From Gammaproteobacteria bacterium (GTDB lineage Bacteria > Pseudomonadota > Gammaproteobacteria > UBA6429 > Thiohalophilaceae), in NCBI GenBank assembly GCA_024641475.1, contig JAHECZ010000002.1:58706-122705 (forward strand): a stretch of DNA of 64,000 nucleotides, written 5' to 3'. The translations under genes were made by a program, and so were the position numbers. Below are positions 1 to 64,000 of this stretch, piece after piece (position 1 is the first letter of the stretch; every line of letters begins with the position of its first letter). The notes beneath the pieces are model-generated. The model saw only the letters and a program-made list of their open reading frames with translations. It did no database searches and was not told the origin of the DNA.

Positions 1-1
1 T

Positions 2-100
2 CGTACTGTGATGAACTGTAACCGCGGTGCGGGCCAAACCGTTTTCCATGTGCATTTGCACCTGCTGGCAGGTCGCCAGATGCATTGGCCACCTGGATAA
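2..100 (+). CDS. HIT-family (HinT-like) nucleotide hydrolase, C-terminal fragment; the gene begins left of the window
   Basis: Frame 2 reads [32 protein letters not shown], then TAA at 98-100. It has the HxHxHxx histidine-triad motif followed by the WPPG tail typical of HinT-type proteins. Confidence 0.6.
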
Positions 101-303
101 ATGGCATTAAATTTCTTTTCAGCTGATCGCCCCGTCAGGCGCTAAAAACCGCCAATTGTGACAAACAGGACGTTTTCCGACGTATTTAACGCAAATAAAC
201 CCAAAGTTTCTTGATATACGGGTGCTGCGCCCCTAGCTACTGGCTACGTTCCACTTGTATAATTCGCGACCTTTTTTACGCTTTCCCCAAGACAGGCAGT
301 ATC

Positions 304-2121
304 ATGATTCAGAAGCTACGTAATATCGCTATCATCGCGCACGTTGACCACGGTAAAACTACCCTTGTGGATCAATTGCTTAAACAATCCGGCACGTTCG
401 CTGCCCACCAGACCATCGGCACGCGGGTAATGGATTCCAACGACCTGGAAAAAGAACGCGGCATTACCATTCTGGCCAAGAATACCTCCCTGCTCTGGCA
501 CGACTATCGAATCAATATTGTCGACACCCCCGGCCATGCCGACTTTGGTGGCGAAGTCGAGCGCGTGCTGTCGATGGTGGACTCCGTTTTATTGCTGGTG
601 GATGCGGTTGACGGCCCCATGCCGCAAACCCGCTTTGTGACCCGGAAGGCCTTTGCGCAAGGCTTGAAGCCGATCGTGGTGATCAACAAGATCGACCGTC
701 CCGGTTCCCGTCCTGATTGGGTTGTGGACCAAACCTTTGATTTATTCGACAAACTCGGTGCCACCGAAGAACAACTCGATTTCCCGGTTATTTATGCCTC
801 AGCGTTGAACGGCTACGCCGGTCTGACCCACGACATTCGCGAAGGCAACATGGATCCCTTGTTCCAAACCATTATCGATCGCGTCGCTGCGCCGGATGTT
901 GATCCCGATGGTCCGTTCCAAATGCAAGTGACCAGCCTCGATTACTCCAGCTATGTGGGAGCAATCTCCATTGGACGTATCAAACGCGGCCGCATCAAGC
1001 CCGGCAAGAGCGTCAGCATCATCAATAATGACGGCAAGGTTCGCACCGGCCGCGTCTTGCAATTATTAGGTTTCCATGGCCTGGATCGCTACGAAGTCGA
1101 AGAAGCCAGTGCCGGCGCCATTGTCGCTATCAGTGGTATTGAAGGACCGAAGATTTCCGAAACCATTTGCGATCCGACCAAGATTGAAGCGCTGCCACCA
1201 CTGACCGTCGATGAACCGACCGTCACCATGTCATTTGAAGTCAACAACTCACCGTTCGCCGGCAAAGATGGCAAGTTCATTACCAGCCGACAGATTCGTG
1301 ATCGTCTGCAACGTGAATTGATTCATAACGTCGCATTACGCGTTGAAGATACCGCCAGCCCGGATAAATTCCGTGTCAGCGGCCGTGGTGAATTGCATTT
1401 GAGCGTATTGATCGAAAACATGCGCCGCGAAGGTTTCGAATTAGGTGTGTCACGGCCACAAGTGATTATCAAGGAAATAGACGGCGAACAGCACGAACCG
1501 TATGAAACCGTCACCCTCGATGTGGAATCCCAGCATCAAGGTACCGTGATGGAGAAGCTCGGTCTGCGTAAGGGCGATCTGTTGAATATGGAACCCGATG
1601 GCAAAGGCCGGGTACGTCTGGATTACATGATCCCTTCGCGCGGCTTGATCGGTTTTCGTACTGAATTCATGACGTCAACTGCCGGTACCGGTTTGTTATA
1701 CGCCACCTTCGATCATTATGGTCCGATCAAAAAAGGTGAGGTGGCCAATCGTAATAACGGTGTATTGATTTCCAACGGCATGGGTACTTCGGTGGCGTAT
1801 GGTCTGTTCAACCTGCAAGAACGCGGTCGCATGTTCATTGGTGCGGGCGAAGAATTGTACGAAGGCATGATCATCGGTATCCATTCTCGCGACAACGATC
1901 TGGTCGTAAACCCGATGAAGTCCAAGCAGCTTACTAATATGCGTGCTTCGGGTACGGACGAAAATACGATTTTAGTACCACCGATTCGTTTAACGCTGGA
2001 ACAGGCGCTGGAATTCATCAACGACGACGAACTGGTTGAAGTTACCCCGCACCATTTGCGTCTGCGCAAACGTTTCCTCAAGGAAAACGACCGCAAACGC
2101 TCCGAACGCGCTGCCGGCTAA
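304..2121 (+). CDS. typA: Translational GTPase TypA/BipA
   Basis: GTPase motifs AHVDHGKTT (G1), [14 protein letters not shown] (G3) and NKIDR (G4), with EF-G-like domains across the full length. The ATG at 304 ([11 protein letters not shown]) gives about 605 aa, the usual BipA size. Confidence 0.95.
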
Positions 2122-2133
2122 GCCGCTGCTATC

Positions 2134-2170
2134 GCAGGGAACAGGCATGGCTCTGTTCCCTGCTATTTCG
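2134..2170 (+). terminator. Rho-independent terminator after typA
   Basis: An 11-bp perfect stem, GCAGGGAACAG (2134-2144) pairing with CTGTTCCCTGC (2153-2163), followed by TATTTCG. Confidence 0.6.
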
Positions 2171-2432
2171 AGCACCTTGTCCGCAATATTCACCGCATGT
2201 TTTGACCACACCAAGCTGAGAATCTAAAGCACCGTCTTTTTTCAAGACTGCTAATAATTCTCATTGGCCCGGCAATTCGAATTCAAGCCGGGTAGTTAAG
2301 TACGCCAATTCGGTAGTCTTGATCACATAAGTAAAATGCCTGCACAGCATCCACGATTTTCTATCGTGCCTATAACAATTATAGGCAATGCCGGTGTACC
2401 ATCATTCCATCACTCAAAAATGATGACCCTGT

Positions 2433-3491
2433 ATGACGGCGCCTCAATACGACAAAAATACCCCTGGCACCCTGTTTACTGCACTCAAAGAGTTCCTGCC
2501 AAGGAAACAACCCAACGCAACCGGGAAAGTTCACGGCATAGTTCTGGTGCTAGGCGGCGGCGGCGCACGTGGTTTGGCGCATATTGGCGTGCTGCAGGTA
2601 TTGGCTGAAAATGCCATCCCGGTACGTGCAATCGCCGGGACCAGCATCGGCGCTGAAATTGGTGCCTTTGTTGCCAGTGGCATGTCACTGATCGAACTCA
2701 CCCGTATTGCCACCGAGTTCGACTGGATGGAAACCTTGCAATTATTTATGCCGGACTGGCCTGGCGGCGGCTTAGTCTCGGGTAAATACATCATCGCTTT
2801 TTTGGAACGACATCTGGGCGCGTATCAGATCGAGAATTTGACCTTGCCCTATATTGCGATTGCCACTGATCTGGAAACCGGTGCGCAAATCATCATCGAT
2901 ACCGGACGACTCGCCGATGCTGTGCGCGCCAGTATCTCTATCCCCGGGGTTATGGCACCGCATATCGTAGGCCACCGTCGCTTAATCGATGGTAGTGTTG
3001 TAAATCCACTGCCATTTGATGTGGCACGCGACCGTTTTGGCGGACCCGTCGTGGCCGTCACAGTAGATAATGCCTCACAGCACCCGCATCAACAGACTGA
3101 ACACACACAACGGCCGGAACGCATGCGGCAATTGCTCAAACATCCCTGGATGCAGCGCGCGCCCATGTTGCGCAATTGGCTGGAAGGACAGATCAACAAT
3201 CACGACAAACAACCTAAATCGCCCTGGTCACTACGACGGGTGATCGATCGCGCCACTGATATCCGTCAACAGCACATCATCGATTTGCGCGCCAAACTTT
3301 CCCCACCCGATCTGATTATTACACCGAATGTCAGTCATATTGGCATGCTGGAGTTTTATGAGGCAACGTCCGCTATCACAGCTGGTCGTGAAGCAGCGCT
3401 TGCGCAACTACCTGCATTGCGTGAATTACTGGAAGGCCAACGAACAACCACTGGCAATTCCCATTTCTCTGCTCCAAATTCACCAGTTTAA
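2433..3491 (+). CDS. Patatin-like phospholipase (RssA-like)
   Basis: Oxyanion motif GGGGARG, nucleophile elbow GTSIGA (GxSxG) and catalytic Asp motif IDGSVVN (DG[SA]). Confidence 0.85.
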   Translation: MTAPQYDKNTPGTLFTALKEFLPRKQPNATGKVHGIVLVLGGGGARGLAHIGVLQVLAENAIPVRAIAGTSIGAEIGAFVASGMSLIELTRIATEFDWMETLQLFMPDWPGGGLVSGKYIIAFLERHLGAYQIENLTLPYIAIATDLETGAQIIIDTGRLADAVRASISIPGVMAPHIVGHRRLIDGSVVNPLPFDVARDRFGGPVVAVTVDNASQHPHQQTEHTQRPERMRQLLKHPWMQRAPMLRNWLEGQINNHDKQPKSPWSLRRVIDRATDIRQQHIIDLRAKLSPPDLIITPNVSHIGMLEFYEATSAITAGREAALAQLPALRELLEGQRTTTGNSHFSAPNSPV

Positions 3492-3610
3492 TTATTTAAG
3501 TTTTATCTAAGTCCTGCATGAGACTATGCTTTAGCTGGTATTGAAATTGCGCCGACTTCAGTGGTCACGCAAACGTAAATTTTTCAGCCTATTCAAGCCA
3601 AAGGAAATCC

Positions 3611-4057
3611 ATGTTTTTTATCATATTAGTCTGTTTGGCGTTGCTGACATTAACAACTCTCGTGCATTTTGAAGTGTTACAATATTTGACCTTGAAATTA
3701 CCGGCCTTGCTAATTCCACGCAGAACCAAACTAATTGTCGTTATCTTTGGCGCATTCATGGCACACGCTATTGAAATAGTTTTGTATGGGTTAACGTTTT
3801 TTTCTTTTGCACATTTTTTTGCATTAGGAACGCTGAGTGGCAAGGGAGGAATATCGTTAATGAATTGTATGTACTTCTCAACAGAAACCTATACGTCGCT
3901 GGGCTTTGGCGACATCATTCCGAATGGATCGCTACGCCTTGTTGCGGGAATGGAGGCATTGAATGGCCTGCTATTAATTGGTTGGTCGGCCTCGTATACC
4001 TATATCGCAATGGAGCGATTCTGGAATAGCACCTCTATTGAACTACGCAATTCATAA
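3611..4057 (+). CDS. Small potassium-channel-like pore protein (Ion_trans_2 type)
   Basis: Hydrophobic TM helices flank a selectivity-filter-like TSLGFGD. RBS AAGGAAA lies upstream of the ATG. Confidence 0.7.
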   Translation: MFFIILVCLALLTLTTLVHFEVLQYLTLKLPALLIPRRTKLIVVIFGAFMAHAIEIVLYGLTFFSFAHFFALGTLSGKGGISLMNCMYFSTETYTSLGFGDIIPNGSLRLVAGMEALNGLLLIGWSASYTYIAMERFWNSTSIELRNS

Positions 4058-4071
4058 TATTGAGTTGTGAC

Positions 4072-5181
4072 TCAACGTACCAGATCGTGTGCAATCACCT
4101 GCACACCGCCGGTGAGTACGCTGGCCTTAAAACCATTCTGCACCAATAAAAATGCCGCTGCTGAACTGCGACGCCCCGTACCGCAATAACAAATGTATTC
4201 TTTGTCTTGATCCAGTTCAGCCATGCGCATACGCAATTCATGCAATGGTATGCTGAGTGCTTTGGGCATATGACTGTGATGATATTCCTTGGCGTGGCGT
4301 ACATCCAGCCAGACGGAACCTTTGTTGACACGTGCACGCGCTTCATCGGCAGAGACACGGTTGAGCAACGGCTCTTTGAGTAACTCATCAAAATCCGTTT
4401 TGGCCAGACGCATCACCATACCGTCACTGGTCATGGTCACATTGGCGTTGCGGGAACCACCGCTGACCAGGGCTTCTTCACCAAAACTGGAACCCGGCTG
4501 TAACTCCGCCAGTTCAATCGTGCGAGTTACCTGCGCAGTCCCTTCCGTGATCACATAGAAAAAATCACCGGGATCGCCCTGTTTGACGATCGGTTGATCT
4601 TTCTCGACCAGTAACGTCTCCATCCGCTCCAGTAATGCCTTGATGTTAGCAGGTGGCATGTTTTTAAACGCCATGATGTGCCGCATGCGCCTTACCCAAT
4701 TGCGCTCTTCATCCGGTTCGAAACTATTGGGATCTGCGGCGGTAGTAGTTGGCTCTACTGCAGAATCGACATTAGCGGGTTCTTCTGCCGGTGTTGGCTG
4801 CAGCTGCTCGGAAACTGCCATCTGATCCCACATCATCATATAATCCAATACACTATTATCGATGCGGACGATCTCACTGCGACTGAGCGTGACACACGAG
4901 GCCTGGCGCGGCTGGCTTTCATCAATCGGAAATTTGGCGGTTTTGTCCTTGCTGGTTAAGACTTTGTCGGTTTTACCGTCAGCGGAGGTGAGTTGTACAT
5001 CACCATCCAGCAGATAAATGGTCTGATTATCAACATCGCCTTCGCGAAATACACTCATGCCTGCAGACATTTTTTCAACAATTGCCAGACCAGCTAATTC
5101 ATCCCAGCGTTCGGTGGATAAATGTGCAATCGGTTCCAATGTTTTGAGTCGCTCAATGGCGATGCGAGTTTTGTCATCCAT
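4072..5181 (-). CDS. Fusion protein with two cyclic-nucleotide-binding domains and a C-terminal rhodanese domain
   Basis: Two CAP-effector-type segments (FREGDVDNQTIYLLDGDV, and KQGDPGDFFYVITEGTAQV...FGEEALV). The C-terminal rhodanese has the active-site loop CYCGTGRRS. Confidence 0.8.
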   Translation of the reverse strand: MDDKTRIAIERLKTLEPIAHLSTERWDELAGLAIVEKMSAGMSVFREGDVDNQTIYLLDGDVQLTSADGKTDKVLTSKDKTAKFPIDESQPRQASCVTLSRSEIVRIDNSVLDYMMMWDQMAVSEQLQPTPAEEPANVDSAVEPTTTAADPNSFEPDEERNWVRRMRHIMAFKNMPPANIKALLERMETLLVEKDQPIVKQGDPGDFFYVITEGTAQVTRTIELAELQPGSSFGEEALVSGGSRNANVTMTSDGMVMRLAKTDFDELLKEPLLNRVSADEARARVNKGSVWLDVRHAKEYHHSHMPKALSIPLHELRMRMAELDQDKEYICYCGTGRRSSAAAFLLVQNGFKASVLTGGVQVIAHDLVR

Positions 5182-5480
5182 TCTGAAATAATGCCTTACT
5201 TAAATTGGAGCCAAGAAGTGTAGCATGCGTCACCGCACTTTTGCGCTTGTGAATGTGAACCTGATCGCAAGTCAGTGCGAACCCATGCTGTTTCAAGTAT
5301 GGCGTAATATTGCCGATAAAAAACCCATGTGGACATTCATGGATGAAATTTTCTCACCGGTTCAGTGTACACAATGTGTAACATTTCATTCCCCTTTGTT
5401 TTTAAAGTCTTGCTGTGGTTCAGCCGCTATAGGCCTGTGTGTGTTGAATTATAAACATTAACAAAAACAGGGAATTAGCT

Positions 5481-6842
5481 GTGCCTTTCTCAGAAATCAT
5501 TCTTACACTTATTGATAAACGTCATCTGCCATTTGAAACCAAACAGGCCCCCGATGCGGTAGCGCTACGTGAAGATTGGTTGGAACAAACCGTACCACTG
5601 GAACAAGTCGCGCGTGTAACAATGTTACAAAGTGCCGATCAGATGGTAATGGCACTCTACCCAATGACGAATCAGCTAAATATGCAGAAATTGAAAAGTA
5701 TTATCAGTGCAGATTTGCGCTTTATCGACACCAATCAAACCGTCAATAATTTTTACCAACAGCTCAAAGACCAAAACAGTCATAACAATAAAGTTGGCTT
5801 ACGAATTATTGTCGATGAAGAGTTAACGAATCAGGATTACGTATACTTTGAAGCTCCCAAGGCCTGCAGTTTGCTAAAGCTACAGGCAGAACAACTTGGC
5901 ATGCTGGCCGATAACGTACTGCTTGGCACACGTATTTCAGCGCCCAATCCACGTAATGCTGTAAATACTGATCAGAATTTACCGAAAGTGGATTTACGTT
6001 CACGCATAGCCAAATTAACGCGTTTACCCGCCATGCCGGAAATGCCCGCCAAGATACTGGCTTTACGGAATAACCCGTCCGGGACGGTTGATGATCTTAC
6101 CGAGATCATCGAAAAAGATCCGTCACTCGCAGCTCAGATAATGCGCTATGCAAATTCGGCAATGTTCAATCACCACTCGCCGGCAGAATCAATCAAGGAC
6201 GCTATTTTCCGCATCCTCGGCTACGAAACTGTTTTACATATAACTCTCGGTTATGCTTTAGGCAAAGCCTTCAAGTTACCCATGAATGGACCGCTCGGTA
6301 ATGACAGCTTCTGGCAACACGCGACCTTTAGCGCTGCATTAGCCCAGCAACTGGCGCAAGCCATACCCAAGGCACAACGGCCCAAACCGGGGTTGGCTTA
6401 TCTCGCCGGCTTATTACATGATTCAGGCTTTCTGGTTTTGCACCTGTTTTTCCGCAATGAATATACCTGGCTGAATAAAATGCTCCAGGCAAATCCAAAT
6501 CAATCGATTGTAGAAATGGAAACCCGGATGTTGGGAATGTCGCACAATGAATTAGGCTGTTGGCTGTTTCAAGCCTGGAACATGCCTGCCGAAATACTCT
6601 GTGCAGTAGCCCACCACCATGATCTGGAATATCAGGGCGAACATGTTGAATATGCCTTGTTACTGAATCTCACCGAACGTCTGCTTAAGACCCACGGCAT
6701 ATCTGATGCGGAAACCGATGAAATTCCTGACGCATTATTCGAACGACTGGGGTTGCAGGAAGAAGAAGTTTATCTCATCGTAGACAAGGTATTGCAAGGC
6801 GGTTCCGCCTTGCGCGCCATGGCTCACGCGGTTGCGGGATAA
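5481..6842 (+). CDS. HDOD-domain protein with an N-terminal YbaK/aminoacyl-tRNA-deacylase-like domain
   Basis: The C-terminal half has the HDOD signature (LPAMPEMPAKILALRNNPSGTVDDLTEIIEKDPSLAAQIMRYANSAMF ... LLHDSGFLVL). The N-terminal 150 aa resemble a YbaK-type domain (weaker call). GTG start. Confidence 0.75.
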   Translation: MPFSEIILTLIDKRHLPFETKQAPDAVALREDWLEQTVPLEQVARVTMLQSADQMVMALYPMTNQLNMQKLKSIISADLRFIDTNQTVNNFYQQLKDQNSHNNKVGLRIIVDEELTNQDYVYFEAPKACSLLKLQAEQLGMLADNVLLGTRISAPNPRNAVNTDQNLPKVDLRSRIAKLTRLPAMPEMPAKILALRNNPSGTVDDLTEIIEKDPSLAAQIMRYANSAMFNHHSPAESIKDAIFRILGYETVLHITLGYALGKAFKLPMNGPLGNDSFWQHATFSAALAQQLAQAIPKAQRPKPGLAYLAGLLHDSGFLVLHLFFRNEYTWLNKMLQANPNQSIVEMETRMLGMSHNELGCWLFQAWNMPAEILCAVAHHHDLEYQGEHVEYALLLNLTERLLKTHGISDAETDEIPDALFERLGLQEEEVYLIVDKVLQGGSALRAMAHAVAG

Positions 6843-6857
6843 CTCCACGCAGTCGCT

Positions 6858-7418
6858 TCAGAAACGCAGACCCCCAAGGCGGTCTGTGACATAATTGCGG
6901 TGCCAGAGGACGCCTGCATAGAAACTCGCACCTGCCGTCAACAGAATTCCTATCGCTATCCACAGCCACAGTAAACTGCGACCTTGCACGGCACCTAATG
7001 ACTCTAACTGGGAACTGAGGTGTTGGTTGGACTGACGCAAGGTAGTTACTGTGTCTGCCAGTTGGGTATTACTATCCTGCGTGGTTTTTAGCAAGGCGGT
7101 TTTTTCATCGATATCTTTTGTTGCCTGTTGCAGCTGCAAAGTTACTTTATCCAGCTGCGCCCGCACTGGCACATCGCGGGTAATGTGGATTTCCTTAACC
7201 CAGCCTTCCATACCTTCAGCGCTGCGAATTTTGACATAGTCGTCGCTACGCTTTAAAACCTCCAACTTCATACCACTAACGATGACACCAATTGGTGGTG
7301 CATTATTATCCGGTTCGGGCCTGACGCCTATGCGTAAATTATCGGTGACATAGACGCTTTCGGCATGTGCCACCGGTAGTATCACGAATAACAAACCCAG
7401 CAAAATAAACTGTTTCAT
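6858..7418 (-). CDS. Exported bacterial SH3-domain protein with coiled coil and C-terminal TM anchor (TIGR04211-like)
   Basis: Signal peptide MKQFILLGLLFVILPVAHA, an SH3b-like segment (YVTDNLRIGVRPEP...MKLEVLKRSDDYVKIRSAEGMEGWV), a coiled coil and a C-terminal TM helix. Confidence 0.7.
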   Translation of the reverse strand: MKQFILLGLLFVILPVAHAESVYVTDNLRIGVRPEPDNNAPPIGVIVSGMKLEVLKRSDDYVKIRSAEGMEGWVKEIHITRDVPVRAQLDKVTLQLQQATKDIDEKTALLKTTQDSNTQLADTVTTLRQSNQHLSSQLESLGAVQGRSLLWLWIAIGILLTAGASFYAGVLWHRNYVTDRLGGLRF

Positions 7419-7512
7419 AGCGAAGTACCCTTATGCTGCATGGCGGTTCCTGAATCGACAGCCCTTACAACTTTAGCACGATACTGGGCAGATGCAGTGC
7501 TTATGGTCACGA

Positions 7513-7884
7513 TCAGCGACTGTTCCAGAGACAAACAGCGTCATTCAGGACGCTGATCTTGAGAGGTGTGAGGCATTCATCAACGCACGGGCCATAGACG
7601 CAGTAGCCACTGGCTGGTTCAAACAAAGCACCATGCAAACTGCACTGCAGATAACGTTGTTCCAAATCAAAAAATTGCGCCGGAGACCAGTTGAGATTCA
7701 CGCCAGTGTGCGGACAGGCATTCTGATAGGCATACCAGTGGCCATGCCAATGCACGAGGATACCTTCAACTTGCTCACCATTGAGCGAAACCTCGAATCC
7801 GCGTGCGCCGGGATCGGCAAGCGCATGACACGGGCAGATCACCACGGGTAATCCCTCGACAGATTTATCCTCAGGTGCCGACAT
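7513..7884 (-). CDS. Rieske [2Fe-2S] domain protein
   Basis: Rieske ligand boxes CPHTG and CSLHG at the usual spacing. Overlaps the 3' end of the upstream yjbQ-like gene by 14 nt. Confidence 0.8.
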   Translation of the reverse strand: MSAPEDKSVEGLPVVICPCHALADPGARGFEVSLNGEQVEGILVHWHGHWYAYQNACPHTGVNLNWSPAQFFDLEQRYLQCSLHGALFEPASGYCVYGPCVDECLTPLKISVLNDAVCLWNSR

Positions 7885-8278
7885 GGATCACTAATTCGCG
7901 CCGGGTAGTGGCATGGCGGTGTTCCCACAAGTAAATACCTTGCCAGGTTCCCAACGCCAACCGACCCTGGAGTATCGGAATCGACAGCGAAGTAGCCGTT
8001 AACGCCGCTTTGATATGCGCCGGCATATCATCATCGCCTTCGAGCGTATGCGTATAGGCCGCGTCCCGCTCCGGAACCAACCGATTTAACCATTGTTCCA
8101 GATCGTAACGGGCAGAGGGATCGGCATTTTCCTGAATCAGCAGACTCGCCGATGTGTGTTTTATGAATAGGGTGCACAATCCTTCCACTACATCGGCTTG
8201 CGCCACAAGCCGCGCAATTTCATCGGTAATCAGATGCAGTCCCTGACAACGTACTGTGAGCGATATCTGCCGTATCAT
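7871..8278 (-). CDS. yjbQ: YjbQ/UPF0047 family protein (secondary thiamine-phosphate synthase)
   Basis: Full-length match to the family pattern: LFIKHTSASLLIQENADP, DDMPAHIKAAL, GTWQGIYLWEHR. Confidence 0.85.
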   Translation of the reverse strand: MIRQISLTVRCQGLHLITDEIARLVAQADVVEGLCTLFIKHTSASLLIQENADPSARYDLEQWLNRLVPERDAAYTHTLEGDDDMPAHIKAALTATSLSIPILQGRLALGTWQGIYLWEHRHATTRRELVIHVGT

Positions 8279-8492
8279 GAAATTTGCCTTTTTCCCCTAT
8301 ACGTCCGCAATATTTGCTTGCCTTCTGCTGTGTTATATGTCTTTAAATTTTACGTGATCGAGCGCCTGAGCCTGTATTTAAGGGTTTTTTATGCATCGCC
8401 AGAAAAAATATTTACCTAAACACTTCACAGATGCCATAATTCTGCTATTGTAACAGGAATTTATATACTTCTAACTAACTGCGGGAGCACCC

Positions 8493-8858
8493 ATGGCAAG
8501 CAAGAAAAAAGCAAAGAAGGTAACCACCAAGAAGCAAACCGTAAAAAACATCAGCACTCCTATGTCCAAATCCATGTTGTTCGGCACGATTGCTGAGAGC
8601 ACCGGTTTGAAACGTAAGGATGTGGTTGCTGTCTATGATACGCTGACAACGCTGATTAACGGCCACGTTAAGCGTGGTGGCGCCGGTATCTTTACCTTGC
8701 CGGGGCTGCTGAAGATCAAAGTCATCAACAAACCAGCAACCAAGGCTCGCAAAGGTATCAATCCGTTTACCGGCGAACCAACCACCTTCAAAGCCAAACC
8801 GGCCCGTAACGTTGTTAAGGGTGTTGCCCTGAAAGCGTTGAAGGAAATGGCCAAGTAA
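8493..8858 (+). CDS. HU/IHF-family DNA-binding protein with a lysine-rich N-terminal extension
   Basis: HU fold pattern (FTLPGLLKIKV...ARKGINPFTGEPTTFKAKP) preceded by MASKKKAKKVTTKKQTVK. Confidence 0.8.
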   Translation: MASKKKAKKVTTKKQTVKNISTPMSKSMLFGTIAESTGLKRKDVVAVYDTLTTLINGHVKRGGAGIFTLPGLLKIKVINKPATKARKGINPFTGEPTTFKAKPARNVVKGVALKALKEMAK

Positions 8859-8870
8859 GTTCACCATTGC

Positions 8871-8896
8871 AAGGTGGTGGCATACGCCACCACCTT
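8871..8896. terminator. Bidirectional hairpin terminator between convergent genes
   Basis: AAGGTGGTGGC-ATAC-GCCACCACCTT, a perfect 11-bp stem with a 4-nt loop, between the HU (+) and HAD (-) stops. Confidence 0.6.
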
Positions 8897-8902
8897 CATG
8901 GT

Positions 8903-9598
8903 TTAAGACTCTTCCCCAAGGAATTCCCAAATGTCGTCCAGCCGGGCGAGTTCTGCATAAAGATACTCACCTTGTGCCTGGCGTATATGATCGATATCCG
9001 GTTCCTGTAAATGCCGCGTCAGCAACACCGGCCGCAACCCGACATGATGTGCGCCACGATGTTCGTCACTGCCACCATCCCCAATAAACAGACATTCCTG
9101 GGCAGCTAAACCCAGCCGCAGTAATGCCTGCTGGTAAATCGATGCATGCGGTTTTCGCGCACCACAGTCGCAACTGAATACCACGGTATCAAAACAGGAC
9201 GATAGCGGCGAACGATGCCAGGCATGAATCTCGGCACTTGACGCATTGGAAACTAGCGCAAGTCGCACGCCACGTTCACGTAATTGCAGGAGAACACCCA
9301 GCACAGCCTCTTCAACTTGACTCAAGGCAAAATCAAATCGCTGCTGACGCTCCTGTGTCGCAGCCAGAATGCGCTGCTCAGGTATGGTGGGATCGATGCT
9401 ATGCGCAAGGCAACGTATCGTTTCGGTATGTGTTGCCGGTCGGCAGATCTCGTGCAACTGGCTGAAACATGCCTGATTCCAGGCATCACGCCCGACTCCA
9501 AGAATATCTGCGGTAAAACGCCCATGCCGGGCAGGCACATCTGCGACATTGACCAGGGTATTGAAGAGATCAAAACATAGGCCCCGGACAACACTCAT
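8903..9598 (-). CDS. HAD-superfamily hydrolase
   Basis: Motif I FDLFNTL (DxxxT variant), motif II LVSNAS and motif IV GDGGSDE. Confidence 0.75.
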   Translation of the reverse strand: MSVVRGLCFDLFNTLVNVADVPARHGRFTADILGVGRDAWNQACFSQLHEICRPATHTETIRCLAHSIDPTIPEQRILAATQERQQRFDFALSQVEEAVLGVLLQLRERGVRLALVSNASSAEIHAWHRSPLSSCFDTVVFSCDCGARKPHASIYQQALLRLGLAAQECLFIGDGGSDEHRGAHHVGLRPVLLTRHLQEPDIDHIRQAQGEYLYAELARLDDIWEFLGEES

Positions 9599-9607
9599 GT
9601 ATTCAAC

Positions 9608-10186
9608 TCAAAAGCGCATGCCGATGCCCACGAAAAAGCCCTGGTCAATTTCGGTAGTTAGATTATTTTTCAAGTTTATCTTGGTTTTACTGTAACCAAG
9701 ATAAATACTCGATTGCTTGGTAATCTCATATTCCCCGCGTAACCCGTATTCCATGAAACCATCAGCATCCATAAAGGTCACAATGCGTGGCGCAATAAAC
9801 AGGTATGCACCAAATCCAAATCCTCTGAAGTCATTTGGGAAATACAACAGTTCGCCGCCAATGGTTAATGCACCGACACTGGCCTTGGTTTGACCCGCTT
9901 TGCTGCCGGTATCTGCATAATAAAGACGTGTGCCTATCGACACGACTAACGGGCTGTCCAATGCATCATTGCGCACCAACAAGCCAACCGTAAGCATGGA
10001 ATTGTCATTTTCATCAAAGTAACCGCTGAACTCCATATCAATTGGTCCATACTGGCTTCCATAGAGCTCGCTGGCGTACATCAGTCGTGCACTTTTGCTA
10101 CTGAGTTCTACATTTACTGCGTCAGCATGGACCAGTGAAAATGGTAGCAACAGGCTCAATAGCATCAAGATTCGCATCAATGGCAT
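9608..10186 (-). CDS. Outer-membrane beta-barrel protein (YfaZ-like)
   Basis: Signal peptide MPLMRILMLLSLLLPFSLVHA, alternating-hydrophobic beta strands and a C-terminal ...GIGMRF. Start moved to the ATG at 10186, downstream of the upstream gene's stop. Confidence 0.55.
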   Translation of the reverse strand: MPLMRILMLLSLLLPFSLVHADAVNVELSSKSARLMYASELYGSQYGPIDMEFSGYFDENDNSMLTVGLLVRNDALDSPLVVSIGTRLYYADTGSKAGQTKASVGALTIGGELLYFPNDFRGFGFGAYLFIAPRIVTFMDADGFMEYGLRGEYEITKQSSIYLGYSKTKINLKNNLTTEIDQGFFVGIGMRF

Positions 10187-10232
10187 GGTCCGGCCCTCAA
10201 GGTTTGTATCGATATGATACCGCAGCAGCTTA

Positions 10233-11087
10233 TCATTCTGCATCTAACAACCGCGTTGTCGCTGCGATTTCCGAATTGGCCTGAGAAAGCAGTTCCACGC
10301 TCGCATCAGGGCCAAATTTACTTATTGCAAGCTTGCCAAATGCCGGGACACGATTAAAATCCAACGGCTTAGGCTGCCCAGGCTTGCCAAACTGACTATG
10401 GATATGCGCAACGATGATCAAGTCAGCATAATCAGCCTGACCAGAATGATCATGTTGAGTATCTTCTACCAGCAAGGGTACATCAATAATTTCCTTATCC
10501 ATCTGCCAATTCTCCAGGATGCGCTGGCCCAATTCGGCTCGTAATTCCATGATCGCGCCATCCAGAAGATGTTGTTGCTGATAGAGATCCGGAAACCGAT
10601 CCGCGAAGACCAGGATTGGCAATATGCCAATATCGTGGAGCAATCCCGCTAACAAGGCCTTGTCTGCGGAAAGGCCTCGTTGCGTACGCGCCAAAACCTG
10701 CGCGATCGCTGCCACGTAACAACTGTGTTGCCATAATTGGCGAATTCGTTCGCGCATGGCAAAGGATTTAACGGTAAACAGGTTATGCATCGCCAATGCG
10801 GTAATCAGGTTACGCGTCGTGATCAAGCCTAAGCGCGTAATCGCGAGCTTGACGTCAGTTAGCGTTGTACCAGTGTTATATAAAGGTGAATTGGCAATCT
10901 TCATTACGCGTGCCGCCATCACCGGATCCATTTGCAGTAAACGTGCAATATGCGGTACACCCTTGTGTTCATCCTGAACCGCTTCACGAATAGCCACAAC
11001 AACATCCGGCAAAGAGGGTAACTCCAGGGAATTTCGCTGCTTGGCAGTATGCAACTCATCAACTAATTTATTAATTGCAGTATTCAT
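10233..11087 (-). CDS. HDOD-domain protein
   Basis: HDOD signature LPSLPDVVVAIREAV...IARLLQMDPVMAARVMKIANSPLY ... LLHDIGILPIL. Its ATG overlaps the stop of the upstream peptidase gene (ATGA). Confidence 0.8.
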   Translation of the reverse strand: MNTAINKLVDELHTAKQRNSLELPSLPDVVVAIREAVQDEHKGVPHIARLLQMDPVMAARVMKIANSPLYNTGTTLTDVKLAITRLGLITTRNLITALAMHNLFTVKSFAMRERIRQLWQHSCYVAAIAQVLARTQRGLSADKALLAGLLHDIGILPILVFADRFPDLYQQQHLLDGAIMELRAELGQRILENWQMDKEIIDVPLLVEDTQHDHSGQADYADLIIVAHIHSQFGKPGQPKPLDFNRVPAFGKLAISKFGPDASVELLSQANSEIAATTRLLDAE

Positions 11088-12079
11088 TGGGTATGTTTTA
11101 TTGGTTTTCTAATATCTGTTGTTTGTATTTTTTCCTGAATCGCCTTGAGCGTAGACTGGTAGGTCGTTGCATGCACTCCGCCCAACTGCACGGCCTGCTG
11201 CGCATACCCCAATGCCTCAGTCAGCACACCACGCCCGGCCAGAACATCCGCCAGATTATTACAAGCCGGCGCATAGCCAGGGTTATCGGCTAATACTGTC
11301 CGATATTGATGTTCGGCTAGTGACATTTCGCCTTGCGTATAGTGTAGATTGCCCAGCCCCATACGCAATTCCAGGCTTTTCGGCCAAACGCGCAGCCCGG
11401 CCATATAGGCCTGCTGTAATTCCTGCCAACGTTGCAATTTTTCCAGGCCAACAACCGCTTGGACATAACGCCACTCTTCGGGTTGTGCCGGCAAATTACC
11501 GGGTTTAATCACAACTATTCCCCAATGGTGTGCACGCTGCCAGGTACGTTCAAAGGTGGTCATGCTCACTTCGTGGCGTTGTTCTGTTCCAGAACGCAAT
11601 ATCAATTGTTGCTGCGACAGATCAAACCCAACCACGACGGCGTAATGCCATTGTGGCAACCAACTTAAACCAAGGTTTTGCAGGACCAGAACCGGATGGC
11701 CGGCATGAATCTGCTGCAACAGATTATTCATATCCGGGGTAATCTCATAGGGAATCAGGCCGTGACGACGCGTAGCCGCGAGTATTTCCGGTTGCAGACT
11801 GCCTTCGAGGGCAGGAACGTATATCTCACCACTTATCAGGTCCGGGGTGATTGAAGGATCACTTGCATGTAACACCGTCGCTAAGGCTGCGGGACCACAC
11901 TGGTGAATTTCCTGCGGGAAGAACACGACGCCGGTTAATTCAACCGGACGAACCAATTCTACCGGGGGGTGTTGCAGCAATTGCTCTGTAAAAGGTGTGC
12001 TGGCACAACCACTGAGCAGCAGCAATAAAAGCAAACCGGCCACCCGCAGGTGGCCGGTTATTCGTACCGGGAAAAACAC
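11084..12079 (-). CDS. C39-like cysteine peptidase with C-terminal TPR repeats, lipoprotein (PA2778-family-like)
   Basis: Lipobox LLLSGC, catalytic-Cys context QCGPAALATVL, His context WHYAVVVGFD and C-terminal TPR-like repeats. The family name is recalled from NCBI naming and not verified. Confidence 0.65.
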   Translation of the reverse strand: MFFPVRITGHLRVAGLLLLLLLSGCASTPFTEQLLQHPPVELVRPVELTGVVFFPQEIHQCGPAALATVLHASDPSITPDLISGEIYVPALEGSLQPEILAATRRHGLIPYEITPDMNNLLQQIHAGHPVLVLQNLGLSWLPQWHYAVVVGFDLSQQQLILRSGTEQRHEVSMTTFERTWQRAHHWGIVVIKPGNLPAQPEEWRYVQAVVGLEKLQRWQELQQAYMAGLRVWPKSLELRMGLGNLHYTQGEMSLAEHQYRTVLADNPGYAPACNNLADVLAGRGVLTEALGYAQQAVQLGGVHATTYQSTLKAIQEKIQTTDIRKPIKHTQ

Positions 12080-12088
12080 TAGAAGAAA

Positions 12089-12484
12089 CTAGCGCTTCTT
12101 AATGAAGGTAAAAACATCAGTGATACCCAGAATATCGGTAATGACCAGCACCAGGAAAATGACCAATAGCAGTCCAACTACATCGCCGCCGGCGGGTAAT
12201 TCATCAATTTTATTGGAAACCATGACGACCTCTTGATCGGTCATGCTGCTTACCCGCGCCTTGGCTTGCTCAGCATCCACACCACGTTGCATCAGCAAAT
12301 TTCGTACTTCATCACGTGCCAGCCAATCCCGAACCTGCTCACGTTTAACATCGATTTCCTTGGCGGAAACCAATTGATCGGTTGTGACAATGGCAGCCAC
12401 AGCGACCTGATTGACATTCAGCCCCAGGAATGAAATTGCCAACAGGGCACACAGAATTCGTTGATAGTGACGCAGAAATGACAT
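12089..12484 (-). CDS. Small exported/membrane protein usually paired with the PA2778-type peptidase (PA2779-family-like)
   Basis: Signal peptide, an acidic helical middle and a C-terminal TM helix (VVGLLLVIFLVLVITDILGI), 9 nt upstream of the peptidase gene. Family assignment is from memory. Confidence 0.5.
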   Translation of the reverse strand: MSFLRHYQRILCALLAISFLGLNVNQVAVAAIVTTDQLVSAKEIDVKREQVRDWLARDEVRNLLMQRGVDAEQAKARVSSMTDQEVVMVSNKIDELPAGGDVVGLLLVIFLVLVITDILGITDVFTFIKKR

Positions 12485-12561
12485 AGTCGGGAACTCCAGA
12501 TTGGGTTGTTATTGATGACACGAAGTATAGAACACTTCGTTGCAGTCAACAGAAACTGCTA

Positions 12562-13470
12562 TTAATTATCGTGATTTTTTTTGATGATATCGACTATTCG
12601 ATCCAGGCTCTGGTGTGAACGGTGTTCCGGATTAAGCTGATCCATCGCTGTCAGCTTGTCATGGCGATTATGCGCCTCCAGATCGATGCGATCGCGGATT
12701 GCGGGGTTTTCCCGCAGCATATCCAGAAAGGCACTTCGCTCGATACAAACCAGTTCTGCCTGCGATAAGGCTGATATCGTCGCGGTGCGTGGTGCCCCGG
12801 TTAGCAATGACCATTCACCAAAATAATCACCCGGACGTAATAACGCCAGATTGATATGTTTGCCCTGCACCTGATGGCTAACCCGCAAATTCCCATACAC
12901 CACCACGTAAAAAGCGTCACCGCGCTCACCTTCCTGTACCAGGATACTGCCAGGTGGCACCCCAACCAATGTCGAATGTTCTATCAATGTACGCATGGAC
13001 TCGTCCGGCAGGTAGCGAAACAATGCCACCCCGCGTAACGCTGTTTCGGTGACCCGGTGTTTGAACCGCTGGATGACTGCATCGCGTAACTCTATGCGGC
13101 TATCAATAATTTTTTCCAGTACTTCGCTGGGGATTTCCAGAATGACTGAGGGGCGACTTACCGTTACATCACAGACTCGCGGCATCCCAAACAAGGCAGC
13201 AATTTCACCGAAAATTTCACCTTGTTTTAAGGTCGTAATATGGGTTTTGCCGGCATCACTGCCACTGGTTACTTCCACTTCACCTACTACCAGAATATAT
13301 ACACGGCTATCGCGTTGGAATTGTCGGCACAACACGACACCGGGCATGACACTGCGCACCACGCCACGATCCAGCAAGTATTGCTTTTCCTGTGTGGTAA
13401 GCAAGTCACCAAAAATCTGATGTTGCTCAACGGCTTGCTCGATTGCGGCGAGGACTTGCTGCTTTTGCAT
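12562..13470 (-). CDS. Protein with two cyclic-nucleotide-binding domains
   Basis: Two CAP-effector segments: GEIFGEIAALFGMPRVCDV and GDYFGEWSLLTGAPRTATISA. Confidence 0.8.
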   Translation of the reverse strand: MQKQQVLAAIEQAVEQHQIFGDLLTTQEKQYLLDRGVVRSVMPGVVLCRQFQRDSRVYILVVGEVEVTSGSDAGKTHITTLKQGEIFGEIAALFGMPRVCDVTVSRPSVILEIPSEVLEKIIDSRIELRDAVIQRFKHRVTETALRGVALFRYLPDESMRTLIEHSTLVGVPPGSILVQEGERGDAFYVVVYGNLRVSHQVQGKHINLALLRPGDYFGEWSLLTGAPRTATISALSQAELVCIERSAFLDMLRENPAIRDRIDLEAHNRHDKLTAMDQLNPEHRSHQSLDRIVDIIKKNHDN

Positions 13471-13670
13471 AGGTCATACCTTAGCTGTGTGGTGACAAGT
13501 TGGAAGCATTCCACCATAATCCCTTGGGAAACAGGAAGTTCTTCACAATTCCCAGCGATCCCGGCACGCATAATGGGAATAAAAATGGCTATGAGCTCAA
13601 CTGCCCATGGGTGCGTATCGACCGCGGAACCAAAATAATGACCGGCTGCTATCAAACTGTGAATTAATCG

Positions 13671-15122
13671 ATGCTTTTAATCCCCATAGACCGCCCATTG
13701 GACTGGCGCAATCCGCCCCTGGTTACCCTTATTCTGGTTTTACTCAACTGTGCCATTTATTTCACCTGGCAACATGACGATAACGCGAAATGGGACCGCG
13801 CTGAACAGCACTATGAAGAATCCGGACTGGCGAACATCGAAATAACCTATTATTACCGTTATCTCCACCCCGGAAATCGCCTGGCAAAAGCACCCGCAAG
13901 TTTTGCCGACCAGGATAAAAATTTCAAAGAGATGCGCCAGGATGGAATCTTTCAGGCCAAACTCCATCATGATGAGATTATCTCCTCTACTGACGAGGTA
14001 TATACGCAATGGAAACCCTTGCGTAGCCAATATGACGCCTTACTCGATGATGTCGTTTCGTATCATTACGCGATAATTCCGTCACAACCTACTATTACAG
14101 GCATGTTTGCCAGCATGTTTTTACATGGCAGCCTCGGGCATTTGTTCGGCAACATGATCATGCTGATGATCATCGGTTATGTGGTGGAGATAATTTTGGG
14201 CCACTGGGTTTATCTGGGTGGCTACCTGTTGGCCGGTTTGGCTGGCAATGCCCTGTACGTACTGATCTCACCGCATCTGCATGCGCCTGGCGTGGGGGCC
14301 TCTGGCGCCATCTTCGGTGTGGTCGGCATGTATCTGGTATTATTCTGGTTACGTAAAATCCGCTTTTTCTTTTTCTTAATCTATTTTAATTATTTCCGTG
14401 CCCCTGCCGTCATTATGTTGATCCCTATGGTTGGCTGGCAGTTGTATATGGAATTTGGGATGCAGACGAATATAAATGTCATGGCGCATCTGGGTGGGCT
14501 GACCGGCGGCGTGCTGATCGCGGCGGTTGCCAAACGCTTTCTATCACAACACAGCAAAGACTACATCGATCAGGATGTTAAAACTGAACAATATCAGCAC
14601 GCCGTAAGCACCGGGCAACAACAGCTCGCGGCGATGAATATCAAAGCCGCTCGAGAAACTTATTTAAAATTAATGCAGGATTTTCCTGACGACCTGACAG
14701 TTAAATTACAGCTATTTAACATTCTCAAGCTGACCCCCACGGATCCGGAATTTCATAGCCTGGCCACAACACTGCTCAAATTATCTGGCGCGGATCGCAA
14801 CAGCGTCAGAATCCTGCATGATGTCTTTTTTGATTATGTCAGCAAAGGTGTTCCCAAACCGCAATTCAACCCGGATACACTGATGAATCTGGCTTTACGA
14901 TTTGCGGCAAATGAATACCTGGAAGATGCCGAGAAACTGGTTAAATATTTATTGCAAACCAGACAGGATTTCGTACGCAATGCCGAAGGCTTGGCAGCGC
15001 TGGTCAAATACTACCAGGGCAAGGATAAATCCAAGGTGGAACATTACCGGGCTTTGCTATTAGAAACATATCCGCACAGCGTACAGGCACAGCACCTGCA
15101 ACGTATCAGCCCGGCAACTTAA
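13671..15122 (+). CDS. Rhomboid-family intramembrane serine protease with a C-terminal TPR-like domain
   Basis: Rhomboid motifs HGSLGHLFGNM, GASGAIFG (catalytic Ser) and AHLGGLTGG (catalytic His). The soluble helical C-terminal third is TPR-like. Confidence 0.85.
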   Translation: MLLIPIDRPLDWRNPPLVTLILVLLNCAIYFTWQHDDNAKWDRAEQHYEESGLANIEITYYYRYLHPGNRLAKAPASFADQDKNFKEMRQDGIFQAKLHHDEIISSTDEVYTQWKPLRSQYDALLDDVVSYHYAIIPSQPTITGMFASMFLHGSLGHLFGNMIMLMIIGYVVEIILGHWVYLGGYLLAGLAGNALYVLISPHLHAPGVGASGAIFGVVGMYLVLFWLRKIRFFFFLIYFNYFRAPAVIMLIPMVGWQLYMEFGMQTNINVMAHLGGLTGGVLIAAVAKRFLSQHSKDYIDQDVKTEQYQHAVSTGQQQLAAMNIKAARETYLKLMQDFPDDLTVKLQLFNILKLTPTDPEFHSLATTLLKLSGADRNSVRILHDVFFDYVSKGVPKPQFNPDTLMNLALRFAANEYLEDAEKLVKYLLQTRQDFVRNAEGLAALVKYYQGKDKSKVEHYRALLLETYPHSVQAQHLQRISPAT

Positions 15123-15125
15123 CCA

Positions 15126-16559
15126 TTAGCGTTGTTGTCCCGCCAGCTTGTCGATAACCGTCAGATATTCCTGCGCTTCTGCAGCAATTTCATGATTGGG
15201 ATAATACTTCAGAACAAATTGTAATATTTGCCTGGCTTTACTGTCGTCACTGAACTGTTCACACAGCATTTTCGCCACCATGAGATAGGCAGCAGGAATA
15301 CCATCAAAGCTGGGAAATTCGGTATGCAAGTTCCCCAGCAGAGTGACTGCCGTTTTAGCCTGACCATTGCCACGTAACATCCTGGCAATTTCCACGCGTT
15401 CGTTGGGACGAGCCGGTCGAAATTCTTTGTCATAGGCGAGACATTCCTGATACACCTTGGTTGCTATCCCGATTTTATTCTCATGGAACAGATATGAGAT
15501 AAAATCCTGCCCTTGTCGCGTATGTTGGGTATTCTCGCCCAATAATCGCAACAATTTCAGCAACCGTTCACGTGCTTCAATATTTCCGGGAGTTGTCTGG
15601 ATGATCTGTTCGAAACGCAGCGCGGCTTCCTGATTTTTACCCTCGGCGATCAAAATTTCTGTGGCGCGCATTTCCGGACTGGCTATCTCCAGTTTGCCAA
15701 CAGGCACATGCGCTTCTGCTTCCACCTCAACGCTGTAGCCCAATTCATCATGATATTGATACAGCACATAGCCCATCAGATGAAACATCACCAGAAAGAA
15801 ATACATGCTGGTAAAGATTAGCAAGATTGAAGCAACCCCCGGTGTGACCATGTGCGTTAGCAAACCCTGCAATATCTCGGCTGCCAGCGTAAGCAAATAC
15901 AACAAGCCCACCATAAAGAAATACGGCAGTCCGATGCGTTTGATGACAAGGAAAATCAGTGCGGGGTTCAGTGCTTTAAAAAAACTCTGCTCCATTGCCA
16001 GCACCATGGTGCTGGCTGGCAAAGCCAGCAGGATAATTATATAGGCAATTAACGCCACGCCAGGACCAAACATGTCATAGATCGTAAAATTGATCGATCC
16101 AAAAGCAAACATCAGTGCCGTTTGCTTGAATGGTAAAATAATATCGTCGGTGAGCGTCTCGGAACCAATGGGCAGTGGCACCAAATGGCCTTGCGCAGTA
16201 TCTTGTAGTACTACGTAGGCATATTTCGCTACTACGACTATCAGAACTAATAACAACAGCAGATTAAATATCGGAATCGGAATATTGGCGAAGCCATACC
16301 CCAAAGCCAACACGACCAGCATAAACACCAGCGGCGTAGGATAAAACGGATAGATAAACATTTGTCCAAGCCGGTGCCAATATGGCATAACCAGATTGCC
16401 ACTACCCAATGAGGTCAGGTTACGATCACATACCGGACAGCGTGGCAATTTTCCAGGTGCCGGGGAATCAATACAATCGATGCAAAAATTAATCTGGCAA
16501 GGCTCGCATGCCCAACGGGCCGGCGTCTTTACATGATACTTACACGTGACTACTGCCAT
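15126..16559 (-). CDS. Polytopic membrane protein with an N-terminal Cys-rich zinc-ribbon (B-box-like) and C-terminal TPR-like repeats
   Basis: The N-terminus CKYH..WACEPCQINFCIDC...CPVC carries 8 Cys/His ligands. About 7 TM segments follow, then a helical-repeat C-terminus. Confidence 0.6.
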   Translation of the reverse strand: MAVVTCKYHVKTPARWACEPCQINFCIDCIDSPAPGKLPRCPVCDRNLTSLGSGNLVMPYWHRLGQMFIYPFYPTPLVFMLVVLALGYGFANIPIPIFNLLLLLVLIVVVAKYAYVVLQDTAQGHLVPLPIGSETLTDDIILPFKQTALMFAFGSINFTIYDMFGPGVALIAYIIILLALPASTMVLAMEQSFFKALNPALIFLVIKRIGLPYFFMVGLLYLLTLAAEILQGLLTHMVTPGVASILLIFTSMYFFLVMFHLMGYVLYQYHDELGYSVEVEAEAHVPVGKLEIASPEMRATEILIAEGKNQEAALRFEQIIQTTPGNIEARERLLKLLRLLGENTQHTRQGQDFISYLFHENKIGIATKVYQECLAYDKEFRPARPNERVEIARMLRGNGQAKTAVTLLGNLHTEFPSFDGIPAAYLMVAKMLCEQFSDDSKARQILQFVLKYYPNHEIAAEAQEYLTVIDKLAGQQR

Positions 16560-16668
16560 ACTACAAACTGCCTGTTAACATATATACTCTGATCCCAAGG
16601 GTACAAACTCCCCCCGGGTACAGGCAAGCCATTTACGGCCAAAACCCCAATAATTTCCGGAGACTGTT

Positions 16669-17553
16669 ATGTTGCGTCGTGACTTCGCTCTACTATTGTG
16701 CGTGCTATTCCTTTGCCTGGGCCCTGCCAGCTACGCAAGCCCACTGCTTGTGACGACCCAGGACCTTGCGCAACGACTAACCAAGAGCAAACCCGTACTG
16801 ATCGACATGTCCGATGCCACTCAATACCAGCGATTTCACCTGGTTGATGCTATCTCCTTACCGTATGAAATACTGGTTATAAATCACAACAATATCAGCA
16901 TGCCCATCCCGCAGGAAAAATTAACTGCCTTGCTTGGCACTCTTGGTATCGATGCGCACACCGATGTGGTCATCTATGATGACACAGGCGGTCTGAATGC
17001 AGCCCGACTCTACTGGGAACTCGAGCAACTCGGTCACACGCAGATGGCGCTACTGGACGGTGGACTGGTCAAATGGATTCTTGAGGGACGCCCCGTTACC
17101 AATCAACCTGCAATCGCTCATGCCACAACCTATCAAATATCAAAACCAGCGCGCCTATTTTTGGCTAACTTAAAAGAAGTCGCAGCAATTTCACGTAAAA
17201 AAGAGGTCGTGTTACTGGATGTCCGCAGTGAAGATGAATACCGGGGTGATCCACGCATCCCCCGTAGTGGGCATATTCCCGGCGCCAAGTGGTGGGAATG
17301 GGATCAGGCAGTCGATTTCGATCATGGCTTTGTGCAACGTGATGCGGCCACGCTGCGCGAGTCGCTCAGTCAACTTGGTCTAACCGACCTCAAACAACCG
17401 ATTATCACTTATTGTCATTCCAGTCACCGGGCGTCCCAAGCCTATTACACATTGAAACGTTTGGGGTACACCAATGTAAAAATCTATGGTGGTTCAATCC
17501 TGGAATACGAACAAAACAAGGATTTGCCATTACAGCGTGGCGTGGCACCGTAA
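16669..17553 (+). CDS. Periplasmic two-domain rhodanese (thiosulfate/3-mercaptopyruvate sulfurtransferase-like)
   Basis: Signal peptide LCLGPASYA, tandem rhodanese domains and an active-site loop YCHSSHRAS in the second domain. Confidence 0.85.
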   Translation: MLRRDFALLLCVLFLCLGPASYASPLLVTTQDLAQRLTKSKPVLIDMSDATQYQRFHLVDAISLPYEILVINHNNISMPIPQEKLTALLGTLGIDAHTDVVIYDDTGGLNAARLYWELEQLGHTQMALLDGGLVKWILEGRPVTNQPAIAHATTYQISKPARLFLANLKEVAAISRKKEVVLLDVRSEDEYRGDPRIPRSGHIPGAKWWEWDQAVDFDHGFVQRDAATLRESLSQLGLTDLKQPIITYCHSSHRASQAYYTLKRLGYTNVKIYGGSILEYEQNKDLPLQRGVAP

Positions 17554-17564
17554 CAGCTGAGCAA

Positions 17565-19037
17565 TCAATCCTCCACAGACACCGTCCGTTCCGCTGCCCA
17601 GGCGCGCAAGTCAGCAATGCGCTCGGCCATAACCACCGACAAAGGTCGAGTATGGCGAATTTCCTGCACAAGATGACTCGTCGTTATTGTGGTTTGCTGT
17701 GCGTGACCAGCGTAGATAGCGGCGACCACCGCTTGTTCAATCTCTGCACCGGAAAACCCTTCACTAAGCTGGGCAAGTTTTTCCAATTCAAAATTCTTGC
17801 TATCCAGCTGGCGTTTACGCAAATGAATATCATAAATCAATGCACGATTTTTCTGATCTGGCAAATCTACAAAAAAGATTTCATCAAAGCGACCTTTGCG
17901 TACCAATTCTGGTGGCAGCGCCTCGATGTCATTGGCGGTAGCCACGATGAACACCGGCGCCTTTTTCTCCGCCATCCACGTCAACATCGAACCCAATACG
18001 CGTTTGGATGTCCCGCCATCATTGTCGCCAACCGCAATGCCCTTCTCCAATTCATCGATCCACAATACACACGGCGCCATCACTTCAGCAGCCTTGAGTG
18101 ATTCACGTAAATTGCGCTCGGTTTCGCCATGGAATTTATTAAACAGTGCTGATATTTCCATGCGCAATAATGGAATACCCAATACACCCGCAACCGCTTT
18201 TGCAGCCAAACTCTTGCCACAACCCTGCACGCCCAACAATAAAATACCTTTGGGAGCATCCACCCCCGGCAATTTGCCCGCGAAGGCCGGTTGGCGTTGT
18301 CGAATCCAATTCTTGAGCCGCGAGAAACCACCCAGGTTGGCAAAACTATCGGTATCCAAATCAAAATGCAGCATGCCTTCTTTACTCAGCAATGCATACT
18401 TGGCTTTCATTACTACCGGCAAATCATTGTCGGTTATTGCGCCATCGTTATAGATCGCCACGCGTGCCAATCGCCGCGCTTCATCATGGGTCAAGCCGCT
18501 AAGATTGCGCACCAACATTTCAAAAGCCTGGGGATCAGCCTGAACACGTTTGCGATTATTCGCCGTCCATTGCTCGGCGACTTCGCTGACAATTTTGCGT
18601 ACCGCCTGATCATTTGGCAGCATGAATTCAAAACGTGCGCTGTAATTCTTGAGTTCCTCGGGCAACTCAAATGCATGACTGATCAAAACGATTGTTTGAT
18701 GGGTACTTTCATAATTTATGGCGATATCCTTGAGCAGTCGCACATTGATCGGCTCATCCAGATAAGGATGAAAATCCAATAACATATACACGCCACTGGT
18801 ACGTGTGGACTTGATATGCCCCAGCACGTCAGCAGGCTTGGCATTAAAGGGTTGCGTGTCCATCACCAAATCGACACGCTGTAAACCTTCGGTAACTGTC
18901 CAGCGAAAAATTGGCGTTGCCAACCGCAATTGCATGCTGCGGATCATGTCAACTGCGCGTGCTTCCTCGCGCGATTCAATCACAATGATGGGAATATGAG
19001 ATTTTATTAACAGTTCCAGATCATGGCGCTCTGGCAT
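17565..19037 (-). CDS. AAA+ family ATPase with a large N-terminal domain
   Basis: Walker A GVQGCGKS, Walker B VLWIDELE and sensor/arginine-finger region [20 protein letters not shown]. Confidence 0.85.
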
Positions 19038-19076
19038 CCGAGGTCTCCTTGTGGCTATCTTGTTTTTGTTATCGAC

Positions 19077-19116
19077 AAAAAAAACCTTCCCAAAAACTCA
19101 GTGTTCAGCGGGAAGG
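19077..19116 (-). terminator. Putative terminator downstream of cbiX
   Basis: On the minus strand, CCTTCCC-18 nt loop-GGGAAGG followed by T8. The loop is long, so confidence is moderate. Confidence 0.45.
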
Positions 19117-19261
19117 CTCGGAAGTTCAAAAAGGGGGCAGGTTGGTCTATACACATTACCTCCAGGCCGGGGGGAGCCGCAAGTTAAAATCGCCTGGGTT
19201 TTATTTTGTTTGTGTAATTTTACTGTTATTCTCTCATAACATATTGATTATAATGTTTTTT

Positions 19262-19636
19262 TTAATCCCGTGAAGACAAGTCGGCCTGGTGCAACATCAC
19301 GTCCAACACCCCCTCAGCCTTACCAAGATAGGGGGCAATTTGAATCGAGGTGGCTGGAAAATTAGCCTGTGCTTTGGCCACTTCGGCGGGAATGTCCGTG
19401 GCGACATGCCGCCCTGCGGACAGAAAATACGGCAATACGATGACTTCGCTAGCACCCTGTGCGATGCATTGCGCGATACCATCAGGAATGGACGGTTCAG
19501 CTAATTCTAAAAATGCACACCGTACCCCACTATATGTTGCACCTGCGCGGGCTTGTAATTGCCCAGCAAGCTTGCGAACCTCCTCATTTGATTCGGCGCG
19601 CCGGCTACCATGCGCCACTACCAATAAGACTTTCAT
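19262..19636 (-). CDS. cbiX: CbiX-type (small) sirohydrochlorin chelatase
   Basis: MKVLLVVAHGSRR...VLPYFLSAGRHV, a single-domain CbiX(S) of about 124 aa. Confidence 0.8.
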   Translation of the reverse strand: MKVLLVVAHGSRRAESNEEVRKLAGQLQARAGATYSGVRCAFLELAEPSIPDGIAQCIAQGASEVIVLPYFLSAGRHVATDIPAEVAKAQANFPATSIQIAPYLGKAEGVLDVMLHQADLSSRD

Positions 19637-19685
19637 TTATATCTGCCTGCACTATGCTTGGACGAACGAAACAAAAGGATAACAT

Positions 19686-19973
19686 ATGCGCCTTACCACC
19701 ATCACCGGGTTAAGCTTGTGTCTATTCATCGCATTAAACGCCAGCGCCTGTAAGCGCATGGTAAAAAAAGATGAGCCCCTTGAGGCTGCCTGTAACAAAT
19801 CCATTAAAAACGTCTCGACGCTACTGGGTGAAAGCCGCGCACAACTTGAGAAAAACCAGATTAGCCAGATTGAAAATTTGCTCACCGCCGCCAAAATCGA
19901 ACAACAACACCAGCAATATGCTGAATGCCAGGACAAGGCGCAGCGCGCCCAGATACTGTTACAACAACATTAG
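19686..19973 (+). CDS. Small lipoprotein, unknown function
   Basis: Lipobox LNASAC, RBS AAGGA and a helical Gln-rich body. Confidence 0.5.
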   Translation: MRLTTITGLSLCLFIALNASACKRMVKKDEPLEAACNKSIKNVSTLLGESRAQLEKNQISQIENLLTAAKIEQQHQQYAECQDKAQRAQILLQQH

Positions 19974-20003
19974 CCAATCGGTTCCTTCGCAGAAGCTTTC
20001 CGA

Positions 20004-20720
20004 TTATACCTGACAGGCCGGACATGCGCCGTGCGCCAATTTTTTTGGCCACGTGTTCCAGAGTGAAGCAGAGATCAACATAACCAAGCCAAGCCACATT
20101 AGCGGATCATTATCAAAATGGAATTTACTCAGTAATAAAACTCCACTTGCACCCGCACCTAAATAAAACGGCCCATAGCCACGGCGTTGTGCAGCGCGAT
20201 ACCACAAGGCGCTGAGTGCGATAACAACAAACAACAACATCGTCGGTAACATATAAGGCGTGTAATCGAAAAAACCCAGACCCAGACTCGATAACAAACC
20301 TGCGTAGGCTGGCCAACATGCCGGACAAAATAGTTTCGGCAGCAAGGCAATGCCGATTGTCGGTAACATACTCAAGTTCAAGCCAAAAAACTTTTTCCCG
20401 GTCACACCCGCACCCGTAGGCGTTTGCAGTGCCGCTACAATCGTTTCAATGGCGGGAACTCCGTTATTGGGTGAGGGGCTATTTGGATAAATCCGGCAAC
20501 TCATGTCATCGCTGTTAGGCAATGCACCCAGCAGATCCACACCGTTAATCAAAATTGTGGGAGAACCATAGCCATGAACATAGTCAGGCGCCTTGCTGTC
20601 ACTCACTTCCCATTCCTGCCAGGTTGGTACCAACTTCAGTCTATCGAATGCAGCCACCAGCTGCTCACGGGTAGGCTCGATATTGGGGCAGGTTTTCTCG
20701 TAAATAAATTCAACTTTCAT
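20004..20720 (-). CDS. MerC-like mercury-transport membrane protein fused to an N-terminal thioredoxin-like domain
   Basis: LFCPACWPAYAGLLSSLGLGFF resembles the Tn21 MerC first TM helix (GCAACFPALASFGAAIGLGFL, recalled). There are 4 TM helices, a C-terminal GACPACQV, and an N-terminal 90 aa with CP motif (EKTCPNI). It lies 4 nt downstream of merR. Confidence 0.65.
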   Translation of the reverse strand: MKVEFIYEKTCPNIEPTREQLVAAFDRLKLVPTWQEWEVSDSKAPDYVHGYGSPTILINGVDLLGALPNSDDMSCRIYPNSPSPNNGVPAIETIVAALQTPTGAGVTGKKFFGLNLSMLPTIGIALLPKLFCPACWPAYAGLLSSLGLGFFDYTPYMLPTMLLFVVIALSALWYRAAQRRGYGPFYLGAGASGVLLLSKFHFDNDPLMWLGLVMLISASLWNTWPKKLAHGACPACQV

Positions 20721-20724
20721 GGTT

Positions 20725-21135
20725 TTATTCCAGGGTTATATCCTCAAGTGCATCGAGGATCGGGCATTCACCTAACGTCCCTTCCAGTTCGCAGCGTGAT
20801 GCCAGTTTTTCCAAGGCCATGCGCATGCGTTGCAAATCCTTCAGCTTTTGATCAATGTCTGTCACTTTAGCGAGCGCCACACTACGGACCTGTGCGCAAC
20901 TGGTCTTGCGTGTTTGCCGCAGATTCAGCAAATCAGCAACTTCCCGTAACGCAAATCCCAATTCCTTGGCATGCTGGATAAATCGCACGCGGCGCACCAC
21001 GCCACTTTCATAACAGCGATAACCGGCGGCACTCCGCTGCGGCTTCAGCAATAATCCTTGTTTCTCATAAAATCGCAGGGTTTCGACACTCACCCCCGCT
21101 TGTTTGGCCACCTGACCAATTGAAAGTAGCGACAT
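20725..21135 (-). CDS. merR: MerR-family metal-responsive regulator with the Hg(II)-type three-cysteine pattern
   Basis: HTH LSIGQVAKQAGVSVETLRFYEKQGLL. The cysteines in KTSCAQV and SRCELEGTLGECPIL align with MerR C82, C117 and C126 (C-x8-C-P). The ATG at 21135 gives 136 aa. Confidence 0.85.
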   Translation of the reverse strand: MSLLSIGQVAKQAGVSVETLRFYEKQGLLLKPQRSAAGYRCYESGVVRRVRFIQHAKELGFALREVADLLNLRQTRKTSCAQVRSVALAKVTDIDQKLKDLQRMRMALEKLASRCELEGTLGECPILDALEDITLE

Positions 21136-21153
21136 GTCATTAATCTCAGTTGA

Positions 21154-21185
21154 AGGATAGACCCTGAAGTATAGTTCAGGGTCAA
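21154..21185 (-). promoter_or_regulatory. MerR-type promoter with a long spacer and dyad operator
   Basis: On the minus strand: -35 TTGACC (21180-21185), a 20-bp spacer and -10 TATCCT (21154-21159). A perfect dyad ACCCTGAA-GTATAG-TTCAGGGT (21161-21182) sits in the spacer. Confidence 0.6.
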
Positions 21186-21190
21186 GTGGA

Positions 21191-22195
21191 TTATTGGACA
21201 GTAGAGGGAATATTGGATTGTTGTTGCTGCCACCATTGGCGCCAGCGCTTGCTATCAAGCGACAGTTCGGCACCGGTAAGTTGCTGCAATGCTTCCAGTG
21301 CGGTGTCACGGACTCGATCGGAGGGATCATCAAGCGCATTAATCAGTGCGCTCATGGTGCGTGGATTGTAGTAATACACCAGCGCATTCGCGGCGTTAGC
21401 CCGTACCACTTCATCGCTATCGTGCAATCCTAGCAACAAGGTTTCAATCGCTTCACCATCACGCAAACGCCCAAGGGCGTACATAATGGCAGCACGTACA
21501 TCCACGTCTTCCTGTGGATAGCGTTGGATTAAAATTGGCACAACCAACACATCATTAATCTGGCCCAGTGCATAGACCATCCCCGCCCGCATGCCTGGTT
21601 TGGCAGCGGGCAAGGCATCGACAATGAGTTTTGCAGCTTGTGGGTGGCGGTAACTGCCCAGGGCGAGCGCAGCAAAGGCGCGTACCTGACGATCCGAGTC
21701 TTCCAGCAACGGTAATAGCTCTGGAATAGAACCTAATTCACCAATTTGCCCCAACGCCTTGGCTGCTAATTGCCGAACCACCGCTTTATCAGACCGTAAT
21801 GCGCGCTGTAATGCAGGTACGGCATCATGTCCGATTTTGACCAGGGACTGACAAGCTTCCTCTCCTGGTGTGGACGCATTTGACGAGTGATATCCACCGC
21901 CGAGATAACGCGACAACAATACTGGCGTATCGTCCTGGAGTAATTGCAGCAGCGCGGGAATCGCTGTTGCGGCAGTATCACCGAATTTGCCCAATTGATA
22001 AGCTGCCCAGGCACGCTCATTGGGATCGGCATCATTCAGGCGTACCATCTTATCCTGCAACATATAATCTGGTGCAACCGCATGCTGAGGCACGCGTGCA
22101 TCTGCAGACGCCAATGGCGCTTCAGTCAACACGTCCGCGCAACCATTTATCACGGCAAGGCTGGTTAACAGGAGTAACGCGAAGGTTTTCTGCAA
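21191..22195 (-). CDS. HEAT-repeat (PBS-lyase-type) lipoprotein
   Basis: Lipobox AVINGC and about 7 repeats of the pattern D.....VR..AA.ALG. Confidence 0.75.
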   Translation of the reverse strand: MQKTFALLLLTSLAVINGCADVLTEAPLASADARVPQHAVAPDYMLQDKMVRLNDADPNERAWAAYQLGKFGDTAATAIPALLQLLQDDTPVLLSRYLGGGYHSSNASTPGEEACQSLVKIGHDAVPALQRALRSDKAVVRQLAAKALGQIGELGSIPELLPLLEDSDRQVRAFAALALGSYRHPQAAKLIVDALPAAKPGMRAGMVYALGQINDVLVVPILIQRYPQEDVDVRAAIMYALGRLRDGEAIETLLLGLHDSDEVVRANAANALVYYYNPRTMSALINALDDPSDRVRDTALEALQQLTGAELSLDSKRWRQWWQQQQSNIPSTVQ

Positions 22196-22537
22196 TTTTC
22201 TCCCCGAATAGTTAGAGTGAATTAACGATCTACTTTACCTGATTTTCGACTACCTCAAATTTAATTCTGCACATCTGAATGCAGCGTCCACCGATGTACT
22301 GCATGTAAAACAGAGTATTTTTGCCTTGGTTGATATGGTCAAATAATCGCCACCTTAACAAAGAATTTACAATTCTTTACAAATAAGGCGTTGTATAACT
22401 AAGGATAAATATCTACTTTTAGTGTCAGGGTATCCATGGAATGTGGCCCTGAACCAGCCAACCTGGATTGTCACGGATGCCACCAGGTAATCCCCCTTTC
22501 CATGGGTGTAAATCACGATAACTAAGGAAGACTCGCT

Positions 22538-22966
22538 ATGACTATCTCTTCACGTGCACATTACGCAATCAAAGCCATGTTGAACCTGGCATTTCAGATA
22601 CCAAACCCGGTTTCATTGACTGCGCTGGCCAAAAAACTGGATATTTCACTGTCCTATCTCGAACAAATTTTTGCACTGTTACGACGCCATCATCTTGTCA
22701 AAGGTGTGCGCGGACCAGGCGGCGGCTATGTACTGGGCAAACCCACTGAGATCATTACCGTAGCAGACATTGTTACCGCCATTGACGTCAACCGTAAAAC
22801 AGCCGCGACAGCCAGCACCCAACCACAGACAGCAACAATGATGGCCTGGGGATTATTAGAGAATAAGATTTTCAACCATCTGGACGGGATTACGTTGGCA
22901 GCACTCCATGAAGAAACTGCTGAACGGATTAACGTTACCGACAGTTCGATACACGCTGCAGCCTAG
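22538..22966 (+). CDS. Rrf2-family transcriptional regulator (no Fe-S cysteine ligands)
   Basis: MTISSRAHYAIKAMLNLA...LSYLEQIFALLRRHHLVKGVRGPGGGYVL. It lacks the three-Cys cluster of IscR/NsrR. Confidence 0.85.
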   Translation: MTISSRAHYAIKAMLNLAFQIPNPVSLTALAKKLDISLSYLEQIFALLRRHHLVKGVRGPGGGYVLGKPTEIITVADIVTAIDVNRKTAATASTQPQTATMMAWGLLENKIFNHLDGITLAALHEETAERINVTDSSIHAAA

Positions 22967-22972
22967 TTCACA

Positions 22973-23010
22973 ACACTACCCGGGCCATGTCCGGGTAGTG
23001 TTTCTATATT
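22973..23010. terminator. Hairpin terminator between convergent genes
   Basis: An 11-bp perfect stem, ACACTACCCGG (22973-22983) pairing with CCGGGTAGTGT (22991-23001), then TTCTATATTT. Confidence 0.6.
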
Positions 23011-23489
23011 TAGCTTCCATTTAATACCGCTCCAAGCTGACGAACCAGTTGTTGTTTTTCGCTGTCATTCAAAAACGCACCAATTTCAATTTCACTCGCG
23101 CGGCCACGCAGTACAATCCGTGGTGGGTACCAGGGATGCGCAGAACGTACGACTTGCAGGCGTGTAAAAAAACGCTGGCTACGCCACACATGCTCCGGAG
23201 CATGTCTGCCTTGCTCGACCACGATATCCTGCTCTTCCAGTCGTATCACTTCCATACGCTGACAACGACGCGTCACCAGTAAAACCAGTCCAAATAACGC
23301 CAACACTTCCAGCCCGGCAAACGGCAGAATCAGCCAGGCACCCTGTAGTGCAAATCCAATCGCGACGCCCATTACCAGGGTTGCAAGCAAAGATAATAAA
23401 TACGAATTGATGCGCCAGTCCGGCGACAGATTCGGGCAAAGAATGATCTGCTGGCTCCTGGCAGAATCATCTGCATCGATTTGGATCAC
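23010..23489 (-). CDS. DUF2244-like two-TM membrane protein
   Basis: ILCPN.S motif, a two-TM hairpin (LLATLVMGVAIGFALQGAWLILPFAGLEVLALFGLVLL) and a C-terminal soluble domain ending IGAFLNDSEKQQL. Family name from memory. A 4-nt overlap links it to the upstream ATPase gene. Confidence 0.55.
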   Translation of the reverse strand: MIQIDADDSARSQQIILCPNLSPDWRINSYLLSLLATLVMGVAIGFALQGAWLILPFAGLEVLALFGLVLLVTRRCQRMEVIRLEEQDIVVEQGRHAPEHVWRSQRFFTRLQVVRSAHPWYPPRIVLRGRASEIEIGAFLNDSEKQQLVRQLGAVLNGS

Positions 23490-24283
23490 GCTGGCGGCTC
23501 CGGGGCCACTGTCAACAATTCGGCCGGATCAAATTGATTATAGAACTGCCGCGCAACCCGGCCATTGCGTGCACCACGTTCAATCGCGAACCGGTTGGCC
23601 AGAATATGCAAGCAGTGGCGGTCCCCGCTGAAATCGGTAAACAAGTGATCGATCATTTGCAGATAGGTTTGCTGCGGTACAGGGTAAAAACTCAGACACA
23701 ACCCAAATCGATCCGCAAGCGCAATTTTTTCTTCAATCGCTTCGCCGGGATGGATTTCACCATTTACAGGACGGGCGTCGAGATTCTCCCGTTCATATTC
23801 CGGAAGTAAATGTCGACGGTTGGACGTTGCATAGATCAGTACATTGGGTGGCGGCAATTCAATCGAGCCTTCCAGCACATGTTTGAGCGCTTTATATTGA
23901 CGTTCATCACTTTCAAAGGAGAGGTCATCGCAATAGATGATGAATCGATAGCTCAGATCACGAATGCCATCGACGATATCAGGCAGTTGCACCAGATCAT
24001 CACGATCAACTTCGATAAGGCGCAATCCTTGGTCACGATACGCATTGAAAATTGCTTTGACGAGGGAGGATTTGCCGGTGCCACGTGCACCCCATAACAA
24101 CGCATTATTCACTGGCTCGCCACGTAAAAATCGCTCGGTATTTCTGTTTAAGCGTGCAAGTTGCTCATCCACTCCGATGAGATCCGCCGCACTGATCGGA
24201 TCGGTATGCAAGATCGGGCGTAGCGCTTTCTGGCTGGCGCGCCAGATGGCAGCATGGATGTCTTTCCAGTCAAACGGGGTCAT
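23486..24283 (-). CDS. DUF815-type P-loop ATPase
   Basis: Walker A LLWGARGTGKSSLVKA and Walker B FIIYCDDLSF. The size and layout are typical of DUF815. Confidence 0.8.
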   Translation of the reverse strand: MTPFDWKDIHAAIWRASQKALRPILHTDPISAADLIGVDEQLARLNRNTERFLRGEPVNNALLWGARGTGKSSLVKAIFNAYRDQGLRLIEVDRDDLVQLPDIVDGIRDLSYRFIIYCDDLSFESDERQYKALKHVLEGSIELPPPNVLIYATSNRRHLLPEYERENLDARPVNGEIHPGEAIEEKIALADRFGLCLSFYPVPQQTYLQMIDHLFTDFSGDRHCLHILANRFAIERGARNGRVARQFYNQFDPAELLTVAPEPPA

Positions 24284-24337
24284 AGCTAATCATCGCATAC
24301 CATTCATAATCTGTGTAAGCGCTGCACAAACCAGTTA

Positions 24338-24763
24338 TCAGGTTACCCTGATGCGACGCCGGAGTTGGCAAAGATAGCGTGGCATTGCCCGACTGACAAA
24401 CCAGTTACGATCCCATGCTTGCCGTGTTAAATGATAACGCTGCTGCGACGGGATGGTATACGTACAGGCATCAAACGATTTACCCGCTGCATCACGGACA
24501 ACTACTTCGGTGCGCTGATAATAATCACTTTCATACTCATCCAGCCGTTGCAATGTACGCGGGCTTAGATCCCGATAGAGTACCCCATGCACTATGCCAT
24601 CTGGATCTACAACGATGCCGGGAAATGGGCGCCTTCTTACACGGTAACATTCGTAACCTTGCAATTGAACCGTCACTGATCGTGGCGCAAGCCCTGTGAC
24701 AGCCTGCATTATGGATGGATACATCAAGGTGCCATAACAAAATAAATTTGTGCGCAATTTCAT
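24338..24763 (-). CDS. Gamma-glutamylcyclotransferase (AIG2/GGCT-like) family protein
   Basis: N-terminal LFCYGTLM motif and a catalytic Glu context (LDEYESDYY). Confidence 0.7.
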   Translation of the reverse strand: MKLRTNLFCYGTLMYPSIMQAVTGLAPRSVTVQLQGYECYRVRRRPFPGIVVDPDGIVHGVLYRDLSPRTLQRLDEYESDYYQRTEVVVRDAAGKSFDACTYTIPSQQRYHLTRQAWDRNWFVSRAMPRYLCQLRRRIRVT

Positions 24764-24917
24764 GTAGCACTGTCAGGTGACTTACAAACCACGCATTCAT
24801 AGGCGTGTTGGCGTTGAATCAGCTGACTATGCGTAAACATTTCTGGTGTATGAAACGCCGAGTGACGTAAGACGCGAATCCGGATCGGAGTCATCAGAAC
24901 TTATTACTGTCAGCAGG

Positions 24918-25280
24918 CTAACGTTTCTTTTTGCGTGCCTGTTTGGCCCATTGTTTACGCAGAACGTCCATCGAATAGCGTTGTCCTTCGAATTCGTAGT
25001 CGATAAATACCAGCGCCACGCCATCGCGTGTCGTACGAACGACCTTCATATTAAAGGCAATTTGCGGATTGGAAGAATCGAGTAAGTGCATTTTGATATG
25101 TGCCCCCACCGGTAATTTCGGAACGGGGTAACATTCGACAAATGCGCCACTGTCAGAAAGATCCCGGGTCTTGGCCATAATGGAACCAATCGTGCCGTGC
25201 GCCAATTTGACGCGGGAATTGACCAAACGCCGGGAAAATCGCCGACGTTCTGCAGAGCCGGTTTCAGGTTGTGATGCCAT
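24918..25280 (-). CDS. PilZ-domain protein (paralog 1)
   Basis: c-di-GMP binding motifs RRRFSRR (RxxxR) and DLSDSGAF (D/NxSxxG). Confidence 0.75.
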   Translation of the reverse strand: MASQPETGSAERRRFSRRLVNSRVKLAHGTIGSIMAKTRDLSDSGAFVECYPVPKLPVGAHIKMHLLDSSNPQIAFNMKVVRTTRDGVALVFIDYEFEGQRYSMDVLRKQWAKQARKKKR

Positions 25281-25406
25281 TCATCTCCTCGCCTTACCGT
25301 GCCACATCCGCACGGCATTTCTACTGTAGCTAACTATAGCGCAAGCAAACTGATTTGACATTTACTACTACGCCAATCATTCGTACTATTCAAGCATCGT
25401 TTGCGC

Positions 25407-25778
25407 TTAACCGCGCGATTTAGACTCTGCAATGTCCGGCCGTGTCATTTTCCATTGACGTCGCAACTCTCCCAGCGTGTAACGCCGTCCCTGAATTTCA
25501 TAATCGACGAGGGAAATCGCAACGCCACGGGTACTGGTACGTATCACCCGTGCATTAAATAGAATATCGGGATTGGCAGAATCAAGCATATGGAGACCCA
25601 GATAGGCGCCGCGTGCAATAGGTGGTACAGGATTGAGATAGAGAAAAACACCGTTATTGGATATATCGCGAGAGTACCCTTCCAGGATACCAATGAAGTT
25701 ATTACTGATGCGTATGCGTGCCTGCACCGGGTGACGTGGATAACGACGACGTTCAACCAAATCAGCAACCATTAGCAA
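25407..25778 (-). CDS. PilZ-domain protein (paralog 2)
   Basis: Motifs RRRYPRH and DISNNGVF. It is collinear with paralog 1 along the whole length. Confidence 0.75.
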   Translation of the reverse strand: MLMVADLVERRRYPRHPVQARIRISNNFIGILEGYSRDISNNGVFLYLNPVPPIARGAYLGLHMLDSANPDILFNARVIRTSTRGVAISLVDYEIQGRRYTLGELRRQWKMTRPDIAESKSRG

Positions 25779-26001
25779 TCTGCTCCACCCCCTCTATTTA
25801 TTATCATCACGCGGTTCAACCTTGCGGTTAATTTTTAACCCGCGTGTCGGGATTTATTTTTATTATTTCAATGGATTATAACCAAGACCGCAATTTTTCC
25901 CAGTCTTTTTATTTGCGGATTTTGACGACATGCCAAGGGGACCTGCGCGCCGCAAATCAGACCAGCTGTATATTCCAAAATGCGATGAACCCTGGAGAAA
26001 A

Positions 26002-26295
26002 TTATAGAAAACGTACACCAACGCCATATTCTTGAAACTGTTCCTGGACGTAACAGACCTCTCCCGCCAGACCTAATTTACGCTGGATTCCATCCAGACC
26101 AACCAGACAGTCAAACTCCAGCACATCGCCGATGTTAAAAGGATCCTGGCTCACCAGGCCCAACCCACCCAGTGAATAATCGATAACATCCAGTGTGATG
26201 GATTGCCCATCGGCCGTATTTGCCTGAACACTGAGATTGTGAGTTACACGACGATGCTGACGCCGCTCATTGCTAGCAAGTGCTGATAGTGTCAT
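26002..26295 (-). CDS. PilZ-domain protein (short, divergent)
   Basis: Motifs RRQHRRV and DYSLGGLG. Confidence 0.7.
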   Translation of the reverse strand: MTLSALASNERRQHRRVTHNLSVQANTADGQSITLDVIDYSLGGLGLVSQDPFNIGDVLEFDCLVGLDGIQRKLGLAGEVCYVQEQFQEYGVGVRFL

Positions 26296-26428
26296 GAGTA
26301 AATCCTCCTGGGGGTCTACATCAATAACTAATCGTAAATGTTCGAAACGTCAATGGAGTTTACATTCTGTAACGTTTGCTGCGTCAGTTCATTAGAAAAA
26401 ACCGCTATACCTTGGTGGAAGGAGATCG

Positions 26429-26842
26429 TTAATCGGCGACTGGCGCTATGTGAACTTTATGTCGTTTACTATCGCCGATGGTAAGCATGATCTGATAGCC
26501 CACCGGCACATCAATGTTAAGGCTATCCTGCGTCAGGGTGCATTGCCCTCCCACCGCCGAGACATTTGCCTGCAATTGAGCTAAACCGTCATCCGCGATG
26601 TACTCCAGCTTGTCACGCAACACTTTCAAACAACCGCCATTACGTGATTGAGCGATACAATGGTACTCACCATTACCGTGAGTAATCGAAACTCGTTTGA
26701 TGTGGGGGTTGCTGGAGGCATTAAAATACACAAATCCGGCCCTCAAGCGATTGACAAGTTCCGTACAGAAATCAAGTCGCGGTATATTTTCGGCGTCACT
26801 GGGCTGGTTTTTTTTCTCGAGTAAATCAGACGACAACATCAT
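26429..26842 (-). CDS. Hypothetical cytoplasmic protein
   Basis: Clean ORF with no recognisable motif. The ATG at 26842 is preceded by GGGAGA, while the ORF-track start at 26854 is GTG. Confidence 0.5.
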   Translation of the reverse strand: MMLSSDLLEKKNQPSDAENIPRLDFCTELVNRLRAGFVYFNASSNPHIKRVSITHGNGEYHCIAQSRNGGCLKVLRDKLEYIADDGLAQLQANVSAVGGQCTLTQDSLNIDVPVGYQIMLTIGDSKRHKVHIAPVAD

Positions 26843-26894
26843 TTTCTCCCGCACCGCGCTCCAGCTCGAATTTTATTTACATTACAGTATATCG

Positions 26895-27209
26895 CTAGTT
26901 ACCAAAACGGCTATTCCCGGCAATGATCGGCATAAGGATCAAACCCACTAACGTTGCCAACAGAACATCGCGATCAATGCCTAAATGCTGGGCCATACCC
27001 GTGGGTAAATTAGCGCCAACCACACATAACACGGCCAGCAGTACCAACAGCAAATGCCGGTGTGCAACCAATCCGGCAATCACCATGGCGCTCAGTGTGG
27101 CCAGCAAAATATTCGGTGCCAGTCCCAAATGAATCAGCATTCCATCGGGTAAGTTAACGGCTAATGCCAGAAACAGTACCAAACTAACCAGGGCATATCT
27201 AAGCCACAT
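26895..27209 (-). CDS. Small 4-TM membrane protein with an internal duplication
   Basis: The two halves align: NLPDGMLIHLGLAPNILLATLSAMVIAGL versus NLPTGMAQHLGIDRDVLLATLVGLILMPI. RBS GGGAGG. Confidence 0.55.
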   Translation of the reverse strand: MWLRYALVSLVLFLALAVNLPDGMLIHLGLAPNILLATLSAMVIAGLVAHRHLLLVLLAVLCVVGANLPTGMAQHLGIDRDVLLATLVGLILMPIIAGNSRFGN

Positions 27210-27384
27210 CCAGCTTCGCCTCCCAGCGACTAAAACAGCTAATCCTTACAGCCTTGCAGGTCGCTATACGGGGCTTACCGTAAGCGCAAGCACAGGCCTC
27301 GGCTCTGAGCCAGATTCTAATCATTTTGAGCCTGTGCACGATATAGGATAAACACCCTATTGTGATCTGTTACCAGGAACCGCC

Positions 27385-28815
27385 ATGACCCGACCCGTCG
27401 CACTGACAGAATGGATACGCCGCATCAATGAAGAGGAAATGCCGGTCTTTGCCCATACTGCCCGCGCCATTGCCACGGCCTCCAAAGGTCTGGATACCCC
27501 CCTCGCGGACTTGGCCCATCTGATCCTGCAAGACAGCTCCATGACCGCCCGGGTCCTGCGCCTGGCCAATAGTGCCTATTACAACCCGGCTGGCAAGACG
27601 GTCAACACGATCAGTCGTGCCATCCTGTTCCTGGGCTTCGATGCGGTCCGCAGTATCGCGTTAACGATCGCGATTATCGATCCCCTGTTAAAAGGACTGC
27701 AGCACGAGCATGTGGTCCGGGAAATGGCTCGTGCTTTCCATGCGGCGATTCAGGCTAAATCGATTGCACAGGCCCGTGGTGTGGCCGACATTGAAGAAGT
27801 TTTCATTGCCGCATTGCTGTATCGGCTTGGCCATATGGCGTTTTGGTGTTTTCCCTTTGGTTTTGCGAAACAGCTGGATAACGCTTACCAGGAATCGGAT
27901 AACGCTGATGCTGCTGAAATCGGCATACTAGGGTTCCCGCTGTGGCACTTAACCCAAGGCCTGAATGATGAATGGCACCTCAGCGAACTGCTGGGCAAAA
28001 CATTACGCGCGCAAGGCAAAACTCCGCAAAGTCAGGACCTGCAGCAAGCTTATGATCTTGTGTTAGCTGTCGAGGAAGGCTGGGGCAGTCAGGCTACTCA
28101 GCGTGTCACCAAATCAATCTCGGATCGGATCAATTTCACTCTGGATGCCACCATCGAAATGATCCACAAGAATGCCTTTGAAGCAGTTCAGGTAACGCGC
28201 GAATTTGGTGTTGAGATCGCCGGCAAACATATTCCATTACCGGAAAAAGTATCGAGCGCAATTGCCCAGGATATTCCGACCAACCCATCAGAATCCGATT
28301 TACAACTGCAGCTGACTTTTCTGCGTGAGCTCACCACAATGTTGCACGAAAAAGTGGATATCAACGCCATCATCGGCACCGTCCTCGAAGGGGTGTCACG
28401 TGCGTTACGCATGGACCGTACCGTTATTGCCTTTCTTGCCGCAGACGACGGTCATCTCAAAGCCAAGTATCTGTTAGGTGATGAAAAAGGCAAATTCAAA
28501 CGATGTTTTGATTTCGCCGTTGGTAATCAGAATAATGATTTCCTCGGCTACATACTTGGCCAGAAAGAAGGTTGCTGGGTAAATAATAAAACCCGGATCC
28601 GACTCGAACCATTAATGTCGCAAGGTTTGCGTCAATGTTTAGGCGTGCTGGATTTTTTCATCTTGCCGATTCGCGTCAGTAACAAGGGACTCGGCGTGGT
28701 GTACGCCGATTGTAAATTCAGCGGTCGGCAACTCACCGAAGCCGAATATCAGACTTTTGTGCATTTCAGCGAACACATCAATATCGCTTTTGAATTGCTA
28801 AGCAAACAAAAATAA
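27385..28815 (+). CDS. HDOD-GAF two-domain signalling protein
   Basis: N-terminal HDOD (MPVFAHTARAI...LAHLILQDSSMTARVLRLANSAYYN) and a C-terminal GAF-like domain (MDRTVIAFL...LGVVYAD). Confidence 0.8.
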   Translation: MTRPVALTEWIRRINEEEMPVFAHTARAIATASKGLDTPLADLAHLILQDSSMTARVLRLANSAYYNPAGKTVNTISRAILFLGFDAVRSIALTIAIIDPLLKGLQHEHVVREMARAFHAAIQAKSIAQARGVADIEEVFIAALLYRLGHMAFWCFPFGFAKQLDNAYQESDNADAAEIGILGFPLWHLTQGLNDEWHLSELLGKTLRAQGKTPQSQDLQQAYDLVLAVEEGWGSQATQRVTKSISDRINFTLDATIEMIHKNAFEAVQVTREFGVEIAGKHIPLPEKVSSAIAQDIPTNPSESDLQLQLTFLRELTTMLHEKVDINAIIGTVLEGVSRALRMDRTVIAFLAADDGHLKAKYLLGDEKGKFKRCFDFAVGNQNNDFLGYILGQKEGCWVNNKTRIRLEPLMSQGLRQCLGVLDFFILPIRVSNKGLGVVYADCKFSGRQLTEAEYQTFVHFSEHINIAFELLSKQK

Positions 28816-28827
28816 AACAAGGCCGGA

Positions 28828-29688
28828 TTATTCTGTCAGCACACGTTGTTGATACAGCGCATTCAATTGATGAAAAATCGGGCCTGGGCATTCTGCCATG
28901 ATGCGTCCATCCACTTCACGTACCGGAATAATTTCTGCGCCGGTACCGGTTAGAAAACACTCATCGGCCGTGTATAAATCATAGGATCCAAGTGTCGTTT
29001 CGCGACAAGACACACCGAGTTGTTGTGCGAGCTCCATCACCACCGCGCGAGTAATTCCTTCCAGTGCACCATCACTGCATGGTGGAGTTAACAGTAGCCC
29101 GGCACGCACAATAAAAAGATTATCGGCCGTCCCTTCCGCAACATGGCCCTGTGCATTGAGCAGAATGGCTTCATCGGCGCCTGCATTACTGGCTTCCATG
29201 CGTGCCAGAATGTGATTGAGATAATTCAGCGACTTGATGCGGGGATCAAGTCCATCTGCACCCAGGCGTCGGGTTGCCGCAATGATCACCCGTGCCCCGC
29301 GTGTACGAACGCTTTCACTCACCATACTGAGTTGATCGGCAATGATAAAAACCTCTGGCTTGGTGCAATTCGCCGGATCCAGCCCCATACGACCACTACC
29401 ACGTGTCACTACCAGGCGCAAATAACCATCCGCCAGATCAAATGCAGCAATCGTCGCATGGATGGCTTGTGTTAATTCGACAGTATTCAACGGTATTTTC
29501 AAAGCAAGTGCGGTTGCAGATCGCAATATTCGTTGCAAATGTGTCTGCAAACGAAACGCGCGTCGGTTATAAAAGCGAATCCCTTCAAACACGCCATCAC
29601 CATAGAGCAACCCGTGATCCAATACACTGACACTTGCACTGTGTGCCGGAATAATTTTACCGTTGATCCAGCATATTGCTTCAGTCAT
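28828..29688 (-). CDS. ilvE: Class IV aminotransferase (branched-chain amino acid aminotransferase-like)
   Basis: GLLYGDGVFEGIRFY, YLRLVVTRG and the fold-type IV pattern throughout. The ATG at 29688 (MTEAICWINGK) overlaps the PhzF stop as ATGACTGA. Confidence 0.8.
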   Translation of the reverse strand: MTEAICWINGKIIPAHSASVSVLDHGLLYGDGVFEGIRFYNRRAFRLQTHLQRILRSATALALKIPLNTVELTQAIHATIAAFDLADGYLRLVVTRGSGRMGLDPANCTKPEVFIIADQLSMVSESVRTRGARVIIAATRRLGADGLDPRIKSLNYLNHILARMEASNAGADEAILLNAQGHVAEGTADNLFIVRAGLLLTPPCSDGALEGITRAVVMELAQQLGVSCRETTLGSYDLYTADECFLTGTGAEIIPVREVDGRIMAECPGPIFHQLNALYQQRVLTE

Positions 29689-30469
29689 ATATTTGCCTCT
29701 GCCCATGTAATACGGTTTGACCTGCAATGAAGACTCGCTCACCTGCCAACCGTAATCGCAACACACCGCCACGCGCAGAAACCTGCTGTGCCATTAAATG
29801 ATTTTTTTTCAATTGTTTTCCCCACCAGGGCGCCAAACTACAATGCGCCGATCCCGTGACAGGATCCTCATCAACACCCATGGCAGGTGCAAAATAGCGT
29901 GAGACAAAATCAAATTCACCATCAGCCGCATGGCTTGTTACCATAACGCCATGCACCGGCATAGCCCGCAAGCTCACAAAGTCCGGCGTCACGGCCCGAA
30001 CTTGCGCCTCATTCTCCAAAAGAAACAAATATGTACTGCCCTGCTGTGCCGTCGTGATGGGAATGACACCCAATGCAGCTATGATCTTCTGCGGCGGCTC
30101 AATGAATTGCATGGGTCGCGCAGGCAAATCCATTTCAATCCAGTTATCCCGCTGTTGTACCGTAACAATACCGCTCGCAGTAAAAAACATAATTGCTGCG
30201 GATGAATTGTATTGTTGCAGTTGCCATATCACATAGGCTGCTGCCAGCGTGGCATGGCCACACAGATCAACTTCCGTCGTTGGCGTAAACCAACGCAACT
30301 GATAGCCATCTCCCTGTGGCAGCACAAACGCTGTTTCAGACAGACCCATAGCGCAGGCAATCTTTTGCATCCAGACGGAATCAGCGGCTTCGTGCAACAG
30401 GCAAACCCCGGCCGGATTGCCTTGCTTGCCGGTTGCTACAAAACTGTGAATTTCATACACATTCGTCAT
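29681..30469 (-). CDS. PhzF-family isomerase
   Basis: FVATGKQGNPAGV, SETAFV, RWFTPTTEVDLCGHATLA and VSRYFAP..GVDEDPVTGSAH. The ATG at 30469 gives 262 aa. Confidence 0.85.
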   Translation of the reverse strand: MTNVYEIHSFVATGKQGNPAGVCLLHEAADSVWMQKIACAMGLSETAFVLPQGDGYQLRWFTPTTEVDLCGHATLAAAYVIWQLQQYNSSAAIMFFTASGIVTVQQRDNWIEMDLPARPMQFIEPPQKIIAALGVIPITTAQQGSTYLFLLENEAQVRAVTPDFVSLRAMPVHGVMVTSHAADGEFDFVSRYFAPAMGVDEDPVTGSAHCSLAPWWGKQLKKNHLMAQQVSARGGVLRLRLAGERVFIAGQTVLHGQRQIYD

Positions 30470-30562
30470 TCGACACCCTTCCAATCTTGACTCCGCAAAG
30501 CATAAGCACAATACTCAATACGGTACAGTTTCAGTAGATATTGAATTGAACCAATACAATTA

Positions 30563-30578
30563 AGTATTTTTAAATACT
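30563..30578. promoter_or_regulatory. Palindrome in the MocR/PhzF divergent intergenic region (candidate operator)
   Basis: AGTATTT-TT-AAATACT (30563-30578), flanked by the inverted pair GGTACAGT (30522-30529) and ACTGTAC (30576-30582), with ACTGTATTG again at 30601. Confidence 0.35.
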
Positions 30579-30627
30579 GTACTGCTCGACAAGCACTGCA
30601 ACTGTATTGCTCAACCATGGGATCAAC

Positions 30628-32043
30628 ATGAATCTGTACCAGCAAATCGCCGAACGACTACGCCGCCAGATCATTAATGGCACCTATCGCTGCGGCGAAC
30701 GGGTGCCATCGGTACGCCGCCTGGCGGATCAGGCTGATGTCAGCATGGCCACGGTGATTGAAGCGTATCGATTGCTCGAAGATGATGGTGTTATTGAGGC
30801 ACGCCCACAGTCAGGCTACTACGTGCGTGTCAGCAAAGTATTACCTGCTGAGCCAGCTATATCCAAACCATCAGGTCGTCCTACCCAGGTGAATATCAAT
30901 GCGCTGGCGCACGAGGTATTGCAGGCAGCAAACTCACCAGAGATTGTGCAACTGGGCGTCGCCACGCCTCATCCGGATTTTCTCCCGGTTGCCAGTTTGA
31001 ATCGCATGGCCGCAGCAACACTGCGTAAACACGCTATTGAAGTTACCCGTTATGACTTTCCACCGGGACGGCATGAATTACGCGTGCAAATTGCCAGACG
31101 CATGGCAGAAGCAGGCTGTGCTGTGGCGCCAGATGAAATCATTGTAACTGGCGGTTGTCAGGAGGCGTTGAGTCTGGCGCTACGTGCCTTGACACATTCC
31201 GGTGACACGGTATTAATTGAGTCACCCGCGTTTTATGGCACGTTGCAAACCATCGAAACACTGGGACTAAAAGTTATAGAGATTCCCACTCATCCGCGTA
31301 CCGGTGCAAGTCTGGATGCAATCAAGATGGCATTGGAGCAATGGTCAATTGCCGCTTGCGTACTGACACCCAACTTCAGTAATCCGACTGGCGCCTGTCT
31401 TGATGAAGATCATAAAAAGCAATTGCTGCGTATATTGGCCAATAACAACGTGCCGCTGATCGAAGATGATATCTATGGTGAATTAACCTTTCACAATCCA
31501 CGCCCCAAGGCCGTCAAAGCCTATGATCGCAAAAACCTGGTTTTCTATTGCTCCTCATTTTCCAAAACGATTGCACCTGGTTACCGGGTTGGCTGGATCA
31601 TTCCTCCTCAAAATTATTATGCGACTATTGAGCATTTGAAGTACGTCAATACCATGGCATGCGCAACCTTACCCGAACTGGCCATGGCGAATTATTTGAC
31701 GCGCGGTGGTTATGAACACCACCTGCGTCGCTTGCGCGGGGTGTGCGCACGACATACCCAGTTGATGATTGAGTCGATCAGTCGCTATTTTCCGGCCAAT
31801 ACACGCGTCACCCAACCAACCGGTGGTTTCGTGGTATGGGTGGAATTACCTGAGAAAGTCGATGCCCTGGAACTGCACCGCCTTGCGCTATTACATAAAA
31901 TCAGTATTGCTCCTGGACCACTCTTTTCTGCAAAACAAAAGTATCGTAACTTTATTCGATTAAATTGTGCTTTACCCTGGGACAGCACCCTTGAGCGCGC
32001 CATGCTAACGCTGGGGAAATTAACTACTGATCTGCTCAATTAA
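30628..32043 (+). CDS. MocR/GntR-family regulator with a PLP-dependent aminotransferase-like effector domain
   Basis: GntR wHTH (VPSVRRLADQADVSMATVIEAYRLLEDDGVIEARPQSGYYV) plus a fold-type I domain with PLP-lysine context SFSKTIAPGYRVGW. Confidence 0.9.
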   Translation: MNLYQQIAERLRRQIINGTYRCGERVPSVRRLADQADVSMATVIEAYRLLEDDGVIEARPQSGYYVRVSKVLPAEPAISKPSGRPTQVNINALAHEVLQAANSPEIVQLGVATPHPDFLPVASLNRMAAATLRKHAIEVTRYDFPPGRHELRVQIARRMAEAGCAVAPDEIIVTGGCQEALSLALRALTHSGDTVLIESPAFYGTLQTIETLGLKVIEIPTHPRTGASLDAIKMALEQWSIAACVLTPNFSNPTGACLDEDHKKQLLRILANNNVPLIEDDIYGELTFHNPRPKAVKAYDRKNLVFYCSSFSKTIAPGYRVGWIIPPQNYYATIEHLKYVNTMACATLPELAMANYLTRGGYEHHLRRLRGVCARHTQLMIESISRYFPANTRVTQPTGGFVVWVELPEKVDALELHRLALLHKISIAPGPLFSAKQKYRNFIRLNCALPWDSTLERAMLTLGKLTTDLLN

Positions 32044-32045
32044 AA

Positions 32046-32073
32046 AATCAGGCTCCTTGCCTGGAGCCTGATT
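32046..32073. terminator. Hairpin terminator between convergent genes
   Basis: AATCAGGCTCC-TTGCCT-GGAGCCTGATT, a perfect 11-bp stem, preceded by A6 and so usable from either direction. Confidence 0.6.
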
Positions 32074-32104
32074 GCAGCATCACTGATTTACAAGTACTTC
32101 GTAT

Positions 32105-32449
32105 TTATTTTTTTTCGTCCTGCGAGCCAGATTCACGGGCATGTTTGTCTTTGTGTAATTCCTTGCGATCCTTGTGCAGCTTGCGCTTATCGTGTCTGAT
32201 TTTTTTATTGTCCTTGCGCACTTCAGCTTTTTCCTTGTTTACTTCCGCCGTATCGCCGGATTTCTTCGCCTGCTTGAGTTCACGTCGATCTTCGTTGCGC
32301 TTTTTCACGTCTTGCTGTAACTCGGCTTTATCCTGATGCACTTCGCGCGCGTCTTGCCGAATATCTTTGTTCATCTCGTCGGCACTTACCGGAAAGGATG
32401 TGGCAATAAACAATAATGAAGAAGACAAAAATGCAATTCGTTTAATCAT
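32105..32449 (-). CDS. Secreted, highly charged Lys/Asp/Glu-rich repeat protein
   Basis: Signal peptide MIKRIAFLSSSLLFIATSFPVSA, then periodic K/R-D-x-x-E-L/V motifs (RQDAREVHQDKAELQQDVKK..RKELHKDKH). Confidence 0.55.
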   Translation of the reverse strand: MIKRIAFLSSSLLFIATSFPVSADEMNKDIRQDAREVHQDKAELQQDVKKRNEDRRELKQAKKSGDTAEVNKEKAEVRKDNKKIRHDKRKLHKDRKELHKDKHARESGSQDEKK

Positions 32450-32611
32450 TGTAATTCTCCTGGCTGTCTATGTAGGGTTAAATACTCATACATTTGCACT
32501 CACATAGACAGACTCAATTTAAGTTTGGTTCTGCCATGGTTTGAAATAATTCTGATATTTAAGTAGGATTGCCGAATCAAACCAGGGAACTTTTGCAGGG
32601 GAACACGCACC

Positions 32612-32941
32612 ATGGAACAACCAAGCTCTGACGACACCACTATTGCGGCATTAACTCATATTGGCGGGATATTTTTTGGCTTTATACCCAGTCTTGTCGT
32701 CTGGCTGATCTACAAAGACAAAAGCCCTTTCATCGCCGACCAGTCACGCGAAGCGCTTAACTTCCAGATCACCATGGCTATTGGTGGCTTTATCTGCATC
32801 ATACTGATGGTCATCATCATCGGCATATTTCTGATTTGGGTGTTATGGGTAGTCAATATCGTGCTGTGTATTCTCGCCGCCATTAAAGCATCCAGCGGTG
32901 AGCAATTCCGCTATCCATTTGCCCTACGTTTGATTAAATAG
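32612..32941 (+). CDS. DUF4870-like small membrane protein
   Basis: ALTHIGGIFFGFIPSLVVWLIYKDKSPFIADQSREALNFQIT matches the family pattern as I recall it. Confidence 0.65.
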   Translation: MEQPSSDDTTIAALTHIGGIFFGFIPSLVVWLIYKDKSPFIADQSREALNFQITMAIGGFICIILMVIIIGIFLIWVLWVVNIVLCILAAIKASSGEQFRYPFALRLIK

Positions 32942-33560
32942 TCATGACCTGGGCAGGCATCGGTGTTGGCAGGGTGCGTATCATGGAAGGTCGTTGCGCA
33001 TACTCTGTATACCAGTCAGCCAGCCTGGTAGCCGATTCGCGCCAGGCGTCATCGGCAAAACGAAAATCCAGATAGCCCAATGCGCAGGCCACACTGATCT
33101 GCCCGATATTCTGATTTTTCTGCCACTGGGCCACATGCTCATTCAAATAGATCAAGGCATGTGCGATAACCTGTTTTTGTTTGGCATCCCATGCAGCGGA
33201 GTGTTGTGCGGGTTCACGCCCACGTTCCAGAAAACGCAGAACCGCTGCTTCCAATATGCCATCCGCCAGTGCCTGCATACGCAGGGCGATCCAGCGCGGC
33301 GCACCGCTCACCGGTATCATTTTCTGACCGTCGTGCACACTATCCAGATATTCGCAGATGACCGGTGAATCATAGATAACCAATCCATCATCGGTAACCA
33401 GTGTCGGTACTTTGGACAAAGGATTGTCAGAAATTAAAGCCATATCATGCACCCAGGGATTGGTCAGCACTCGTTCGATGCGGTCGTCCAATCCGGTTTC
33501 AATGGCAAACACATTCACCTTGCGGACAAAGGGTGACGAAGTGGAATAGTAGAGTTTCAT
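32934..33560 (-). CDS. Glutathione S-transferase
   Basis: N-terminal thioredoxin-like fold (MKLYYSTSSPFVRKV, VPTLV, DSPVICEYL) and a helical C-terminal domain. Confidence 0.85.
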   Translation of the reverse strand: MKLYYSTSSPFVRKVNVFAIETGLDDRIERVLTNPWVHDMALISDNPLSKVPTLVTDDGLVIYDSPVICEYLDSVHDGQKMIPVSGAPRWIALRMQALADGILEAAVLRFLERGREPAQHSAAWDAKQKQVIAHALIYLNEHVAQWQKNQNIGQISVACALGYLDFRFADDAWRESATRLADWYTEYAQRPSMIRTLPTPMPAQVMTI

Positions 33561-33835
33561 GGTGCTCTCCCTTGCAGTTGTTCATATCGGTATTTCAATA
33601 TCAGAATCGTCAATGCCAATATCAACGTGATGCTGTTAGCAATGACGATGGGCATCGCTTGTTTAATAAAACCATAGACGGTCCATAAAATCAAACCTCC
33701 GCTGAACAAGGCATACATACCATAGGAAATATCGTGGGCGGATTTGCTCTGCCAGGTTTTATAGAGTTGCGGAATGAAGGACAGTGTCGTCATTACCCCT
33801 GCAATATAACCAATCCATTCCAACTGTATCTGCAT
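33557..33835 (-). CDS. SemiSWEET/PQ-loop family 3-TM transporter
   Basis: 92 aa with 3 TM helices and PQ motif FIPQLYKTWQSKSAHDIS. A 4-nt overlap links it to the downstream GST gene. Confidence 0.75.
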   Translation of the reverse strand: MQIQLEWIGYIAGVMTTLSFIPQLYKTWQSKSAHDISYGMYALFSGGLILWTVYGFIKQAMPIVIANSITLILALTILILKYRYEQLQGRAP

Positions 33836-33854
33836 ATCCTCTCACAAGAATTTG

Positions 33855-34271
33855 TTATTTATTAAATAGTGCCCTGCGCAATTGTTGCAGGCGCGCATCG
33901 CGTTCTGCATCGGTATAGGGTTGCGCAGCTAATTTTCCCCATACCGGCATCGGCCAGGTCGGATCAGTCTTTTGGCGAGCGATATGGTGAATATGTAATT
34001 GCGGCACGACATTACCCAGGGCGGCGACATTCATTTTATCCGCCGCATACAACTGTTGCATGGTCGACGCTAAACGGCATGATTCTTCCAGGACCTGCAC
34101 ACGGGTAGCATTATCCAGTTGGTAGATCTCGCTGATACTCTCACGCTGCGGTACCAGAACACACCACGGATACTGACAATCATTGATCAGCAATAACAAG
34201 GAAACCGGAAACTCACCGACGACAAAGGCGTCTTTGGCTAACTGAGGGTGCAAAGTAAACATACGCGCCAT
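33855..34271 (-). CDS. HIT-family protein
   Basis: Histidine triad VPQLHIHHIAR. Confidence 0.8.
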   Translation of the reverse strand: MARMFTLHPQLAKDAFVVGEFPVSLLLLINDCQYPWCVLVPQRESISEIYQLDNATRVQVLEESCRLASTMQQLYAADKMNVAALGNVVPQLHIHHIARQKTDPTWPMPVWGKLAAQPYTDAERDARLQQLRRALFNK

Positions 34272-34349
34272 TTAAGCAGATTTGGAAAAATCTACAACAG
34301 CCAGCCGATTCATCCGCTGAAAATATTTTTTGTGTACGTTGCAACCGTA

Positions 34350-35081
34350 TTACTTGCGCAATGGCTGGAACACGCTCGCCTTCCATGGTCGACAGGCCAA
34401 CATGACCGTATACGCTTCACGCTCAGTCAACGGTGCGCTGCGATCCTGCTGGTTGAGGGCATGGAACTCCTGGGTCAATTGCTGGGTTTTCTTGCGTAGT
34501 TGTTCAATCGACGCCGCGGTGAGCATGCCGGATAAAAACTGGAAGTTGGCACCTTTGTTGTCGAATTTACTTTTGAGGAAATCTTCCTGCAGGTTGGCGG
34601 TAAAGAATTGCTGGATTGGTCCATTGCGCCGCCAACTGAAATTGGGCGCAATCAGTAACTTGATGCGATTCTTCGGCTGTAACTCAATTAACTTGATGCG
34701 ATCGAGTTTGGCCAGGTTGCGGATCAATTCGGTATCGCTAAGCTGATGGCGTAGTAAAATTTCAGCAAAACTCCAGCCATTCACCACCAGAAAGGCCACC
34801 AGCAACAGACGCAGGTCCGATACCAATTCACGCTCCTGTTCTTCACTGAGCTCCTGAATACGCTGCTGCTCTGCATCCATCTGTTTGACCAGGTCAGTGA
34901 TCTCCATACCCAGCAGATGACAGATTTGCTCAAGCCGCTCCAACGTAAAGCTCTCCGCTGCGAACAGGCGCTTGACGCTGGCTTCACTCAGGTCGAGGCC
35001 TGCGGCAACGTCCCGGTAGGTCAGTTCGCTGGCCTTGAGGGCTTTTTTTAGTGTCGCGATTAAGGCATGGGTTTGTGGCAT
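34350..35081 (-). CDS. XRE-type helix-turn-helix transcriptional regulator with an uncharacterised C-terminal domain
   Basis: N-terminal HTH LTYRDVAAGLDLSEASVKRLF. Confidence 0.75.
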   Translation of the reverse strand: MPQTHALIATLKKALKASELTYRDVAAGLDLSEASVKRLFAAESFTLERLEQICHLLGMEITDLVKQMDAEQQRIQELSEEQERELVSDLRLLLVAFLVVNGWSFAEILLRHQLSDTELIRNLAKLDRIKLIELQPKNRIKLLIAPNFSWRRNGPIQQFFTANLQEDFLKSKFDNKGANFQFLSGMLTAASIEQLRKKTQQLTQEFHALNQQDRSAPLTEREAYTVMLACRPWKASVFQPLRK

Positions 35082-35093
35082 CGATTTTCCCTC

Positions 35094-35170
35094 TTAGTAT
35101 TAAATAATGATACTAATAGTCGTATATTATGAACAAATAGACTAATAAGTACCGATATGTACTACTAATA
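35094..35170. promoter_or_regulatory. Repeated ACTAATA boxes upstream of the XRE regulator gene (candidate operator)
   Basis: Inverted pair TTAGTAT (35094-35100) and ATACTAA (35110-35116), plus direct ACTAATA copies at 35112, 35141 and 35164. Confidence 0.4.
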
Positions 35171-35211
35171 AGGGATTGGTCAGCTAAGGTCAAGTCAGAC
35201 AAATCTGATTT

Positions 35212-36627
35212 TCAGGGGGGACCCAGTGTCGGTAGTCCAGGCGGCTTACGAATGCGGCTCAGGGTCACGGCTAGCCGACGTCGCCGTGGATGCAGCTGCA
35301 ATACCCGCCGCACCAATGCACCCCAGGACAGGGGCCGTACGCTGCGTATTTCCTGTATGCGGGATAAAAACCCCAGGGCGACTGCCGCCCGCAGCAGGGC
35401 TGACAAGATAAATACACCATACAAACTGCTGCGCCAGCTTAGATGCCAATCACCAACGGTCAGGGTTTTCGGCAGATGGCTACCCAGATAGCCACCGAGC
35501 AGCGCGCCTGCAAACACGGCGATGCCTACCAACACGTTGTGCATGGCCAGGTAGGTGGTACGCTTATTGGCCGGGACGAGCTCATAGATAAAGTTACCGG
35601 CGCTCAGGGAAAAACCCGCCCAGGCAAACCCGCCGATCATCTGAATTGCAATCAGATACCACAACTGCGTTGATACCAGCCACAGTAATGGCATAAACGG
35701 GATCAACGAACCACAAAACAACAGTACCACACGGTTACCGAATACATCCCCGACTCGTCCCCAGCGCGGCAAGCTCAGGAACTGACTGAGAATCACCGTG
35801 GCCATGATCACCGTGTATTCCAGATACGATAATTCCAGGCCACGCAACATGTACACCACAAAAAACGGCGAGGCGATGGCCACCGCAAATTGCATGGCAG
35901 CATAAAAAATCGAAAACCGCGCGGCGGCGGATCCCCAGATACGTTGCAGCAGTGAGCGCTGAAAAGGTGATTCCAGCACCGCCACATGCCCGGGTGGATC
36001 GTGCATTTTTTCCACGTGATATACCGACACAAACCGCGCCAGCGATGCGACGACAAATAAAATCGCAAATCCCCATACGGTAACGTTGTATCTATCAAAC
36101 GCATTCAACATCACGCCGGCAATCACAAATGTAATAAATGTCACCAGTGTTGATAAGCGCGTACGCAATGCAAAATATCGCCCACGGCGGGTTTCCGGGA
36201 CCAGATCACCCATCAAGCTCCACCACTGCGGCGAAGCCAGATTATGTCCGGAAAAATAAACAATGGCACAGATGATCAGAATTGGTAACGCGTAGGCCGG
36301 AAACAACAGGGGCAAACCCATCATGGGCAATAACATAAAGGCCTGCAGTGCTACGCCGAAGATAATAATATGTTTACGCGTGCGGCCATGATGCCCAAGC
36401 CATGCCGAGAATAGTTGCACCAACGATCCCAATAACGGTGGCAACGAAGCCAACACACCAATCTGGGCATTTGTGGCTTTAAAAAACAACGCAAATGCGG
36501 ATAAGTAACTTTCGCCTGCACCACTCATCACCGAATAAGCCAGGCCATCCTTGATTGAATGCCGCAACGTGCGATCAATCTCTTCATCCCGCGAGAAGCG
36601 GCGGATTCGCCAGGGAAAAATCATCAT
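35212..36627 (-). CDS. MFS transporter
   Basis: About 12 TM segments and an MFS loop motif (PETRRGRYFALR). Confidence 0.85.
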   Translation of the reverse strand: MMIFPWRIRRFSRDEEIDRTLRHSIKDGLAYSVMSGAGESYLSAFALFFKATNAQIGVLASLPPLLGSLVQLFSAWLGHHGRTRKHIIIFGVALQAFMLLPMMGLPLLFPAYALPILIICAIVYFSGHNLASPQWWSLMGDLVPETRRGRYFALRTRLSTLVTFITFVIAGVMLNAFDRYNVTVWGFAILFVVASLARFVSVYHVEKMHDPPGHVAVLESPFQRSLLQRIWGSAAARFSIFYAAMQFAVAIASPFFVVYMLRGLELSYLEYTVIMATVILSQFLSLPRWGRVGDVFGNRVVLLFCGSLIPFMPLLWLVSTQLWYLIAIQMIGGFAWAGFSLSAGNFIYELVPANKRTTYLAMHNVLVGIAVFAGALLGGYLGSHLPKTLTVGDWHLSWRSSLYGVFILSALLRAAVALGFLSRIQEIRSVRPLSWGALVRRVLQLHPRRRRLAVTLSRIRKPPGLPTLGPP

Positions 36628-36833
36628 TGAAAAATAATAGCGAAGATCATCAGGCCCACTCCGGCCAGTGCCAGACCACCGCCCCAGAACACCAGCCAGA
36701 GATGCCGCAGGCGCATCCCGGCAATGAAAAATGCCGAACCGATCAGGATGCTCAGGATGCCGAGAAAGATAAAAAATCCCGGCCCAAAAGGCTGATGGTG
36801 ATTCATGGCCAATAAACGATCGGCTTCACTCAT
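36624..36833 (-). CDS. Small two-TM membrane protein
   Basis: 69 aa with two hydrophobic helices. Its stop overlaps the MFS start (ATGA). Confidence 0.5.
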   Translation of the reverse strand: MSEADRLLAMNHHQPFGPGFFIFLGILSILIGSAFFIAGMRLRHLWLVFWGGGLALAGVGLMIFAIIFQ

Positions 36834-36954
36834 AACGTACCGCCTTACGAAGTTTTGTTCTGTTGGATATACCGGCGGATATTCTCCAGCCTTTCACGGC
36901 TATAGGCAATTTCTTGCGTGATATGTTCAATCCGGCATCATTGGGCGCCGACAT

Positions 36955-37161
36955 TTAATAGTGAGGCGGCGGCGGTTCAACACCATTGCTGATGATCTTC
37001 TCGCGCAGCGCGGTAAACTGTTCTGACAAGATTCGCATTTCGTGACGCAATTGCTCAATCTGTTGTTGCTGTGTCGTCACCACGGCATTGAGTTGTTGCA
37101 CAACATCATCTTGAAATGCAAGCTGGGTTTCCAGCTCGGTTAGTCGATTCGTATCCATCAT
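36955..37161 (-). CDS. slyX: SlyX-family coiled-coil protein
   Basis: RLTELETQLAFQDDVVQQLNAVVTTQQQQIEQLRHEMRIL, 68 aa. Confidence 0.8.
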   Translation of the reverse strand: MMDTNRLTELETQLAFQDDVVQQLNAVVTTQQQQIEQLRHEMRILSEQFTALREKIISNGVEPPPPHY

Positions 37162-37264
37162 GGCCCGTCGCTAGGTGATTTACTGTTAATAGATATGAAT
37201 AAAACAAATATAACCATACAGCCACGCATGATGCCATATCAGCAGAAGAATGTCTGGAAAAAAC

Positions 37265-39664
37265 TTACTTGACCAGACGCAGTGGATTTTTTGCCAGCAA
37301 GGGTGCAGTCACTTCACTCAATGGACGCGGCCGGCCAATATAATAACCTTGCAGATAATTTACTCCAATCCGGATCAGTTCTTCGGCGATAGCCTGGGTC
37401 TCGACGTATTCCGCAATGGTTTTAATTCCCATGATGGCGGCGATCTGGTTTATGGATTTAACAAACGCCCGATCTGTAGCATCGTCGATAATATCGCGGA
37501 CAAAACTGCCATCGATTTTTATCAGGTCGACCGGGATATTTTTCAGGTACGTAAACGATGATAATCCCGAACCAAAATCATCCAGCGCCACCATGCAGCC
37601 CAGCTGTTTGAGTGCGGCAATAAATTTTGTAGCCTTGGAGAAATTTGCCACTGTGGCGGTCTCGGTGATTTCGATTGTGATCAGTGTTGGGTCAACCTTA
37701 TTGCTCGCCAATTCCTGTAACAGGAAGTCACTGAAATTTTCATCGCACAAGGACTGACCGGAAACATTGATCGAATAATGCAAGCGTTGCCCGGCTGCAG
37801 CTAACTCCTGAATCGACTGCACCACGTGTTGCACGACATAGGTATCGATGAGTGGCATGAGATTATAACGCTCAGCCGCCGGGATAAATGCGTTCGGCAG
37901 GATCAGGTTGTTATCGTCGCCGTTCATGCGGACCAGAATTTCATACGAGGCATGGTCTGAAGAACTGGTTAGCGCTTCGATCGGCTGCGCATATAGCACA
38001 AACTGTTGTTGTTCCAATGCCTGATTAATGCGATGCACCAGATGCATTTCACCCTGACGCCGTTGAATATTAATATCTTCAGGATCGAATATATGTACCC
38101 GATTGCGGCCGGTATCCTTGGCTTCATAACAGGCCGAATCGGCGGCACTGAATAAATCTGCCAGATTACCCGAGTCAGAACTCACCGGCACCACACCGAT
38201 ACTCACACCCACATCGAATTGTTTATTCGCCCAGGAAAAACGCAGTGAATTGACTGCATCTCGCATCTTTTCAGCAAGGCTGCGTGCCTTTTCCAGTGAA
38301 CAACCTTCCAGAATGGCACCAAATTCATCGCCGCCAAGTCGGGCCAGCGTGTCACTATGGCGCAATACTTCCTTGAGTGTAGTAGAAACCTGAATTAATA
38401 ATTCATCACCGGCGGCGTGGCCGCAAGTGTCATTAACAATTTTAAATTGATCCAAATCGAGATAACACAACACATGTGTCTTATGTTCAATACGGGAGCT
38501 ATCCAGTGCGCTTTGCAAACGCACTTCAAACTCACGGCGATTCACCAGCCCGGTGAGCGCATCATGGCTTGCCTGATAACTTAATTGCGAAGCAAGCAAA
38601 CGTACTTCGCTGACATCGCGGAAAATCACAATGCCACCGTGCAACTGCCCGGTCTCGTCCCGAATCGGCGCAGCGGTATATTCAATCGCATAATTTTTCG
38701 CGTTCGGACCTTGCAGATTTACGGTCTTGGTGGAATTACTGATTTTACCTGATGCGATTTCGTTCAATACCTGTGTCACGCTATCACCGGCATGATCTTC
38801 CATCGATATATTCCATACTTCAGCCAGGGGTCGTCCTTTGACATCGGCAAAACTGTGCCCGGTCATCGCGGCGGCGACCGGATTAACATATTCCACCGCG
38901 CCGTTTACAGAGGTGGTAATGACGGCATCGCCAATGGAATGCAAGGTGATCTGCGCCAGGCGCTTTTCCAGTTGTAACTCTTTTTCCGTGCGGGTTATGC
39001 GTTTGCCGACAATGACGGCAATCAAACCGCCTGCAAATACCCCAATAACCAGCGATGCAATAATCTTGATCAGTAATGAGTCCAGTTCATTCTGTGCCTG
39101 CTGTGTCGAATTCAGCACTGCACTTTTCTGTAAAACTTCCAGATCCTCCAGACGCTGCAAGACCTTGTCTTGTAACGGCTCGGCATTATCCAGCAGCAAA
39201 TCACGTGCAGGTGCCAGCTTGTTGCGTTGAATCAGATCGGCTATTTCAAGCTGGGTTGGTACGGCAATATTGGTAAGTTTGCCTTGTTCGGCCAGGATCG
39301 TAATTTCATCCGGACTCAATTGCATTTTTTGTATCTGGATACGGGCATCGGCAAACACTGCAGCCTGGTGATTAAAATCCAGAAACAGCGCATCACGATC
39401 AAATGGATCTTTCATATCCAGCATACGATGCAACAGCAATACCCGCTCACGCGCGGCGCTGTGCATGGTGTGCAGTAAACTGGTTTTGACGTTGTTGGTT
39501 TTAACGATGCTGTTCATGCGCGATAACATCGCATTGATCGAACTCAGACCAATACCGGCGATAAATACCGATACCAACAAGCTGGCGGAAAAACCCGCGA
39601 TCAGCAGGTATTTGGTGCGCCCAGGCGCCGCTGGTGGAGAATTTTGTTCGGTAGTTCGGTACAT
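37265..39664 (-). CDS. Membrane sensor with periplasmic 4-helix-bundle-like domain, PAS, GGDEF and EAL domains
   Basis: TM-periplasmic helical domain-TM, then PAS (ITLHSIGDAVITT), I-site RHSD plus GGDEF (RLGGDEF), and EAL-domain motifs (YEILVRM, DDFGSG, KIDGSF). Confidence 0.9.
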   Translation of the reverse strand: MYRTTEQNSPPAAPGRTKYLLIAGFSASLLVSVFIAGIGLSSINAMLSRMNSIVKTNNVKTSLLHTMHSAARERVLLLHRMLDMKDPFDRDALFLDFNHQAAVFADARIQIQKMQLSPDEITILAEQGKLTNIAVPTQLEIADLIQRNKLAPARDLLLDNAEPLQDKVLQRLEDLEVLQKSAVLNSTQQAQNELDSLLIKIIASLVIGVFAGGLIAVIVGKRITRTEKELQLEKRLAQITLHSIGDAVITTSVNGAVEYVNPVAAAMTGHSFADVKGRPLAEVWNISMEDHAGDSVTQVLNEIASGKISNSTKTVNLQGPNAKNYAIEYTAAPIRDETGQLHGGIVIFRDVSEVRLLASQLSYQASHDALTGLVNRREFEVRLQSALDSSRIEHKTHVLCYLDLDQFKIVNDTCGHAAGDELLIQVSTTLKEVLRHSDTLARLGGDEFGAILEGCSLEKARSLAEKMRDAVNSLRFSWANKQFDVGVSIGVVPVSSDSGNLADLFSAADSACYEAKDTGRNRVHIFDPEDINIQRRQGEMHLVHRINQALEQQQFVLYAQPIEALTSSSDHASYEILVRMNGDDNNLILPNAFIPAAERYNLMPLIDTYVVQHVVQSIQELAAAGQRLHYSINVSGQSLCDENFSDFLLQELASNKVDPTLITIEITETATVANFSKATKFIAALKQLGCMVALDDFGSGLSSFTYLKNIPVDLIKIDGSFVRDIIDDATDRAFVKSINQIAAIMGIKTIAEYVETQAIAEELIRIGVNYLQGYYIGRPRPLSEVTAPLLAKNPLRLVK

Positions 39665-39791
39665 ACAGTTATTTATTAGTGAACCTTCCCTATTATCGGA
39701 TATCTTTGGTGAGGTTATTAATAAATATAATCGTTATATAAATCATATAGTTATATTATTTTTGCTCTGTATTTGCCGATACAACCCTGGA

Positions 39792-40055
39792 TTATGCTGG
39801 TTGCCCCAGCGTATATACCTCGCCGTTTTCACGAATTTTCTCATCTTCATACGGCGCAGCAATACGCCGGTATAGCTCCAGCTTGGCACACTCCAGCGCA
39901 CCGATCACCGCATTGAGTTGCGTGTACGAGGCACCGTCATGCTGTTGCAAATAATTATCGATGATACGCGTAATGACATAATTTAATTCACCAACGGTTT
40001 GCGGTGCGCTTCCGGCATCCAGGCGTTGCCGATCTTTAGGTGGGATGTAAGGCAT
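39792..40055 (-). CDS. Small conserved hypothetical protein (87 aa)
   Basis: MPYIPPKDRQRLD...GELNYVITRII...IGALECAKLELYRRIAAPYEDEKIRENGEVY. I recognise the pattern as a widespread small family but cannot name it. Confidence 0.6.
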   Translation of the reverse strand: MPYIPPKDRQRLDAGSAPQTVGELNYVITRIIDNYLQQHDGASYTQLNAVIGALECAKLELYRRIAAPYEDEKIRENGEVYTLGQPA

Positions 40056-40127
40056 ATAGGCTTGCTCCTTGTTATGACATTCATATCAATAGCCACAATC
40101 CGACAGCCGTGTCGGACGACAACGCTG

Positions 40128-40352
40128 TTAATGTGTATAGCCCTGCAACTGTGGCCGAAACTGATTGGTCAATACATGTCCCGGGCCCAGTAACTTGAAA
40201 ATTCTTAGCATGGCCGTTTGCGGATAATTATCCCGATAGTGGGGATTGGTTTCCATAAGCCGTGTCAATTTTTCCAAAGCCGCTTCGAATTGTTGCGCAA
40301 TCACCGCATGGATATACGGCGAGTTGACGGAATCAATCATCATCCCGACCAT
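40128..40352 (-). CDS. Hypothetical small protein (start uncertain)
   Basis: ORF 40128-40433. Only Met codons at 40340-40364 avoid a long out-of-frame overlap with the upstream gene. No motif recognised. Confidence 0.35.
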   Translation of the reverse strand: MVGMMIDSVNSPYIHAVIAQQFEAALEKLTRLMETNPHYRDNYPQTAMLRIFKLLGPGHVLTNQFRPQLQGYTH

Positions 40353-40812
40353 GTCCGCGTCCATGACCACGGCCTTTATCTTCGTTTTTGCCATGGGATT
40401 TATGTTTACCCCGACCGTGGTCTTCATCGCCATGTCGATCCAAATCGTGGCCGGCTTTCAACGCATGAAATTCGCGCGAACCGGGTTTAATGCCCAGATC
40501 TTTCGCCATCCTGCCCCAGCCCCGGCCTTTATTGGCTTTATATTTTCGTGTGACATAGTCCACCGGTTGATGCGACATCTCCGCCAATCGCAATACCATA
40601 TAAGCATCCGCTTGATTGCCCACATTACTCACCACGGCATTGACTTTTACATCACCAACATTGAACCGTGTGGCTAATCGCGCCCGGAAGCCATCGGGGT
40701 TGGCCTGTGCTTCTATCGACATATTGTTGAGCCAGTCAAAATCTCCCGCTACTGCTGGAAATATTGATAAACCTGCAAGTATTACCGCGGCATACATAAA
40801 TCGTTTGAACAT
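40333..40812 (-). CDS. Secreted protein with a His/Gly/Lys/Asp-rich C-terminal tail
   Basis: Signal peptide MFKRFMYAAVILAGLSIFPAVAG (ATG at 40812). The tail reads HGDEDHGRGKHKSHGKNEDKGRGHGRGHGRDDD. Confidence 0.55.
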   Translation of the reverse strand: MFKRFMYAAVILAGLSIFPAVAGDFDWLNNMSIEAQANPDGFRARLATRFNVGDVKVNAVVSNVGNQADAYMVLRLAEMSHQPVDYVTRKYKANKGRGWGRMAKDLGIKPGSREFHALKAGHDLDRHGDEDHGRGKHKSHGKNEDKGRGHGRGHGRDDD

Positions 40813-40958
40813 TGTTATATTCTCCAAATAATCCACGTTATAAAAAAATTTATTTAATATCGTTTACCAAATCTCAGATTCCTGCCATTGTATTTAGCAA
40901 ATGCACCTGAAGCAAAAAATACTATCAATATAGGTCACAGATTTGTATAAAAAAACAG

Positions 40959-41678
40959 TTAATGCTGTTGTGCTGCCCAGCCAAAAACCTGTTTTAACAA
41001 ATCCGTACTGCGTGCAATTGGGTCACGGCGGATACGACGCTCTTCAGCCGCAATTGCAGCAAATAGCGCCTCCAGGGCATGGTCCATGACATACGTATCG
41101 ATATTCACCCAGTTTAATTTCACAAAGGGTAACTTGTTCTGTGCATCCTGCTGCATGCGCTTATAGGCGCGGGTTGCACCGACATGCGCGGTGGCCTGCT
41201 GGATAATGGGTAAAAATCGCTGCCGTAATATAGGCTCGCCCGATTTACGAAAGTAGCGTGTCCCGGCATCATCCGATCCCTGAATAATTTGTTTGGCATC
41301 CGTCAAGCTCATATGGCGGATTCCATCGATAAAGATGTCACGCGATACCGGCACCGCCTGTTCTGCGGCGCGATTGAGCGTCACGACAAACTCATCGGCC
41401 TGACGTGATTGTCCCAGTTTACGCAGCAGCTTATCCGCGGTGTGCAATTCCTCTGGCATTGGTATTCGTGCAGCCGGATCACCCAGGAAACCATCGGTCA
41501 CACCCAACTTGCCAACGGCCTGCGTCACGCCTTTGCTCAAGGCCTCACGCAGCGCACTGCTCATATTCTCCGTCGAAGGCTGACTGGATTTCCCATTCAG
41601 CAAACCATTGAGCGATTCACGCCAGCCCGCCTGCGCCGGCAAGCTCACCAACATACATATAACAACAAACCACCGCAT
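40959..41678 (-). CDS. DUF4197-like periplasmic protein
   Basis: Signal peptide MRWFVVICMLVSLPAQA. ALREALSKGVTQAV..LG..DGFLGDPAARIPMP and NRAAEQAVP...MSLTDAKQIIQGSDDAGTRYF match the family pattern as recalled. Confidence 0.7.
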   Translation of the reverse strand: MRWFVVICMLVSLPAQAGWRESLNGLLNGKSSQPSTENMSSALREALSKGVTQAVGKLGVTDGFLGDPAARIPMPEELHTADKLLRKLGQSRQADEFVVTLNRAAEQAVPVSRDIFIDGIRHMSLTDAKQIIQGSDDAGTRYFRKSGEPILRQRFLPIIQQATAHVGATRAYKRMQQDAQNKLPFVKLNWVNIDTYVMDHALEALFAAIAAEERRIRRDPIARSTDLLKQVFGWAAQQH

Positions 41679-41877
41679 TTGGCCTCTCCTGTTCAATCCC
41701 GCTAATCACCTTAGCAGAGATTTTCAGCCACATATTTACATCGCAAATTTAGCGTATTTAAAACGAAATCATTCTCAATACATTATTTAAAATAGCGTTA
41801 AAGAATTTGTGGGTTTTGTCGACATAAAGAGCTGAAATTCCGGTTTTAACCCACTCTGCCGAGTAACTTCTAACACC

Positions 41878-42831
41878 ATGATTTTATTGCATATTGAATT
41901 TTTAAAGCGTCGCTCCGTGGCAACCTGGCTATGTGCGACAGTGCTCAGTATTGGTATGGCAGTGACATGCCATGCCGAAGAAAAACTGCCACCTGTGGAG
42001 CAAGCAGGCGCGCATTGTCCCCCCGCCAAGCCTGGTGACACCTACCCAACCGGCTATATCACCGGTGCGGGCGCACATTTTTCCTGGATTATTTTTAAAA
42101 CATTGCAACCGGATCTGGAAAAACTCACGGGTCGTAAAATTCAACTCTTCGGCAAGGACTCCATGCTCGGCCAGGGCTGCAATGCCGGTATCAAGAATGC
42201 CTCGTTGAATGGCCCGGATAAAGAAACCTTCGGTTTTATCTGCTGCCCACTGACCAAGGAAGAAATTGCCAAAGAAAGAATCATTGTTTACCCGCTGGCG
42301 ATGGAACCGTTATTGATCCTGGTTAATTCATCAAACCCGGTTACCAATCTCAGCAAGCAACAGGTACGCGATATCTTCGCGGGCAAGATTACCAATTGGC
42401 AGGAGGTGGGCGGTAATGATCAACCGATTGCGGTAGTGACGCGCCTGCATTGCAAAACACGCCCGGGTCATTGGAAAACCATTCTGTCGGATGCCAAGCT
42501 TTTCCGTAAATTGCGCTTTGATGTGGAAAGCGCTGATGAAATGGTCAAACGGGTCAGTGACTTTGACGCCGCCATTGGTCATACCGGTTCAACCTGGGAG
42601 TTCGAATCAGGCAATAAGGTAAAACATATCACTGTCGATGGTCTGGAACCCAACGCCGAAAATTTAAAGAGCGGTCAATATCCATTTTACCGACCACTTT
42701 CGGCGGTTACCGATCTACATCCTTCCGAAGATGTAAAAAAAATCATCCATGAAGTGCAAACCGGCAAAGGCTTTGCGAACGTAGCAAAGAAATTCAACCT
42801 GTTACCTCTGAATAAACCTGCAGCGGAATAA
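41878..42831 (+). CDS. Periplasmic substrate-binding protein, PstS/PBP_like_2 type
   Basis: Signal peptide. The pattern ITGAGAHF...(GQGCNAG)...IAVVTRLHCKTRPGH...YPFYRPL resembles phosphate/anion-binding PBPs. Confidence 0.7.
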   Translation: MILLHIEFLKRRSVATWLCATVLSIGMAVTCHAEEKLPPVEQAGAHCPPAKPGDTYPTGYITGAGAHFSWIIFKTLQPDLEKLTGRKIQLFGKDSMLGQGCNAGIKNASLNGPDKETFGFICCPLTKEEIAKERIIVYPLAMEPLLILVNSSNPVTNLSKQQVRDIFAGKITNWQEVGGNDQPIAVVTRLHCKTRPGHWKTILSDAKLFRKLRFDVESADEMVKRVSDFDAAIGHTGSTWEFESGNKVKHITVDGLEPNAENLKSGQYPFYRPLSAVTDLHPSEDVKKIIHEVQTGKGFANVAKKFNLLPLNKPAAE

Positions 42832-42838
42832 AACAGCG

Positions 42839-44428
42839 ATGTTTTTCCATAGTTACCGTGCCAAACTTATTTTTTACATGGTGCTGCTGATCCTGTTTTT
42901 ATCGATCACGTTGGGATATTCCTACCGCTATGTCCAGCAAGTTTTCCTCGATGAAGTAGACAGCCATCTGGTACGGTTGCAGCAACTGCTCGATGGCCAT
43001 TTAAATGCGGAGCGCAATGAATTACAACGCTACGCCGCCATCGTCGCCCAGGATCTGCGCCTGAAGGAATACATGTACGTCATCACCGGAATTGGTGGCG
43101 ACAGCGAGCCATTGAGCAAGTTATACGAACGTGAGTTTGGCTGGCTACCGGTTGATCGCCGCATCATTATGACCAATAACGATAATATTTTGGTTGGCAA
43201 TCAACATACCGATCTTGCTGCCGCGATACAGAAATACGCCACCATGCCAGGTAAAGGTATATTTTATTTTCAAGGTAAATCGGGGCTGGAAGTAGTAGCC
43301 GTGGCCACCATAAAATATCGCGACAATGTCATGGGGCGTGTCGCCGTCACGCGATTGCTGAGCCAGAACTGGCTGGACATGAACAAGCAAATCACCGGCG
43401 GCGAATTCTTTTTAATCGAAAACAAGGCCATTCTCAAATCGACTTTGCAGGCAAGAAATCATACGCTGTTCAATTTACGCAATAATATATTATCCATTAA
43501 CTCTATTTCCTATCGGATCTATCAAATCGACCTTCCCGGGATTAACGCCGACAAGCCAGAATTGTGGTTCGGCTTTTCCGAAAACGACATTATTACCAAA
43601 CTGGAGAAGCATCGAAGTATTATTTTCAGTTTATTAGGTGGCGGGATTGTCGCAGTTTTAATCCTGGGCATGTTGATTATTCGCAACTTCAGCCGGCCAC
43701 TGAATCAAATCATGCGCATTACCCGCCAGGTTGCTGATGGCGAACTGCCACCACTGGAAAAACACAAGGTGGCCAATGAATTTGACGAACTTTCCAATCA
43801 TTTTGCCGATATGTTAATGGCACTGCGTGAACAGCAGCATGAGATTGAGAAACACCATCATATTCTGGAGCAGTCCGCCATTACTGACGTGCTGACTGGC
43901 TTGTATAACCGGCGTTATCTGCAGGAGATATTCCCCAAATTGTTAGCCAGCGCAGATCGCGAAGATCGGCTTATCTATGCAATTTTACTCGATTTGGATT
44001 TATTTAAAAAAATCAACGATACGTATGGTCATATGGCCGGTGATGAATGTCTGATCTCCTTTGCCGAACAATTACACCAGGTCTCACGTACCAGCGATCA
44101 TGTATTTCGTCTTGGTGGCGAAGAATTTCTGATTTTATCCATCCATAACAGCATCACTGAAGCTGCGAATTTTGCTGAAAAGATCCGCGCCAAGGTCGAG
44201 AAAACTGCCGTGGTCTATGAACAGCATATTATCAACATGACCGTCAGCGGCGGGATCAGCAGTGTGATATCAAATGGCGCCACAGAAAGCGTCCTTGAAG
44301 ATATGTTGTTACGCGCAGACGTTGCGCTTTACCATGCCAAACATGCAGGCCGCAACCGGATTTGTATCGATGCAAACCCGGATGACTCCGATTCACACCA
44401 CAATTTGCGCATCAACCTGGCGAACTAG
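42839..44428 (+). CDS. Membrane diguanylate cyclase (periplasmic sensor domain-HAMP-GGDEF)
   Basis: TM, a periplasmic domain of about 240 aa, TM, HAMP (RNFSRPLNQIMRITRQVADGEL), then I-site RTSD plus GGEEF. Confidence 0.9.
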   Translation: MFFHSYRAKLIFYMVLLILFLSITLGYSYRYVQQVFLDEVDSHLVRLQQLLDGHLNAERNELQRYAAIVAQDLRLKEYMYVITGIGGDSEPLSKLYEREFGWLPVDRRIIMTNNDNILVGNQHTDLAAAIQKYATMPGKGIFYFQGKSGLEVVAVATIKYRDNVMGRVAVTRLLSQNWLDMNKQITGGEFFLIENKAILKSTLQARNHTLFNLRNNILSINSISYRIYQIDLPGINADKPELWFGFSENDIITKLEKHRSIIFSLLGGGIVAVLILGMLIIRNFSRPLNQIMRITRQVADGELPPLEKHKVANEFDELSNHFADMLMALREQQHEIEKHHHILEQSAITDVLTGLYNRRYLQEIFPKLLASADREDRLIYAILLDLDLFKKINDTYGHMAGDECLISFAEQLHQVSRTSDHVFRLGGEEFLILSIHNSITEAANFAEKIRAKVEKTAVVYEQHIINMTVSGGISSVISNGATESVLEDMLLRADVALYHAKHAGRNRICIDANPDDSDSHHNLRINLAN

Positions 44429-44568
44429 GCTATGTCCGTCCGGGCAGGCCAGCCCAAATCCCAAACAAACAGATCAATAAATAACTCTCCCTTGGCCCGT
44501 AAATCATCTGGCGTCCTCGCTCAGATCGCGTATGATCTGCGCAGTCTTTAATCTGCTGTAGACACGCC

Positions 44569-46284
44569 ATGCGTAATTTCAACACCATATATGTAGCCCT
44601 GCGCCAAGGCTTCGTTAAGCTCATCACCAATCGGTATGTCGTTCTGTTCGCTGTGTTATACCTGCTGGGCTGGATCAGCAGTATGGCGGGCGCATTTGCC
44701 AACCACAGTTTCCCGACCCAATGGATCGAGCTGGGCCTCGTACTCTATATATACAGCCTGCTCTACCATATCCTGCGTCCCGGCCGCTGGCGCGCCTGGT
44801 TGGCCGGTGTGCCGGTTGTGCTGTTCTACCTGGTGCACGATATTTTCTTCATGGCCTACAGCAAAGTATTTCGCTGGATCAATGTCATCGAATTGCCTGA
44901 ATTATTCCGCGTCTTACCGGTAAGCTATGACATCGTCATCGGCCTGATCTTTTTTGGACCGATACTCGCGGTGTTGCTATCGATCAATCACCGCCAGAAT
45001 CGGACTACCGCATTATTATGCTTGCCTGCCATCAGCGTGTTGACGGTACTGTATTTTTTTCCCAACACCTTTGATACCGCATTCCGCGCATCTGCCAGCG
45101 AGATCATTAAATATTCCGACGCCAAGAGCGTCGAACGCAATGGCCGACTGGCCATGACCTTATTGCGCGAGGCCGAACGCCTGGAAGTCAGCCGTGCCAT
45201 TGCCCCTTATCGCCAACGTGCGGATTATGATCATCAGGCACAATTGCATGCCGACTATTTGCAAAACCACGGCAATCATCATGATGTGCATCTGATAGTG
45301 CTGGAAAGTTTCCTCGATCCCACCCTGTTTCGCGCAGCAAAGTTTTCCCAGCCACCAACCCATCCAGACTTTGATAAATTCTTTGGCGATGCGCCAGGAC
45401 TAACCATTGCACCGATGTTTGGCGGTGCCACCTCGCAATCCGAATTCGAAGTGCTCTGCGGCATGCCCGGCTTCGAAAAATTATCCAGCGTGGAATTCAA
45501 TGTTTTCAGTGGTGCCGCCGCACAGTGTCTGCCCGGTGTCCTGCAACAAGGCGGTTATCGCACCATTGGTGCCAATGCCTACAAACCCAATTTCTTTAAC
45601 GCGTTAACGGCCTACAAAGGCATCGGTTTTGGCGAGATCAATTTCCCCAGCGAATTCTATAATGGCAAAACCTATATCACCGCCGGTGATACCGGCGTGG
45701 AAGAATTTCAATTCGATGCGGATTTGTTCAACCAAAACCTGGCGATGCTACGTCGTGTCAGACAGGAAACCCCGGACAAACCCGTCTTCAACTATTTGAT
45801 GACAATCTATGGCCATACGCCACATATCCTGGATCCCAGGGTTCGACCGGAAGTGATCAAGCTGCTGCATGACTATAAAGATGATCATCTGGAACGCAGC
45901 ACCAATCAGTTTTATTACCGCACCAAGGCGATCGTCGATTACGTCAAACAACTGGTGGCGATGGATCCACACAGTTTGATTATCCTGCTGGCTGACCATG
46001 TACCCCCGCTGCACAACGGTCCCAACACCTACAATGCGTTACGCTATATGGATAACATCGAAGGCAGTTATTATCACAACCGTATTATCATCGTGCAGGA
46101 CGGTGTCCCGACTCACTACCCGCTACTGCATAACTACGACATGCCGGATGTGATTCAGAATTATCTGACCGATGGCCAGCATTGCAAGCAAAAGACCTGT
46201 GGCTATCTGCTCGGCGAGAAACGCCCGGCGCGGGATATATTATTGGAAGACTACTTGCGCTTGCTGGCGCATGCGTCGGAATAA
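44569..46284 (+). CDS. LTA-synthase/phosphoglycerol-transferase-like membrane sulfatase-family protein
   Basis: 5 N-terminal TM helices and an extracytoplasmic alkaline-phosphatase-superfamily domain (HLIVLESF, GGATSQSEFEVLCG, TIYGHTPH, ADHVPP). Confidence 0.75.
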   Translation: MRNFNTIYVALRQGFVKLITNRYVVLFAVLYLLGWISSMAGAFANHSFPTQWIELGLVLYIYSLLYHILRPGRWRAWLAGVPVVLFYLVHDIFFMAYSKVFRWINVIELPELFRVLPVSYDIVIGLIFFGPILAVLLSINHRQNRTTALLCLPAISVLTVLYFFPNTFDTAFRASASEIIKYSDAKSVERNGRLAMTLLREAERLEVSRAIAPYRQRADYDHQAQLHADYLQNHGNHHDVHLIVLESFLDPTLFRAAKFSQPPTHPDFDKFFGDAPGLTIAPMFGGATSQSEFEVLCGMPGFEKLSSVEFNVFSGAAAQCLPGVLQQGGYRTIGANAYKPNFFNALTAYKGIGFGEINFPSEFYNGKTYITAGDTGVEEFQFDADLFNQNLAMLRRVRQETPDKPVFNYLMTIYGHTPHILDPRVRPEVIKLLHDYKDDHLERSTNQFYYRTKAIVDYVKQLVAMDPHSLIILLADHVPPLHNGPNTYNALRYMDNIEGSYYHNRIIIVQDGVPTHYPLLHNYDMPDVIQNYLTDGQHCKQKTCGYLLGEKRPARDILLEDYLRLLAHASE

Positions 46285-46291
46285 CGATTTT

Positions 46292-47623
46292 CTACAATGA
46301 CACTTCAATCGGCTTTTGTTCTATCTCGGCCGGGAATGTCATGCGTAATAGCTGTTGTTTGGCATCCCACTCAATCGCTTTGCCGGTAATGGGATTGCCA
46401 AGCACCTGATGGCGCTCCTGCAAATAGGCGGCGATGTCATTCTTTTTAATCTCTTTCTTTTCAATCTGATATTTAGCCAGTACCAGACGCCGCAGCGATT
46501 CGTACTTAATCGCGGCAAATACATAACCGTCATAGGCCGGCTTGGCGACCTCGGCCATCACGTTGCCTAGTGGATCGTCCAGAAATTCCCATGTCAGGTA
46601 TTCCACCTTGCGATTCATTGCAGCCTTGTACTCACGGAAACAATTGACATAACCTGGCAACGGGCACTCACTGAGCTTGATGGTTTGCTGATTTATCGTA
46701 ACAAGCTTGTTAACCGTGGTATTTTTCTTGTATGCCAATGCGTAGAGAATTTTTTCCAGGCGCGAACTGTTTTTTTCCACTTCCAGCCCGGCGCTCAATG
46801 CGTTGAACATTAATCTTGTTTCATAGCGAAATGCCTTGCCTATGCTCAGCTCGGCGGGCGGCATTGGTTCAAATATATCTGATTTGACAAACTGGCCTGT
46901 CACACATTTCGAACAATCTGCCAGCAATTCTTCGGTCAGACGCAAATTGCGCTGCAATATCGCCATCCCGATCATCCGCGTAATGAGTGAAACATCGCTG
47001 CTCGCTGCCCGTCGCCAGAAATAGCTTTCATCACTCAGCAAGGTCAAGGCTTGCTGATAATCCTTTGCCAGCCATTTCAGCGCGATATCCGCCTGCGCCA
47101 ACCGGTTCATATCCATCACACCAGTCAGGCCAAAATAGTATTCGGTCTCCTGAAATTGGGGATATGAAAACACGCTTCGATAGCGTTGCAATACGACCTG
47201 ATTGGTAGCCAGTAATGTTTTAACCGCGGCCGTGTCTTTACGTACTTCGTCAAGACAGCGCGAGGCCTTGTCGGCATTACAGATTTTATTGCGGCCAAGC
47301 TTGGGTGACAACACCCAGGCGTCGCGCACCTCGGTCACATCGGATACTGCCATTGATCCATTGGCAGCATAGCGCTTTTTTGCTTCGGCAATGATTTCCA
47401 GCGCCTTTTGGCGTGGCTCGACATTGGCCGGTGCAAACATGCCCAACAACGCATAATAGCCGTTCTTATCTTCAGGAACTTGTTCAGGTGTGTAATTGAC
47501 TATCGCCGCCACATCCGGGCGAAGTTTTTCGTCGAATTGGTAATACACCGCTGCACATGTGAGTAATATCACTGGTACGAGAAGTACCCAGAGTAGTAGC
47601 AATTTTATGTTGTGTGCGATCAT
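46292..47623 (-). CDS. N-terminally anchored hypothetical protein (443 aa)
   Basis: A single N-terminal TM helix and a helical body with several Cys. No motif recognised. Confidence 0.6.
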   Translation of the reverse strand: MIAHNIKLLLLWVLLVPVILLTCAAVYYQFDEKLRPDVAAIVNYTPEQVPEDKNGYYALLGMFAPANVEPRQKALEIIAEAKKRYAANGSMAVSDVTEVRDAWVLSPKLGRNKICNADKASRCLDEVRKDTAAVKTLLATNQVVLQRYRSVFSYPQFQETEYYFGLTGVMDMNRLAQADIALKWLAKDYQQALTLLSDESYFWRRAASSDVSLITRMIGMAILQRNLRLTEELLADCSKCVTGQFVKSDIFEPMPPAELSIGKAFRYETRLMFNALSAGLEVEKNSSRLEKILYALAYKKNTTVNKLVTINQQTIKLSECPLPGYVNCFREYKAAMNRKVEYLTWEFLDDPLGNVMAEVAKPAYDGYVFAAIKYESLRRLVLAKYQIEKKEIKKNDIAAYLQERHQVLGNPITGKAIEWDAKQQLLRMTFPAEIEQKPIEVSL

Positions 47624-47775
47624 AAACTATAACACCTGTTATCATTTTTTGTTAAAGAGAACATAAACCCAGTTACACGAACGATGTAAAAATGGCTTAG
47701 CCCTCCATTGTTTATTTTCATTTACAACCGATCTTACGTGCAATAACTATAATTTGCTCTACTCCGATCTAGTGG

Positions 47776-48984
47776 CTACTGAGGATATCGAGGTATGCAA
47801 CTACTGCCGCCGTCAGAGGATAATTGCTTACATCCCTGCAAACCCTTATCGCGGGCTCCTGCTAATACCTGTTGGTTATCAGAAAATTCTGCATTGGACA
47901 TACAGCGCTTGTATACCTGCAAAATCTTCAGCCCTTCATTCCCAAAGAAATAGGCATATTGATAGGTATCACGACTACCCCAATTTGATTTCTGCGGATA
48001 ATGATCTGTAAACTCCTTAATCGCTTGATCGTACCCTTGAAAATTACATGCGCCATTTTTAACCACATACGTGGTGTTGCTCGGTAATGGTTGAGATGAA
48101 TTCGTCGCTGCGCTTCCCGCCGCACCAGGGTTACCTGCTGGCGATGCCATTGCATTCAAGGCTAACTGGCGGCGTTCCTCGGCATTCTTGCCACCTGCTG
48201 CTGCAACCGTCGCATTGCCTAACATCGCATAGGTCTCGCGCCGGTCCTGTGCATCTTTTTTATCTTGTTCTTTCTTATATTTGGCATTTTCTGCTTGCAG
48301 ACCTGCCAGTACATTTCCCAGATAACCATTCACTGCTGCCATGTAGGTGCTGTCGTCACGGTATTTCTTTCCTTCGACAAACCGCGCTTCTACCTTGCCA
48401 CCTTTGGTATATTTACCGTAAACAATCCCTGCACCGGTTTTTGGGTTGATTGACGCAATCCCGACAGACGGGCCCGAGGTCAGTGCATATTGTCCATCTT
48501 CAATATAACTGCCATCGGCAAAATAGACATCGCCGCGAAAATAGCGTTGATCGTCATAGGTCACGCTCAGGCCGTTATATTTTTCATTATGCGCCATGAT
48601 GCCACTAAATCGTATCTGTCCCTTATTGTTATATATTTTCCCACTAGTAAAGTTCAACCACAAAAAGTCTCCGTCAAATTTCCAGCCACTGGTATCAATA
48701 TAGATACCTTTGCCGGTGATATAGCCTTTATCCATATTACCGTCATAGTGCATTTGCTTGCCATCATTCTGCCTTACGACAAGGGTGCCGTTACCCTGCG
48801 CAAGACCACCGGCACAACCACCGGTCCAGGTCATGCTGGCCACGCTCTTTTTGACATAATAGACTCGCCATTGCGCAATACCACAACCTTCAACGGTGGT
48901 AGCCGTAGGTTTGGGAAGCGACTCACAGCCAATGAGTTCAAACAGTGCTATTCCAACGAGAACCATTCTGAATATTTTTATCAT
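47776..48984 (-). CDS. Lipoprotein with MORN-like G-x-G-x-Y repeats
   Basis: ATG at 48984 (MIKIFRMVLVGIALFELIGC lipobox). Repeats such as YDGNMDKGYITGKGIYIDTSGWKFDGDF. The C-terminal region is Cys-containing. Confidence 0.6.
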   Translation of the reverse strand: MIKIFRMVLVGIALFELIGCESLPKPTATTVEGCGIAQWRVYYVKKSVASMTWTGGCAGGLAQGNGTLVVRQNDGKQMHYDGNMDKGYITGKGIYIDTSGWKFDGDFLWLNFTSGKIYNNKGQIRFSGIMAHNEKYNGLSVTYDDQRYFRGDVYFADGSYIEDGQYALTSGPSVGIASINPKTGAGIVYGKYTKGGKVEARFVEGKKYRDDSTYMAAVNGYLGNVLAGLQAENAKYKKEQDKKDAQDRRETYAMLGNATVAAAGGKNAEERRQLALNAMASPAGNPGAAGSAATNSSQPLPSNTTYVVKNGACNFQGYDQAIKEFTDHYPQKSNWGSRDTYQYAYFFGNEGLKILQVYKRCMSNAEFSDNQQVLAGARDKGLQGCKQLSSDGGSSCIPRYPQ

Positions 48985-49044
48985 GGCATCAGTTCCTGAT
49001 TTATAACTCAAACAATTCTTTCCTTATTGTTAGCAACAGCCAAG

Positions 49045-50262
49045 CTACTTCATATTGTTAATCATCTTTTCCAGCTCGTCATTTTCATTCTCGATTCTTT
49101 TATTCTCCATGGCGGCCTCATCGATGACCTTTTTGCCTTTCTGCAACGCCACATCCAGATCCGCCCTGGCCTTTTGCTGGGCGGCAAGTCGCTTGGCCTG
49201 AATGGCTTGTTGGCGTGCCGCCTCTTGCTGGCGCAGCAACTCCTGTTCCTGCTGTTTTTTCAATGCCCGTTCACCGGCGTGGCGGGCATCACAGGCATCG
49301 CTGGCTGTTTTTAAATCACTGAAGAATTTTTGCTGTGCTTCCCAATTCAAGGCATCTATCCGTTTTTTCTCAGCCTGATATTGCTGCTGACTCATCCCCG
49401 AGGTCATGCTTGGGTACGGTATGCTGCTATTGAGCCCCCCGCCGAAACTGCAATCATGCGCTTCCATGTAACTGGTTAGTCGCGCCACATTCTCATTGGA
49501 ATCTTGTTCAACTTTTTGCCGTGCCGCATCAACATCATGCTGCCGTTGCACAGCTGCCGCATCCCGCGCCCGTTCTTCGTTTAGCCTGACTTTAAACTGT
49601 TCACATGCAGTGATATCGGCGCGTTCCCGGATGATACAGCGTTCGTTATCCGGACTGGCATGCCGATAGGCATACAGATAATCACTCTCAGCTTTGACCT
49701 GTTGTTGCTTGATTTCAAGCAACCGCTGTTCTTGCAGGCGCTTATTTTCTGCTTGCTCAGCCTTTTTGCGATTGGCCTCGTCAATCCTTGCCTGTTCCTT
49801 GCGTTTTAATTCATCCTGATATTCCCGATTTCTATCTTGAATCGCTCGGTTACGGGCTTCCTGCTCAGCGGCTGCTTGTTTTGCAGCAGCTTCTTCTCGA
49901 CCCGTGAAATCGTAGCCCTTCCAGCTGTACCGCAAGTCATAATGTTGTTTACAATCCACCGGTCCATTAAACAGACTGCGATAATTTGCCCCGGGATATA
50001 CATCAACATACTCCGTGCTACCCCACTCAGCGAAACTGCCTTCACCCAGTGGCTCATCTGCTCTTTTACCGACACGCGGATCACCCTTGCCAACGTATTT
50101 ATACGGCACTTCGATTTTCCACAGATGATCACTGCTATTGCTAATCATCAACTGTTTGCAGGAATATGGTGCGCCATCCATTTCCTGTATGGTGATCTGC
50201 GCCAGAAGGGTAGATGAAGCAATGACAAACAATGAACCAAGCAAAATTCTTGTTATTAGCAT
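49045..50262 (-). CDS. Secreted coiled-coil protein, unknown function
   Basis: Signal peptide MLITRILLGSLFVIASSTLLA and long E/K/R/Q/A-rich coiled-coil stretches. Confidence 0.6.
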   Translation of the reverse strand: MLITRILLGSLFVIASSTLLAQITIQEMDGAPYSCKQLMISNSSDHLWKIEVPYKYVGKGDPRVGKRADEPLGEGSFAEWGSTEYVDVYPGANYRSLFNGPVDCKQHYDLRYSWKGYDFTGREEAAAKQAAAEQEARNRAIQDRNREYQDELKRKEQARIDEANRKKAEQAENKRLQEQRLLEIKQQQVKAESDYLYAYRHASPDNERCIIRERADITACEQFKVRLNEERARDAAAVQRQHDVDAARQKVEQDSNENVARLTSYMEAHDCSFGGGLNSSIPYPSMTSGMSQQQYQAEKKRIDALNWEAQQKFFSDLKTASDACDARHAGERALKKQQEQELLRQQEAARQQAIQAKRLAAQQKARADLDVALQKGKKVIDEAAMENKRIENENDELEKMINNMK

Positions 50263-50333
50263 TGAGCTAACCTGCCAAATGATATCAAAAGATAATTGAG
50301 ATGCTGACGATTAAGCCTTCACAACCAGACTCA

Positions 50334-50717
50334 TTAGCAGCCTTTCTTCTTCATTAATTTATCAATTATCTCTTTGCGTTGTGACAGATCAGACGCCAGT
50401 TTTGAGTGTTCGCTGGAAAGATTGGCAGATTGCATCGCCCCTGAATTATTCGCGTCATAAGGCGTATTACTTGCCGAGGCAGCCATCGCTTCCAGCACAC
50501 CCAGAAACACCGCACCAATTCCGCCACCGGTGGAGGCATCCGACGCATTTTCTGCGTTATCCGCCACCTTCTGTTGCTCATCGTATAATTCCGCGCAACT
50601 TGCACCCACTAATTGGTTATTGCTCATTAAATCTTCGTGCCATGGTGCACTTGAACAGCCTGATACCATTGATAACGTGAAAATACCCAAAACTAAACCT
50701 AATTTTTTATTGTTCAT
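50334..50717 (-). CDS. Small lipoprotein, unknown function
   Basis: Lipobox LSMVSGC, RBS AAGGAA and a C-terminal Cys. Confidence 0.6.
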   Translation of the reverse strand: MNNKKLGLVLGIFTLSMVSGCSSAPWHEDLMSNNQLVGASCAELYDEQQKVADNAENASDASTGGGIGAVFLGVLEAMAASASNTPYDANNSGAMQSANLSSEHSKLASDLSQRKEIIDKLMKKKGC

Positions 50718-50828
50718 TTTTGTTCCTTAGATTGGTAATGTCGACTCTTTGGGCATGCGGTCTGGTAAACACCATTAATACGCAACGCCCGGCTTTTAAC
50801 CCAAAGAATTTGATGGGTCGTAGCGCGG

Positions 50829-50856
50829 GTATCGACAATACTTATAATTGACTTTA
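50829..50856 (-). promoter_or_regulatory. Sigma-28 (FliA)-like promoter, copy A
   Basis: On the minus strand, TAAAGTCA-N12-GTCGATAC, compared with the consensus TAAAGTTT-N11-GCCGATAA. It lies 111 nt upstream of the ATG at 50717. Confidence 0.4.
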
Positions 50857-51061
50857 GGGAATATTTGTCAATACGCGGGATCTAAATCAACAAAATGGTG
50901 ACTTGGACTAATTAGCATCACTTACGTTATACCTTGAAGCTTATCAGTATTATCTGATATACATAACTATGACCGTTCAAGACTATCCTGAATGTGATTA
51001 TTTTCTTACACAGCTACTTTCGTAGCCTCACAATCACATTTTGGATTATTCATATCTTATA

Positions 51062-52456
51062 TTAAGGTAGATAGCCCTCAGCCGTTAGTTTGGAATCGAC
51101 ACATTTCTGTTGGTTTGGCAGCTTGTCACGTGGATTCCCTTCCACACTCATGATGCAATCGAGGTTTTTTGATGTAATCCAACAACTATACGCATCCCTG
51201 CCAAACATACTCGACCCACAAGTTTTACCGAATTGGCTTATCGCCTCTTCTGGGCTTCTAATGAAGAAGTTTGTGCTTTGGCCAGTACTGGCACCTAAAC
51301 TTGAATAAATCATACCGGTATGTGGAAATGCTGAATCAACCGGTCCTGGCTTAGTTCCTCGCCATGGCATGGCGCCACTGTGTCCGATTGAAACAATCAA
51401 GCGCACATCCTCTCCCGCGGCTACGTTGCATGGTTGTCCCAATTTTCTTGAGCACAATTGTGAGGCGTATTGGATTGCCTCACGCGGTGAGTTTGCCCCA
51501 CATGATGAAACTGATACTAAATTTCTATCCATTTCTCTCATGATAGTTGCCCCCCAATTCGAACCAATACATTCTACTACCTTATCTTTAATTGATAATT
51601 TGTAGATTGAATTAGCCGAATTATAAATTAGGTTATGCTCTATGATTCCATTTTTTACCATTGCAACAGCCTGTTCTTTGGATTTCGCTGCAACGAGAAG
51701 TGTCTTATCGTAGGTGTTATCTTTCTGACCGTATGTAACTATATATAAATTTCCCGGTACTACACCAACCGGCCATTTGCCACCATTTGAGGCAGCCACT
51801 GATTTTCCATTGACTGATGTCTGCTTGGGCACTTCTTGAGAAACGACTAAACGTGATGGAGAATTTCCTGGTGCGCGCGCCAACTCTGTTGCCTGTCCAT
51901 CTCCTTGTTTCATCTTGGCAGTAATTTTATCTGTAAATTTTCCTTTGACAGATACAAATGGATTTTTAGAAACCCCGGCACTACCTGTGATCTCCGCATT
52001 AAATCCATTGTCCTTTAACACAAGCATTCCGGCGAATCCATTCATTGAGTCCATCAACAGTTTTATCTCTCCATTAATTTTCTTTTCTTTCAATGCTGTA
52101 ACTGACGAAGGAGAACCACCGATGGACGATACTACCGTGACAATCACATTCTTCGAAACAATGCTGCCGTCGTTCCCTCCACCAAGAATACGTGCTTTAA
52201 TTGTCGTTTTGATACTTGAACTCTTCACGCGTATTTTAAAATTAGAAATTTCTCCTTCCACAATACCTACATGTGTAGCCAATTTATCATTTACCCACAA
52301 TTCCAGTCGCTGCCCTGAAATCAGGGGCTTGTCAAATTTTACTTCAACAGGAATCACCGCACCATTTTCTGCCTTATCCGGTGCAATAATCTGCATGGCA
52401 CAAACAGGTGTGCAACCAAAAACGAGGCTAATAAACAGCACTTTAAACAGATTCAT
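51062..52456 (-). CDS. Secreted protein with an N-terminal SoxY-like Ig-fold segment and a Cys-rich C-terminal domain
   Basis: Signal peptide. IIAPDKAENGAVIPVEVKF...ISNFKIRVK resembles the SoxY N-terminal pattern, but the GGCGG arm is absent. The C-terminal part has 8 Cys. Confidence 0.6.
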   Translation of the reverse strand: MNLFKVLFISLVFGCTPVCAMQIIAPDKAENGAVIPVEVKFDKPLISGQRLELWVNDKLATHVGIVEGEISNFKIRVKSSSIKTTIKARILGGGNDGSIVSKNVIVTVVSSIGGSPSSVTALKEKKINGEIKLLMDSMNGFAGMLVLKDNGFNAEITGSAGVSKNPFVSVKGKFTDKITAKMKQGDGQATELARAPGNSPSRLVVSQEVPKQTSVNGKSVAASNGGKWPVGVVPGNLYIVTYGQKDNTYDKTLLVAAKSKEQAVAMVKNGIIEHNLIYNSANSIYKLSIKDKVVECIGSNWGATIMREMDRNLVSVSSCGANSPREAIQYASQLCSRKLGQPCNVAAGEDVRLIVSIGHSGAMPWRGTKPGPVDSAFPHTGMIYSSLGASTGQSTNFFIRSPEEAISQFGKTCGSSMFGRDAYSCWITSKNLDCIMSVEGNPRDKLPNQQKCVDSKLTAEGYLP

Positions 52457-52645
52457 TTTTGATTCCTTTATACATTGACATAAAGTCTACAAAAGCAAAG
52501 TATGCTAGCGAACGCATTAAATTAGATTGAATCAGATCAGCGTCGATTGGTATAGATGACATGCTGTGCCTTACCCCGGTTGTACCTTAGGTCATCAACC
52601 TACATAGACGTCACTTTTCAGTGCCGTTTCTTATTCAATTGATCC

Positions 52646-52726
52646 TTAGGTACAGGGTAAAAATACCAACGGGAATTCTGTGCTGGTGTTCAATCCACGT
52701 GCCAGCGTGAAGTTATTGTTATTCAT
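52646..52726 (-). pseudogene. 26-codon ORF (MNNNNFTLARGLNTSTEFPLVFLPCT); possibly a remnant of a duplicated lipoprotein 5' end, or a leader peptide
   Basis: It has the same promoter motif, the same leader length, an AAGGAAAAAAATG RBS and an MNN start as the 50717 lipoprotein gene, but stops after 26 codons. Confidence 0.2.
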
Positions 52727-52835
52727 TTTTTTCCTTTGTAATTTATACCTGTGTCTGGAGACAACACATTGTTTAGATCGGCATCGGGCAAGCAGCCACC
52801 TTATATTCCCGGTTATTCGCCGGGGTGTTTTGCCT

Positions 52836-52863
52836 CTATCGACATAATTTATATTCGACTTTA
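52836..52863 (-). promoter_or_regulatory. Sigma-28 (FliA)-like promoter, copy B
   Basis: On the minus strand, TAAAGTCG-N12-GTCGATAG, 109 nt upstream of the ATG at 52726. The surrounding 30 nt are about 75% identical to copy A. Confidence 0.4.
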
Positions 52864-53126
52864 GGAAAATAGTGAGGCTGCGAGAGAGATATACACGCAA
52901 TTATCAGAGTTAGACCAATCCTAAGATCGGAATTGATCCCGGGATGTCAATTAACGGTTGCTAATATAGATTAAACCGCGTGCCTATCCGTATACAGCCT
53001 TAGCATACTAGCAGGACAAGTTTCGTAGTAAAAATATATGACGAAAGCATTTCGGTGAGATGAGTATTCTACGATAACGTCATGGTCACAGGTAGTCGCA
53101 CACTGGATGATATCTTATCGATATAT

Positions 53127-54110
53127 TTAAGGTGTTATTCCATGCGTGTATCTCTTATTTCCATTCATATCCGTTACCCTTACGCCTATATTATCAAACG
53201 TCTCTCCGGATTTTTTCATTCCATGCAACACTTGCCGATCAGCATAATAGGTAAGATGTGCTAAACCAGTTTGTGTTTTTTCACCGGTAAAAGATTGCTC
53301 TGTTCTTGTTACTGGCTCTTGATAAAGACACGGGTTGTAGCTGGGTACATAAGCCATATTACCTCCCTGATATTGATACACGTAGTTATACCCCCCTCGA
53401 CACGTCATAACTGTGTGAGATGTCTGTTGAGTACCACCACCTATACCATGCTGAACCAGTACTACTTTAAGTAACACAGAAGTTACGTCCGAAGATAACC
53501 GATTCGCCAGTGGCTTAGCCAACGAAGCACTAACACGGTCCCACACCCCTTTAGCAAACTCCTTATTTAATTTTGAGGGTATCAAGTTACGTCTTTCCGT
53601 CGCAAGATGAAGTGGAACTATTAGTGCGACATTGTCTTGTAATTTTTCGAAAAATAGCGGTTCCGCCAGATCGTAATCTGACAGTTCGGCTTTGGTAAAT
53701 TGCTTATACAATATCGCAACAAGTCCGGCTGCGTATTTTTCATGAATTCTTTGTAATACCGGATCAGGATATTTCTTGTTTGACATTACCGCATTATTTC
53801 TCTCTAAATTAACACGCACATGCAATGAGCCTGGCTGCACCTCGACCATAACAGGCTTATAAAGCGGTTTACGTATCTGAATGCGCACAATGGATTGCTC
53901 ACTGTGAAATTCTACAGGTGCAGATAATGGCGTACTCCCCAATGGGATATTTCTCATCCCTAGTTTTATAAATACCGCAGCTCCTTCGGGAGATGTAGTT
54001 ACATGAATCTGCCTTTGAATTTCACCATAGATATTTGAGTGTATTGCGGCCCCTGCAATAAAAGCCAACGAAAATGCCAGTTTCGCTGCATGCTTATGCA
54101 TACTAATCAT
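53127..54110 (-). CDS. Exported protein with an N-terminal PEGA-like domain
   Basis: Signal peptide, then VTTSPEGAAVFIKLGMRNIPLGSTPL (PEGA pattern). Its ATG overlaps the upstream stop (ATGA). Confidence 0.6.
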   Translation of the reverse strand: MISMHKHAAKLAFSLAFIAGAAIHSNIYGEIQRQIHVTTSPEGAAVFIKLGMRNIPLGSTPLSAPVEFHSEQSIVRIQIRKPLYKPVMVEVQPGSLHVRVNLERNNAVMSNKKYPDPVLQRIHEKYAAGLVAILYKQFTKAELSDYDLAEPLFFEKLQDNVALIVPLHLATERRNLIPSKLNKEFAKGVWDRVSASLAKPLANRLSSDVTSVLLKVVLVQHGIGGGTQQTSHTVMTCRGGYNYVYQYQGGNMAYVPSYNPCLYQEPVTRTEQSFTGEKTQTGLAHLTYYADRQVLHGMKKSGETFDNIGVRVTDMNGNKRYTHGITP

Positions 54111-54688
54111 CTCAAGCCAGACTGATTAAGGTTGTTCGTTAAGGCAACCATAAAAACACTCTGTATATCTGCAATATCTTTATGCCAGATAGTATCCGGT
54201 CCTACGTTATAGGTAGGCTTGATTGCCAAGTCTTTACAACTGCCCCAAACTGATTCCAAGCAATCACCCTGGCTCTTGACGACCAATGTCACTGTTGATC
54301 GTCGCGGCCCTTGTTCTTTCACCATGATTTTAGTAAAGAGATGTACAGGACGTCTCTTTCCATGACCGTCATACCAATAAACCACCTTTTTACCGAACAA
54401 GATTCCGTGTTGTTTGTCCGTTTCTTGCAGATCTATGCCGATTTGACTTGCAGACTTATCGACTATTTCAAACAAATCTGCATAAGCAACGTCAAATTTA
54501 CGCCGGACATAGGCATCCTCCGGAATACTGCTGACATTGTCCGCCTCACCTGGTGGATAGGCCTCTTGAATTGTCCCAAATCGTTCCGGGTAATATTTTC
54601 CCCAGAAATCGTTTGCACATGCTGCTAACAATCCGACCATTGCCAGTAGCGATACTCGCAACATCACTTGCCTATTGATTATATTCAT
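54107..54688 (-). CDS. Lipoprotein, unknown function
   Basis: The ATG at 54688 is preceded by AGGAGG. Lipobox GLLAAC. Confidence 0.6.
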   Translation of the reverse strand: MNIINRQVMLRVSLLAMVGLLAACANDFWGKYYPERFGTIQEAYPPGEADNVSSIPEDAYVRRKFDVAYADLFEIVDKSASQIGIDLQETDKQHGILFGKKVVYWYDGHGKRRPVHLFTKIMVKEQGPRRSTVTLVVKSQGDCLESVWGSCKDLAIKPTYNVGPDTIWHKDIADIQSVFMVALTNNLNQSGLR

Positions 54689-54775
54689 AACAACCTCCTT
54701 TTTATTTGATTGCATATTTTACGATGAACACATGCATGCCCTTAAATTACCGGCGCAATAATCAACCTCTCCACT

Positions 54776-54813
54776 AAAATATCGGTAACGGCGCGATACA
54801 ACGCGCCATTACC
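54776..54813 (-). terminator. Terminator after the beta-helix lipoprotein gene
   Basis: Stem GGTAACGGCGCG (54784-54795) pairing with CGCGCCATTACC (54802-54813), 11 of 12 pairs, followed on the minus strand by GATATTTTAG. Confidence 0.55.
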
Positions 54814-54849
54814 TTAAATTAAGTGCCTGGAGCCAATTTGTTGATTTAA

Positions 54850-57234
54850 CTATCGGCCATTTATTTCATATTTCATCAGAGTAATACCGGTGAGCACGCC
54901 GTCACTGAATGGGCCTGCGCTGATGAGTGCAGCATGTCCCTGGTAGCTTCCATAGTTTGGTGCATACAAACAAGTTTCCTTGGATTCACACAAACCATTG
55001 TCATTGCCGCTGCCATCTCGCTGAACCTCAATAGCATTTCGCAGGAAGGTAATGCTGCCAAGATTCGACCATGTATGTGTCAGCGTATCGTTGCCTTTAG
55101 GTATTTCAAGCACGCCACGAATTACTTTACCGGAACTCAACAGTGACCAATCCCAGATGCGGCCCGTTCCTGTGCTCCACCGTCCCTGATGGTCTGTCGC
55201 GGGAAAGGCCGATCCATCTTTACCCCATCCACGGTATACCGTATCGAAGTGCACCCAATCGAAACTGGCAGGATCAGCAGGATAGGTGGCAAAACCATTC
55301 GTATCGCTGATATTGTATGTATCCCCAATACTAACCTTGCCAACAAAAGAACCGTCGAGCGAAATACCCGTAATTGGCAAGCCAAAATCCGAACTACCCT
55401 GCTGGGTACAGTCTGCGTTCAATCCCGGATTAGTGCCACTTGTTACCTGGCAATCAGTGCCATTGTTCCCGACTTGTACCTTCCCGGTAAAATAGTTGTT
55501 TGAGGAAAAATACAGATTTAACCCCTGCCCGTCGTTATTTGCTGCTGTCACATTTGCAAATGTATTATCAGACGAAGTTCCTGCATAAAGTCCACCACTG
55601 GCATTATTTACGACTACTACCTCTGTGAGGGTATTAATCTTGGTATTTGAAAGCTGAATACCGAATGTACCGTTATTCGAAGCAGTGATTTCGCTTAATA
55701 TATTATTTGCGGTATTACTCAATAATACACCCGCACCGGAATTGCTCGAAGAGGTAACCTTGGTTAGCACGTTGTCTGCCGCATCAGTAAACAGATACAC
55801 GCCAGCACTGGCATTGTTCGTGGTTAAAACCTCGGTGAGTGTATTATTTGTCGCTGCGGTCAGGAAAACACCTGGCCCCTGATTATTCGAGGAAATTGCT
55901 TGCGAAAGAGTATTCCCATCTGCACTGGCGAGCTGAATACCAATACTGGCATTGTTTGTTGCAGTAAGCTGTAACAGCACATTACCTGCGGCATTTGCGA
56001 GTGTCACCCCAGCGCTATTATTTGACGCGTTGATTTGCGTAAGCGTATTATTCAAGGCATTATCGAGCGTTATGCCGGTGATAGCTCCACCCAGAGCGGT
56101 TACCTGTTCGAGCGTATTATCCGTCGCATAGAAGAGATAGACTCCGTAGCCATTACCGTCGGTGCTAAGCTGTGTAAGCCTGTTGTTCGCAGTGTGGTCG
56201 AGATAGATATTATATGAACCATTGGCTGCATGAATATTGCGTAATACCGAGAAGGCTACGTAATTCCAGCTTATGCCTCGATTGTCAAAAGTGGCGTCTA
56301 TTGCTCCCTCTATCCAGAGATACGCCCGATTGTTCGCCGCTATCAGGTATTCATTCATATTGGCAGTGCCAGTGAGCGTCACCGCTGGCGCGATCACCAG
56401 CGCGATCTGGTCTTTCCCGATTTTATATGTGGCAGCGGGATTGACGGTTATAATACGCACGTCCCCCTGAACCATGTCACTGCCATCGCTGCCATCATTA
56501 TCGACAATGACCGGATTGTTCCACCAGCTTGTACTTGAAGACTTCCCATAAATGCTGCCATTGGAGTAAACATAGACCCAGTTGCTACGCCAGGCCGCAC
56601 CGCTGAAATCAAGCAAATCGGACAGGCGCTTATTATCATTCAGTCGATTTGAAACCATGCGCACCGGATTAGCACTACCATCACAGACCCAGTTAAACGC
56701 CCCGAGCACATCCACTGCTGTCAAACCGAGACAGCTACTCATGCCAGACACTACCACAGCGCGCATCTCACCACCGTGAATAACGGCGCCGTAACCACCG
56801 GTCTCAGTTCCATCGGTGCGTGTATCGGTTGCGGAATAAATCGATTTGCCATCATTCTTGATGTAATCATTCCAGTTGGCACCATTTAACGGATAAAACG
56901 GTGTGACGGCACCGAGCGTAGCCAGGAAAGATACCGAGACTGTACAGTTACCGGTTATTGGCCCGGTCGTATATGTATTGCCGATACGTACTCCACCACA
57001 ACCCCCTACTTCGCCAATAGCGAAGTTAACCGCCGGGATAATCGTAAAGCTGGTGGTATTGCCTTCCGTGACAGTGATGCTGGTCGGGGAAATGCTGCCA
57101 CCGCTACCGACACTGGTACTGACCGCATATTGCGTTGGCTCGTTACCACCACCACCGCCACCGCAAGCAGCGAGCGACAGAATAATAACCAGCATGACAA
57201 TATTTGTTAGGTATAAACAGTTAATGGTTTTCAT
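54850..57234 (-). CDS. Large lipoprotein L1: InlB-B-repeat-like domain plus right-handed parallel beta-helix repeats
   Basis: Lipobox-polyGly LSLAACGGGGGGNEP. N-terminal YAVSTSVGSGGSISPTS..GNCTVSVSF. More than 12 repeats of about 22 aa (NNTLT.V...NN.GAGV.L). Confidence 0.8.
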   Translation of the reverse strand: MKTINCLYLTNIVMLVIILSLAACGGGGGGNEPTQYAVSTSVGSGGSISPTSITVTEGNTTSFTIIPAVNFAIGEVGGCGGVRIGNTYTTGPITGNCTVSVSFLATLGAVTPFYPLNGANWNDYIKNDGKSIYSATDTRTDGTETGGYGAVIHGGEMRAVVVSGMSSCLGLTAVDVLGAFNWVCDGSANPVRMVSNRLNDNKRLSDLLDFSGAAWRSNWVYVYSNGSIYGKSSSTSWWNNPVIVDNDGSDGSDMVQGDVRIITVNPAATYKIGKDQIALVIAPAVTLTGTANMNEYLIAANNRAYLWIEGAIDATFDNRGISWNYVAFSVLRNIHAANGSYNIYLDHTANNRLTQLSTDGNGYGVYLFYATDNTLEQVTALGGAITGITLDNALNNTLTQINASNNSAGVTLANAAGNVLLQLTATNNASIGIQLASADGNTLSQAISSNNQGPGVFLTAATNNTLTEVLTTNNASAGVYLFTDAADNVLTKVTSSSNSGAGVLLSNTANNILSEITASNNGTFGIQLSNTKINTLTEVVVVNNASGGLYAGTSSDNTFANVTAANNDGQGLNLYFSSNNYFTGKVQVGNNGTDCQVTSGTNPGLNADCTQQGSSDFGLPITGISLDGSFVGKVSIGDTYNISDTNGFATYPADPASFDWVHFDTVYRGWGKDGSAFPATDHQGRWSTGTGRIWDWSLLSSGKVIRGVLEIPKGNDTLTHTWSNLGSITFLRNAIEVQRDGSGNDNGLCESKETCLYAPNYGSYQGHAALISAGPFSDGVLTGITLMKYEINGR

Positions 57235-57425
57235 GACTTGTTCCTCCGTTTAGTTGTTTTCCCTTGCGGCTGATGGATCAAAATCGCAATTAACTCGTCG
57301 ATGGTATGAAATGGTGTACGTTGTGCATGCGAAATATCTTCAACGACACCCACTATTCCGTCCTCGCCTTCGGGATACTGCAGCGAGCGTCGATAGATAC
57401 GCACGATATAGCTCTCATCATTCAT
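57231..57425 (-). CDS. Small cytoplasmic protein (64 aa) translationally coupled to lipoprotein L1
   Basis: MNDESYIVRIYRRSLQYPEGEDGIVGVVEDISHAQRTPFHTIDELIAILIHQPQGKTTKRRNKS. The stop overlaps the L1 ATG (ATGA). Decayed paralogs lie upstream of L2 and L3. Confidence 0.6.
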   Translation of the reverse strand: MNDESYIVRIYRRSLQYPEGEDGIVGVVEDISHAQRTPFHTIDELIAILIHQPQGKTTKRRNKS

Positions 57426-57485
57426 ATGGTAAATAATCTATCCTCTGGCATGTTACAATTCGGGCATAACATGTATATGTAACGG

Positions 57486-58316
57486 CTATTCTCGCGGTGC
57501 TGCCTTGCAATAGTTTCCAAGCTCCCCGTCAAGATTGGCCTTCCTGCCAACTACCACCTGAGTGGCTGTAATTGGGAATTTTGTCGAGGCCCCGTATAAC
57601 GTTCCAATTGACACTGGTACTATTTGTCCCTTCGCATAGCCATATACATCAAATTTAGTCTGTGGTTTATCGTGATGGATGATCAATAAATTACCAGACA
57701 CGATATACCGCCCACTGGTTTGCTGACGTGCGGGTTTCGATTCCTCTGCATTCATGGCACCACCAAATATATCGCCAAACCCTTGCTTAACCTTTTCTTG
57801 AAAGATGTTCACCTTGCCATTCTGAGTAAACACAAGTTCGGTCACATAACTTGATCCATATGCGCCACCCTCTTTGAATTGGCAATAATAGGCAATGTTC
57901 CAGGAAGTGGGTTTAATGTTCCTGGTTTTAACGAGCTTAGATTTTTCGATGATATCCTGCCTGTGTATCCAGCCGTCCACCCTGTCCAACAGTGGTTCGG
58001 TAATCGGGGGCGTACTCACATACAGCCACTCCTTGCTATTAACGCCTGACCCTGCTTGAGCAGGTGGTTTTGTCTGATATACGTAGTGACCTAATCCCAC
58101 ACGTAACCATTTTTGCTGTTTGTCGGTCATGTCTTCGTATGTATAACCATTATTCTGATTCGGCTCCGCATACAGTTGGGCACCTTCAATATTTGTTACG
58201 TAATATAATACCGCTCGATTATCAGCCTGGGTAATAACAGGAAAAATGAACAGGATCAGAAACACAATCACTATACTGGTCGTAGCGACAGTAACCCTCG
58301 AGAAACATACAATCAT
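57486..58316 (-). CDS. Secreted hypothetical protein (276 aa)
   Basis: Signal peptide ...FIFPVITQA and RBS AGGAG. No motif recognised. Confidence 0.6.
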   Translation of the reverse strand: MIVCFSRVTVATTSIVIVFLILFIFPVITQADNRAVLYYVTNIEGAQLYAEPNQNNGYTYEDMTDKQQKWLRVGLGHYVYQTKPPAQAGSGVNSKEWLYVSTPPITEPLLDRVDGWIHRQDIIEKSKLVKTRNIKPTSWNIAYYCQFKEGGAYGSSYVTELVFTQNGKVNIFQEKVKQGFGDIFGGAMNAEESKPARQQTSGRYIVSGNLLIIHHDKPQTKFDVYGYAKGQIVPVSIGTLYGASTKFPITATQVVVGRKANLDGELGNYCKAAPRE

Positions 58317-58458
58317 ATGTATAGCTCCTATGACTTAGTGATTTTTGAGAATTCATTAATTATTATCTCGTCAATCTATATTCACTCCAGCAGACCATTG
58401 TGTTACGGATTTCATCTTCGATAGAGTATTGGCCTATGCGCAGGCTAACCAAATACAG

Positions 58459-61008
58459 TTACAGTAACGGACATAAGTGATGAATATAGGGAACAAACTC
58501 GGCGGTATTCATAATATATTCGGCCAGATAAATATCCGATGCGTTGTCGATATCATGTAAGATATATGGCAAAAAGCTGTAATACGTACCCTGATAATAA
58601 ACAAAGCTGACATTGGTAATAACTAATCCGTCATCATTCACATGCTGTGGTCGTGGCGGAACATTTCCCTCAGGCGATGTCAAGATCGTAAAATTGCCAT
58701 CCTGGTATATAAAACCTGCGTATGCGTTAATCTCAGGATTGTCCAGCCAACCCACGACTGTCCCATTGTTGCTAATATCCATTCCGGTGATGTAATTGTA
58801 GGGTGCAGGTGGTCCGAGTCTCGTAAAATTGCCATCTCTGTATACATAGATAGCTGTGTATTCTTCACCCAACAACACATCCCCGTGATCATTCATGGCG
58901 ATGGCTTTAGGTGGAAGCGCCCCCGGCGGGATCAGCTCAATATAGTTGCTAGAGTCATAATCCATTCGTAGTGGTATCACAAAATTATTGTCAACATAAG
59001 TCACAATAGCCTGATCATTGACGTTTACATCCACGACCTGTAAATCAATTGGATTGATCACCCAGCCATTTTCAGCGGCACGCGTAATGATCTGGTTTTT
59101 TACCGAATCATCGCCATAATTCAAATGGACCAGCTTGCGGGCATTGGTCAATTTCATATCCGAGGTATTCAAGTAGGAGTTAACATTATTATTAATTACA
59201 CGGGTAGACACTAAGTCCGTCGGGAAAGTGGGTACATGCACCTTCGCAATGCCTTCGTAACTAACACCCTCGCCAAGATTAACTCTGGCTGTAATAGTGG
59301 CATCACCTTCCTGACTTGCGATCACGAAACCTGTGGAATTATTGATCGTGGCAGTGCCACTGTTAGAGGATTGCCAGAATGGAGGATATAAATCGAGCTT
59401 GCGGTTATGTTTGTCGCGCACAGTGGCAGTGAATTGTTGTGTCTCAAGCGGATGCAAGCAGGCTTGTGCCGGGATGACAGTTACATACAAACCCGACACG
59501 GAAATTTTTGCCGATGCACTCATACCGCTTGCCCCGTGTCGAACAGTTAATGTTGTTTCACCTTCGTTTTTCGCGTAGATTGTTGCGACCCCTTCGTTTA
59601 AGTTATCAATATTAGCGATTGACGTATCAGCAACTTCCCAAACCAGACCCACAGTGGGTTGCAAAATATTATCTATGTATAAAGATGCATTAAACGTCGT
59701 GAGTTGACTACTGCGCACTTCCTGTCGAATAGGACTGAGATGAAGGCTATTACCAATACCAATTTTTGAATATACATCTGCTGTAGATATTAATAATCCC
59801 AATACATTTTCCATTTGAGGGATGCTTGGGCTAGCTGCATTCGATAAGTCATACAAAACCTTATCTAGCGCAAATACATGTACTGTTCCTCTTTTCAGCG
59901 CATTTACCGTGGTGTTTTGCCCATTTTGAGAATAGCTAAAAATAGAGCTATCCGGTTCACTACCTAACTGCCAGATAATTTCTCGATTTGTCAACGGAAT
60001 ACCATTTAGCCCGCGCACATCTGCGAAAAGACCCACGCTCTCACCTGGATTCAAAGAGGCCCACCCTGGGGTCAGCTCGAATGTATGAATTCCGCAAGTT
60101 CTGCGGGCTTCCAAATCTATCCCATCCCAGAGTATAGAACTTCCAGAGATGTCAACAAATTTTCTTGTTGCAATAATCCACCTGAACATTTTAGTTTCTT
60201 GCGACTGATCACCGGCTTCACATAGTACATTCATGCTATCAAAAACTTCATTTATCTTTGCAACCAGATATTCTGCGCTTTGTGTATACAGATCATCCAT
60301 ATTGGAACAAAAGGTTAGCTCTATTGGCGTTTCACAAACAGTCACTGGATATTCGTAATCGATTACTTCCCAAAGCAGCGCAAAACTTGCACTTCTGTTG
60401 TAAAGACTATACATAAGCTTTTCATCAAACGCCGTGAACTGGCTTATATCAACGATCAGCTGATCGAACTGCAGTTTGGCCTGCTTAAAGAATTCCATTT
60501 TTTGCGTATCGTCAGTCAACCTCATAGCACCGGCACTACTGAAGTGCAAAACTTCCATTTGCAAATCCGTACCTGTCTTTTTCGCCGGGATAAATTGAAA
60601 GTGACTGGCATCGTTGTTTGCCAGATAACCGACAGCGACTGCATCGGTCGGCAACGACAAGGATTTAAAGAATAAGCTTGCAGGAATACTGAACTGCAAG
60701 CCCTCCGGCTCGAGCTTTACCGCCAGGGCAACTTGTCCGGCCAGCGGGATAGCTCCGATATTGGACTGTATGGCGACGGTTACATCAACATTTTCGGTTA
60801 CAGCATTTGGCGGAATGACCAGCGTTACCTCCACACCCGTAGCAGATTGAATCGTCGCCTGACCGCCTGCCGCAGGAGTGACAACAACGGTTGCCTGTCC
60901 TGGGGTGATATTCACCGGTGGTTTATCACTACCACCCCCGCCGCAGCCAGTAAGCCCCAGGATAAAGAGAAAGACAGATGCTAACGAAAATTTAGTGATC
61001 GTTCTCAT
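58459..61008 (-). CDS. Large lipoprotein L2: Big_2-like Ig domains plus C-terminal HAF-like extracellular repeats
   Basis: Lipobox-polyGly LGLTGCGGGGSDKPP. The middle has Ig-like segments (LTPGWASLNPGESVGLFADV; ATIYAKNEGETTLTV; ATITARV). The C-terminal repeats are AMNDHGDVLLG...YRDGNFTRL and ISNNGTVVGW...YQDGNFTIL. Confidence 0.75.
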   Translation of the reverse strand: MRTITKFSLASVFLFILGLTGCGGGGSDKPPVNITPGQATVVVTPAAGGQATIQSATGVEVTLVIPPNAVTENVDVTVAIQSNIGAIPLAGQVALAVKLEPEGLQFSIPASLFFKSLSLPTDAVAVGYLANNDASHFQFIPAKKTGTDLQMEVLHFSSAGAMRLTDDTQKMEFFKQAKLQFDQLIVDISQFTAFDEKLMYSLYNRSASFALLWEVIDYEYPVTVCETPIELTFCSNMDDLYTQSAEYLVAKINEVFDSMNVLCEAGDQSQETKMFRWIIATRKFVDISGSSILWDGIDLEARRTCGIHTFELTPGWASLNPGESVGLFADVRGLNGIPLTNREIIWQLGSEPDSSIFSYSQNGQNTTVNALKRGTVHVFALDKVLYDLSNAASPSIPQMENVLGLLISTADVYSKIGIGNSLHLSPIRQEVRSSQLTTFNASLYIDNILQPTVGLVWEVADTSIANIDNLNEGVATIYAKNEGETTLTVRHGASGMSASAKISVSGLYVTVIPAQACLHPLETQQFTATVRDKHNRKLDLYPPFWQSSNSGTATINNSTGFVIASQEGDATITARVNLGEGVSYEGIAKVHVPTFPTDLVSTRVINNNVNSYLNTSDMKLTNARKLVHLNYGDDSVKNQIITRAAENGWVINPIDLQVVDVNVNDQAIVTYVDNNFVIPLRMDYDSSNYIELIPPGALPPKAIAMNDHGDVLLGEEYTAIYVYRDGNFTRLGPPAPYNYITGMDISNNGTVVGWLDNPEINAYAGFIYQDGNFTILTSPEGNVPPRPQHVNDDGLVITNVSFVYYQGTYYSFLPYILHDIDNASDIYLAEYIMNTAEFVPYIHHLCPLL

Positions 61009-61112
61009 GGCACATTCCTCCGCGTATGCATTTTCCCTGGCTCTTGCGGTTGACAGATCAGGATCGCCATTAATTCGCCGGACGGATGAAACACACTACG
61101 CCACTCTCGCAC
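61005..61112 (-). pseudogene. Decayed or truncated paralog of the 64-aa small ORF, coupled to L2
   Basis: The open frame 61151-61005 reads HSEEYIEAGRRGVVREWRSVFHPSGELMAILICQPQEPGKMHTRRNVP*. There is no in-frame ATG before residue 28; a possible GTG at 61112 follows AGGAG. About 12 codons are missing relative to the intact copy, and the stop overlaps the L2 ATG. Confidence 0.3.
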
Positions 61113-61189
61113 GACTCCTCTCCTACCAGCTTCAATATATTCTTCGCTGTGTTACAGATCGGATACAGATCGATATGACAAATGACCGA

Positions 61190-62431
61190 TCAATTACCGA
61201 GTGTGGGACTGCAGCCTGATCCCCCCTGTATCCCAACCGCCCAGATAGCGATCACACCGGTACCGGAATCACAACCTTGCCCGCCACCAACACCGGAGTA
61301 TTGGCCACTCGCGTTGTTGGCATAACCGCCGTTGACAATGGCGTATTGGCCGCTGGCCGCATTGAACTCGCCACCGGTCACATGCGCATAAGCGCCGCTG
61401 GCATTGTTGCGGGCACCGCCGCTAATCGTCGCATTGTTACCAACTGCGGTATTGTTTAGTCCACCGGTTACACTTGCACTGGCACCGCTGGCCGTGTTGC
61501 CTTGACCACCTGTGACACTGGCGTATGCATTGGTGGCGAAGTTCTGTCTGCCGGCAGTAACACTGGCGAAATCGCCATTGGCATTATTGTTCCACCCGCC
61601 GCTGATACTGCTGTGCATACCTCGGGCGGTATTCACTGATCCACCAGTCACGCTGGATGTTGATCCGCTGGCAACATTATTCTTTCCCCCGCTGACACTG
61701 GCCGTTGCACCACTGGCAACATTGCTCGCCCCGCCACTAATACTGGTTAATTTTCCGAGTGCAATATTTCCAAACCCACCGCTCACGCTGGCACCCGGGC
61801 CACTTGCATTATTTTGTCGGCCACCACTGATACTGGCGAAATCGAAATTGCTGGTGTTCTCAGTGCCGGCGACCAGGCCACCCCAACGCGAATAATTATT
61901 CAATGCACCAAGCACAAGGTAATGTGATCCGCCCTTGTGGCTGTCCGCCCACACGCCACCCGCGGTCGTGCATTCCATTTCATTCGTCACCGGGCTGATC
62001 GTATTGGGATCCGTGCCCAACGAACACATCATGCGGCCGGAATTGTTGACTTCGTCGTAACCGATTAGCAGATTGCCCAACCCATTGCTGCTATCTGTGT
62101 GATCCAGACCGTTGACGACCTGTACGTTGACACCGGAAAAGCGCACCGTCGGCTGGCCATTGACTGTCGCCAACGAAACACTGGCAAGCTTGGCTTCCAG
62201 CGCAGTGAGCCGGTTTTGCAGTTCTGCATTCATCGCTTCGAGCATTGCAATCCGGCCATGGTTGTCGTCGACCGCCGTTTTTATCGATGCAAAATTGCCG
62301 TTAACTTCGGCGGCACGGGCGGGGGTATTTGCTTTGAAACTGGTTAAGCCTGCGACATCCCCCGCAACACTGGTTTGTGCAATCATCAACAACACAGAAT
62401 AAATGATCGCGACTTGTATCGATGCATGCAT
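61190..62431 (-). CDS. Secreted protein with an N-terminal coiled-coil stalk and YadA-head (Hep_Hag)-like 14-residue repeats; no membrane anchor
   Basis: Signal peptide, ARAAEVNGNFASIKTAVDDNHGRIAMLEAMNAELQNRLTALEAKL, then about 13 repeats of [AS]SV[ST]GG..N.A.G... Confidence 0.7.
   Translation of the reverse strand: MHASIQVAIIYSVLLMIAQTSVAGDVAGLTSFKANTPARAAEVNGNFASIKTAVDDNHGRIAMLEAMNAELQNRLTALEAKLASVSLATVNGQPTVRFSGVNVQVVNGLDHTDSSNGLGNLLIGYDEVNNSGRMMCSLGTDPNTISPVTNEMECTTAGGVWADSHKGGSHYLVLGALNNYSRWGGLVAGTENTSNFDFASISGGRQNNASGPGASVSGGFGNIALGKLTSISGGASNVASGATASVSGGKNNVASGSTSSVTGGSVNTARGMHSSISGGWNNNANGDFASVTAGRQNFATNAYASVTGGQGNTASGASASVTGGLNNTAVGNNATISGGARNNASGAYAHVTGGEFNAASGQYAIVNGGYANNASGQYSGVGGGQGCDSGTGVIAIWAVGIQGGSGCSPTLGN
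61276..61831 (-). repeat. In-frame 42-nt (14-codon) tandem repeat region inside the Hep_Hag-like gene
   Basis: ASVSGGFGNIALGK / TSISGGASNVASGA / ASVSGGKNNVASGS / SSVTGGSVNTARGM ... Coordinates are approximate and derived from residue numbers. Confidence 0.6.
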
Positions 62432-62491
62432 AATCTGTCCCTCCCAATTACTTATGTGTCGTCTGTACTCATCCGCAAATGAATACTGAAC

Positions 62492-63913
62492 TCAGGGCAA
62501 CACAAACCCTTCCAGCCCTTCTTCATCATCACTACTGCTGGCCAGCGGAATCAGTTCGCTACCGTCAAGGTTGATTGCAAAGATATCGCGCTGACCGCCG
62601 CTCACCGTGCGATTGAAAATGACTCTGCCATTTGGCGTGATATCAACTGGCCATTCAGCCTCGTCCGGATCGGCGGCCAGCGCCACCAACCCGGTACCAT
62701 CGGCGTTAACGCTATAAACATCATTCAGACCATTGCTCTTTATGCGCAGGTTATAAATGATACGGTCACCGGACTGGAAACCCTCAAAGTACTCGTCATT
62801 GACCGGGTCGTTAGCCAATGCCATCAATCCGGTACCATCCTCGTTAATGATGTACAGATCCTGCTGGCCATTGACATTCCAGCCAACACCCACGCGGCCG
62901 CGAGACACGATAAATGGCGAGGCGGAGTTGCCTGTACTGGTAAGTCGTATTGATCCGCTACCATCAGGGTTAACGCTGTATACGTCCAGTGACTGCGGGA
63001 TTGCACGCCGGGTATAGATCACTTTTCCGCTATCAGTCATCCCGACAATATCTTCATCGTCCGCAGAGCTGGCGAGTGCTGTTAAGCCGGTGCCATCGGC
63101 ATTGATGCTGTACAGATCATTCTGGGTCCCGAAACGTTGAAAGAATATCCGGCCTGCGGGGGTGATTTTCCTGACGAATTCGTTTTCCGCCGTATCGGTG
63201 AGCCGTATCAGATCGGTACCGTCGGCACGAATGCTGTACAGATCGGCTTGTGTAAGATTGTGCCACCGAGTGAACACCACTCGATCGTCTGCGGTCATAC
63301 CATTGAACACCTCCGAATCCGCCGAATCCGCCAATGGCCTTAGTCCGCCACCATCGGTGTTGGCGCTATAGATGTCCCATCCAGTAGCTGCCGAGTAGTT
63401 TTTGAAGACGACCCGGCTACCAGAACTGATTCCCGTGAAACCGAAAGTACTGCCAGCCACCAGTCTCCTGTCGCTGCCATCGGCATTGATGCTGAATATA
63501 TCCTCCCGGCTCCCATTCCATGATGAATAAATCACGCGCCCATCGGGGGCTATGACAGCGAATGTATCATCGTATACGCTGTCGGCAAGCACGACAGGAT
63601 TTGAACCATCGGCATTCACGATGTAAAGATCGCTGTTGCCACCAAAAGGTGTTTTTGAATAAAGTATTTTTCCACCGGTTGCAACAGAAATGAATCGTTC
63701 ATTATCAGTGGGACTGGTCGCCAATGCCACGCGGCCGCTACCGTCTTCCTTCACGAGATAGAGATCGCGCTGGCCATTGCTTGTGCGCAAATAGGGAACA
63801 GTAGCGAGTTGCGGCGTTGGCGCTGTAACGCCACCGCCGCCGCCCCCGCAACCGGTGAGTCCCAGAATTAAACTAACCAGGCCTATGATCGGAAACTGGA
63901 AAGTTGTTTTCAT
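62492..63913 (-). CDS. Large lipoprotein L3: 10-repeat TolB/PD40-like beta-propeller protein
   Basis: Lipobox-polyGly LGLTGCGGGGGGVTAP. Ten repeats of about 42-48 aa with core D[LIV][YF]x[IV]NxDG[ST]G (DLYSINADGTG, DVYSVNADGTG, and so on). Confidence 0.75.
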   Translation of the reverse strand: MKTTFQFPIIGLVSLILGLTGCGGGGGGVTAPTPQLATVPYLRTSNGQRDLYLVKEDGSGRVALATSPTDNERFISVATGGKILYSKTPFGGNSDLYIVNADGSNPVVLADSVYDDTFAVIAPDGRVIYSSWNGSREDIFSINADGSDRRLVAGSTFGFTGISSGSRVVFKNYSAATGWDIYSANTDGGGLRPLADSADSEVFNGMTADDRVVFTRWHNLTQADLYSIRADGTDLIRLTDTAENEFVRKITPAGRIFFQRFGTQNDLYSINADGTGLTALASSADDEDIVGMTDSGKVIYTRRAIPQSLDVYSVNPDGSGSIRLTSTGNSASPFIVSRGRVGVGWNVNGQQDLYIINEDGTGLMALANDPVNDEYFEGFQSGDRIIYNLRIKSNGLNDVYSVNADGTGLVALAADPDEAEWPVDITPNGRVIFNRTVSGGQRDIFAINLDGSELIPLASSSDDEEGLEGFVLP

Positions 63914-64000
63914 TGCATGTTCCTCTAATAGGTAGTTCTCTGGCCGTTACAAGATGAATTCCAATCGCTTTTGTCTAGTCCAATCCCGATAAATTATGCG

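Follow-up and report, generated by a model that had tools for sequence, protein, structure and literature searches.

SARP-type activators classically bind heptameric direct repeats that are built on an 11-bp unit and overlap the -35 element (PMC10972967). The adjacent small gene afsS is activated by AfsR through two heptameric direct repeats of this kind (PMC10972967). Here we describe a window, the whole stretch of 64,000 nucleotides (64 kb) analysed, in which an earlier note had proposed that three genes for giant lipoproteins share a leader, coupling and export module joined to unrelated passenger domains. Comparison with related genomes makes it likely that these genes share one type of transcriptional unit, a regulatory module, rather than an export device. 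The module is apparently undescribed.

Results

Three lipoproteins with unrelated passengers

Three minus-strand ORFs begin with exactly the N-termini that had been quoted. "Giant" was a misnomer, as the proteins comprise 473 to 849 aa:

54850..57234, minus strand: L1 lipoprotein, 794 aa; MKTINCLYL...LAAC-GGGGGG; parallel beta-helix passenger
58459..61008, minus strand: L2 lipoprotein, 849 aa; MRTITKF...LTGC-GGGG; Big_2 domains and a C-terminal HAF-like region
62492..63913, minus strand: L3 lipoprotein, 473 aa; MKTTFQF...LTGC-GGGGGG; DUF5050/TolB-like beta-propeller

All three possess a lipobox followed by a cysteine and four to six glycines, a pattern found in no other ORF of the 64-kb window. 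Their mutual BLASTP similarity is confined to the first ~20-50 residues (L3 and L2 are 42% identical over the N-terminal 48 aa), and their passengers are unrelated, as had been claimed. The L1 passenger matches Pfam Beta_helix (1.9e-22) and NosD (3.3e-20) as well as NCBIfam TIGR03804 repeats, that of L2 matches Big_2 (6.7e-09) and, weakly, HAF_rpt (0.028), and that of L3 is the DUF5050/TolB-like propeller. No C-terminal sorting domain was found in L1-L3 with Pfam or NCBIfam. L1, L2 and L3 are lipoproteins of the ordinary Sec/signal-peptidase-II kind, each with a Gly-rich tether and a passenger domain unrelated to the other two; such a tether behind the lipid-modified Cys would fit surface display but carries no information on it.

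A small gene in the shared upstream DNA

Homology had also been claimed for the DNA upstream of all three start codons. Over 87 nt this holds for L1 and L2, whose local alignment gives z = 15.9, a score reached by 0 of 500 shuffles. The similarity of L1 to L3 is marginal (z = 3.3), and L2 and L3 show none in the 87 nt visible before the window end (z = 0.5). The upstream DNA contains the following features:

57231..57425, minus strand: intact small ORF, 64 aa, MNDESYIVRIYRR...GVVE..F..EL..IL with the basic tail KRRNKS
61005..61112, minus strand: 5'-truncated small-ORF copy, 35 aa from GTG; VFHPSGELMAILICQPQ..TRRNVP
63914..64000, minus strand: DNA upstream of L3, truncated at the window end; Shine-Dalgarno sequence GAGGAA; stops in all three frames

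The coding nature of this DNA, with its 64-aa ORF, its truncated 35-aa ORF and their ATGA overlaps, had been missed in the earlier note. The stop codon of the intact small ORF overlaps the L1 ATG (ATGA), and the Arg-Arg-Asn codons of its tail double as the L1 Shine-Dalgarno sequence; the conserved string cggaggaa is at once these codons and the ribosome-binding sequence of the lipoprotein gene. The truncated copy, which is preceded by the Shine-Dalgarno sequence GGAGAGGAG and overlaps the L2 start in the same manner (ATGA), retains strand 3, the helix and the basic tail, and matches residues 21-62 of its intact counterpart at 50% identity (tblastn within the window, E 1.4e-4). The 5' similarity of L1 and L2 reflects a lineage-internal duplication of a unit made up of the small gene, Shine-Dalgarno sequence and signal peptide. 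The 87 nt upstream of L3 contain at most a possible decayed remnant of the 3' end of the small ORF.

Could the resemblance be generic, arising without common ancestry from the usual composition of signal peptides and Shine-Dalgarno sequences? The values for L3 fit such a view, and lipobox and Gly codons account in part for how alike the first 99 coding nt of L1-L3 are (z = 8-10). For L1 and L2 it is refuted by their upstream alignment, by the identity of the translated L2 remnant to the L1 small protein, and by the recurrence of the family and its promoter in at least 80 other loci; overall we regard it as extremely unlikely.

The 64-aa small ORF is a real gene, as judged from its coordinates and frame, homologues, conserved residues, codon-position entropies and predicted fold. 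The family, with at least 1,642 clusters at 90% identity and 31 representatives at 50%, shows amino-acid conservation across Gamma-, Beta-, Delta- and Zetaproteobacteria as well as Nitrospirae; R9, Y11, G26, E29 and F39 are among the positions conserved. Entropies at codon positions 1, 2 and 3 are 1.21, 1.03 and 1.73. An AlphaFold2 model predicts three strands and a helix (pLDDT 77, core 86-91). The small protein is cytoplasmic and has no signal peptide. It has no match in Pfam, NCBIfam, Rfam or PDB, a Foldseek search with the model returned nothing significant (best E 0.7), and the motif string VRIYRR was not found in the literature. We likewise found no description of a system organised in this way, in agreement with the earlier note. 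Fusions of the small domain to PilZ occur in five proteins that match PF07238, and four of these matches exceed the cut-off of that model.

The overlaps at L1 and L2, with a Shine-Dalgarno sequence inside the last codons of the ORF, raise the question of whether the small ORF is only a cis-acting uORF, whose translation, through coupling or mRNA unfolding, and not its product, sets downstream expression. In the truncated copy it is precisely the 3' part and the coupling that survive, several related MAGs have two or more copies that precede different cargo genes, and some copies are apparently leaderless first cistrons. A cis-acting role alone is nonetheless unlikely, given the amino-acid conservation across these phyla and classes with its coding-type substitution pattern, the confident compact fold and the PilZ fusions. 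Coupling, moreover, is not general, since the distance from small ORF to cargo start ranges from -20 to more than +280 nt (median 56), and no attenuator stands behind the small ORF: a terminator-like hairpin occurs in only 1 of 39 intergenic gaps after it.

A tandem-repeat promoter

Upstream of the truncated small ORF and L2 lies a candidate promoter:

61151..61170, minus strand: tandem direct-repeat box, ATCTGTATCCG-ATCTGTAAC; 7-nt repeats with an 11-nt period
61134..61139, minus strand: -10-like hexamer TATATT, 11 nt after the box
61171..61203, minus strand: a further pair of repeat units, both degenerate (CTCGGTAATTG, ATCGGTCATTT); overlap with the stop codon of the 413-aa gene

The box has one mismatch to the consensus ATCYGTAASNNATCYGTAAS and is, on its sequence, a putative SARP/OmpR-type activator site spanning about -43 to -24. 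A matrix of box plus -10, built from 63 sites in other genomes, scores this promoter at 22.6, the only match above all 20 shuffles (maximum 18.7) and hence the single significant box promoter in the window (61134-61170). The degenerate units upstream give a weak match (9.0 at 61164..61203), and the matrix scan recognises no separate box for the intact small ORF before L1, whose ribosome-binding site is poor.

The box (ATCYGTAAS, 11-nt period) was present within 300 nt upstream, with at most 4 mismatches, in 64 of 80 small-ORF loci from several bacterial lineages, compared with 21 of 1,448 control segments. Its distance is constrained (median 84 nt before the conserved motif). A TAnnnT element is conserved in 62 related loci at a fixed spacing of 11 nt from the box, the spacing also seen in the window. 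Both repeats of one locus share the same half-site variant. Among the additional boxes in these loci, 13 of 16 have no small ORF behind them, so the small ORF is not obligatory for box promoters.

The remaining features of the region bear on the extent of the transcript:

57486..58316, minus strand: 276-aa secreted protein with an N-terminal hydrophobic signal, between L2 and the intact small ORF
61190..62431, minus strand: 413-aa secreted protein with Gly/Ser/Asn repeats, encoded between L3 and the L2 promoter
54784..54813, minus strand: terminator-like hairpin after L1, 12 pairs, 8 of them G-C

The 276-aa protein has no Pfam or NCBIfam match, and its gene probably belongs to the same transcript as its neighbours, the intergenic DNA on either side containing no terminator-like site. 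The 413-aa protein matches LbR_Ice_bind weakly and shows repeat similarity to the beta-helix region of L1 (E 1e-7). The hairpin is likely to be the end of a transcript begun at the L2 promoter. Such read-through is proposed solely because terminator-like sites are absent, and expression of the intact small ORF would depend on it.

A MalT-SARP regulator encoded next to the box

All-against-all BLAST of 79 loci, each taken with at most 6 kb of DNA to either side, revealed one regulator ORF family in 58 of them. In 36 of the 59 loci with enough flank, the regulator gene lies directly upstream on the same strand, and it lies elsewhere in about 13 more. The protein of ~1,070 aa combines a MalT-like ATPase, TPR repeats and a C-terminal SARP module (winged helix plus BTAD). 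It matches BTAD (4e-20), Trans_reg_C, AAA_16/AAA_22 and TPR_MalT in Pfam and, in NCBIfam, the MalT N-terminal region (1e-41 to 1e-58) and the SARP part of AfsR. No member of this family is encoded within the 64-kb window (tblastn).

From the adjacency and the form of the box we infer that this regulator binds it. The residues of its recognition helix vary with the half-site variants, a covariation that is confounded by phylogeny. Alternatively, the small protein itself might bind the tandem repeats as an autoregulatory activator or repressor while the large regulator acts elsewhere. The tight linkage of box and small ORF, the identical half-site variants in both repeats of a locus, the basic C-terminal tail, the small beta-sheet-plus-helix fold and weak, non-significant Foldseek neighbours such as MBD and Cren7 would suit a DNA-binding protein. 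Against this, no structural match is significant, boxes occur without the small ORF, and the repeat geometry fits winged-helix SARP/OmpR proteins, one of which is encoded next door and varies in its recognition helix with the half-site. We therefore consider direct binding by the small protein quite unlikely.

Exported proteins encoded behind the small gene

Genes downstream of the small ORF in other genomes mostly encode exported proteins. Signal peptides were found in 53 of 71 downstream proteins (background ORFs, 149 of 589), exosortase-type C-termini in 23 of 71 (18 of 589) and the strict lipobox-plus-poly-Gly pattern in 6 of 71 (2 of 589). Sorting-domain models matched all ten cargo proteins tested: VPLPA-CTERM matched eight, six of which reached the model cut-off, and PEP-CTERM and IPTL-CTERM matched one each, above cut-off. 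The products of about 10 of the 71 downstream genes look cytoplasmic, among them a cNMP-binding protein, an ECF sigma factor and an HTH protein. L083, the closest relative found, has a small ORF with 65% identity and a box that differs by 1 nt from that of the window. Behind this box come the small ORF and a gene for a lipoprotein of 745 aa that begins MKTIKHL..LAGCGGGGGG, and on the opposite strand a second, identical box precedes a beta-helix poly-Gly lipoprotein.

These data bear on the original proposal, in which the 5' region common to the three genes would act as a cassette for leader, coupling and export functions and would be served by a dedicated exporter (Slam-like, T1SS or T5SS) outside the window. 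The lipobox and Cys-Gly4-6 tether are indeed common to L1-L3 and specific to them within the window, and poly-Gly lipoproteins are enriched behind the small ORF elsewhere. The same element, however, also precedes VPLPA-, PEP- and IPTL-CTERM proteins whose signal peptides are of the ordinary type, which places the lipoprotein signal and Gly linker outside the conserved module; L1-L3 themselves lack a C-terminal sorting domain. In the 79 loci the regulator is the only recurrent neighbour and no family of exporters recurs, and Pfam detected no Slam/DUF560 among the window proteins scanned at 35.2-39.7 and 41.9-63.9 kb, whose matches are signalling, MFS, binding-protein and sulfatase domains. What survives of the proposal is a conserved 5' unit that precedes unrelated large secreted proteins and recurs before many cargo genes in several lineages. 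Its conserved part is a gene for a cytoplasmic protein without a signal peptide, tied to an activator-dependent promoter and a transcription regulator. An export cassette is thus very unlikely: the shared upstream DNA, a small gene that in many environmental bacteria stands between a SARP-type promoter and genes for exported surface proteins, marks a regulatory unit, not an export system.

Discussion

The complete module is best seen in related genomes, where its parts and their conservation are directly observed. It runs from a STAND regulator through the repeat promoter and a ~65-aa gene to at least one gene for an exported or surface protein, with no terminator between. We propose that the two 7-nt direct repeats stand in for a -35 element, 11 nt before the -10, and that the regulator, once activated by a ligand, binds them as a tandem dimer and recruits RNA polymerase, as SARP biology suggests. 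In the window, the box promoter at 61134-61170 would drive the truncated 35-aa copy, translationally coupled to L2, and transcription would probably continue as far as the hairpin at 54784-54813, taking in the 276-aa gene, the intact small gene and L1.

The geometry of the box, with its 7+4 nt, its 11-nt period and its position abutting the -10, is like that of sites bound by winged-helix SARP/OmpR proteins. The part played by the small protein within the module can be suggested by analogy. As in the AfsR/afsS pair, where a small gene adjoins the AfsR-activated repeats, the small protein may, more speculatively, be a regulatory partner or effector of the circuit, as AfsS is to AfsR; its PilZ-fused variants would link it to c-di-GMP.

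Three lipoproteins with shared N-termini and different passenger domains

The minus strand of the window carries three lipoprotein genes, L1, L2 and L3:

54850..57234, minus strand: L1, 794 aa, parallel beta-helix (Pfam Beta_helix 1.9e-22, NosD)
58459..61008, minus strand: L2, 849 aa, Big_2 (6.7e-09), with a very weak HAF-repeat match
62492..63913, minus strand: L3, 473 aa, DUF5050/TolB-like propeller

An earlier note on this DNA had described them as giant lipoproteins with shared N-termini and different passengers. The lengths do not justify the word giant. The rest of the description holds because BLASTP similarity among the three is limited to the first 20-50 residues; the quoted N-termini are exact, and the passenger domains differ by Pfam and NCBIfam. 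Each protein passes from a lipobox to Cys and then to four to six Gly residues, and in a six-frame scan these were the sole lipobox-plus-poly-Gly starts in the 64-kb window. The lipobox was defined by pattern as a basic N-terminus, a hydrophobic region and [LVI][ASTVI][GAS]C within ~15-35 residues of the start, and is present in L1 (..LSLAAC), L2 (..GLTGC) and L3 (..GLTGC) at residues 21-24. In Escherichia coli, a +2 residue other than Asp predicts release to the outer membrane, and under this rule L1-L3, with Gly at +2, are predicted outer membrane proteins. A PEP-CTERM/exosortase C-terminus (PEP or VPLPA motif, TM helix and basic cluster) is absent from L1-L3, and the window as a whole contains no exosortase-type C-termini. 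A metagenome scan with L3 as query returned no relatives. Residues 5-51 of L2 match NCBIfam NF058595, a "lipo-invert putative C-terminal anchoring domain", weakly and under its cut-off (E 0.003), which probably reflects mere hydrophobic and Gly-rich composition.

Other genes nearby also encode predicted secreted proteins. Seven secreted proteins or lipoproteins of 443, 411, 405, 127, 464, 327 and 202 aa are predicted on the minus strand at 46292-54715, with no Pfam family except one sub-threshold match; the 405-aa protein (49045-50262) is largely Gln/Glu/Lys/Arg/Ala-rich and coiled-coil-like. The G+C content at ~50-54 kb is 0.41-0.43, compared with ~0.49 usual in the window. This region may be a surface-protein island adjoining the L1-L3 cluster. 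Additionally, a 413-aa secreted protein (61190-62431, minus strand) contains Gly/Ser/Asn-rich repeats of the form xSxSGGxxNxAxG, which match a grass antifreeze beta-roll model weakly and resemble the beta-helix of L1 (E 1e-7).

Small genes overlap the start codons of L1 and L2

A minus-strand open frame above the start of L1 (57231..57425) encodes a 64-aa protein, MNDESYIVRIYRRSLQYPEGEDGIVGVVEDISHAQRTPFHTIDELIAILIHQPQGKTTKRRNKS, and its TGA overlaps the L1 ATG as ATGA. The same overlap occurs at the start of L2, where a 35-aa frame beginning at GTG (61005..61112; VREWRSVFHPSGELMAILICQPQEPGKMHTRRNVP) is 50% identical to residues 21-62 of the L1-linked small protein. Upstream homology had been claimed for all three lipoprotein genes: 87 nt are clearly homologous between L1 and L2 (z = 15.9), the L1/L3 similarity is marginal (z = 3.3) and that of L2/L3 is not significant (z = 0.5). 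The conserved string "cggaggaa" supplies both the Arg-Arg-Asn codons of the small ORFs and the Shine-Dalgarno sequence of the lipoprotein genes. Upstream of L3, 87 nt lie within the window and contain stops in all three frames; a decayed remnant of a small ORF is possible there. No leader-peptide attenuator, in which alternative terminator and antiterminator structures come after a short ORF, was found in the window, where the ATGA overlap leaves no room for such structures.

The small ORF represents a large unnamed protein family

An exhaustive HMMER search recovered 31 small-ORF representatives at the 50% clustering level, and a profile search recovered at least 1,642 clusters at 90% identity. 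Where source names are given, all except one are "hypothetical", and none has a Pfam domain; the gene is frequently uncalled, or annotated merely as hypothetical. In alignments the proteins share a core, xSYIVRIYRR-x(8-13)-G-x-V-E-x(9-11)-F-x(4)-EL-x(2)-IL, and end in a basic tail that varies. When one genome per species was scanned, 134 small-ORF loci were confirmed, 80 of which were kept. Their sources include uncultured Gamma-, Beta-, Delta- and Zetaproteobacteria and Nitrospirae, among other groups. TypA assigns the organism of the window to uncultured Gammaproteobacteria near Acidiferrobacterales and Sulfuricaulis, and many of the 80 loci belong to these same groups. Across the 80 genomic copies the nucleotide entropy at codon positions 1, 2 and 3 is 1.21, 1.03 and 1.73, a pattern that bears the signature of purifying selection on the protein. 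The small ORF is a genuine gene, and the large family to which it belongs has no name.

The small protein falls in no Pfam or NCBIfam family. At the Pfam gathering threshold the window protein does not match DUF7889; weak matches to this model occur in 4/29 and 5/57 of its relatives (best E-value 5e-4). AlphaFold2, run with 57 homologues, predicts three strands, one helix and a disordered tail (mean pLDDT 77, core 86-91). A Foldseek comparison of this model with the PDB gave a best E-value of 0.7, and a profile search of PDB sequences found nothing. Rfam models matched nothing at 52-64 kb of the window (E up to 1), nor in 11 related loci at the gathering score. The string "VRIYRR" does not occur in the literature searched, and literature on VPLPA-CTERM or PEP-CTERM together with a small open reading frame held nothing relevant. 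The family, unmatched in Pfam, NCBIfam and the PDB, may represent a new regulatory fold.

The small domain also occurs in fusion proteins, from three loci and two database entries, each with a C-terminal PilZ domain that has RxxxR and DxSxxG motifs. PF07238 matches all five, four of them above the cut-off of the model. The 64-aa protein of the window has no PilZ domain. Because the small domain occurs both free-standing and fused to a c-di-GMP receptor, a role in regulation or interaction is more likely for it than that of a passive leader peptide. The small ORF could alternatively act purely in cis, as an upstream ORF whose product is immaterial; the conservation at the protein level, the predicted fold and the PilZ fusions argue against this. 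Proteins of c-di-GMP turnover are encoded 15-20 kb from the lipoprotein cluster, a 4HB_MCP-PAS-GGDEF-EAL protein at 37265-39664 and a HAMP-GGDEF protein at 42839-44428; this proximity deserves mention only in view of the PilZ fusions among relatives of the small protein.

A tandem-repeat promoter precedes the small ORF

When the regions 5' of the small ORFs were aligned, a tandem direct repeat became apparent, with the consensus ATCYGTAAS-NN-ATCYGTAAS and a period of 11 nt. This box is present with at most four mismatches in 64/80 loci, compared with 21/1,448 control segments, and its position is constrained, with a median of 84 nt before the conserved small-ORF motif. A TAnnnT element lies exactly 11 nt 3' of the box and is conserved in 62 loci, which have no -35 element; the box would thus cover about -43 to -24. 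A σ54 promoter upstream of the small ORF was considered and rejected, since such sites occur in 4/81 cases and in 37/830 controls.

A matrix of the box plus -10 was built from 63 sites in other genomes and applied to the window with 20 shuffles as background. A single match scored above all shuffles (61133..61172, minus strand; score 22.6, shuffle maximum 18.7), and it contains the following elements:

61151-61170, minus strand: box ATCTGTATCCGATCTGTAAC (repeats ATCTGTATCCG/ATCTGTAAC), one mismatch to the consensus
61134-61139, minus strand: -10-like TATATT, after an 11-nt spacer from the box

Downstream of TATATT follow GGAGAGGAG, the GTG of the truncated small ORF, and L2. A SARP site is defined by at least two direct repeats that are heptameric and recur in an 11-bp unit (PMC10972967), and the window box has this form; its repeats occupy the -35 position, about one helical turn 5' of the -10. 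The peptide EEYIEAGRRG, encoded before the L2-linked remnant, was rejected as a decayed small-ORF N-terminus: the stretch is the spacer and -10 of the promoter.

The interval from L2 to L1 contains no terminator-like site, and L1 is followed by a strong one (54784-54813), so we infer a single transcript of the truncated ORF, L2, a 276-aa gene, the intact small ORF and L1, with a predicted start near 61127. No matrix match above background precedes the intact small ORF, L3 or the other neighbouring genes. The DNA directly before the intact small ORF (57426-57480) contains one GTAAC resembling a half-site and an imperfect inverted pair (CCGTTAC...GTAAC), and is without a tandem box or a good Shine-Dalgarno sequence. 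Read-through from the L2 promoter would explain how the intact small ORF is transcribed and translated. Two small genes and one promoter explain what had been described as a duplicated 5' module, and the annotation of the window is corrected to this extent.

The nearest small-ORF homologue with known context (65% identity) is on a metagenome contig, L083, whose box, ATCTGTACCCGATCTGTAAC, differs from that of the window by 1 nt. There the box is followed by 11 nt, TACGTT, an almost leaderless small ORF and a gene for a 745-aa lipoprotein that starts MKTIKHL...LAGCGGGGGG and carries a propeller of the Lactonase type. On the other strand an identical box precedes the gene of a beta-helix lipoprotein (..LTACGGGG), without a small ORF. 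By this arrangement the box regulon of the lineage comprises Gly-tethered lipoproteins with beta-helix and propeller passengers, the same kind of set as L1-L3.

Further features of the promoter were noted in single loci. In L024, L020 and L083 (2640-2690) the small-ORF start codon lies ~6-7 nt after the -10 hexamer, which suggests leaderless translation; the median 5' leader in other loci is ~35-40 nt. Sixteen extra high-quality boxes lie inside the 12-kb loci (for example L049 6230, L044 6182, L079 6619, L014 5097, L033 2078 and L083 2495-2514), and 13 of them have no small ORF after the box. Some of the extra boxes lie between small ORF and cargo (the exported-protein gene or genes that follow the small ORF), and others drive cargo genes in the divergent direction. 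A single regulator may therefore act on several promoters of a locus.

The small ORF is the first cistron of operons for exported proteins

In the related loci the gene next after the small ORF overwhelmingly encodes an exported protein, as judged by three N- and C-terminal features.

Features of proteins encoded next after the small ORF and by other ORFs of the same loci
Feature; after small ORF; other ORFs; P
Signal-peptide-like N-terminus; 53/71; 149/589; 5e-16
C-terminus of the VPxPAAxWLFGSGLxGL..RRK type; 23/71; 18/589; 7e-14
Strict lipobox plus poly-Gly pattern; 6/71; 2/589; 3e-5

NCBIfam sorting-domain models matched all ten cargo proteins tested: TIGR03370 (VPLPA-CTERM) matched eight, six of them reaching the cut-off, and PEP-CTERM and IPTL-CTERM matched one each above cut-off. 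By eye, ~13 cargo proteins are lipoproteins with Gly/Ser-rich tethers. A terminator-like hairpin was found in only 1/39 intergenic gaps of at least 50 nt between small ORF and cargo, which makes the small ORF the first cistron of the cargo operon. Small ORF and cargo start are separated by anything from -20 to more than +280 nt, and the ATGA coupling of the window is therefore not a general feature.

The earlier note had read the shared 5' region as a leader, coupling and export cassette served by a dedicated exporter encoded outside the window. This reading is argued against by the cargo, which bears other sorting signals after the same module, and by the neighbourhood, in which no exporter recurs: no recurrent membrane-protein neighbour was found in 79 related loci, and Slam/DUF560 had no match among the window proteins scanned at 35.2-39.7 and 41.9-63.9 kb.

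Two other observations concern the cargo. In L011, L038, L064 and L078 (~6.2-8.8 kb) two or three more small VPLPA-CTERM genes often come after the first cargo gene, arranged in tandem. Loci L008 and L009 have identical box, small ORF and cargo in two MAGs of different phyla (Gammaproteobacteria and Aggregatilineales), which is probably due to a binning error or to shared contamination in one of them.

A MalT-SARP regulator is encoded beside the small ORF in many related loci

All-against-all BLAST of the locus ORFs identified one recurrent neighbour, a ~1,070-aa protein found in 58 loci, directly upstream and on the same strand. Of the 59 loci whose flanks are long enough, 36 have it directly upstream, ~13 more have it at another place in the locus, and ~10 are "orphan" units without it. 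Pfam assigns it AAA_16/AAA_22, TPR_MalT, Trans_reg_C and a C-terminal BTAD domain (4e-20 to 5e-22); in NCBIfam its first ~400 residues align to MalT (1e-32 to 1e-58) and the final ~220 to the SARP portion of AfsR. These domains make the regulator a STAND ATPase that carries a SARP DNA-binding module at its C-terminus. Five such regulators were compared with the window by tblastn (E up to 1e-3) and gave no match; the window holds only part of the module, namely box promoter, small ORFs and cargo.

In 32 adjacent pairs the putative recognition helix of the regulator changes with the half-site of the box. TGTAAG-type boxes pair with ..TTLHRLR and GGTAAG-type boxes mostly with ..VALHRLR, and GTAGT and GTAGC boxes pair with helices that have lost His. 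This covariation, confounded as it is by phylogeny, is suggestive. That the small protein itself binds the box is a less attractive proposal, given that a SARP protein is its neighbour and that boxes occur without a small ORF.

Discussion

Regulator, box promoter, small ORF and cargo recur as a module whose parts, order, conservation and statistical association are established by the comparison of related loci. By analogy with SARP and PhoB biology, the regulator would bind the repeats as a tandem dimer and recruit RNA polymerase. The role of the small protein is more tentative: it could be an effector or feedback partner of this circuit, a proposal we hold to be possible rather than probable. 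The wider reading, to which we would give somewhat less than an even chance, is that the 64-aa ORF encodes the effector or feedback subunit, of an undescribed family, in a MalT-SARP/repeat-promoter system that is distributed over several bacterial lineages, switches on sets of surface proteins (exosortase substrates and Gly-tethered lipoproteins) and is wired to c-di-GMP through PilZ fusions in some lineages. If true, the circuit would resemble AfsR/AfsS but lie outside the actinomycetes and govern the cell surface instead of antibiotics.

To our knowledge, the co-activation of genes for exosortase substrates and large environmental lipoproteins is largely unknown, and these are among the least understood bacterial genes. 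The 20-nt box, the fixed -10 and the small ORF, together with a candidate regulator, form a regulon signature that can be scanned for in any genome and that predicts co-regulated surface proteins; complete genomes with the module include OZ257154.1 and OW818669.1. We found no description of the MalT-SARP architecture, the box or the small-protein family.

The module can be set beside several known systems. Like the Slam-dependent lipoproteins of Neisseria (TbpB, fHbp) with which the earlier note compared them, L1-L3 have a flexible linker after the lipid-modified Cys; their passengers are a beta-helix, Ig-like domains and a propeller. The conserved companions here, in contrast, are a cytoplasmic small protein and a transcription factor. 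Five relatives of the small protein resemble PilZ effectors of the YcgR/MrkH type in having the small domain N-terminal to PilZ, which suggests that it is an output or interaction module in biofilm and surface regulation. Unlike these effectors, the window copy and most family members lack PilZ, and the small domain matches neither the PilZN nor the YcgR_N model.

An upstream regulatory unit common to many unrelated exosortase-substrate genes of Proteobacteria was described by Haft et al. 2006, who found a PrsK/PrsR/σ54 cis site upstream of PEP-CTERM genes (PMC1569441). That site consists of an enhancer and a -24/-12 promoter, and no ORFs were found there (PMC1569441), whereas the unit described here has a σ70-type -10, a tandem box and a conserved small ORF. 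The same authors noted that regulatory classes beyond PrsR/σ54 remain to be found (PMC1569441). GSU1771, a REC-SARP regulator of Geobacter, affects PEP-motif genes, so that SARP control of such genes has precedent.

The geometry of the box is that of PhoB/OmpR boxes and of classical SARP sites. At PhoB/OmpR class II promoters two 7-nt direct repeats, 4 nt apart, replace the -35 ~10 nt before the -10 (PMC3333781); the Pho box shares the 11-nt period and the replaced -35, and its E. coli consensus CTGTCAT resembles CTGTAAG (PMC3333781). The box-adjacent protein, in contrast, is an ATPase-TPR-SARP protein without a receiver domain rather than a two-component response regulator.

SARP-type activation is best known from the control of antibiotic production in actinomycetes, and the closest parallel is AfsR-afsS of Streptomyces. 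AfsR, of ~1,000 aa, unites a SARP DNA-binding module with a STAND-type ATPase and TPR repeats; classical SARP sites, with 11-bp heptameric repeats, overlap the -35 region, and AfsR binds two direct repeats, of an 11-bp unit, that overlap the -35 of the adjacent afsS, which it directly activates and whose small product acts "in an as yet unknown way" (PMC10972967). The related loci reproduce this triad of regulator, repeat promoter and adjacent ~65-aa gene. Here, however, the domain order is reversed, the MalT-like ATPase being N-terminal and the SARP module C-terminal; the hosts are Gram-negative environmental bacteria rather than actinomycetes; the small protein has a predicted folded three-strand-plus-helix domain and is not expected to be homologous to AfsS; its gene is co-transcribed with genes for exported proteins, whereas afsS stands alone; and the targets are surface proteins instead of antibiotic clusters. 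SARP-type activation with an adjacent small gene is thus known. What appears new is the family of the small protein, the class of targets and the phylogenetic range, with which such activation would extend to the surface-protein genes of Gram-negative environmental bacteria.
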